Positions 1 to 64,000 of a stretch of DNA of 64,000 nt are shown here, one piece after another (positions within the stretch are counted from its first letter, which is position 1; each line of letters starts with the position of its first letter). Under the pieces are notes generated by a model that was given only the letters and a program-made list of their open reading frames with translations, had not been told where the DNA came from and searched no databases. A program made the position numbers and the translations under genes. The stretch covers positions 30,114,403 to 30,178,402 of the forward strand of contig NC_068996.1 of NCBI RefSeq assembly GCF_001194135.2, given 5' to 3'. The DNA is from Octopus bimaculoides. Its lineage: Eukaryota.

Positions 1-48
<48 letters not shown>
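1..48. repeat. (TA)n microsatellite
   Basis: Direct reading. Confidence 0.95.
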
Positions 49-128
49 TATATGTACATATTGTATTTTAGGATTTAAGAAGACATTTACTTGAGTTTGA
101 TAGCAAAATATTAAATTATATCTGTTCC

Positions 129-146
129 TCCTTAACTAATGTTCAC
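129..146 (+). promoter_or_regulatory. U12-type branch point (TCCTTAAC, 129-136) and AC 3' splice site (145-146)
   Basis: Exact U12 branch consensus 11-12 nt before CAC, directly ahead of a homologous exon. The donor is outside the window. Confidence 0.75.
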
Positions 147-263
147 GAGTATTGAAGACTGCTATGGTTTACTAATGAATAGTATCAACAATACCCCCAG
201 CTCAACCTACTTTTTATCAATCCTGCAACATTTTTTATTGATCAGAGAAGAATCGTATGTTAA
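147..263 (+). CDS. dia: dia exon, DID/FH3 end ([38 protein letters not shown])
   Basis: Matches the Diaphanous motif '[13 protein letters not shown]'. Donor AA|GTAAGT at 264. Acceptor most likely CAC| at 144-146 after a U12 branch site; an in-frame AG at 148-149 is the alternative. Confidence 0.9.
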
Positions 264-3200
264 GTAAGTATACTTTTTGTGATAAATAAATATAGTAGGT
301 CATCAAAGGTTTGAGCGTAAGATAATCAGATCAGACCACAAGTAAAATGTCAGAATATTGATAAAAAGTTTTTGGAAACCTATTCAGGTTATAGTATCAG
401 TTAATAAATAGTAAATGTATATTGAATGAAGACAATGATATCTGAATTTGGTGAGATTATCATGACTGTTTTATGATTTGCTTTATATCTCTACAAAATT
501 TATTAAGTATTTTGTTGCAAGTTGTTTTAAAATAATGGTTTTAAAATACTCAGGAACTCATACAACTTAAAGGATGTACTTAGTGTAGGGAAAGAGGAGT
601 AAATTTGTAAATTTCTAATGGTATGAAGTTTCCAAGGAAAATGAAAAGGTTTTGGATATTGCATTACACTTTTTTTATTTATTTTTGATCTGAAAGATAG
701 AGGTGTGTCCATAGTCTTCTCAAACCACCTGAGACTCGTGAATCAAAGTAGTTAGTGTTCCTCCTGAATAGTTGCAAGTAGAAGAACCATGCGCAAAGAT
801 GGAATTCCTGAGAATTAATGTCCTAAGAATGAAGAAATAGATGTTGTTGTTAGTTGCATCAGCTTAAAGGAGCAGATCCTCTATAGTAAGGCAGAGAGGA
901 GACAGCACATTCCTGGACCAGAAGTAATGAAAAAAACTTACACTTTGTGTCCATTTACATTTAGTCAAAAAGTATTAAGTAGTCAAGACATTGAATAATG
1001 AAGGTGTTATGACTCTTACTTTATGCATTTTCAGAAATTTTAGTCAAGCACATATGTAATTGGGAGTGTATATGGGCATGTCTGTAAATACTTAAAATTT
1101 TAAAAATAATACATGAATAGAATGAGCTAAAAAGATATAAACTTCTAGAAGAGAAAGAGAAGTTATCCTTTATTGAGCAGACTCATGATCAGCCATACAC
1201 ATTTGAGTGCTCACTTGTATCAATCTGTGTTTGTCTGCTACTTCATAATGAAAAGACTTCTCTTTATTTCTACATGTTTTGGAGAAACAAAGAAATCAAG
1301 GCTGTCAACAATCTTAAGTAATGTGATAATTAATATTGATTTCTTTATTGCCTACAGGGGGCTAAATGTAGAGGGGACAAACAAAGACAGACAAATGGAT
1401 TAAGTCAATTACATTGATCCCAGTGTGTAATTGGTACTTATTTAATCACCCCGAAAGGATGAAAGGCAGTCGACCTCCGCTGAATTTTAATGCAGAACGT
1501 AACGGCAGACAAAATCCCGCTAAGCATTTTGCCTGGCGTCTTAATGATTCTGCCAGCTTACCATAATATTATTTAGACTTCAGATTTAGAGGTAGAAAGA
1601 CTCAAAGACACAAACCAGTCTGAAAAAGGAAGATATGGAAGCTTAAAGACCCTTTGTATAATTGAAGATTTAAAGAAGTCCTAATTGAAGCAGTTGATGA
1701 GGAGGGGAAGATATAACATAGAGGACAGCTGGAAGTTCTTACACAACAACCTACTGAGGGCTATAGACCAAATCTGTGGCTGGTGCAAAGTTTAGCTAGA
1801 CCATGAGTGACATGATGATGGGACAGTGAAATAAACAAAACCATAAAAGCAGAGACAGGCTTGGAAGTATTGGAAGAATGGGGTTAGCAAAAAATTGTAC
1901 CAGGTAGCTAGAAGGGATGTAAGGAAACAGATATATTTAGCAATGGGAGAAGCAAGAAAAAAGAAATTTGCTAATGTTCTACATCATGAGGTGTTCCCAA
2001 ATGTTCTACACCATGATATGTTCCCAAATTCAAGACAGTATATCAGTAAAATTGAGATGTTGGAGAGAAGTGTCTACAGATGAAAAGAAATACATTTACA
2101 CTTGATGATTTTGAAAAGAAAGAGGCTATTATGAAAGGAGTCTTCCTAATGAGAACCCAATGGTGGGACAAGCTATTTTAGTTGATAGCACAATGATAGA
2201 TTAAGAAATTAGGGATACGAAGACAGGAAAAGCCTGTCAGGAATTACTGCTGAGAGGCTTAGAATATGTCATAGAGTGGGATATGCCTAGTCACTTGTAT
2301 AATTAATCTGTTCGTAGAAGGGGTTATACATGATGGCTTATGTAGCAGCAAGACAGTTAACTGTTTCGAGGTTAAAGGAGAGGCAATTACAGAGGTCTCA
2401 AATTGTTGGACCAAGTCATGAAAGTTATTGCTCAATTAATTAGGAAGAGAGTTAACCTAGATAATATACAGTTTAGTTTTATACCTGAGAGCAGCACTAC
2501 TGATGCTCTTTTCCTAATCATGCAACTGAAGAAGTATTTAATCAAAAATATACTACTGTCCTTGATTTTCAACCTTGGAAAATCCTTTGATAGGACCCCT
2601 CACTCCCTAATCTGGTGGTGGCTACAGAAGGTAGGTGATGAATGGCTAGGGCCGGTGTGAGCTGTCCAAGCCATATACAAAAGTGATGACTAATAATGTG
2701 AAAGTTAGCAACAAGGCTGGCTACAAATTTAATGTGCAGGTAGTTCACCAGGGTTCAGCTCTCAGTTCCTTCTTATTTATCATAGTCCTCCATGCCATAA
2801 CAGAGGACTGGTTACCTGAAGGAGCTCCTCAGTGCTGATGACCATAAGAAAAGAAATTTCAAGTATGGAAGCCAAACTTTGTATCAAAGGGCTTTAAAGT
2901 TAATTCAGCAAAGACCAAAGTCCTAGTAAGCAGGAAAACACATACTATTTAACCTTTCAGGAAAAAGGCCCTGATTGATGAGTAGAAAAATTATTGGTAG
3001 AAATTTTGTACAGCATGTAAGTAAGTAACACAAAAGTTTCTTTCTGTCTACCAAATCTACTTAGAAGACTTTGGCTGGGCTGAGGCTGTAATAGAAAACA
3101 CCTAAGGTGCTTCACAGTATGACTGAGTCTCAAATCACATGACTGAGCAACAAGCTTCTTAACCATACAGCCATGAATAGATGAACTAAAGTTGTATAAA

Positions 3201-6200
3201 CTGTTGAGAGAGAAAGAGAGAGATAGATGCAAATCATCCCAGGCCAAACAGACAAATGATTAGCCACTTGCACCTGAAAGCTTACTTATTTCAATCTGTT
3301 TATCTGCTATTGCTTGGAAAAAAGAGGTCACTTTTCTTCTATGTGTTTGTTGTGCAAAAAAAAGAAACCACTGACTAACTGTTAAATTAATGTTTGTATG
3401 CCTGTGTGTGTATGTATGCACACATGGATGTATGTATGTGTCTACATGTGTATGTGGAAACACATTGAGAGAAAAGATGTATAACAGCATAATATTACTT
3501 GTGTTGCTCATCTATCAGATAAAAATATTTTTTTGAAATAGCAAAGATTTTTAACACTGAAGACCTGGAAATTGAAACATTTATGAAGAATTACTAAACA
3601 ATGTTAAACTGATTTTGCGCATGATTTGGCTCTTAACAAAGTAGACTTAATCTTTTATTTGCTGAGAGAGATGTTATTAATATAAATTACAAGTAGTAAT
3701 TTCTGATTTTTCAATGAAATAAATTATTACAATTAAGGATTATATAATTATAATTTGTTTTAAATTAATATTTGATAAATTAATTTAAAATATTAATTTT
3801 GAAATTGAGAATTTGTATATTAAGTATGATACTTTATTATTGAAACCTAACCTGTAAATATGTTTATTACAGACTTGAATATTTTAAATTAATTGAAGAA
3901 TGTGTGAGTCAGATTATTTTGCACAAACATGGTATGGATCCAGATTTCAGTTACACAAAGCGATTTGAACTGGATATTGAAGACTTGTTAGGTATGTTAC
4001 CATAATGGATTTTAGTTATGTTTGGAATCTATTGTTACTATTTGTTTTCACATTAGAAATTATATTTTGTGTATACATAGTCATGCATTCCCTGAGAGAC
4101 GAGCATTTTCATTGGGTCAGCATTATCCCTGTAGGCTACCTGTTTTATGTAAGACTGAATATACTATAATTCAGAATATGAAGTAAAATTAAGGAAAAAA
4201 AAAAAGAAGTTAGTTCAAGAACCTATTCATGAAATATTGTCATGAGTTCAATTGTCAATGTTAGTTCTTATTTTTCTCATCAAATTCAGCATCCATGGTC
4301 AAAAGAACTTAAACTTTTAGCATCCTGTTAAAAAGTCACAATCATAAATAATGATTGAGCTGAAAATTCCTAAACATGAGTTTGTCTTTCTTTCCCAAAT
4401 GCTTATAATGTCTGTAATTGTGGTAAGATTGCTGTTAAAGTTGATAGTATTGCAGAAAAAAGTTGTTGAGTTTTTATGTATGTAGTCATTTGTGCTAAAA
4501 ATAATGTACATATTCAATTAATTGCATCATAATAGCTAAAGAAAAGATTACTAAAAATGTTGAAGAGAGATATTGGTAACAAATTAAATGAAATTGGTAA
4601 TAGACATGGACATACTAAATCACAAACAAACAAAAATTTGTTTTTTTGACTATTTATTTATCATGAAATTTACATGCAAGCTGTTAACTTCTACCAGAAA
4701 CAGTATGCTCAGATATGCCCAAATTTCATTGCCTATAGAAACAAAGTTGACTGTTCCCTTTTGTTCAGATTAGTTTGTTGGGTGATTAGGTTAGTAAAGA
4801 CTGAGTGGAAGCAGAAAACAAAGACTCAACAAATTTCATCACATCCTGAAGGTATTTTTTGATCAAGAATGCAAAAGGTGTTTGACCATTCTTCAAGTAA
4901 TATTTCATCCAAGTCACTTGATGAAAAATCAGACATATCAAACTTAGACATTGAAGTATGTGTATAAGAGCTAGACATATTTTTCTGCTTATTATCTTCA
5001 GTCCTTTGCTGCCATTAATTTATCAAATCATTAAATATATTATCATTCAAAGAATGAGTAAGCAACCATTTTGCAAAGATATTTTTGGACAAATAAATTT
5101 TTTAAAATCCTTTAATCCCTTCACTGTGAGGTTAAATTTTATGGTTATTCCATTAATAATGTTGAATACCTATTAAAAAATTGAATTGGTATTTTCTACA
5201 AGTCCTATCTAAAAAAAAACTTGACATATCTTAACAGGCATGTCAAGTTTTGTTGAAGAATGTCATGTCTGAAACTCAATAAGGTTAAAGGTAATGAAAT
5301 TTTGACTAGATATATCTGATTTCCACAGTAAAGGGGTTAAAAAGAATGTTAACAATAATGGTATGATTCATATGATCTCATGCAGTACCATGCAGGTTCA
5401 TATTGTACATGATTTTGAGAATTGATGTTATTCATTTACTGATTCTGATCAAAGCTATTTTACTTAATACATACTTATTTCATCTTTGGCTTTTGTCTCT
5501 TCTCGTTAAGAATATGTTTCATTTAGAACTTATCCTTCATTTTAAAATGAATTCACTAAGTTCTTTGTTGATTAGAAATCCTATTCTTCTGATATTGTTG
5601 CTTGTCACACACGTGCTTTTGCAGTAACCAACCTTGGGTATGAGCACATGGATGGAGGTGGCAATCATGTGAAAAATAAAATAGTTTCCTATTTTTCTAT
5701 CTCACTAACTTTAGTGGAAGTGGGGGAGATAATATATATCAGGTTTGACCCTTTGTAGTAAGAAAGGAATGGATTTATATTTTCATCCATATCCTTTGTG
5801 TGTGCATATAGAGATATAAATTCCTTCATATTATGATGTTACTATTGTTTATATAATTTTTTCATTTCATATTCAATATAGAGCAAATATCAAATGATAA
5901 AGTTGGTGAAGATAATGCAAAAATTGAAGAAATGAATAACATGCTCGAGTTAGAACTGACTGCCAGGCAAGAAGCAGAGGCCAAGTTCTTAACGCTACAA
6001 GATAAAATGAAAAAATTAGAAACTGAGAATAGCCAAATGAAGGAAAAGGTTTCATATTTTTGTTCTTTTTTTTATATTTAATATTAAACCTTTTAAAGAG
6101 TTTATATCCCACTTTTACTGTTTTGTTACAAAAATTATAATGAAAAATCAAACAAAGAAGACTCCTTTCTTTCTAACAAGCCTCAGAGGCCTTGGAAAGT

Positions 6201-9200
6201 CTCATGTGGTCCTACACTTTCACTCCTTTGAATTCTGAAATATTTAGACAATAGTAAGATACCAGTTAGAAAAGAAATGAACATAAAAATGAACAAAAGT
6301 TGAGGTAAAAAGATAGAAATTACAAGATAACAAATTTATGAATGGTAAAATGTAGAATGATTCAAAATTCCCTTTAGTAATGATGAAAACAAACTAGCAG
6401 CCAAAGTTAGCTTCTTAATGTATGTCTTGACTTCCTGCTCTCTTTACCTCTCTCTCACAGTTCCCATGTCCTTATTTCAACCTTTGCTCTCATCCTTCTG
6501 CATTTATTTCCTCACCAGTCTCTCATTGACCGTCTTGACTCAGGAATTCCAGGAAAGCTACTCTACTGCCTTGCTGTTCATACTGACAGTGCCCCTCTCA
6601 CACATATGCATACACACTCCCAGATATGGGACAGTTGAATAGGATCACTGTCATATTGTACCACATTTAGGAAAATAAATGAAATATATAAAAGGAAAGA
6701 ATAAAGATAGAATTATAAATATAGAAAAACAAAATTGTAACAAAATAAAAAAATAATTATTCATCATCATCATCAACGTCAATTAATGTCCGTTTTCCAT
6801 GCTGGCATGGGTTGGACAGTTTGACTGAGGACTGGCGAGCCAGAAGGCTGCAACAGGCTCCAATCTGATCTGGCAAAGTTTCTACAGCTGGATGCCCTTC
6901 CTAATGCCACCCACTCCGAGAGTGTAGTGGGTGCTTTTACGTGCCACTGGCATGAGGGCTAGTCAGATAGTTCTGGCAACGACCATGCTCAAAAGGTGTT
7001 TGGTTGTTGTCAGAACCATCAGACCAAGATTCCACGATTAATTAAACAATGTTAACTAATATGATTGCAGGTAAGGGAGCTGAAATTCCAAAACTACTGG
7101 TTTTTACTGTGATATTTGGATATTGATAATTCAAGCGGAAGTCAACCATTGTTGATGACAACTAATTGATGTCACATTCATATTTGTTAATGAACTAATT
7201 AATTCATTTTACCAAATTCTGTAAACATATTCGTAAAAAAATGTGTATTTTTATTCATATTTTGAGAAGTAAAATAGCTATATGTTTAAAGTATCTAAAT
7301 ATTCAACAGTATAATTGTAGTTATGCTTTTTTGCTATTGGTATGGATTCAATAGATCTGCATTGTATCCTCTATGACTCTCAGATTTGCCCTTACTAATT
7401 TATTGGCTTGTTTCAACTTGGATAATTCACATCTGTTGATGTGGATAATTCACTTGGATAATTCACATCCACTCATTCATATCTGTTCACTTCTAATATA
7501 TTGTAAATCCACATTAAATCTATGTACATGTGTTGTCACATTCATTCTTTTCATTAGTTTATGTCTTTATATCTTTGTGCAAATTATGTATAGCTTTCAT
7601 TTTCTGTTTTTCAGATTAATTCAGGAATTGGTGCTATGATTAACAAAACTATTGGTGGGTCTGATGGAAATATTCCTAATTCTGGTGGTGTCCCACGTGC
7701 ACCTCCCTTACCTGGTAGTTCTACAGTCCCTCCTCCACCTCCACTACCCAACATGGGTGGACGTGTTCCACTTCCACCACCATTACCTGGTGGTGCTCCA
7801 AGAGCTCCTCCCTTACCTGGCAGCATACCTATACCTCCACCTCCACCTGGTGTGCCCAGAGCACCACCTCCACCTGGTGTGCCCAGGGCACCACCTCCAC
7901 CTGGAGTGCCCAGAGCACCATTTCCTCCTGGATTTCCTGCACCAGGTATGAAGAAAGATAAAACATTACCAAGGCGGAAGAAATACAATGTTGATGTGAA
8001 GATAAAAAGAATCAACTGGACACAAGTATGCTACTATTCTCTTTCTATGATTTATTTGGATTATTGATGTATTTTTCAGTACACACAGTTATATCAAGAA
8101 CATGTTATTTTATCCCATTATTTGTTGTAACAATACTTTCATGCATAAACACTATGCTTAAATCTTTTACATCATATTTCACACAGAAATTACTTTGATG
8201 TATATGAATCAAATTCATTCTAAATGTTGGAATCAGAAAAATGTTCTGAAATAATTCAATTGCATTTGTAGTTTGAAGTTATTCAGTTTCAGATGGGCTC
8301 TTGAATTAGCAAAAGCAAAGTTTCTTTACTAAAACATTAAATCTATAAAATATAACTATTTACTCTACAGTTATTTTTTAATCACATAAAATTCCATTTG
8401 CGTTTCTTTTCTCCTTTTTATTCATAAAGAACTTTCCAATATCACATGCATGAGCTTGATATATGGAAACTCTGTGGAAGCCTGTTATATGCATGTGTGT
8501 GTTTATGTGTCATCATCATCATCTTTAACTCATAGATGGAATTTGTTGCAGCAAATATTTTCTAGTTGGATACACTTCCTGTCACCAATTCTCATGTGTT
8601 TCATGGAAGATTCAAAACAAAGAACACCACTTGCATTATGGTGACACTTGTTTACAACTATTGTGTGATGTCAAGGCAAGGACACAGTAACACACACACA
8701 CAAAGGCTTCTTTCAGCTTCTGTGTACCAAACCCACTCAAGGTTTTGGTAAGCCTGAGATTTTAGAAAATACTCACTCAAGATGTCATGCAGTGGAACTG
8801 AAAACTGAATCCAAGACCATACAGTTGGGAAGCAAAATTCTTACCATACATACAGCCATGCCTGCAACTTTCAATATGTATATGTACACACAAACATAGA
8901 TATACACACACATATATAGCGATGGAGAAGGGATTAAATAATCCATGCATTCACCTCAGGAAGTACTCATGCAGGTACCACCTGATTTTTATTACTGTAT
9001 TTGCATTGATGGCAAATTTGTAAGACACCAAGATACTAGCAATCAGCTTATCCTTCTATTCTGGATATCAATCTATCTTTCTTTCTGTAGCATAGCTGCA
9101 GTCCAGTGACTGAAAAAAGTAATAGATAATGAAATAAGATAAAAATCTTTCATTGATAATATCACTGAATCATTGAGTGCTTTGTGTTGTCTATACTGGC

Positions 9201-12200
9201 TATGTAAATGTGTGTATATATCAGTCTAATGATTTTATCCAATTTCAGTTCTAAGTCCTTTCCAATCTGTATTATAATAAGAGCCATATTTCTCTGTTTA
9301 ATGACAGCAACATTACAATACATAATTTGGATGATGCTGTACTTATTCAGAGATAGTTAATTGGCCATGAATATTTCCCTCTCAGATACAATAATTGACT
9401 GATGAAATGTGAAAAGATAAAGAGAGGGAGACTGGAAGAACTACAAAGGTGATAAAAATAGTGACAGATTTACTAAGACTGAAGGTTTGTAGTAAATCTG
9501 TTGCTATTTTTATTATGTTAATTTTGCTGTGGACTTATTTTGAATTACTGAATGCAGTTCCTTTTCCATTTGAAACTACTTAATTTTGGGGTGGGTAAAC
9601 TATTTTACAAAAGTCTTTAGTCAATAAAACAGTGAATTTGTGAGGAAAATATATTATTATTCACTCAATTATTATATGTTTGTTGATATACAAGAATTGT
9701 GAAATTATAAAAAGGAAGGCACATGAATATTTCTATTGAATAAAACTTATTCACTGAAAAGTATAGATGAAATAAACATCAGAGATGCTTTACCTCATGC
9801 AGAAAGGAGCTGGTTTCAGCTGCCATGCTTATTTCCTTAGTAGCCTTCTCCAGTTGTTCCTGACCAATCTTCTGTGGATAATAATGCACAAAAATGGCTA
9901 GAAAGTTGTGGCAGCCAACTTCAGTTAGGAAGGAGGCCTTGTCAGTCAAGTCCTGATATTTGGTTTTCTTTACCAGGTGAGAGTGTTGAGTCTGTCCTCA
10001 CCAAGGCATTGTATGTTCAACTATGGTGATTGCTTTTGCAATCTTAGAGAGCCAGAACATGTCTGGTCGGGGTATGTTACTCTGGGAAGACAAGTCTGCC
10101 CTTCGGGTTCACTTGCTAGCTGCCGAACAGAAAACTTGTCTCTTACCATTGCTTTCATCCAGGGAGCCTTGTCACAAACCCTTTGCATTTGAATTCTCTT
10201 TTGCCCTTGGCATTAGTGTTTTTTCATTTCCTGGCACTGTAGTTGTTGAGTCCTATCCACCCTTGACAAATTATTCTTCCAATCTCCTGATGCTTCCAGT
10301 ATGTTTCCATTTCCTTCACAGCTTCTTAGGGCATTACCTTCTGCTGCACTTTACAAACTTGGTATGTCTGACTTTCTCATCCTCATTCAGAAGCAATGGT
10401 ACTGATTGCTCTTGCCCTGGTGGCTTTGAATTCTTCCATCACTGATGAAATTGGTTGGCAGAGCTTAGTGATCTTGCTGTACAAATTGACTGAGCTGGAA
10501 GATGGGAGAGTGCCCATTTACCTTTGCATGAATTTACTGCACAGACACTCCATTGCCTCCACCTGGTTCATAGTAAAGTCATAAAGCAAAAATGGCCTCT
10601 TGCAGTCTGGATATGATGTCATACTGGAAGTACTATACTTTGAACCTTCCAAGTCACTAACTTTTTTCAACTGCTCTCAACCAGTTGTTTAGTTGAGTTT
10701 TATAAAGTCTACCTTTCATCTATTCTTTCCATATGCATATGCTAATCTCTAACACACACACACACACAAACTTCTTGCATTCATCTGATGAAATAAATGT
10801 GCATGTATAAAATGTAATTTAGATTCAGTTGAATTGAGCCACCTTGTTAGAACAAACTTATTTTGCACACCTGGACAATATTAGATGGATTTCAAGCTCT
10901 ACTTAGGATTTTTTCCACTTGATATTTGTGCAGTGTATGCAGATGGCATGATCCAACTTAGTGAATAAATCTGCTTTTGTTTGTTAAACATGTACTTTGT
11001 GTAAAGATACTTGCCAAATACTTCCGAAGTGCAGATTCCAGGGAAGGTGAGTGAAATATAAATGAGTAACAGATGTATAAATGTCAATTCATTATAAATT
11101 AATTAGGATCATGACAGACTGTGTTCTACTTTCTAAGAAAATGGAACTTTACATCCGGCTATATCAACACCAAAGGGCTGGTCATGGGGTGGTAAACAAG
11201 ACTTTCTAATGACGGAGTGTTGATAATAGAAAGAAAAGAGGGGAAAGGGATAGCTAATAAAGCTTATTTTGATTGTCATCTTAAAGGGGAAGAAAAAGTG
11301 AACTGTTAAAAAGTATACCTCTTAAAGGATTATGGGTAGGATATAAGTTAAGAGAGAAATGGAAGGAGTAAGTTTTAAACTTAGTTTACTTATACTGTTA
11401 AAGCAAAATATAAATATATAGATATATAAAGGTGAGAAAGAAATTTCAAATATAACTAAATAAGGGGATAATGTATAATTTAATATATGATATATAAGAT
11501 TGCAGCATATAACGAATTTTAGTGAAAAAAGTTAAAAATTATAAATTACCACCAGATTTTTATGCTATAAAAAACTTTAAAAATATAAGGAAATAAAATT
11601 TTTTTTAAATAAGCATAAAATGTAATATAAGAGAATATAAAAAATATACAGGATATATATACAAAGGCATGAAAATATAAAACATAAAATATAATTTTTT
11701 ATTATAGTTTGTATTATAATTCTTCTCTCAGATATTTCCTTGTATATTTTATAAATCTTATATATTATATCTTTATATCTTATATACTCTTCATATATTT
11801 TTCGTAATGACATACAGCCTGAAAAATCATATCAACCTACATATTTGTAACAACAGTTTGGCAATTTCCTCTGCTGTGTTAGTCCAATGGTGAAGGACAT
11901 GTTAGGAAACAAGATATAATTTCTCAACAGTTTTCAAGGTCTTTTTTTTTTTTTTTTTTTTTCCCCCCATTAGACTGGATTTGGAAATTTTACAATTATT
12001 TATTTATTTATTTATAGGTAAATATGAAGAACTTTCATGAAAACTCATTTTGGGCACATATCAATGAAGAGAAATTTGCTAATGACAGACTCATAGATGA
12101 AATCAGAAACAGATTCAGTATGAAGACCCAGGGTTAGTTACTTCACTTGTTTCTACACAGTCTTTATTCAGCATACATTTTTTTTTATGGAGCTATGTTG

Positions 12201-26091: not shown

Positions 26092-29000
26092 NNNNNNNNN
26101 NNNNNNNNNNNNNNNNNNNNNNNNNNNNNNNNNNNNNNNNNNNNNNNNNNNNNNNNNNNNNNNNNNNNNNNNNNNNNATATATATAAATTAACAGAATGA
26201 GATAAAAATCCAAGGCTGTGAAAGATTTCAGAACATTTATAAATAGGTCTTACAGCTGTTTCCAGAATATTTTATATATCCCTCCATCAGAGACGGTGTG
26301 AGAAAATGGTTAAGGAATAGTTATTTTAGAGAAGATATGAAATAGAGAGTGAAGTGGAGGAATGAAAACAGATGTTAAACATGCAGGGATATTGTATCTG
26401 TAGTTCCATTATTTAAGTAGAATGATATACATATAAGCTTCCTGTGCTTTGTGCGTAAGTTCCAATACTATTTAAAATTGGTCATTCCAAGCATAGAGTT
26501 TGTACCCGGTGTTATTGGATCAAGGGTTTTTTTAAGTGACTTAAAATTTGAGAATGTGTTTGTAAGGTCAAATCAAAAACAGGAAGAGAGGAAAAGGACG
26601 AAAAAAAGAAAGACAGGAATCAACCAAAAATTTTAAGCAACGATATGCCGCTCACCTCCATTCTTTTAGATATGATAAACATTGTAAATCTACAATACTC
26701 GCCAACCACATACATCATCTCAAAAATACATATATACCCTATACTTTATCATGGTCCATACTGGATTCAGGGCTTCCCTACCAAGGTCAACGCTCAACTT
26801 GCAAGCTTTGCCAGAAGGAGGCGCTTCACATATTAGAGCACAACTTTCCAACACTGCTAAATAAACATAGTGAAGCACTAAGCACATGCAACCACTGCTT
26901 TTTTCACACATTCAAATTCTACCACAAATTCGAATGCCTAAACAACTATCCAGTATATTTCCATAATACCCCTTAGGTAATCCCAATAACCTTATAAATC
27001 TACATTTTAACTCCTAATCCTTATCTAATTCCTCTTTCATACTTGAATATCACAATCATTTAATTATATTTGTGTATACATATATGTACATATGTATGCA
27101 TTATTACTATTTATTATTATTGTTTACAAACAATACACAATGCTTCAAGCGAACTACAATATTCTCTTAAAGTATTTAAGTAACACTGAAGTTTTGAGAT
27201 ACTGTTAACATTTCTGAAGGCAGAAAAATGTGTCTCAACTTGGCCTAATTTTGAGCATTGTTGACTTTTCCTCAAATGTCACATAGCCTTCTGACAGTAT
27301 AATGTGTGTGTGGAGAGAGAGAGATAGCAGAGAGCTATTTTCATCCTTTAAATGTTGCTTCAGTAAATCAAACTGATTTGCATAATATTTTACTCGCTGC
27401 TAGTTCAATCAATTATGTGTTATTGGATTAAGCAGCATATATAGATAATTTTAAATGTATATTTAAAGTTTAAAATCTTTTAAGTGATGCTGCATGACTT
27501 TTGCAAAATATGAATATGTGTGATAAGAAGTTTGTTTCTCAACCACATGGTCCCAGGTTTGGTCCCACAGCATGGCACCTTGGGCTAATGTATTCTACAA
27601 TAGCCTCAGGCCAACCAATTCTTTATGAATGGATTTGGTAGATGGAAACTGAATGAAGCCCTTCATATATATATATATATGTATGTGTGTGTCTTTGCAT
27701 CCATGTTTATCCTCTACCACTGCTTAGCAACAGGTGTTGGTATATTTACATATCCATAACATAACAGTTCACCAAAACAGATCAATAGAATAAGTACCAG
27801 GCTTAGCAATATTAATAAGTACTGGGGTCACTTCATTTGACTAAAATTCTTCAAGGTTGTATCACAGTGTGGCCACAGTCTAATGACTGAAACAAGTAAA
27901 AGACAAAAAAAATATACTTGTTATCTCTTCCATGGACAGAAAAATGAGGATTGACTAATCCTGGTTTTGATTTTTGTTGGGTTCTCTTTTGAAGTCATAC
28001 TCCCCACCACCACATGTACCCATGGGGCAATATAAAGCTTATAGATATTTATAGTTCTTAATTGTAGTGGATTCAGTGAATTAATTTGACTTGTATAAAT
28101 AATGCTTTGCTGAAGGCTAGATCAATTAACAAATCTTTAAGTTTACTTTCATCTTAGCCTTTTCTTAAACATCATTCATTTCTATGATTGCCAGGGTGGT
28201 AAATTCTTATTGTCTCTACTTCGTTAAATCACATTTTTATTGTTTCTTAAGCAGCAATACCATTTGTATTTAAATAACATGTGTTCAAGATCATATTATT
28301 ACAAATTTTACAAGTTTGAGCATTGTTTTATAAAATGATATGGGTTAAATGACAATGCTGTTTCTGAATATGCACTTTCGGAGACACTCTTAAATTACCC
28401 TTTTAGTTTACAGTAAAAATTTCATTATCATCATCATTTTCTAAAATGTCATTACCTTATTCTATATGTAGCCACTTTTTTTTCAACACACTAATTTCTA
28501 TCTGAATGTTTCTGAAATTGCAGAGAAAACAACTGTCAAAGAAAAGCCTATGAAGAAAACAAAAGAATTAAAAGTTTTGGATATAAAATCAGCACAAAAT
28601 TTATGTAAGAAAATTTATTTTATCGGCTTCCAAATTCATGTTTCTTTCTCTCTCTTGTTTAGGAAATAACAGAAGTTTTAGTATTTTTTTTCTCCTGTCT
28701 TTACAATATGATTTAGTCTTTTGAAGTTGTAATTAGGAAATTGAACGCTTGTTCATGGTTCTTCAGGTTCCAGGATCATCTGTGGCACATACTTGAAAAG
28801 ATTTGTATTTGTCATTTAAGTATGACAAATTTTTCTCCATTTAAAGAGTTTCTCTTATTTACAGCAATGAGTAATACTTCCCTATGAAATCTAGTAAACT
28901 CAATGATCTGGACCAACAAGTTATGTCAGTTACTTTGCACTTTACAAGTGATGAAATTATGGACCATCAACTATCTAGTTACTAAACAAAATGCCTGTCA

Positions 29001-30983
29001 ATCTACTAGTTGTGACACTTGTTAAACCAGACATATACAGTAGAGTGGAACGTTTTTTAATTTTGTGATGGGGGTAGTGCAGAAAAGTTTGAATGGACAT
29101 CAAAATAATTGGTGTAAAATCTTAGAACTATGTAGTAATATCTTCTGTCTCTATATATTCATTGAAAAATGGAGAGAGTAGAAAAAAAACACCTCTACTT
29201 ATTTATTAACTATAAATTACAGTTTTCATTGCATCTTCTTCATGTAGCTTTTAAATGACTGATGAAATTACTCTAAAATATGTCTTAAACATGTTTTTTA
29301 CTTTGACTTCATCTTCTGCCTCCACAAGGAAGGAGTGGGGGGAACTGTAATTTACATTTACATGAAAAATTTTCTGAATTTGATAAATTACAATTTTTAC
29401 AATATTTTTGCATATTTTGAGACAAGATTATTATTCCAAGTTTCATATAACTAATTGTCAGACAGAAGTCAAATTTTGGACCAATGCAGCAGTTTATAGA
29501 TGGTGCAATTGTAATTATTTGGTAATTACAACTAATTAAATGTAAACATGATATGTGTAAACTTTTAACATGTTTGAAAGAAAGCCACATAAAGTAAACA
29601 ATCATTATACAAAAGATTGTGTGAGGATCAAGTACAACAGTCAGAAAGAATTAGTGATGGACAAGATATCCAACATATCTAAAGTGGTAATAAAAACAAT
29701 AAAAACACGCAATCCAGAGAAATGATTATATACATTAAAATTTCACAACCAAAAATTTCAAAGAATAGCCATGTGATTAAGAAGTTTGCCTCTCAACCAC
29801 ATGGTCTCACGTTCATTCCCATTTGAGCAAGCATCTTCTACTATAGGACCAAGATGATCATCAAAACCTTGTTGATAGATGTTGTTGGAAGGAGCTGCTT
29901 TATACAGTTACTGTAGCATTTTGAATGAGTACTGAAACAATAGCTCAACCATCTAGATTTGGATGTGACATATGAGGTGGTATCAGAGGTTCCTGGACTA
30001 GTTATGTTTGATAAGAAATAAGTTATTTACATAAGTTTAAAGATCATCTCCTTTGAAATAATCACCTTGCGCAGCAATACACTGATCCCATTCTTCCTGC
30101 CACTTTGTAATCTGGTCTGGAAGTTGTTTTCTGTAATCAACTTGAGAACCTTCTGTGATTCGATCTGGATTTTGAAAATGGTGTTAAAATGGCGACATTT
30201 GAGCTGCATTTTCATCTTGGAGAAGAGATGGAAGTCTGCAGGTGCAATATCTGGTAAATAGGGTGGGTGCATAAGTGATACCATGTTTTTGGTGACAAAC
30301 TTGTGAGTGAGGAGGGCTCAGTGAAGAATCCAATTCTTCAGACTCCACAGATCTGGTTGCTTTTGCCAAATATCTTCCCTCAAATTCTTAAAAACATTGC
30401 AGTGGAACTCTCAATTGACGGTCCGAGCCTGGGGGATGAATTCTTAATGCACAATGCCACATTTCCAGGGTGATGCTTGTGACAGGTCTTCCAGATCACT
30501 CATCATCTCCCAGGGACATTCTTCCATTTTTCAAATTCCCGTGCCACTTGAAACATTGTGGACGATGCATTGCTTTATCGATGTAAGGTTGTCAAAGCAT
30601 GATCAATGTTTCTGTAGCAGACTTCCTAAGTTTAACATGAAATTTCACGTTGGCTCTTTATTCCTGTCCATGACAAAATTGCAGACTACAGTATACACAT
30701 GATCACAAAAACACAAATTTCACAATTTGTGAAGTAAACACAGCGATGTCACTCTGCACACTACCTCATGAAGGTCACTGCTAGCTCTCCCTGTGCACAC
30801 AGGCATATGCTGCCATCTGAAGGTGCACTACAGAACTAGTCTGGGAAATTATTCACATTCGGCAGATATTTGTCCTCATCTTGTTTGTTGTTAACACAAC
30901 GTTTCGGCTTCTTCAGGTGTCTTGGGGAAATTTCGAACCTGGGTTCTCATTCCTAATGTATTTTTCAATGTTGTTATTATTGC

Positions 30984-31023
<40 letters not shown>

Positions 31024-34000
31024 GTTGAGGTCACTGCTTGGAATTGAACTCGGAATCTTGGGGTTAAGAGCATGGGCTACTACCCTAAGATTCCGAGTTT
31101 GATTCCAAGCAGTGACCTGAACAAAAACACTAATAATAATAACATCGAAAAATACCTTAGGAATGAGAACCCCGGTTTGAAATTTCCCCAAGACATCTGA
31201 TGAAGGCTGGAGGTTATATCAGCCGAAATGTTGTGTTAGCAACAAACAAGATGAGGACAAATATCTGTTGAATGTAAATAATGTACATAATTGCTCATCT
31301 CTTAAATATAGAACCGTATAGTCTGAGAAAGTTTTGATACCATTTTGTATCTTGACTTCGATAAAGTCACTCATAGATTTATGTCACAAACTGTGACCTT
31401 TCTATTGCTGGAAAACTAGGGTGGTTGTTGCATGACTTTTTAAAAGATAGGAGTCAGACAGTTTCAGCCCATGGTGCCTTCTCTGAGAAGACCTCAATCC
31501 TAAACAGAGTCCCGCAGGGAAGTGTACTGGGACCGCTACTGTTTGTGGTGGCTCTCTCAGACATATATCTGAGAAACTGTTCTGACACCCAGCATGATTT
31601 CTGCTCAGGAATAAGCTGCCTTACACTGCTTTTGCAGCATTATGACTGGGTGTTGAAACAATTAAGGAATCACGCAAATGTGTATGTGATATATTTCAAC
31701 TTTGCAAAAGCCTTTGAAAAGGTCAATCATAGGATGATATGTCACAGGCTGTGGATACTCGGCATAGTAAGAAAACTAGGAGAGTGGTTACATGACTTCT
31801 TAAAAGACAAAAGCCAGGCTTTGGTAGCCAATGGAGGTTTGTCCAAGGAAACAGTAATATAGTGTGGAGTACTTCAGGGAACTGTATTGGGGCTGCTGCT
31901 ATTTATGGTGGTTCTCTTGGACATGTCATCAGATAAGCAGACAACACAAAAGCAGTACAAGCAGTCAAGGAACTTGCAGCTGCTAATCTTTTACAAAAAG
32001 ACCTAGATTCTATATATAAACAGGCTGAATAAAACATGTAATTCAATGCAAGTACATTCCAAGCCTTCCACTATCAGATAGCTAGTGCTCACATGCCACA
32101 ACAACAATACTTTGGACCAAAAGGAGCAGCACTCCTGGAGTCAAGTATAGTGTCTTATCTGGTGATAGATATGAGCAACGTCACTTCATTTTATGTATAT
32201 ATCACCAAGATGGTGGCAATGTATAAGCAAATGATGGGATGGGTTCTGAGAACCTCTAAAATCAGAGACCAGCAAACTATGCTGGTTCTGCAGAAGACTT
32301 TTGTAATCAGCTGTCTAGACTACTGATCTCAATTGTGATCATCCCACAATGTCATAATAATGGGACTTGAGGTAGTTCAGTAGTGGTGTTACATAAGAAA
32401 TATTGATATGCATTCATTAGATACTAACACTGTTCATAGGACATTTATGTATAAATTTTTTAATATGTTTATCTGTATGATAACAATAATTATATATTTT
32501 TTCAAACAATATTTTAATGAATACATATCAGTATTCGGATCTTTTTTAAAACGGGGGCCACATTTTTCATTAATGTTTTACGTAGTGTTTTTGGTACCGA
32601 AAGACTTTCAAACTTCGTATACTTATCTATTTTGTGTTATAGAACAGAAAAATATTTTTGTATTCGAATTTATTTCATGTAAAAAATTGTCTTATTTCGA
32701 TAATTTCAACCAATCACTGACGTCCACTCAGCCGATATACATTAAGTGCCGACTACATAAACAAACGATTCTTCGTTTTATTTGCTTTTTTCATTTTAAA
32801 TTTGCTTTAACCCTAACCCTAAGCCTAAGCCTAACCCTAACTCTAACCCTAGGGTTAGGGTTAGGGTTAGGGTTAATTGTTTCAGAATCGTTTGTTTATG
32901 TAGTCGACACTTAATGTATATCGGCTGAATGGATGTCAGTGATTGGTTGAAATTACAGAAATACGACAACTTTAACATGGAATAATTTATGGATTTCTTT
33001 TTTTTTTAAGAAGACTAAGAGAAAAAGATGTTTTATATGACACATTCTACCAGTGTTCCAAGTTTCAAAGTGTTTCGTTAATGAAAAATGTGGCCCCCGT
33101 TTTAAAAAAGATCCCAGTATTCTTCTTCTATGTATTTACCTTATATTCTTCAATCTCTACCCCTCTACAATAGTAAAAAATATTGCTTCTATTCTATTTT
33201 ACACCCTAATTTTCATATTCTTCATGTTGTTCATTTTGTTCAATTTTCATGTTCATACTTTTTTTCGCTGATATTGTAGTAGACTAGATTACTTGGTGGA
33301 AAGATGTGGATATGTTACTACTTGAGTTATGGCTGCATATTCTAAAGTAATAACATTTTTTGTACAAAAGAATGAAGGAATAATAAATCTACAAAACACT
33401 ACATAAAGTATATTTAAATTTCTTTGAATTATAAAGTTCAGTTACTTAGATCTAATATAACAAAATATGAGAACCAGTTGTAGAAACAGTAGAATCAGAT
33501 AGTCTTTGCAGGAAAAACAGAAGTGTAATAGCAGAGAAGAAAAGAATACAACACAGCAACGACATGAATGACTCTAAATGAAGAAAGGCTAAGAGCAAAC
33601 CTCTAGGTTTGTGTGCTGCTTTTATAAGGGGAACGCTGGAGTTTTCCAGAACATTCCAGTAGTTAAAATTCAAACAATTTCAAGACGCACACACAGAAAT
33701 TACTGTTGCAATTAAAGGAGCTCACTCATTTGTAGAAATTTTAGTAGTAAGGAACCAGAAAGTTCACAGAGATATTTGTTGTTTTCTTCATTATTATTTT
33801 TCAGACACTCTGTGGTAACAATATTATTGCATGTAAATATGGAAAGAAAAGAGTTTGGGGATTTGCTTAGCAAAATGTTATGTCAAAGATTCTGCGTCAC
33901 AGACAGAACTTAATTACAACCTGCCTGGGTTACAAGAATGCATTTGATTCAATTACTCATTCTTGAATGCTAGAGTTCCAAGGACCAGAGTCAGTGCCAT

Positions 34001-37000
34001 AGACAATCTGGCTCTGTCCTGAGCCATCATCCTTAAATTTAATGCAATAATTGATAGCATTGTCTAAGTGTGTCGTGGAAGATTGAAAATAAATGTATGA
34101 TGGTGACACTCATTTACAACTATTGTGTGATATCAAGACAAGGAAATACAAATATGCACACATCCACTCATATACATATAATTGGCACAAAGTGGCAAGT
34201 AAACTTCTTAATCATGCAGCCATTCTTGCACCTAGATTTAAAGAAAACATATGGTCCTCAAACCTCTCTGCATACAATAAATCAGTGTCTCACAATGTGT
34301 TTGATGTACCAATACTCATGCCAACATTTGAGTTATTTAAACAGGTACTAGGAAACATCAAGATCATTGATATTAAAACCTGAATAATTATTAACCAATA
34401 CCAGAAATTTTTACATCAATAATGATGCAGACCACTTCTTCCTAAAGCAAAAACAAAGAAACTGAGTCATTTCAAACAGCCTTTGAATGTTGCATTATAT
34501 CCCTTCATTCAAATTCTGCTGACTGATATGTGTCAAAGTATCTCCATGGATTAAGTCTGCATACAATGAGGCTGATAACATTGAGATTGAAACAAAACTC
34601 CCTAGAAAATATTGCCTGATTATTGACAAAGAGTACACACCAAGGGTTGTTGCACATCTCTACCACAACAGATCAATTAGAAATTAGGAAGTCATGCCAA
34701 GCTATGTTGACAGGAAACTTTAAAATGATAGTAATATAGGTAACCAACTGGCATACTAGCTCTCATTTTGAAGGATGTGCTTTTGTAATCCAGGATCACA
34801 AAATGACCACAAAATGCTTTTTTATGTAAAAGGGATGCAGATAAATACCTAGATGATACAAAAACAACACTGATGTGTCAAGTGTCCAAAACATACCATG
34901 ATATTCTAACCAAACATACAATACTTAGAATGTTAATCCTGAGAGTAAAATATATAAGTTCCTGTTTTGTGGAGGGCATATTCACTCAAAATATGAAAAA
35001 ATACTAGTGGAATGTAGCTTTCAAAAACCTCAATAAAATGTAGGTATAACAGTCCATATATCATGATCTAGGGCAGTGTGCACAATAATGAAAATCATTT
35101 GCAGATTTTAACACTATATTTATTCCTTGAATTATTTGAGAGCATTAATCTTGAAGATGAGTTTTGCAAAATCAAACCAGAACAAACAGACCAATTAAAA
35201 AATTACAATGACAAGACATTAATGGAACTGTGAAAAATATCTAAAACATACCCTGTGCATATGTACATGTAAACTTACAGAAATATGTATGTATACACTC
35301 ATAATTCATGCAGATCAACACATGCAGTGAAATCCATGAATGCACGTATGCATATGTATGCAGATACATATATGCATACATGACTGCCTAGTTGTTGTCT
35401 AAATTCTAATGAAAGAACCTTGTTTTGGGGTTAGAAGCAGGTCTCATTTTTGTTGGTGAGAAATTAGAACATGAAACATGAAAATGAAATTAGAAATGAA
35501 ATCAGCAAAAGATTCATTAGTAAAAATATATGCTTGCATAAATGCATGTTTTTTTTTTCTAAGTTTTTTTCCTTTGCAGAATTCAATTTGATCAGTAAAC
35601 AAAGTGACAAGGCTCTTTTGTTTAAGACAAAACAGCTCTTGAGGTTTGTGGTTATCTGAATTAGTTGGTGTATGAATAAACTTGTGCTTGTGTAGTGGCT
35701 GTGCATGCCACTTTAGTATACAAGTGTGTGTGTGTGTGTGTGTGCTTCATTACTGTGTGCATGTGTTTAACTCATAAATCCCAAGTGGAGAATCTATGGA
35801 ATTTTTTTTACAAATTTTGACTTACCTCTGATCAGTTGTATTTAGAGAATGCAAATCTGTTTGCTCTGATTTTTTTGTTTTTTGTTTTTGAGAACACCTG
35901 CATTTCCAGCATTTTGTGATGTGTTATGTACTCCAGTGCACGCACCTATCATTATAGAAACAAATGAATATCTATAATTTAGATAAAGGAGTTAGAAGTT
36001 TCTCATTTGTTCTCCATAGAAGTTCTTTTCCCAATATCTTTTACATGACATCATATCTGACCAGCATCTGATCTCTACAATGATGCATGACTCTTGTTTC
36101 TTGTCCCATACAACCATATGTAGCATGTGCTTACTCCACATCGCTATTTTTATTAGAATGTTCCACCAGTATTATTTATTTTTAACAATGTGTATACTCT
36201 CTGGTTCAAGTGTGCTTTTGATATGTCCTTCTTGCATATAGTGTGTGTACTTGTATGCATTTTTAATGAATATCTTTGGTTTTATTTTTCGAATTTCTCA
36301 CCAAGAGAAAAAGCCAGAAAATGTCATATATATGTCTCTGATCAAAATATATTGAAGAAATTAGAAGCAGGAAAAAAAAAGTTATAGACATTACTTGAAA
36401 AATACCTTTGTAAGTTTCCCCATGTTTGAATAACCATTTTTTTTAGGAAATTACATTTGTTACTGAAATTTTAATTTCTTTTTCAGCTATATTATTAGGT
36501 TCTGTGAAACTACCTTATGAAGAAATCAAGAGGTGTATACTACAGGTTGACTTGGAAAATCTTTCTCAACATATACTTGAACAACTTCTGAATTATCTAC
36601 CACCACAAGATGCTATAAATCAACTGGGTACCATGAAAGATAACTATAATGAACTAGCTGAATCAGAACAATTTATGGTTGTGGTAAGTTGCATTCACTT
36701 TGTATTTTTTGTTTTATTTTACTAAAGCTTTTTGTACATTTTCATAACGATTGTTGTCATTTGTTTTATTTTTGTTTGCTGTAATTATGTTTGTTTTATT
36801 TCTTTATTTTTAGTGGTTTTACTTTTTCATCTAATTTCCAAAATTTCTTTACTATCATGATTTGTAACTAACACTGAACACTCAATATTTCCCTTTTATA
36901 TAGGGTTTTAAAGTCACTGTATTTTCTGCAGATATTTAGCATTAGCAGTTGTTAATATTCATCACTTTTCCTTTGTGCAATACTTTATGATGTTGGTATA

Positions 37001-40000
37001 ACGTAGTAAGACCTTGTTGTGTCTGGGGAGAATCATTATGCCAATATTATTAACACATACACTGGTTCAATTCCATTTGCTTTTTTTTTTGTCAATTGGT
37101 TAAATATGCAACTAACTAATCAATTGTTTGTTTAATTTGGTTAAACAATAAGTCTTTTGTTTGTCAAAACTTTTTCATTGCTACTTGCAACCTTTTCAAT
37201 GACTTTTCAATTGACTAATAATAAAGGAGTGGAATTGAACCAGTGTGTGTGTTAATAATATTGACATAATGACTCTCCCTAGACATAACAAAATTTGTTC
37301 CAACCCATTTGCAAACCAACAAAACCTTAGTAAGACTTACTAGAATCAAAATACTAAAAAAATAAACAAAAAGAATGTATTATTTCACTCATTACTTCTA
37401 GAAAGTTTCATATAATTTTTTAAGTTGCAAATACTGCATCAAGTCTTTAGAATCAATATATCTGTAAGTGCTAAGCAACTATTGACACTTAAAACAGAAC
37501 TCTTTCACTAGCACCTTGTTTATATTCAACTGTTAGACATTCACTTGAGGACCTGACACATCCATATTGACTGGTCTTTTGTTGCCAATTTTTCTTTCAT
37601 AATTTTTCACTTTTTGGAAACATTTTTAATTCTTTGTCTTTCATCTTTTTATATTATAACATTGCCTGTAATTTATATGTAATACCAGCATATGTTGTTA
37701 AATCTGTTAAATATTTTCTCTAAATAATAGTGTATGAATTATAATGATACAGTGTATGTGGTTCCGTCCAACCTACTGTAATGTGCGGAAACTATGCAGA
37801 CATAGGTGGGATGACAAACTGAACATATTAACATTTTTTTTCTTATCAGAGCTGTTACACTATATTGAAAATTATTCTCTAATTAGAAAATATCAGATTT
37901 AAGAACTCTAACACACTGCTAAATTCTAGATCTGAAACTTTTAGCAATTGTAAGCATATGACTAACTTCCTATTGATGAAGTGGAGAGTGCCACTATCTC
38001 TGGATTGACTAACTGTACCACAGACTCTAAGCCACTGTAATTAGTGTGGATGCCTTTATATTGTTAATGTATTTATGCATCCTGTTCAGTATACACTTTG
38101 TTTTTAATGTTTGTATACAATAAAATTAATTTACTAAGATTAATTAGTTATATTTCTTTTTTTTTTTCAGATATCAGATATCAAATCTGTAAATCAAAGA
38201 GTATCATCACTATTATTTCGAGTGAAATATGAAGAAATCATAAATGACATCAAGCCTGTGAGTGATTATATTTCCACTAATTAGTTTTAATGAACAACCT
38301 CTCAGATCTGGGCCCTTGCATCTAATTTTACCTTTCACTTGGGCTCTTGCGCAAAAAAATAGCTGCACATCCAGCTCAAGAGTAATAATTGCAAGCAAAC
38401 TAATGGACAGAATAAAAAAAAAAATTCAGGAGAATAACAATAATAGGCCTATCTCTCAATTAGTTATTTGTTAATATATATATATATATATATATATANN
38501 NNNNNNNNNNNNNNNNNNNNNNNNNNNNNNNNNNNNNNNNNNNNNNNNNNNNNNNNNNNNNNNNNNNNNNNNNNNNNNNNNNNNNNNNNNNNNNNNNNNN
38601 NNNNNNNNNNNNNNNNNNNNNNNNNNNNNNNNNNNNNNNNNNNNNNNNNNNNNNNNNNNNNNNNNNNNNNNNNNNNNNNNNNNNNNNNNNNNNNNNNNNN
38701 NNNNNNNNNNNNNNNNNNNNNNNNNNNNNNNNNNNNNNNNNNNNNNNNNNNNNNNNNNNNNNNNNNNNNNNNNNNNNNNNNNNNNNNNNNNNNNNNNNNN
38801 NNNNNNNNNNNNNNNNNNNNNNNNNNNNNNNNNNNNNNNNNNNNNNNNNNNNNNNNNNNNNNNNNNNNNNNNNNNNNNNNNNNNNNNNNNNNNNNNNNNN
38901 NNNNNNNNNNNNNNNNNNNNNNNNNNNNNNNNNNNNNNNNNNGAAAGTATGATAGGCGAGCCAGCCCATCATCTTCCCTCACGGATTACCATGTGCGTCG
39001 CAGGCGGTACCGCAGAAAATCTGTGGTTTACTATCCGGGAGTGAATAATTAATTATTACAATTGAAAGGGTAAAGGATTATCAATTTATTAATAAATTAA
39101 TAATTAATAATTTTTACCAAGCCCTTCGGTATGTAAGCACCATTATCGGTGTGGAACTTATTTAAAAGTTCTTATACATTTATAAACAAAATTAAGGGAT
39201 CAGCAACAGGTTGCTTCACCACATACCGAAGTTCAGAAATAGCAGCTAAAAATGCTGAAACTCCAACAGATAGCAGTTACCCGCAACTCAATATATATAT
39301 ATTAATTTATCCTTAAAGCCACTATTGGCTAGGGCATTGTTGTATGAGGGGGCTGCCTTTTCAAAAATTTCTTTAGAGGAAAAGAGGTTAGAAACTCTGT
39401 TAATAATGTTAGCTATCAGGTTTTTGAATACTACAGAGGAGTGACAATCAGAATAATAATAAAAGACCTAGGAAAATAATTTAGTCCCCCCCTCTTTCCC
39501 TTAATGTAAAAACTAACATAGGTAAGAAGATTCCTGTCTTTCCTAGACCAATGTTTTCCAGAAAATCAGAGGTACAGGAAAACGTTTAACAGGCGCTCAG
39601 TGAAATTATATAGCTGCTGCCCCAATATGAAAAGCGTCATTACATGAGAACAACATCCAGGAACCTGTCCACTCAACCAGAGATGTATGATTAAATCCTT
39701 CATATATGGGGAAGAAGTTAGAGCCACACTAGATGATAACACAACTGATAAGAAGAGCTATATCAGACTATGTGAAGGAAAATTCAAAAACTGCTATGCT
39801 AATCACATATCTTCTTTCTGACACAGGAACAAAAGTAAAGCTATTAAGTTGGCCAGCGACTGATGGGGTTTGAAGACAAATGCAACACCACATGCAATAA
39901 AGTGGAAAATAGTTGAAAAGTCTACCCTGTATGTTAATGGATCAAAAAATGTAAGCTATGTGTACCTGAAAAATATCAGATCTAAGAATTCTAACACACT

Positions 40001-40407
40001 GCTAAATTCTAGATCTGAAATTTTTAACAATTGTAAGCATATGACTAACTTCCTATTAATGAAGTGGAGAATGCCACTATCTCTGGATTGACCAACTGTA
40101 CCACAGACTCTAAGCCACTATCTTTTCAGCCTTATATTTTAAGGTCTAAGAGGAAATAACTCTAATCACCCCCCTCCAGTCTTGTTACTTTCTGTTTTCG
40201 TTTTCCAGTTTTTCAACCTTCCACCTTTTATATCTACTTCTTTCTCACGTTTTCTCTCATCTTATTGCCCCATTTTTAGTTTATCATACTACATGGGCAG
40301 TGCCTGGAAATTGTGCTAGGACACCTGGCATATTAAAAAATACTGTCTGGCATGTTCTCAGCACATGAAACTAATTGCAGCACATAAAATATTGTGTTTA
40401 TTAAATA

Positions 40408-40460
<53 letters not shown>

Positions 40461-40778
40461 NNNNNNNNNNNNNNNNNNNNNNNNNNNNNNNNNNNNNNNN
40501 NNNNNNNNNNNNNNNNNNNNNNNNNNNNNNNNNNNNNNNNNNNNNNNNNNNNNNNNNNNNNNNNNNNNNNNNNNNNNNNNNNNNNNNNNNNNNNNNNNNN
40601 NNNNNNNNNNNNNNNNNNNNNNNNNNNNNNNNNNNNNNNNNNNNNNNNNNNNNNNNNNNNNNNNNNNNNNNNNNNNNNNNNNNNNNNNNNNNNNNNNNNN
40701 NNNNNNNNNNNNNNNNNNNNNNNNNNNNNNNNNNNNNNNNNNNNNNNNNNNNNNNNNNNNNNNNNNNNNNNNNNNNNN

Positions 40779-40818
<40 letters not shown>

Positions 40819-43800
40819 TTTATTAATAAAGCTGCAAAGACATCACAAAAACTGTTACTCATTTCACGTTCCCATTCATCAGACAGTTTTGGTATATATC
40901 ATCATCGTTTAACGTCCATCTTCCATGCATGCATGGGTAGGATGGTTGACAGGAGCTGGCGAGGTAGAAAAACTACCTTAGACTACTGTGTCTGTTTTGG
41001 CATGGATTTTACATCTGGATGCCCTTTCTAACAACAACCACTCTGCAGAGTGGACTCAGTGCTTTACGTGGCACAGGTGAGGTTAGTTTGGGCATGATTT
41101 TTACAGGTGGATGACCTTCGAAATGCCAACCACGTTACAGTGTGAACTGGATGATTTTAACATGGCACCAGCACTGGCAGGGTAACCAAGTAACTCACAT
41201 GACAAGGAATTTTGAGAGGGGCAGGGGTATTTGAGGAGGGGAATTTGTGTCAGAGGATGAAAGGTTAGAGTGTGACAAAAAGACAGAGAGACAGAAGGTG
41301 TCTTGCTACAACAGAGGGAGCATTAGAGGAGGTGATTCAGTATCAAATGATGAAAGATTCGAGTGTGACAGAAATAGAGAGGCAGAAGTAGTTGTCTTGA
41401 TATAGAGGAGGTATTTGATTACCCAGTAAGTGAGGGAGAGAGAGGTACAAGAAAGAGGCCAGAAACACGTGTGCTGATGTAAAGGGGATACTTGGTTACC
41501 TAGTCAGAGGAAAAACAAGAGAAAGAGAGAGAGAGAGTAGGAAACAGCAAAAGTGTAAGAGAGAGCAGAAGATAGATGGTGTAGTGCTAGGGTATACTCA
41601 CGAGTAACAAGGGTCTGAGCATAAAATTTGGGTACAAAAATAGGGTGGGTGTGGAAGTGACAACAGTACAGTTAGCAGGGTAGTGAGAGCAAGAAAGAGG
41701 ATTGGAAAATAATCATAGTTATGAATAGGAAATATGTAGAAGAGATGCACTTTGTTAATTTGCTAATTATTTTCTAAGTAACATATCACCTTTCAGTGCA
41801 TGCAGGTGGTAGTGTGGGCGATTGTTGGTGGCAGGGAGGGACGAAGGTATGCAAGTCTTCTAGTAGAAAAGTGAGGCAGATGATTCTTGTAGGATTTCTG
41901 CTACCTTGGAAGTTTTCTGTCACCCACTGCAGGATCTGGTAAGGATATCGAACATCGCATCCAATCAGGTCATGCTTCTTTTGGTCATCTCAAAACCAGG
42001 GTCTTTTGCAACAAGGATCTGACATTCAAAACGAAGCTCATGGTCTATCAGGCTGTTGTTGTATCAACTCTGCTGTACAGGTGTGAAACCTGGACTGTTT
42101 ACAGTAAGCACATGAAGAAAATAGAGCGCTTCCGTCAATCCAAACTTCACTCTATCCTGAACATCAACTGAGAAGATCGCATCACCAACAACTCTGTGCT
42201 TGACAGACCAGGGCTCCTGAGCATCAAAGCCTTGATCATTGAACATCGTCTCCGATGATCAGGTTACATCTGTCAGATGAATGAACATCGCCTTCCCAAG
42301 ATCTGTCTCCATGATGAACTGTCTGAAAGAAAACGTCCTTGTGGAGCCCCCTTGTTGAGTTGGTACAAGGACCAACTCAAATCAACCCTGAAAAGCACCA
42401 ACATCGACCCCACACACTGAGAAGATATCTCAGCAAACACACCATCAAAACGGGTTCTGCGGACTTCGAAAAAGCCTGAGTCACAAGAGCTGAACTCAAG
42501 AGACGGGAGAGAAAGCAGCGCCTTCTCCTTCCCAAACCAGCTCCTTCTATCCCTTGTCCACAATGTCTTCGTATATTTCATGCAACCCTTGGGTTGCGGA
42601 GCCATCTGCTGTTCAAACACCCAGGAAAATGAACTGGATTGCAAGTTTGGAAACACGAGACGCAGCCAACTACTATATACATAGGTGGTTGGCGTTAGGA
42701 AAGACATCCAGCCATAGAAATCATGCCAAATCAAATTGGAACCTGGTGCAGCTAACCAGTTCTCAGTTGAACCATCCAACCCATGTCAGCATGGAAAACG
42801 GATGTTAAGTGAAGATGATAATGATCAATAATAAAAAATAACAGATGCAAAAAAGAAACGGACACACAATACAACGCAAAAAAGTATTAAATATAACCGT
42901 TAATAGATATAGACGTATAAACACCCTCACCTAGGTTGTATGGCATATGTACACTTCCTCATACAGACAGCCACAAAGATGTAAGCATACACACATATGT
43001 GGTTTGGCACACACACGTTCACATAGCAAATTAAATAGCTACTTGGTGTTTATAAAGAGTGGGGAGGTTAGAGCTAAATTTAATTCAGCCATACCTTCAG
43101 GTGAATAATTATTATTAATTACATTAGCAGTTACTCAAAGTCATTCCCACTGCTTTGAGTGAAAGTGCATTTATATACACGTAAGCATCTTACGAGTCTT
43201 TCAGAAATTCTATTAATGATCTTCTCATTAGTCCACAAAGTAGACAGGGATTCTTCAGAGCAGAGTCAGCATCTCTTGGAAATGATATATGGTTTTGCAT
43301 TCCTTATTATGGACTAAGTTATACTTAATTTTATCTTCATTAAGTTGCCACACAAAATTGACCAAAGATTTTGAATGTCACTTGTTGATTTTCTTAAAGC
43401 TGGCAACATGGTTGCAATAATGATTCTTCAATGAATCAACCATTGTCCAATGTAAACATATGGTTCTCCTTTTGTGTGTATGGTATATTTATATACAAGT
43501 TTTGTACTCATACAGATGTTCACCAATGGGCATCTTGATTTTTCTCTGCATGAGCATTTATTATATTTAGTTGTATATATGGTAGTTCTGACTTCATTTT
43601 CCAACGATGTTTCCATGTTAGGTATGTAGTGAAACCTCTCTCTTGGGTATTTATTTATAAATGATAACGTAGCAACTAACATCTAGCTTTCGGCCGCTTG
43701 GACCCTTGTGTGTCCATGACCCTGATTGGCTCTTATTTGTGCGGCATTTGTCAACAGTTCTGTTTCGCGCCAGGGTGCATATCAACCAATCGTGGCCTTC

Positions 43801-46800
43801 TGTTAAGGTCACATGAGAGAGAGTTTTTGTGCTATTTCTGGAGCCCTTTTTTTTATCTATAAATAGCCCTGCTTCATCCATGCCAGTTTGTCACGACCTC
43901 AGACCTTTTCAAGTCTAGTCGTAGACCACACACCAACCAGCCAGTTTCCAGCGACGACATCAACACCACCGATCTACTGTCTACTACAGTTCCATTCCCA
44001 ACATCACCACTAGAGTACCCGCACCAACAACAGTAACCGCGGTTCCATCTCAACACTGTTTGTGTGGATTGTTTCCACCTCGAAAATAACAGCCAGAACA
44101 ACCTGCGAGAATCTTTTGTATTCAAGTAACCGGCTTGGCATAGAAGCCTCAACTTCACTCACAACATGTGACACTTCAGCTCTGCCTACAGACATTCTAC
44201 CTACTGTGTAACTCTTCTATGAACTGGTACTTTCTTATCTTTGTGTTCAGGACTCTTATAGTCTATTGTTAAAGACTCTTATTCCATGCTCTGTATTTCT
44301 CACTCACACACACATATTGTTGTATGCATACTCTCTATATATATATATATATCTAATGGTTGTGTCTCTGCCTCTCACTCTTTATTTGCTGGCACTTGCT
44401 CGTATCTCACATTGCGAGCTTTCTTATGTTATATTACATGTTTTGTGTCGACCATGCAACACGTTAAAAGGACCTTGTTTCCATACGTCGCCATTCTCCT
44501 TAGGTTCGCATGGTCGTTCTATTACAGGTATATTACTATTACTGTTACAATTCCAATGTGGCTGTATCATGTGTTTTGCATTGCAGTTTACATCTTCTTT
44601 CTTGGTATTTTGATGTATACGTTTGATAGTTCCACTAGATGGGTTATTGAACCGTTGTTTCATTTTACTATTATTAATGCTGTGCATATGCTGCTCTAAC
44701 TTAATAGAGTTAACATAAGATACCTTGATGGTGTGTCTATTAAAAATAGCATAGTATCTATTTGATTTTGGGAAACATTTGTCCGAGGCAGCAAAAGAAT
44801 TCCCTAGTGGTCTTTGTTGAAACATGTGAACTGAAATTGGGTTGTACCAGAGGACATCGTGATTCCTATATTTGTTGTTTGGTGTGTTGTACAGAATTGG
44901 GACAATTTATTGTGTTATGAGGAGTAGAATTATTGTGTAGTTTATTGCCTTGACCAATTCTTCCTGGTCTGTATTCTTGATCTGAGTCAGTTTGCTTACC
45001 ATAACATTGTGCAATGTGTATTATTATTGGAGGAATTGGGAGAGATATATGTGCCTGTGTCCTGTATGTATCGAATTTTCTCACAATATCCAGCCCAAGC
45101 TAAAACACTATTATGATATGGTGCATGTGATTCCAAAATTTTGTATTAGCAGATAATCTAGATATTCTTGTTGAAATATTCTTAACTAATCCCTGTATTA
45201 TTGAGGGTGGACGGTTGAAAATAAGATTAAGTATAACATAACTTGGTCCATAGTAAGGTACGCAAAACCATATGATATCATTTTCAGGAGATGCGAACTC
45301 TCCTCTGAGGAATCCTTGTCTATTCTGTGGACCAATGAGAAAATCATCATCATCATCATCATCATTGCTTTCCATGCTAGCATGGATTGGACGATTTGAC
45401 TGAGGACTGGTGAAACCGGATGGCAACACCAGGCTCCAATCTGATTTGGCAGAGTTTCTACAGCTGGATGCCCTTCCTAACGTCAACCACTCTGAGAGTG
45501 TAGTGGGTGCTTTTACGTGTCACCCGCACGAAGGCCAGTCAGGTGGTACTGGCAACGGCCACGCTCAAAATGGTGTATTTTATGTGCCACCCGCACAAGA
45601 GCCAGTCCAGGGGCACTGGCAACGATCTTGCTCGAAAATCCTTACACATGTCACNNNNNNNNNNNNNNNNNNNNNNNNNNNNNNNNNNNNNNNNNNNNNN
45701 NNNNNNNNNNNNNNNNNNNNNNNNNNNNNNNNNNNNNNNNNNNNNNNNNNNNNNNNNNNNNNNNNNNNNNNNNNNNNNNNNNNNNNNNNNNNNNNNNNNN
45801 NNNNNNNNNNNNNNNNNNNNNNNNNNNNNNNNNNNNNNNNNNNNNNNNNNNNNNNNNNNNNNNNNNNNNNNNNNNNNNNNNNNNNNNNNNNNNNNNNNNN
45901 NNNNNNNNNNNNNNNNNNNNNNNNNNNNNNNNNNNNNNNNNNNNNNNNNNNNNNNNNNNNNNNNNNNNNNNNNNNNNNNNNNNNNNNNNNNNNNNNNNNN
46001 NNNNNNNNNNNNNNNNNNNNNNNNNNNNNNNNNNNNNNNNNNNNNNNNNNNNNNNNNNNNNNNNNNNNNNNNNNNNNNNNNNNNNNNNNNNNNNNNNNNN
46101 NNNNNNNNNNNNNNNNNNNNNNNNNNNNNNNNNNNNNNNNNNNNNNNNNNNNNNNNNNNNNNNNNNNNNNNNNNNNNNNNNNNNNNNNNNNNNNGCAATC
46201 GTCTCTCTTGCACACCACAACTGATGCTTCTTATGTTCAGCTTTTCTCTCAAGATACTTACACTCTGTCGGGTATGCACACTGACATTGCACATCCGACA
46301 GAGCATACTGGCTTCATTCCTTGCGAGCTTACGCATGTCCTCAGCAGTCACAGCCCATGTTTCACTGCCATGTAGCATGGCTGTTTGTACACATGCGTCA
46401 TACAGTCTGTCTTTTACTCTGAGTGAGAGTCCCTTTGTCGCCAGCAGAGGTAAGAGCTCTCTGAACTTTGCCCAGGTTATTCTTATTCTAGCAGCTACAC
46501 TTTCAGCGAGCTACAAAATCATTAATAGAATTTCTGAAAGACTCTCAAGATGCTGATATGCATATAAATGCACTTTCACTCAATGCAGTGGGAATGAATT
46601 TGAGTAACTATCAATGTAATTAACAATCATAATTCACCTGAAGATATAGCTGAATTAAATTTATCTCTAACCTCCCCATTGTTATAAACGCCAAGTAGCT
46701 ATTTAATTTGCTATGTGAATATGTGTGCCAAGCCACACATGTGCGTATGCTTACGTCTTTGTGGATGTCTGTATGAGCGAGTGTACATGTGCCATACAAC

Positions 46801-49800
46801 CTACATGAGGGCATTTATATATTCATATCTATTAAGTTATATTTAATTCATTTTTCACTGTATTGTGTGTTCATTTCTTAGTTTGCATCTGTTATTTTTT
46901 ATTATTTATGTTCTACATAAATGAAGTTATATCCTTTAATTTGCTGCTTTTCTTTATACGAACTGAGAAGATACATTGCGAAACTGTTATTTTAATGAGT
47001 TATCTCTATTTATCACACGAAGAGACACATCTACACTATTGGATGCTCTTGAACCAGTTGTTAAGTATTCCACTCATGAGGGATCAATGCTAGGTGGGTC
47101 AAAACAATTGTAGTAATTAATAAAAGTTCTCATATCTTCTGCCTCATTAACCAAGTACACAACAAACGCTGTGAAAGTGAATGTGCTTTACCAGTGAGCT
47201 ACCAGGTATAAAACATATATTCATTATATAATATGTGTGTGTGTGTGTGTACACGTACGTACACATAGAGTACAACATGTATTAAGTACTTTCTCTCATT
47301 TGCAAAACCAAATGTGTGGAATATTGACTTCTCACAGCTTTGCTTGTGTTAATGGTAATATGACATTTATATTCCTTACTGACAAATGAGATTAGCTGCT
47401 CAAAGACTTGTAGAATAAAAGTTACTTCAGTTGATAAGCCAATATAAATTAGCAACAGGAAGGGTATCCAGCTATAAAATTTTGCATCAAATACATCCCA
47501 TCTAACCCATGTTACCATGGAAAAATAGATCTGAAACAATCAAACAATTATATTTTATTTTTAAAGAAGAAATCTTAAGGCTTAGTTACTCAAATACTTC
47601 AGTAGCTACTCTCTGTTATCAGTTTTCTGCTTCATAGTACTTTTATTTATTCCATTTGTAAAAATCAAACACACTTCTACCTATATATATCATCCTCATT
47701 ATTCTATGTTCATTTCTCCATGCTTGCATGGTTTGGATGGATGCCATATCATCTTGCTATTTATTGCAGACCTTCAACTAAAGAAACCACAAGTATCTGT
47801 TTTTTATGTTTTCATTTGGTATACTTTTATGGTTGGATGCCTTTCTACTACCAGCCATATAACAGTATCGTTTTGGTGCATTTTATCATACCATTGGCAT
47901 TAGGAAGGTTGAATGCAATGAAACTAAATATTTCTTTTTAGTTATGTCATTTTTTTAAAATTCAGAATCACTCTTCTCCTACATAAGTCACTTATGTGTA
48001 GCATCCAAAGTTCATATATCTCCATTTTATTTCTCATAACTGTTTTCGTAATTAACTTATTTGTATTGATGTCTTCCATCAGAGTATTGTAGCCATAACA
48101 CAAGCATTTGACCAAGTTAGAAGCAGTGCAAAGTTTTCCAGTATAATGACATTGATATTAAGTATTGGCAACTATATGAATACTGGGTCTAGAAATGCTG
48201 AATCAATAGGTTTTGAAATATCTTACCTCAATAAGGTATGTAAAAACTGGATTTATCCTTTTTTTTTCTTTTTTTTTATCCAAAAATTTATATGATATTC
48301 ATATTGGTTGTGTGGTAAGAAGTTTGCTTCCCAGCCACCTGGTTCCAGGTTCAGTCTCATTGTGTAACACCTTAGGCAAGTGTCTTCTACTAGAGCCCCA
48401 GGCTGACCAAAGCTATGTAAGTGGATTTGGTAGACAGAAACTGAAAAAAGCCTGTCGTGTGTGTCTTTGTGTTTATGTCCCCGTAACTTAGTTCAGCAAA
48501 AGAGGCTGATAGAATAAGTACCAGGCTTAAGATAAAAATAAGTATAGGGGTCTCAACTAAAATTCTTCAAGTGGTGCTCCAGCATGACCACAGTCTAATG
48601 ACTGGAACAAATAAAAGATGAAAGATATTAAAGTATTATATGTAAAGCATCTCAACTAGAATAACTTATTTCTCCTTTTTAATTTTGAATTACATCTATT
48701 TATTCTAGATATTATTTCTAATTCACTAACACATTTTAATATTACTATCATATCTCATTTGAGCACAACCTCAAGATAGTATGTTATATTGGTCATATAA
48801 TAATTTTATAAGTCTGTTTTCCGCCTATCTTATCTCTCTTTTACATACCAAAGTTGTTGCTTATCAAAGCCTAAATTCTTTAAATTTCTTTTTGTTGTTA
48901 GAAATTCTGTCTATTGTGCTATCAGTTTAGTTTTACAGGCAATTATTCTCATAGTATACTTATTACAACCATTACAGCTTAAATTTTTTCAGGTATGCCT
49001 GGTTAATTCACTCATTTCAATGAAAAAAAAATCATTGATTAGTGAAGTGTATCATTGTTTTATTCTGTCATAGAATAAGCAATCTTCTTTTAGAATAAAT
49101 TCCATCAAAATCTTTGTTTGATCTGCAAATCCTGATGGTGTAACAAGCAGTGTGTCTTGGGCATATGAGCTTGTCAAAACTTATCCCTCTCCAGATCTGA
49201 TCACAGCCATTTTTCTCTAGAAAGAGAGTAAAAGAGCCTTTTTTCAAATAGAGTTTGTATAAACTTTAAGGCTTGAAGACTTTGTATATAATTTAGGGCT
49301 TGAAAACTAAATCTCTGTGAGTGAAAGGAGAAAGAGAAAGTTAAATGACAACAGATCACTTTTGACATTTTTTTTTTAATCTGAGAAACTTTTAGTGATG
49401 AAGATAAAAATTACATTAATGTACTATACTTTCCTTCATTGTATTTATTGCCTATTGTGTGTGCCCATGCAAAATTTGCATGAACATATGATATGCAAAA
49501 ACAAAAGACATTTCAGCTACATCATCATCATCACAAAAATTTAATAAATCATTTAAAGCAGAGACATGGTGATATTAAGCAAATATTAACTTATCTTTTA
49601 AAAGGAAAGCTGTTATATATATACATTAATAATCGAGTGAATTCTTTTAATATTTTATATTAGTTCTCTAACCTTAATCTTTTCCTTTTCAACAGTTGAA
49701 AGATACTAAAACACAAGATGGATCCATGACATTGTTACATTTTATTGCACAAATTATACAAGATGATTATCCAGAATTAGAAAAGTTTGGAGATGATCTC

Positions 49801-52800
49801 ACATATATAGAGAAGGCATCGAAATGTAAATATGAGTGATTAAACTTCTTTTAACAAAACTATGAAGTTGCTTGAAATTTAAATTAAGAAGCATTCCTTG
49901 ATATTACTTTTCACATAGTTATTATTCAGCAATTAGCACATTTATTGATTTTATTATGTGTGCAAGATAATGGAATGCTGAAAAGTTCCTGGCTTTAAGG
50001 GTCTCGGGAGAGGCTTGGTTGGAGGCTCAACCTTCTGAGTTCCTTTACAGAGCTTAGAAAAACTGAAGGACCACTGTAATAAGTATGTGAATCTGAGAGG
50101 GGAATATGTTAAATAAAATCATAATTAACTGATCTCCTGTATTTTCTTTTTCCCAAAGCCAGGAACTTTTCAGCACCCTCTCATATCATCGTCATCATCA
50201 TCATATTATGTTCTCTTTCCATGTTAGCATGGGTTAATAATTGATATTGCATTATAATTCACATTTCATTTGCTATTAGGTGTACATTAATTTTATATTT
50301 TATTAGTCAAACATAATGACTTATACAAGTTGTGTATTTACAAATATAAACTAAAGCATGCTTTTAGAATTTGATACAGTAGTTACATATGGAATGTGCT
50401 ATGAATGTTAAATAGGAATATTTTAAGAAACACTAGTACAAGATTTTAGCTCTTAACGAACTGAGTATGATTCTCTTTAGTTTTTCTGTTAGCTATTGTT
50501 GATGTTTTTAAGGTAAATATAATCCACTACATTATATTTCCCCTTCTGTATATACCTACAGCCCTTCTGTTTTATAATAATGTAAATTAATATTAAAAAA
50601 CAATAGGATATTTGAATACACAGTTTAAATGTATGAGATAGAATTTATGTTTACAAAAAATGCATTCAATTCTGTCTATTTTTTCAAATCATTTACTACT
50701 GTGATTGATGTTTCTTTTTGTTTAGCTTCTGATGAACAATTACAAAAGAACTTGAAAGCCTTTAAAAAGAATTTGAACCAACTGGAAATAGATTTAAAAA
50801 ATGCTGCTAATTCAAAGCTTCAAGGAGATAAATTTGTAGAAAAACTTGAAATATCCTTTGGAAAGTAAATGTTTATGTAGTGAATTATATATATTATATA
50901 TATATTTATGTTATCAATGTTAGACGAATGAAAATGGAGTGCTCAAGGCATGTCATAGAAGATAGTTTTTTTTTAATAAAACATTAGCTGAGAGTTTGTT
51001 TCATGAAGTTTCATGCCAATGCAATCATCAGGCAAAATCAGTAAGATTTATACATCAATTGATGTGTGCAGGTGATCTGGTATTTTAGTTATTTCATTGG
51101 TTGTATGCTGTATCTTTGGTGTGGTGTTTATATTTCATGAAATTGTAGGTGGAGGATGTTATTAATTAACTTGTGTATGGTAAGTTGCCTCCAAAGCAGC
51201 TGGTGACCATTTCCTTAATGTGCAGAGGAATATAGTAGTCATCAAGGGCTGCATATATGAGGGCATGAGGAATTGATCCATATGCATTTACCAGATCTAG
51301 CCAGACCACTGTCAAGTCACCTTTGCTTCTCTTTGTCTCCTGGATCAGCTATATATATATGTATATATGTATGTCTGTTTGTATTTGTATGTGTATATAT
51401 GTATTTTGGATTTGTGTTTGAATGTGTGTGTATATATGTGTATGTAAATATAGTTCAAATTTATAGGAAACAAAAGACAAAGACAGGTGAAGAAACAACA
51501 AGCAGGTTTATTAGTTTAATGCTTGGGAAGAATGGAAAAGTCTTTGATGTTTCGAGCCTATGCTCTTCATCAGTAAGAGGAAAAAATGGAGAGAGAGAAA
51601 ATGTGTAGGAATTAACAGTTCAACCTGATGAAATGACTGAAAGAAAGAAGCTGAGTGAACAGGAGATAATAATGGTGGCCCATGTTTGTGTATGTAAGAA
51701 TGCTGTTTGTGAATGGGAGCGAGCGCATGTGAATGTATATGTGGGTGAACTTAAAACTGTGTGGGCCTGTGTATGTGTATAAGTAACCTAGTGCATATAT
51801 TGTGTTGAGTGATGTGCTTTTTGTGTATGTGTGTGAGGCTATCATGTATGTGCACATGTGCAAACATTTGTGTAGCAGTTAATGTGTGCTTGTTCACGTG
51901 GTGTGTGGGTGACCCTATAGTATGTATTGTGTGTGTTTATGTGAAAAACTTGTATGTGCGTTGTGTGCATGTCTATATTATGTGTTCAGGCATGTTATGT
52001 GCATTGTGTGTGTTTTTAAGAGTGAATATTGTGTTGTGGGGGAATGCATAGAAGCATGAAGTGGGATATGGGTGATGAGTTAGGGGTTGGGAGGTATTGG
52101 GTGCTAGTGTGTGAATGCATATGAATGTGCACAATGGTGTGTGGTGTGGATACTGAGTTGAACAGTGTGCAGGGGTGTTTATGTAGTGGTGTGTGTGAAG
52201 AGAGTACTGGCGAGCATGTGTGGGTATGCACATAATGGTGTGTGATGTGATGAGGATACTTGGGTGCTAGTACCTGTGGAGTAGGAAGGTGTGTGAATGC
52301 ATGTGAGTATGTGGGTGTGTGCATAATGGTGTGGGTATGAGTATTAAGTTGAACAGTGTATGGGTGTTTGTATAATGGTGTGTGTGGTGAGGGGCAGTGC
52401 CTAAAACATCGATCAAAGAATATAAGTAGTGATCATGATACACACCACAAAGAAATGATCAAGCTCAGTAGCAATCTATTAAGCAACAACTACCCCCAAA
52501 AGCATACTCTCCACTCCAATTAAGAAGAAAAGAGAGGATGAAATCAATAAACTGTTCACAGTCTGCCTAACCTATTTGAAAGGCCTCTCCGCAAAGATAC
52601 AAAAGATATGCGGCCCATATGACATCAGGACAGTATTCAAGAGTAATACGACACTTCGCAAATATCTCCTTCGAGTAAAACCACCAATAGAAGAGAATAT
52701 GACCAAAGACTGCCTGTACTCCATCCCAATATTTTCAACAAGATGTTAAGAGTTAAGCTCTGTTGGGTATTGGGTGTCACTCTCCTGGCATTTTTTCTAC

Positions 52801-55800
52801 TTATTAATTCTGTTTGTAATAAACTTGCCAGTGTTTAAAAATATTTACTTTTTTATGTATGATAGAGCAATTATTTTTATTTGTGTACTAAATATATTAT
52901 TTCTTAACAAAGTTTTTACCCGTTCCTGGATGATGCCAAAACTCAGTATGATGTATTGAACACTATGTATAAACAGATGGATATGAAATACACAGAACTT
53001 GCAAATTATTTTACTTTTGATAGGAAAAAATATTCATCTGAAGAATTTTTTCATGACATAAAGGAATTTCAAAGTAGTTTTGATGTATGTTATATTTTTT
53101 CATTTTTTAAAACTGCTTTTGAAAATATTTTAAAAGAATTGCATTTTTATGATCAATCATAACATTTATTTAAAAAAGTTTGTAGGTTGGCTTAGATTAC
53201 TGGTTGTAGTCATTTCTAATTCAGCTAAATACCCTCACAATTCTTACCTATACCGCCACTAAAAACGTTATAAATTTTATTATATACTGGAGAAACTAGT
53301 CCATTTAATATGTTCACTTCTTTGCAATGACAGTAAACAACTTATTAAAACAAATATTAAGAAAATTGGATTAAGTATTGAGTTGAACAGTGTATGGGTG
53401 TTTGTATAATGGTGTGTGTGGTGAGGGGCACTTGAACCACATTCTTAGCAATAATGCATAGACAAAATCAATGCTATTTTTCTATTACAATATGAAAACT
53501 TGTTAAAAAGAAATTTTGATCATCCCCATTTTGTGAAGTACTCTCTTGGTGTGTGCCATTTCTTATCATGTTTAAGAAATGATGACACCTTATCAAGACA
53601 CGTTCAGATCATTGTGTTGAGAAGTATAACATTGATTTGGCGCATATAAAGTTTGAAGTACATTGCGGCAAAATTTTGTGTAAGGAAAAAAACTTTTCTT
53701 CATAGTAGTTAATTAATTGATGGATCTGTTACATTTGCAATCAAGCGGCATGAACATGGACAGATAGAAACAAAGGGTATGGTAAAATAGAAGTCCTGAA
53801 GAGTTTTGTATAGAAAAGGAAAAGATAGAATAGATAGATAACTTTCTTTTGAACGTGGTAGAATATTGAAGTGTAACATTTTGTTTGAGAGTACCTCTTC
53901 ATTGTAGGTGTATGACAGTATAAGTAGTAATACATGTTCCCTCAAACTTTTAGTAAACAGTGTGTGCAAAAGTATGTGTCCACTGAATTGTTAATTACTA
54001 CATTACTTTTGGCAACTATGTTTTCTGCATGCATAAATTTCTTTTGTGTGCCAGTTGCAGAACATATGTGCACGAACAATGCTTTTAATCTTTTGGTGGC
54101 TTTGTATAGTGGTTACCCAGCTTATTTCATAATGTGAAACAGATGAGAGAAAAATCTTATCCTTGGATAGAATGCCGGACTATTTCAGAAAACTTTCCAA
54201 GATCTAGATAAGTTCTGCTTGTTTAAAATTTTTTCCCAGTTCCTTAAGTCAGTAAGGCTGAACACCTGTTAATTAGGAATACTTTCATAAGAAAATGTTT
54301 GGCAGTTGAAACCATTTACATATAATAGATTTATATTATTATTTTTGCTCCTTTTTACAAAAAGTTCCTTATAGTTGATATTTCTATTTTAGAATGAAAT
54401 TAATATTTAAATTATGTAATGTTTTCTGTCTGATCATTGACAACTGTAATTTTATATGCAAAGGAGACAGAAAGTAGGTATATGTTTTGGTTGTGTTAAA
54501 TGTCATCATTTTCAGTTTTTGACATACTATGTTTAATCTTTCATTGTTCTTTTTGTTTTCCATCCACCCATTTTAAATTTCCTAACTTATAGCACGCTTT
54601 GAAGGAAAACAAGCAACAAAAAGAAACACTTGCAAACATAGCACGAGCAAAAGAAGCTAAAGAAGCCCGAGAACGAGAACGAAAAGAAAAGTTACAACGG
54701 CAAAAGCAATTTATGGATGTTAATGCAGGTTTGTTTTGTAAATTTATTTTTACTGTTCTCAGTCAGGTTTAAATTATGTAAACACTGTTTTTAATCATAC
54801 TACCAGAATAGATTATTATCATCAATACCATAAGGGTAATATGATTCTTTACGCATTTTAAATCAAGTGACTTTTAAATACAAAATGATTTATATTTCAT
54901 GCCCTTTATAATGCCATAGTTCTATCAATTTAAAACAATTTTTTTGTATTGATTTATAAGGGAGAATATTTATGCCAAATGGAGCAGTGAATTTTGAATT
55001 TGGATTCACTGCCCATCCTATGCCAACTTCTCAACTGTAAATTGAGCAGAATATGTCCGTCAAACAAGCTAAAACAAACAAATTTGTACCTGTCTAGTCT
55101 AGAGCATGATTTTTACCTAGAGCCATGCTCTGGGTAAGGTAGGTCCAGATTAATCATGCAAATTTTGTTGGTATTCACATCATTCTTGTAGATTAGAAAG
55201 TACTGATAGACTCAGAATCTTAGAAGTGTTTTGAAATTATCTTCAAGGCAACAACTCTTAAGTTTAATTACTTATACTTCTAAAATTTTTTATAAGTTCT
55301 ATAACCACAAGACACTATAAGTCAGGATGGAAGTAATCAATTTAAACATCTCAAATTCCTTATAAAATATTCTGAACAAATTGTTGCAAAATGTCTATAT
55401 ATTTCCTTCAGATGAACCAAATCATGGAGTTGTTGATAATCTCTTGGAGGCACTAACAAGTGGTTCAGCTTTTAATATGAACCGAGAAAAGCGAGAAGGA
55501 AAACGGCGAGTTCCACGGCCAGGAGGTAATTTGTTTCCATTTCTTGTACCTATGGTTATATTTTAGATTTTTTTTTTTTTTTTGTGATTGTAAAACAGAG
55601 AGAGTAATATTAAGGAATTATGTGTACTCATAAAAAAAAATAATAGTAATGAATATCCATTCACTCAAAATTCTACATGATGTGTAAGACCTCAAAAAAT
55701 TTTGTTTAAGCCCTTAGTAAATTATAATACTCTATTCGTCTCAGAGATTCTAGATTGGAAAATGGTTTCATTGCACTTGGAATAGAAAAATAGATTTTTT

Positions 55801-56624
55801 TCCCTCTGGACACTAGCTTAACATAATGTCTATTTTGTTAAGAGAGAAAGAGACAATATTAAACTGTAACTTGTACATAATTGCCTTTTTTAACCATTGT
55901 TTTAGGTTCATTTTGTCTGAAGATCTTATGAGTGACATAATGTTACATGTTGAACAATTGTTTCTTTGGATAGGTGTCCTTCCTATTGTTAATCTTTATT
56001 TATGCCAGAAACTTATTAGACTGAGTCAAGCATAGTTATGTGAGTTGATCGAAGACTTATAACAATGTCTATGCAGTCAGATTTGAACTCGTAACCTAAT
56101 GCTCAGTCACACAGCATATTAACTGCATAATGATGGTGCACCTTAAAAAACGTAATGGTAACTGGTGTGTATGACATTTAAACAGTTTATCTCTTTAGAT
56201 AAGTATATCTGTAATATATACTTTTAATAGCTTTTTGGATTATCCTAAGTACTGAATAAGATGTTGATGCATTGATATAGAACTATCTTTTATGAGCTGC
56301 TAAGTGTATTGGTCATTTTAAACTTCATCCTGGTTGAAACTTCATACATTCCTTAAATTTATAAAAAAAATAATTGATTTATGAATGTCTTTTTTTCTAA
56401 AATCCTTGGTGAGATGTTATTTTATATTTTCAAATTTTTGCTTCCTTTTATGACACTTTTTTATTTATTCATTTGACTATATATTTTTTATCTATTTGCA
56501 ATTTTCCCCCCTCATAGACAGACCATCTTTACTTTCAAGATCCAGGCGTCAGGGTCGTTGTTCAGCTATGGTTACTAAGATAACTGATACTGAGGTGAAA
56601 AATAAGACCAATTTCTATGCATGA
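147..56624 (+). CDS. dia: Diaphanous-related formin, 5'-partial spliced gene: join(147..263,3873..3991,5882..6048,7615..8025,12018..12132,28524..28604,36487..36683,38171..38257,48083..48235,49696..49825,50726..50850,52920..53084,54593..54728,55412..55525,56518..56624), about 740 aa
   Basis: All 14 junctions are phase-compatible. The joined translation gives Diaphanous motifs in order: [31 protein letters not shown], poly-Pro FH1, [61 protein letters not shown], and [19 protein letters not shown]. Confidence 0.95.
1400..1560 (-). mobile_element. tRNA-derived SINE, family B
   Basis: Same sequence recurs at 13040-13230; the minus strand has an A/B-box-like head (GCTGGCAGAATC...). Confidence 0.7.
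1590..2960 (+). mobile_element. decayed RTE-clade LINE, reverse transcriptase fragment
   Basis: ORF 2403..2660 ([15 protein letters not shown]...[13 protein letters not shown]) is colinear with the copy at 19945-22795. Confidence 0.75.
3040..3178 (-). mobile_element. tRNA-derived SINE, family A, 5' part
   Basis: Similar to the full copies at 61978-62328 and 48305-48625. Confidence 0.6.
3873..3991 (+). CDS. dia: dia exon ([39 protein letters not shown])
   Basis: TACAG| acceptor, G|GTATGT donor, phase 2/1; highly conserved Diaphanous DID/dimerisation motif. Confidence 0.95.
4250..5336 (-). mobile_element. decayed piggyBac-like DNA transposon
   Basis: Minus strand begins TTAA|CCCCTTT. Fragments [18 protein letters not shown] and CDFLTGC resemble piggyBac transposase motifs. 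The other terminus was not found. Confidence 0.5.
5882..6048 (+). CDS. dia: dia exon, coiled coil (EQISNDK...[15 protein letters not shown]...MKEK)
   Basis: TAG| acceptor, AAG|GTTTCA donor, phase 1/0; contains the conserved ELTARQE motif. Confidence 0.9.
6762..7001 (-). mobile_element. RTE LINE 3' tail (or SINE sharing it), ending in (GAT)n
   Basis: Reverse complement of 22640-22795; similar pieces at about 40900-41200 (-) and 42680-42825 (+). Confidence 0.75.
7615..8025 (+). CDS. dia: dia exon, FH1 proline-rich domain and FH2 lasso start (...KIKRINWTQ)
   Basis: TTTCAG| acceptor, CAA|GTATGC donor, 137 codons; overlaps ORF 7636..8067. Confidence 0.95.
8700..8868 (-). mobile_element. SINE family A, 5' part
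   Basis: Similarity to 61978-62328. Confidence 0.65.
9790..10620 (-). mobile_element. decayed HERO/NeSL-type non-LTR retrotransposon with restriction-like endonuclease (RLE)
   Basis: Minus translation RPDMFWLS...IVEHTMPW*...KKTKYQDL...EVGC...AAETSS, plus upstream [15 protein letters not shown] and [15 protein letters not shown]. Confidence 0.7.
12018..12132 (+). CDS. dia: dia exon, FH2 ([20 protein letters not shown]...FSMKTQ)
   Basis: TATAG| acceptor, G|GTTAGT donor; carries the second FH2 lasso Trp (ENSFW). Confidence 0.9.
13040..13230 (-). mobile_element. tRNA-derived SINE, family B
   Basis: Matches 1400-1560. Confidence 0.7.
13540..14300. mobile_element. old foldback/long-TIR element
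   Basis: 13550-13700 is a diverged inverted copy of 14000-14145; sub-repeats continue to about 14300. Confidence 0.45.
16354..17797 (+). mobile_element. mariner (Tc1/mariner) transposon, decayed, with a duplicated 3' end
   Basis: TA-flanked TIRs (..GGTGGTATCAAAAA / TTTTTGATACCACC..); ORF 16545 with HTH ([14 protein letters not shown]); ORF 17063 with [15 protein letters not shown]. The C-terminus is repeated at 17365-17485. Confidence 0.88.
19945..22795 (+). mobile_element. 5'-truncated RTE-clade LINE: endonuclease end, RT, internal C4HC3 finger, 3' UTR with about 60-bp repeats, (GAT)n tail
   Basis: ORFs 19999, 20615, 20939 ([20 protein letters not shown]) and 21392; many stops and frameshifts. 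Confidence 0.9.
22800..23715 (-). mobile_element. Penelope-like element, family P1: GIY-YIG end and 3' region
   Basis: ORF 23493..23714 (KCPL..LVYKC..YIYIGQT..FK..H) plus shared sequence with 25051-25810, 42826-45080 and 45090-47210. Confidence 0.78.
23775..23965 (-). mobile_element. SINE family A, 5' part
   Basis: Similarity to 61978-62328. Confidence 0.65.
24010..24051 (-). ncRNA. minimal type I hammerhead ribozyme motif in a PLE-like terminal repeat
   Basis: Minus strand reads CTGGC-CTGAAGA-T-CTT(GTAC)AAG-T-GAAA-CT(AAG)AG-TA-GCAAG. Confidence 0.6.
24420..25020. repeat. degenerate minisatellite, about 10 copies of a ~62-bp unit
   Basis: Recurrent unit TACTGTTT..GAGG.GTGGTCAA..GTTCAAAA.GTAACAATTGAAGTGATAGTCATGGGG. 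Confidence 0.8.
25051..25810 (+). mobile_element. PLE family P1 3' fragment with a short inverted 5' copy of its end
   Basis: 25051-25125 is the reverse complement of about 25683-25759; the body matches 22800-23400 in reverse. Confidence 0.7.
25840..26091. repeat. compound (TA)/(TG)/(CA)/(TATC) microsatellite followed by an assembly gap (N 26092-26177)
   Basis: Direct reading. Confidence 0.9.
26247..26294 (-). ncRNA. degenerate minimal hammerhead motif (PLE-type)
   Basis: Minus strand GTCT-CTGATGG-...-GGAAA-C(AGCT)GT-A-AGAC; palindromic stem III; core position A9 mutated. Confidence 0.45.
26640..26985 (+). mobile_element. PLE GIY-YIG endonuclease C-terminal fragment
   Basis: [46 protein letters not shown]. 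Confidence 0.7.
27518..27908 (+). mobile_element. SINE family A, near full length
   Basis: Colinear with 48305-48625. Confidence 0.75.
28524..28604 (+). CDS. dia: dia exon, FH2 ([27 protein letters not shown])
   Basis: TGCAG| acceptor, T|GTAAGA donor, phase 1/1; KELKVLD..SAQNL motif. Confidence 0.93.
30893..30921 (-). ncRNA. hammerhead core with collapsed stem II (inverted twin of 31192-31237)
   Basis: Minus strand GACAC-CTGAAGA-AGCC-GAAA-CG-TT-GTGTT. Confidence 0.5.
31192..31237 (+). ncRNA. minimal type I hammerhead ribozyme motif (sense to the dia pre-mRNA)
   Basis: GACAT-CTGATGA-A-GGCTG(GAGGTTATAT)CAGCC-GAAA-TG-TT-GTGTT. Confidence 0.65.
31385..32400 (+). mobile_element. decayed CR1-clade LINE RT, with an internal duplication
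   Basis: [33 protein letters not shown] and CLDY motifs. Confidence 0.75.
32537..33114. mobile_element. 578-bp MITE with 8-bp TSD, nested inverted repeats and a central telomere-repeat palindrome
   Basis: TSD CAGTATTC at 32529-32536 and 33115-33122; TIR GGATCTTTTTTAAAACGGGGGCCACATTTTTCATTAA; inner arms about 32703-32772 and 32885-32954; centre (TAACCC)n AGGG(TTAGGG)3. Confidence 0.9.
34230..35250 (+). mobile_element. decayed R4/Dong-clade LINE C-terminus
   Basis: [17 protein letters not shown] and Y*WNV..KC.YNSP remnants. Confidence 0.5.
35890..36130 (-). mobile_element. R4/Dong-clade RLE fragment
   Basis: Minus translation [16 protein letters not shown]...[18 protein letters not shown]. 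Confidence 0.5.
36487..36683 (+). CDS. dia: dia exon, FH2 ([15 protein letters not shown]...[10 protein letters not shown])
   Basis: TTTCAG| acceptor, GTG|GTAAGT donor; overlaps ORF 36504..36725. Confidence 0.95.
37014..37291. mobile_element. small foldback/MITE with ~70-bp inverted arms
   Basis: 37014-37083 pairs with about 37222-37291. Confidence 0.6.
37887..38036 (+). mobile_element. 150-bp PLE 3' fragment, direct repeat of 39970-40119
   Basis: 7 mismatches in 150 bp by manual alignment. Confidence 0.85.
38171..38257 (+). CDS. dia: dia exon, FH2 ([29 protein letters not shown])
   Basis: Poly-T CAG| acceptor, CCT|GTGAGT donor, phase 0/0. Confidence 0.92.
39440..40119 (+). mobile_element. 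PLE RT end and GIY-YIG domain
   Basis: [28 protein letters not shown] and [22 protein letters not shown]. Confidence 0.75.
41925..42620 (+). mobile_element. RTE-BovB-like LINE C-terminus
   Basis: [36 protein letters not shown]. Confidence 0.85.
42826..45080 (-). mobile_element. PLE family P1 (RT end and GIY-YIG), interrupted by a solo LTR
   Basis: ORF 44424 ([21 protein letters not shown]) and ORF 43428 ([17 protein letters not shown]). Confidence 0.78.
43625..44526 (+). mobile_element. solo LTR, 902 bp, 4-bp TSD GGTA
   Basis: TGTAGTGAAAC...GGTCGTTCTATTACA; GGTA at 43621-43624 and 44527-44530. Strand is assumed. Confidence 0.85.
45090..47210 (+). mobile_element. PLE family P1 3' portion, interrupted by an RTE LINE
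   Basis: [24 protein letters not shown]; continues after 46514 and matches 25140-25810. Confidence 0.72.
45348..46514 (-). mobile_element. 5'-truncated RTE LINE, TSD AAAATCAT (contains N gap 45655-46194)
   Basis: [30 protein letters not shown]; TSD at 45340-45347 and 46515-46522. Confidence 0.85.
48083..48235 (+). CDS. dia: dia exon, FH2 post (SIVAITQAF...[24 protein letters not shown])
   Basis: CATCAG| acceptor, AAG|GTATGT donor; GNYMN signature. Confidence 0.96.
48305..48625 (+). mobile_element. SINE family A
   Basis: Head GGTTGTGTGGTAAGAAG..GGTTCAGTC; 70 nt after a dia exon. Confidence 0.8.
49696..49825 (+). CDS. dia: dia exon, FH2 ([18 protein letters not shown]...YIEKASK)
   Basis: AACAG| acceptor, T|GTAAAT donor; LxDTK...TLLHF motif. 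Confidence 0.95.
49968..50185. mobile_element. mariner-derived MITE
   Basis: TIR TGCTGAAAAGTTCCTGGCTTT / AAAGCCAGGAACTTTTCAGCA. Confidence 0.8.
50726..50850 (+). CDS. dia: dia exon, FH2 ([11 protein letters not shown]...GDKFVEKLE), ending at a U12 donor
   Basis: TTTAG| acceptor; homology ends at GAA|ATATCCTTT. Confidence 0.92.
51540..51580 (-). ncRNA. minimal hammerhead motif in a PLE terminal repeat inside the U12 intron
   Basis: Minus strand CTCTTA-CTGATGA-A-GAGC(ATAG)GCTC-GAAA-CA-TC-AAAGAC. Confidence 0.6.
52400..52730 (+). mobile_element. PLE RT-endonuclease linker fragment
   Basis: [39 protein letters not shown]. Confidence 0.7.
52920..53084 (+). CDS. dia: dia exon, FH2 C-terminal ([19 protein letters not shown]...[15 protein letters not shown])
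   Basis: AC| acceptor, GAT|GTATGT donor, 55 codons; EEFF motif. Confidence 0.92.
54593..54728 (+). CDS. dia: dia exon, FH2 end and basic linker ([11 protein letters not shown]...KQFMDVNA)
   Basis: TATAG| acceptor, G|GTTTGT donor; AxKEN motif. Confidence 0.93.
55412..55525 (+). CDS. dia: dia exon, DAD ([38 protein letters not shown])
   Basis: TTCAG| acceptor, G|GTAATT donor; DAD motif plus basic patch. Confidence 0.95.
56518..56624 (+). CDS. dia: probable last coding exon of dia ([13 protein letters not shown]...TNFYA*)
   Basis: Strong pyrimidine tract and CATAG|, correct phase 1; LSRSR resembles the tail of invertebrate Dia (recalled). Stop TGA at 56622-56624. A weak internal donor GAG|GTGAAA at 56595 could extend the gene. 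Confidence 0.6.
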
Positions 56625-56643
56625 AATGGCATTGTTGTTGCAG

Positions 56644-56693
<50 letters not shown>

Positions 56694-59199
56694 CACAGTC
56701 ATATATATATATATATATATTGTTGTTGCACAGTCATATAATTTATTTTCCTTGTTCTTATTCTTTTGCTTGTTTTACATTATTTTTTGTTAATGTCCCA
56801 TATTTTAATCTTTCATATTCATTTTTCTTAGGAGTTTTTTTGTTTTGTATTATGTTATAGATTGAGCTTGATGGTCTTATCTCCAATCACTGTGTTGGGG
56901 AAGAACAGCACTTGTGAGGTTTTCTAGGTTACAAACCTTCATCATGTTATATAGATTTTTTTTAGAGAATGTCTTTCTCACAGTGTAAATTCCTTGTGAA
57001 TGCAAGTCAAAACAACTAAAGAAGAGATTATATATAGGAGAGAAAGAGAAAGGGGTGGAGTGTATGAGAGAGAGAGAGAATGAGTGAGTGATACTCAATA
57101 GAAGATGCAAATCTAAATCAAATTCATTTGAAGAGATAAAGAATTTAAGGTGAATTTCAATATCATTTTAATTGGCTGATTACAATAATACTTGCTTGGA
57201 ACTAGTCAAACTAAATGTAAATTGAAGTAGAAAAAGATTAGTGGATGGTAACTAGCTCACATTTTTTTATATATACTCATCTAAAATAAGAGAAGGAAGT
57301 GTACAGAGGTACTTGTAAAGAGATTAAATAAAACAGGAAAATGTACTTAGGTTTCAATTGAGAGTATTAGATTTCACAGATGCAATGACAGACCTATAAC
57401 ACTTGGTATATGCTGTATTTCTAGTATAAAAATTGATAAGAGTGTAAATGAGAACTTCAATTGTCATTTTGTTAAATTTGCAGTACTAACTCGCATCAAT
57501 TTGCATGAATGTTTGAACCAGTTATTAACAAACTCTCACTACAATTTTGTTTTTAGTTTATTATATCTTCCATTGCTTCATAATTTTTATATATGTAATG
57601 AAGTATATGTGTAAGCATTTCTTAGAATGAATAAGACAGTACTTTACCTTTATAGATTAACTGAGAAAAATATAATTGTTTGAATATTATAGGTCAATTT
57701 ATAACACATAAGTCACAGTATGTGACTAATTGTTTAATTTGTAGACAGTTTGAGAGACTGTGAAGCTTGATGTACAGCTTTTTCATTTTGGTACAAAAGG
57801 AGAGTGGATTTGAACTGGCTGTGTCTGTAATGGAGATTGAGGTAGTCACTATGTTTATATCTGAATAACAAGTTGTATATACATTAATGTTTGCTCCTAT
57901 ATTTTCTGTGTCCATGTTTTTGAGTACTCTACCTGAAAAACAATACATTGTGCATACATTTATGTATATCTGTGTGTTTGTTTGTGTTTGAGTACTCTTA
58001 AATGTAAGTGAATGAAATCAATATTTGTCATCAACATATTACTTATGTTTTCCATACTGGATTGAGTTGGGTGGATTGTCACAGTCAGAGTGAATTCTTA
58101 TTTAGAGTTCCTACACTCTTAGATTGGTTAGTGGACCATATCACTCATATGCTTAAATTTTGGATATGGCTTCTATGACTGGATTGCCTTCCTGTCATGA
58201 GTCACTTTACTCAATGTACTGGGTGTATTATATTGTGGTGCGAACATAAGAGAGATTGTCATGCATTGCCTCCAATCATTCAAAGCAGCTTGAATAAGAG
58301 AGAGATCGAGGGAATTATTGGAGGAAACAGTGATTGGAGTCCTAGAACGAAAGAGGAGAGAGTGATAGAAGAGGGACAGTGTTGGAAGAGAGGCTGTAAT
58401 GGTATCTACGTGTTTCTTGATGAGAAAGAAAGATTAAGTGATGAATGACCTGGTTGATAGCCCAGAAGAGTGATGTTAAGGTACAGTGAATATGAACAGA
58501 TCTAATGCTATGAGTCATACATATGCATTTTTGTGAGAGAGGAAGAGATGTATAGCATGGTCGTTGAATATACACGAGTCACTCTCTGTACTGGCAGCTC
58601 AGTACAGTGATTAGAAGAAAAGGCAGTTGGAAGCAGAGTGAGCAAAGACAAGCTCCAGTGCCATTTCCACTTACATGTGTAACATAGTGCAGTGAATAGG
58701 AAAGAGGACGAATGGAGGGAGTGCAAGTCATGGGGAATGTCTGAAAGGGCTGAGTATTGGAAATAAATAAATGAGAGATGAGATGATATCAGAGAGGTGA
58801 GATGGCAGTAGGTGAAGGCATAACAATGATGTATTAGACAAGAGACCCAAATATACGTATATCTTCATGTCCACTTTTCAATGCTTGCATGGGTCAAATG
58901 GTGAGAATAGTGTAGAAAGAGATGATAATGAAAATGAAAGACAGTTGTTAATTGAAAGTTGTTCTAGAAAGAGGAGGTACATGGTAGTGCAAAGAATGGT
59001 CAGGTATGAAATATGTACCAATTCTACTCTCAAGTGATTACAGCAGGTGAGTAGTACCAGATAGAAGAGTAATGGAGGGATGAATGTTAGAGAGATGAGA
59101 TGTAGGGAATGCTTGACTGGGCAAGATGGGTGCAGGTGTAGGGCCTAATACATACAAGCATAACAAAATGCTTCAAGGACCTCACTTTTGTCATCATGG

Positions 59200-60415
59200 A
59201 CAGGTTCCCTCAAGCACAGTAAATCACCAATTATTTCAGTCCTTCTCATCTCCACCATGAAGTTCAATATCATGAGATCAGCTTTTACAACTTCATCTTC
59301 CTGGGTCTTCTTTCACAAGTTCCATGCACTTTAAGAAACCAACTGCATCTTTATGAAGCTGTCCTCATCCAAAGCATCACATAACCAAACCAATGCAGTT
59401 GTGTTTCTTAGATACTACCTCTGATTCTTCTTATGCATAATTTTTTTCTCAATATATTAGCACTTGTTTTATATGCATACTGACATTGCATTTTCAGTGG
59501 GGCATACTAGCTTCACATCCTCTGTATTCAGGGCCCATGTCTCACTACCATGTAGCATTGCTGCATGCACATAAGTATCATACAATTAGCCTTTCACTCA
59601 GAGAGAGAGAGGGAGAGAGACCTTTCAACACCAACAAAAGTAATAACACTGAGCTTTATCCTATTCTTATTCTATCAACTATACTTTCAAAACATCCTCA
59701 TCCACTACTAATTAGGTCATCTAGGTAACAGAAACCATCTATTACCTTTAGGGAGCCTCCAGGACATTCAAGAAAGTACATTTCTCAAATGTCTTTAGTG
59801 TTTATTGCTCCTGCACATCTGCAAACAAATGCTACTTTCTCCATTAACCTTCATGTGATTCCATTACTCCTCTTGTGTACCCATAACTTGCACTGGATAC
59901 ACAATATAGAATTCTTGACTACAGCTCTCCTGAGTATCAAGCAGGGGCATTCACTTGATGGAAATAGTCCCGTTTGTTTTCCTACTTACTAGAACTCTGG
60001 TCTTTGCAAACTTAAGTTTGAGACCCTTTGATTCCCGATTTTGCTTCCAACCTGTAATTCTACTACAGATTTGACTATGAGAATGAGGTTGTCAGTATAT
60101 AGCAGTTCCCAGGAGCAGCAGTTCTTAAATTTTTATATAATATCCTAGAGGACAATCATGAATAAGAAGGGACTGAGAACCAAGCCCTGGTAAACTCTTG
60201 TTTGTATTCTAAATTCATTGCTCTGCTCATGGCTAACTCTCACTTTACAGGCAGTACTCCATTCATGACTTGTGTGGCTTTCATGAGCCATTCATCTATC
60301 CCTAGTTTCGTTAGAGACAACCAGATCACAGAGTGAAGGTTTCTGTTAATGATTTTCTCCAGGTCAACAAGTGCTAAGTACAGTGGTTTACTTTAACTTA
60401 GTACTTCTCCTGAAA
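59200..60415 (-). mobile_element. decayed RTE LINE, same family as 19945-22795
   Basis: Minus strand QEKY..KPLYLALVDLEK, Cys-cluster remnant and GSETW region. Confidence 0.75.
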
Positions 60416-60553
60416 GTAAACCATTCAAATATAGATGGATGTGTTACCATATATATGTTTATGTAATATACTTATATGTATTATATATACAATTTGTTTG
60501 TACGTGTGCATGAGTGTGTGTGTTCATGTCTCTTTCTCTTCCCATTATACAGT

Positions 60554-61692
60554 TGTAGTGAAACTACCTATCGCCATTAGATACAAAACTACTATCGCCA
60601 TTACATACAATCTTCTCATTTAAATATAAACAAGCGCGGGCGTAGCGGAGAACCCATCTCCTTGTCATCACGTGACTGATTAATATTCGAAGCGGCAACT
60701 TCTTCGAACCGTTCCCGCCAGAATGCAAACTGACGAATCACAGCCCTTAATAAGGTCATGTGATAGTGTTTTTCTACTACCGTCTTGGAGCCCCCTGAAT
60801 GCTTTAAATAGAGCAACTCATACCCAGCAAATTTGTCTCGGTTCAGTTCTCTTTGAGATCTGTTCCGTGTACCACACGACAGCAGCAGCAACAATCAGCC
60901 AGCGACCACTTCAACAGCTTCGTCCAGCCAACGATTACCACCGCCGTCGCCACATCAGCAGCACGAGACTACAACTACTGACCAGCATCATCGTCATGAC
61001 CAACACGATTCTACGATTACTACTAACCAGCATCAATCTCCACCAGTGTTAACACGACTTTCTATGTACACCAATCCAAACCACCGCGGCACATCTCTCT
61101 CTTCGATTCTGTTAGGTGACTCAGCTTCACCACGATAAATAAACAGACAAGAGATTTCAGCCAGCGACGAATGACAAACATCTGTATAACAAGAATCACG
61201 GCCCGGCATGGAAGCCACCACATCACAACTAGTGATCAGCTCTGCCACACACAGCCTCAACTCCTTTCACATACAGACTCATCCTATTGTGTACTCAAGA
61301 ACTGGTATAAATGCTCACGTGTTACTGACTCTTTCTATCTGCTGTAATATCTCACATACCCATACATGTATCACTCACATACACACTTTTCTTTGTATGA
61401 CGGCCTGTCTTTTATTATGTTCTTATATGTCGCATTCACACTCTCACATACACATACATCTTTAACGCTATAATAAATACCTCTGTTATTCATCTTATAC
61501 GGTTGCCTTCTATCGTCTCTTCATTACTGGTATTTAAGAATTCACATATGTTATCGTAGTATAACATATTTGTATATCATCATTGATATATTATTTTGTG
61601 TTCAACCGTGTGACGCGTATAAATAAAAGGAGTCCTCTGTTTTTCCATTCGTCACCATTTCTCCTTTTTGAGTTCGCACGGTCGTTCTTACA
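60554..61692 (+). mobile_element. solo LTR, 1139 bp, 4-bp TSD CAGT
   Basis: TGTAGTGAAAC...GGTCGTTCTTACA; CAGT at 60550-60553 and 61693-61696. Strand is assumed. Confidence 0.85.
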
Positions 61693-61977
61693 CAGTCATT
61701 GTAAATAAATATTCTTATCAGACAAGTTGTAACATTTGCAATGTTCTGTGAAAATATGTTTGGCACTTGTGCTGTTTATGTTCAAAGGACTAGGGGAAAT
61801 TATCTACCTTGGAAAACAGGTGAGTGTTGGCCACCAGAAGTGTATGCTGTGGTAGAAGTTCTCCTCAATGAATTTTGTCTGATCTATGAATGCATAGATA
61901 TTTGAGCATTTAAATGGCAATGAAAAGTCTCCATCAATTCAGTACTTAGAGTTGTGTTTTATTTGTTGGATACTCTT

Positions 61978-62328
61978 TACTCTTTTACTTGTTTCAGTCA
62001 TTTGACTGCGGCCATGTTGGAGCACCACCTTTAGTTGAGCAAATCAACCCCAGTACTTATTCTTTGTAAGCCTAGTACTTATTCTATCGGTCTCCTTTGC
62101 CGAACCGCTAAGTTACGGGGACGTAAACACACCAGCATCGGTTGTCAAGCAATATTGGGGGGGACAAACATATATACACACATACATATATACAACGGGC
62201 TTCTTTCAGTTTCCGTCTACCGAATCCACTCACAAGACTTTGGTCGGCCCGAGGCTATAGTAGAAGACACTTGAACCCGGAAACATGTGGTTGGTAAGCA
62301 AGCTACTTACCACACAGCCACTCCTATG
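61978..62328 (-). mobile_element. SINE family A, best-preserved copy
   Basis: Full head-to-tail similarity to 27518-27908 and 48305-48625; CpGs retained. Confidence 0.85.
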
Positions 62329-64000
62329 CCTATAGATGACATTGATTTGATTATATTATTTGTAAGCCACTTGATTCACTTACTGAAACAGGGTTATCAA
62401 TTAACTAGTGTTTTAGAAGTAACTTTTTACTTATTCCAAGATGTGAAGCAATTCATAGGTTTTAAACACCTAATTTTCTTCTGGTACTAAACTAAAATAC
62501 TTTAAATTATCTAGAACATTGTATGGTTAATAATATGAAATTATTTTGGGCATGCTTTTAATCCTGTATTTAACTATGTTCCTTACATCATTTCTATGAC
62601 TGATCTAACTTTCATTGTTCCAGCATGTTCTGTTTGTGCTCTGTTTATACAGTTGTGTCTTTGATTATTGTCTTAAAAGTTTTCAGTTTTTCTGTCATCA
62701 GTTATTGCCATGAGAACTGCATACTAAGTTTTTTAATGATTTCTAACCCATATTATATTGAGCATTTTGTGAAGTTATTATAATTTGAGCTATCTACTAA
62801 ACTGTTTTTCATTCACTTTGCCATTGTATTGTTATAAATTCAAAAACTTAATATTTCATGCACATTTAAATAGTTTTGCTATTTAATTTCCAAAAACATT
62901 AACACTTTAAATTCATTTATTTTATTGGCATGATTAATAATTTGCTTTTCTTGCATATTCTTTCTGTTTTTTAATCTATTTGTTTGCTTCTGGTATGTTA
63001 CTAATATAATTAATTTGGCCTGCTTTTATTTGTTTATTTAGTGTTTATTTTGTCTAAGAATGTTTTATTTAATCTTAAAAAAAACTTTGTTTTTATAATA
63101 TTTTGTTGCAGTATCATATAGTGAATATTGTGATTTGTAAATAAAACCTGTAAATCTCTCTACACTAAGTTGATGTATTTATTGTCATGAGATGAAATAG
63201 AAACTAACATGTTTAGCAGGCAGGGCCCTTCATAAAGAAGGAATCAGAAATGTGTTGAAGAATATATGAAAGATGTTAGAAGCTTGAAGATCACAAGAAA
63301 ATATAGTTAAAAATCCAAAAATATGTGAGAGAGAGAGAGAGAGAGAGAAATAAAAGAAAATAAATTAGCTAAAATTACAATTTTTGCTACGTTGGGATTT
63401 TTAAAAATGTAATTTTTCAGGATATGTCTTTAAATAGCAATAAATTATATTAGTGAATATACAAATGAATCCTGAGAATTTCAACCGTCCTCCTCCCATA
63501 CCAGCCCACAAGCAATATCATAGGGCTGAACCAATGCACTAAAGTACAATAGATTGCAGATTTTACAAGAAATGCAATAAATAATCAAAGAAAGCAGTAC
63601 AAATTTGTCCTCAGTAGTTTGGCATTGGAGAACTACATTTGAGAAGTCTGGAAAAAAATGGATGATCTCTTAGATTTGTGACTTCCGACTTTTGTAGAAA
63701 AAATATATACTGTATTTTATTTGTTTATCCTTTTCATTTTTTATTTTCTGTAGCATACAGTCATAGGTGCATGAACAAGGAAGGGAGTAATAGGAAGGAA
63801 AAGAAATAGTAGTATCAGGGGTTTACCTAGAGAGTGATAGGGGTGATGAGGAGAGTTAAGAAGGAGGAGATGCAGTGCTACACCATGCTATTTATGAGTG
63901 GGGAGAATGGTGTGTGAAGTGATAAGGTGATGATGAGAAGCCAGAATGTATTCTCAACTTGTTTTAAATAGCATAGTGACAGGAGAATTGGGGAAGTTAA

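What the first reader, a model, noticed from the sequence alone, without database searches (positions are those of the whole stretch)
50851..52919. Complete AT-AC minor-spliceosome intron in the FH2 domain
Seen: GAA|ATATCCTTT donor, TTCTTAAC branch site and TAC| acceptor. Only this pairing restores colinearity with Diaphanous. Unspliced read-through gives ISFGK-stop (TAA 50866-50868), which removes the FH2 end and the DAD. Known: U12 introns are rare, often slowly spliced and often mis-annotated; I recall vertebrate DIAPH genes as minor-intron genes. Inference: an ancient conserved control point for formin dosage.
Basis: partly seen in the sequence, partly recalled or inferred. Interest (0 to 1): 0.72.

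Follow-up and report, generated by a model that had tools for sequence, protein, structure and literature searches.

The report
Conserved AT-AC minor intron in octopus Diaphanous
The stretch is a genuine, cleanly spliced minor-spliceosome (U12-type, AT-AC) intron in the Octopus bimaculoides Diaphanous formin gene; it sits where vertebrate DIAPH1 and DIAPH2 have theirs, is already used in the public annotation, and is therefore correct but ordinary.

Summary
Window 50851-52919 (2069 nt, + strand) starts with ATATCCTTT. It has a TTCTTAAC branch site 12 nt before the 3' end and ends in TAC.

- **RNA evidence.** Transcript contigs from eight RNA runs of two octopus species, plus raw reads from three further runs, all join 50850 directly to 52920.
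- **No unspliced reads.** All 13 raw reads that reach the donor are spliced, and none enters the intron.
- **No use of the rival sites.** None uses a nested in-frame GT/AG pair (50865/52912).
- **Gene.** It is Octopus bimaculoides "protein diaphanous homolog 2". The intron lies inside the FH2 domain, upstream of the DAD, and is the only non-GT-AG intron of 14 in the window.
- **Conservation.** A U12-type intron sits at the same phase-0 codon boundary in all nine loci I read. These are two octopods, a bivalve, a gastropod, an annelid, a horseshoe crab, teleost and hamster DIAPH1, and bird DIAPH2. Seven are AT-AC and two are the U12 GT-AG subtype.
- **Prior knowledge.** The literature already lists all Diaphanous-related formins as minor-intron genes, and the public octopus protein models already use this junction.

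"Ancient and conserved" is supported. "Control point for formin dosage" is untested, and the little evidence here (no retention seen) does not favour it. Low interest; already known.

The parts
50726..50850 (+). Upstream exon (FH2 domain; ...[13 protein letters not shown]), preceded by a GT-AG intron
   Evidence: Transcript contig pieces in organism A and B runs; open frame in the gene model
50851..52919 (+). U12-type AT-AC intron, 2069 nt, phase 0
   Evidence: Joint 50850>52920 'AT..AC, skips 2069' in contigs of X1, X4, X12, X33. The same contiguity appears in X5 and X8 of a second species and in X30 and X34. 16 raw junction reads in X43-X45
50851..50859 (+). 5' splice site ATATCCTTT, a perfect match to the U12 donor consensus /[AG]TATCCTT
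   Evidence: Sequence; identical 9-mer in Argonauta, bivalve, annelid, bird and hamster orthologues
50866..50868 (+). In-frame TAA reached if the intron is retained (E-ISFGK-stop)
   Evidence: Sequence and translation
50865..50866 (+). Nested decoy GT (GTAAAT). Paired with AG 52911-52912 it is in frame and adds ISFGNFY. Not used
   Evidence: translation; zero read depth 50853-50885; not conserved in Argonauta
52901..52908 (+). Branch-site box TTCTTAAC (7 of 8 to consensus TCCTTAAC). The presumed branch A at 52907 is 12 nt from the 3' end of the intron
   Evidence: the same box and spacing in Argonauta; spacing is 10-14 nt in all nine orthologues
52911..52912 (+). Nested decoy AG, partner of the decoy GT at 50865. 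Not used
   Evidence: translation of the 50864>52913 pairing; no such joint listed and zero read depth 52750-52917; not conserved in Argonauta
52917..52919 (+). 3' splice site TAC|
52920..53084 (+). Downstream exon (end of FH2; [13 protein letters not shown]...EFQSSFD)
55412..55525 (+). Exon encoding the DAD core ([16 protein letters not shown]), which would be lost on intron retention
   Evidence: Pfam Drf_DAD at residues 673-687, below the curated cutoff

Best explanation
Window 50851-52919 is a constitutively and efficiently removed U12-dependent (minor-spliceosome) intron of the AT-AC subtype. It lies in the Octopus bimaculoides Diaphanous-related formin gene (annotated 'protein diaphanous homolog 2'), between codons 831 and 832 of the 1002-residue model P0149.

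Mechanism, inferred from the established model for this intron class: the U11/U12 di-snRNP recognises the donor ATATCCTTT (U11, later U6atac) together with the branch box TTCTTAAC (U12). The branch A lies 12 nt upstream of the terminal AC. U4atac/U6atac.U5 then completes catalysis and joins GAA|CCG, giving ...FVEKLE-PFLDD..., which is gap-free against other Diaphanous proteins.

The intron is orthologous to the minor intron of vertebrate DIAPH1 and DIAPH2. It was therefore already present, as a U12-type intron at this codon boundary, in the last common ancestor of protostomes and deuterostomes.

Shown here: the junction, the motifs, the gene context and the positional conservation. Inferred: dependence on the minor snRNPs.
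For: - **Motifs and coordinates.**
- **Contigs.** AT..AC joint in the contigs of four runs. The same exon contiguity appears in two runs of a second octopus species. Four deep runs each have a single contig that continues from 50850 with CCGTTCCTGG.
- **Raw reads.** 16 junction reads. 13 of 13 reads stop at 50850 and continue spliced.
- **Gene model.** 15 exons in one open frame, with 13 GT-AG introns and this one AT-AC.
- **Domains.** FH3, FH1, FH2 and DAD by Pfam.
- **Annotation.** 100% identity to O. bimaculoides diaphanous homolog 2, whose sequence contains FVEKLEPFLDD.
- **Orthologues.** U12-type introns at the same phase-0 position in nine loci, with donors [AG]TATCC[TC]T and branch boxes 10-14 nt from the 3' end.
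- **Literature.** Diaphanous-related formins are 100% minor-intron genes (PMC6865273). The DIAPH2 A-type intron is retained on CENATAC loss (10.1101/2020.08.06.239418). The DIAPH1 U12 intron is retained in RBM48 knock-out cells (10.1101/2020.07.18.209528). Molluscs are relatively rich in minor introns and Octopus sinensis is in the survey (PMC10639083).
Against: - Dependence on U11/U12/U4atac/U6atac was not and cannot be tested here.
- No minor snRNA gene lies in the window, so the machinery in this species is taken from the literature.
- The branch box departs from consensus at one position (TTCTTAAC against TCCTTAAC).
- 'Efficiently removed' rests on few raw reads, because only about 6% of each run was sampled.
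Confidence: 0.95

Rival explanations
1. One reading: the U12 intron is a regulated, rate-limiting step (a dosage valve). Slow or conditional minor splicing leaves the intron in. The TAA at 50866-50868 then triggers nonsense-mediated decay, or yields a formin lacking the FH2 end and the DAD, so that formin output follows minor-spliceosome activity.
For: - The premature stop is 5 codons into the intron, with three or more exon junctions downstream.
- U12 type has been kept at this site across Bilateria.
- In human cells the DIAPH1 and DIAPH2 minor introns are retained when minor-spliceosome factors are lost.
Against: - No unspliced read was seen. 13 of 13 reads at the donor are spliced, and depth is zero at 50853-50885 and 52750-52917 in three RNA runs.
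- No RNA-contig run holds the exon-intron boundary words.
- The early stop is not conserved. The quail intron reads on for at least 17 codons.
- The RBM48 study notes that retention does not necessarily lower transcript levels.
- A pan-eukaryotic survey argues that neutral processes explain much of minor-intron retention (PMC10639083).
Confidence: 0.15
2. The real splice uses the nested U2-type pair GT 50865 / AG 52912. This is in frame and gives a 7-residue insertion (ISFGNFY), either as the main form or as an alternative isoform.
For: GTAAAT is a fair U2 donor and the pairing keeps the frame.
Against: - No joint 50864>52913 appears in any contig or raw-read set, even at a 1% reporting threshold.
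- Depth is zero at 50853-50864.
- Both sites are absent in Argonauta.
- The insertion breaks colinearity with all homologues.
Confidence: 0.02
3. It is an AT-AC intron removed by the major (U2-type) spliceosome, as a few AT-AC introns are.
For: Terminal dinucleotides alone do not decide the spliceosome type (established knowledge).
Against: - The donor is the full U12 box ATATCCTTT and a TCCTTAAC-like box lies 12 nt from the 3' end.
- Two orthologues have switched to GTATCCTTT...CAG while keeping both U12 boxes. That pattern is the mark of U12 type, not U2 type.
Confidence: 0.02

Closest known systems
The U12-type AT-AC intron of vertebrate DIAPH1 and DIAPH2 (minor-intron genes; the DIAPH2 intron is an 'A-type' intron in the CENATAC study)
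   Same: - Same codon boundary and phase 0: octopus FVEKLE|PF, hamster DIAPH1 FVEKMT|SF, teleost DIAPH1 FAEKMS|SF, quail DIAPH2 FVQKMS|IF.
- Same donor ATATCCTT (one change in the teleost).
- Branch box 11-14 nt from a terminal AC.
   Different: - Length ranges from 71 nt (Capitella) and 166 nt (teleost) to 12.6 kb (quail). The octopus intron is 2069 nt and carries repeats.
- The octopus branch box is TTCTTAAC rather than TCCTTAAC.
- DIAPH3 could not be checked here because the gene ranges were too long to fetch.
U12-type introns of the GT-AG subtype
   Same: The Candidula (gastropod) and Tachypleus (horseshoe crab) orthologues have GTATCCTTT...CAG at the same site with U12-like branch boxes. 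They show the known subtype switching within one orthologous intron.
   Different: The octopus intron has AT-AC termini, as about a quarter of human minor introns do (PMC10639083).
Minor introns as 'molecular switches' limited by unstable U6atac (mammalian model; recalled from memory, Younis et al. 2013, not read here)
   Same: A U12 intron with an early in-frame stop, in a gene with a dose-sensitive product.
   Different: No retention was detected in the octopus RNA sampled, and regulation is untested.

Membership tests
U12-type (minor-spliceosome) intron, AT-AC subtype | 5' splice site matching /[AG]TATCCTT | tested here: met
   ATATCCTTT at 50851-50859
U12-type (minor-spliceosome) intron, AT-AC subtype | Branch-site box resembling TCCTTAAC about 10-15 nt upstream of the 3' splice site | tested here: met
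   TTCTTAAC at 52901-52908, a 7 of 8 match, with the A 12 nt from the intron end
U12-type (minor-spliceosome) intron, AT-AC subtype | The AT...AC termini are really used in RNA | tested here: met
   Joint 50850>52920 in contigs of eight runs from two species and in 16 raw reads
U12-type (minor-spliceosome) intron, AT-AC subtype | Splicing depends on U11, U12, U4atac and U6atac snRNPs | not testable with these tools
   Needs knock-down or a compensatory-mutation assay
U12-type (minor-spliceosome) intron, AT-AC subtype | The organism has a minor spliceosome | not tested
   No snRNA gene in the window. The literature survey includes Octopus sinensis among species with conserved minor introns (PMC10639083)
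Orthologue of the DIAPH minor intron | Same position and phase in aligned protein, and U12 type in vertebrate DIAPH genes | tested here: met
   DIAPH1 (Seriola, Cricetulus) and DIAPH2 (Callipepla) checked at DNA level. DIAPH3 not checked
Diaphanous-related formin | GBD/FH3 - FH1 - FH2 - DAD architecture | tested here: met
   - FH2 E=5e-100 and FH3 E=6.5e-16.
- FH1 and DAD are present but below the Pfam cutoffs.
- The DAD core [10 protein letters not shown] is present.
- The GBD lies upstream of the window but is present in the 100%-identical model P0149
Regulated intron retention switch | Detectable intron-retaining transcripts whose level varies with condition | tested here: inconclusive
   0 of 13 reads unspliced, and zero depth in unique intron flanks in three runs. 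Only about 6% of each run was sampled, and tissues are unknown

The most novel reading that the evidence does not exclude
In cephalopods this deeply conserved AT-AC intron is kept as U12 type because its removal is conditionally limiting. An example would be particular tissues or developmental stages with low U6atac. Diaphanous dosage, or production of a truncated DAD-less form, would then be set by minor-spliceosome activity. The ancestral bilaterian Diaphanous gene would already have been wired this way.
Probability: 0.1. Interest if true: 0.4.

Novelty: already known. Interest (0 to 1): 0.15.

Why it matters
Little is at stake. The result confirms that the public octopus gene model is right at a site where GT-AG-only predictors fail. 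The quail DIAPH2 model shows such a failure, and a nested in-frame GT/AG decoy exists in the octopus.

It also gives a clean positional marker: one U12 intron kept at the same codon boundary in molluscs, an annelid, a chelicerate and vertebrates, with two AT-AC to GT-AG subtype switches. That is a useful textbook example and a possible anchor for studying minor-intron loss or conversion in formins. It does not open a new question.

Tried and rejected
- **Motif count alone.** RTATCCTT is not enriched in the window (5 found, 5.8 expected), so the motif count cannot carry the claim. The other + strand copies (5789, 46929) were checked against the gene model and are not exon ends.
- **Nested GT/AG alternative.** Considered and rejected on reads and on conservation.
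- **DIAPH3 and further arthropods.** Solea diaph3 (P0033) and Centruroides (P0182) are not on record. Macaca and Hoplias DIAPH3 gene ranges are too long, so no DNA was returned.
- **Upstream gene model.** Laying reads on 20001-40000 failed because of N gaps. The three exons there were placed by tblastn and splice sites, then verified by their summed length of 365 nt, which matches the transcript contig exactly.
- **Scans of the window.** Rfam and tRNA found nothing. The repeat scan of 44-64 kb gave only one weak inverted pair.
- **Non-bilaterians and insects.** Not reached. Protein searches and locus look-ups were exhausted, so the age of the intron beyond the bilaterian ancestor is undetermined.
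Full report
**What is in the sequence**

The coordinates in the finding are exact.
- The exon ends ...AAACTTGAA at 50850, and the next nine bases (50851-50859) are ATATCCTTT.
- TTCTTAAC lies at 52901-52908.
- The intron ends TTTTTAC at 52919, and the next exon begins CCGTTCCTGG at 52920.
- Joining 50850 to 52920 gives ...[10 protein letters not shown]|[13 protein letters not shown]...
- Reading through gives E-I-S-F-G-K-stop, with TAA at 50866-50868.

The donor 8-mer by itself is not beyond chance. RTATCCTT occurs 5 times in the window on both strands, against 5.8 expected from shuffles. The two other + strand copies (5789 and 46929) lie well inside introns of the gene model. What makes this copy significant is its context, not its occurrence.

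**RNA evidence**

Assembled transcript contigs from four RNA runs of the source species all carry a joint 50850>52920. The tool reports it as 'skips 2069, AT..AC', flanked by exons 50726-50850 and 52920-53084. Contigs from two runs of a second, closely related species show the same exon contiguity.

In four deep runs exactly one contig reaches 50850. It continues with CCGTTCCTGGATG..., and nothing covers 50854-50886.

Three 2026 runs are kept as raw paired-end RNA reads, with about 6% of each sampled.
- They give 16 reads across the AT..AC junction.
- In a narrow view, 13 reads reach 50850 and all 13 stop there. The spliced continuation is listed as a loose end for the seven reads of X43. Depth is 0 from 50853 to 50885.
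- Depth is also 0 in the unique intron sequence 52750-52917, just before the acceptor.
- The RNA depth seen inside the intron (about 51350-51570 and 52400-52730) comes from repeats. Those reads are 95-99% identical and run on into unrelated sequence.
- A search for runs holding the 31-mers that span the exon-intron boundary found none among the RNA-contig runs.

So the junction is real and is the only one seen. With 0 of 13 reads unspliced, the 95% upper bound on the unspliced fraction is about 20%. This is weak evidence against strong retention, not proof of none.

**A rival splice that had to be excluded**

GT at 50865 (GTAAAT) and AG at 52911-52912 form a nested U2-type pair. It is also in frame and would insert ISFGNFY. 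A GT-AG-only gene predictor could choose it. No contig or read supports it, even at a 1% reporting threshold. Neither site exists in the Argonauta orthologue.

**Gene context**

Transcript contig pieces plus homology give 15 exons in the window, in one uninterrupted frame:

| Exon | Coordinates |
|---|---|
| 1 | 146-263 |
| 2 | 3873-3991 |
| 3 | 5882-6048 |
| 4 | 7613-8025 |
| 5 | 12018-12132 |
| 6 | 28524-28604 |
| 7 | 36487-36683 |
| 8 | 38171-38257 |
| 9 | 48083-48235 |
| 10 | 49696-49825 |
| 11 | 50726-50850 |
| 12 | 52920-53084 |
| 13 | 54593-54728 |
| 14 | 55412-55525 |
| 15 | 56518-56597 |

- Of the 14 introns, 13 are GT-AG and only this one is AT-AC.
- The three exons not directly displayed sum to 365 nt, exactly the gap in the transcript contig coordinates.
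- Pfam finds FH2 at residues 255-621 of the 732-residue product (E=5e-100), and an FH3 fragment. FH1 and the DAD (673-687) score below their curated cutoffs.
- The intron follows residue 567.
- The product is 100% identical to 'protein diaphanous homolog 2 isoform X2 [Octopus bimaculoides]' (P0149, 1002 residues; the window covers residues 263-996). It is 94% identical to the Octopus sinensis protein.
- Both O. bimaculoides public models, the O. sinensis model and the Argonauta hians model contain FVEKLEPFLD. The AT-AC junction is therefore already in the public annotation.

**Conservation of position and type**

I fetched genomic loci for homologues and read the junction at the aligned codon boundary. 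consolidates them:

| Species and gene | Exon end and donor | Branch box | Distance to 3' end (nt) | 3' end |
|---|---|---|---|---|
| Octopus | FVEKLE\|ATATCCTTTG | TTCTTAAC | 12 | TAC\|PF |
| Argonauta | same donor | same box | 12 | TAC |
| Tegillarca (bivalve) | FSDVMN\|ATATCCTTTT | ACCTTAAC | 10 | CAC\|SF |
| Capitella (annelid) | FVEVMS\|ATATCCTTTC | TCCTTGAC | 14 | CAC\|NF |
| Seriola DIAPH1 | FAEKMS\|ATATCCTCTT | TCCTTAAC | 14 | CAC\|SF |
| Cricetulus DIAPH1 | FVEKMT\|ATATCCTTTC | TCCTTTAC | 13 | CAC\|SF |
| Callipepla DIAPH2 | FVQKMS\|ATATCCTTTT | TCCTTAAC | 11 | TAC\|IF |
| Candidula (gastropod) | FGEVMK\|GTATCCTTTA | CCCTTAAC | 11 | CAG\|VF |
| Tachypleus (horseshoe crab) | FEEVMS\|GTATCCTTTG | ACCTTGAT | 12 | CAG\|SF |

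- The quail gene was assigned to DIAPH2 by its best similarity, to a quail-family DIAP2 protein.
- All nine introns are phase 0 at the same boundary.
- All nine have U12-type donors and branch boxes. Seven are AT-AC and two are the GT-AG subtype.
- Lengths run from 71 nt to 12.6 kb.
- This is direct evidence that a U12-type intron stood at this site in the protostome-deuterostome ancestor.
- Subtype switching with retained U12 boxes also argues against a U2-type AT-AC intron.
- DIAPH3 and non-bilaterians could not be examined.

**What is already known**

- A review of minor-intron gene families states that 100% of diaphanous-related formin genes carry minor introns (PMC6865273).
- The CENATAC study lists DIAPH2 among mitotic regulators with significant A-type (AT-AN) minor-intron retention (10.1101/2020.08.06.239418).
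- An RBM48 knock-out study validated retention of the DIAPH1 U12 intron. It notes that retention does not necessarily reduce transcript levels (10.1101/2020.07.18.209528).
- A pan-eukaryotic survey reports relative minor-intron enrichment in molluscs and uses Octopus sinensis in its conservation matrix. It gives about 26% AT-AC among human minor introns and about 22% phase 0 on average. It argues that neutral processes may explain much of minor-intron evolution (PMC10639083).

The octopus intron is thus a correctly recognised member of a known, catalogued class, in a family known to carry it.

**How it most likely works**

By the established model for this intron class, the U11/U12 di-snRNP binds the donor box and the branch box cooperatively. 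The A at 52907 attacks the 5' splice site. U4atac/U6atac.U5 completes the reaction and joins GAA to CCG. This step is inferred and was not tested.

If the intron were retained, translation would stop after five extra residues. The stop would have three or more exon junctions downstream of it. By the usual 50-55 nt rule the transcript would then be a substrate for nonsense-mediated decay. Any protein made would lack the last 54 residues of FH2 and the DAD.

Whether that outcome is ever used for regulation in octopus is unknown. The data here show only the fully spliced form. The early stop is not conserved either: the quail intron reads on for at least 17 codons.

**Verdict**

The structural and evolutionary parts of the interpretation are supported. 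The 'control point for formin dosage' remains a hypothesis, without support from the RNA sampled. Novelty: already known. Interest: low.

Noticed in passing
window 52400-52728 (inside the intron, + strand): A sense-oriented fragment of an expressed repeat family, with an open piece ...[45 protein letters not shown] reads from other copies run on at 52728 with TGCAGCTGTGGTAGGTTATACAAAGGCGAA (CSCGRLYKGE). This resembles the start of the GIY-YIG domain of Penelope-like retroelements. That assignment is from memory and was not tested. The copy here is cut off at 52728.
   Followed up: partly
window 50865-50866 and 52911-52912: A nested in-frame GT/AG decoy pair would add ISFGNFY. It is unused in RNA and absent in Argonauta. 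It is a trap for GT-AG-only gene predictors.
   Followed up: yes
L001 43545-56457 (Callipepla squamata DIAPH2): The public protein model P0003 skips the exon before the U12 intron. It translates the last 42 nt of the intron (DLIPIGSFSLTKSY) as protein. This is a concrete case of U12-intron mis-annotation.
   Followed up: yes
window 55412-56597 and downstream: O. bimaculoides has two annotated C-termini. P0149 uses exon 56518-56597 (...PRPGDRPSLL...TDTEVLRDGLT). P0150 instead ends ...PRPGGAERRAHIRPRGCMTRETSGTSVC, like Argonauta. These are alternative 3' exons just after the DAD.
   Followed up: no
window 54593-54736: An Octopus sinensis isoform (P0165) has three extra residues (GLF) at the end of this exon (DVNAGLFDEPNHG against DVNADEPNHG). 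This suggests an alternative donor a few bases downstream of 54728.
   Followed up: no
window 6671-7337, 45335-46001, 56007-56673, 62010-62676: RNA-contig word depths of 1e4 to 1.6e5, far above the gene's exons (about 30-440). The contigs are many, short and 95-99% identical, which indicates very abundant expressed repeats. No Rfam family or tRNA matches.
   Followed up: partly
window 20042-20051, 26092-26177, 38499-38942, 40461-40778, 45655-46194: Five runs of N (assembly gaps), all inside introns of the formin gene. They blocked one read-laying run.
   Followed up: no
L004 14926-16633 (Candidula) and L008 44349-47035 (Tachypleus): The orthologous intron has switched to the U12 GT-AG subtype (GTATCCTTT...CAG) in a gastropod and a horseshoe crab. 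It stays AT-AC in seven other taxa.
   Followed up: yes
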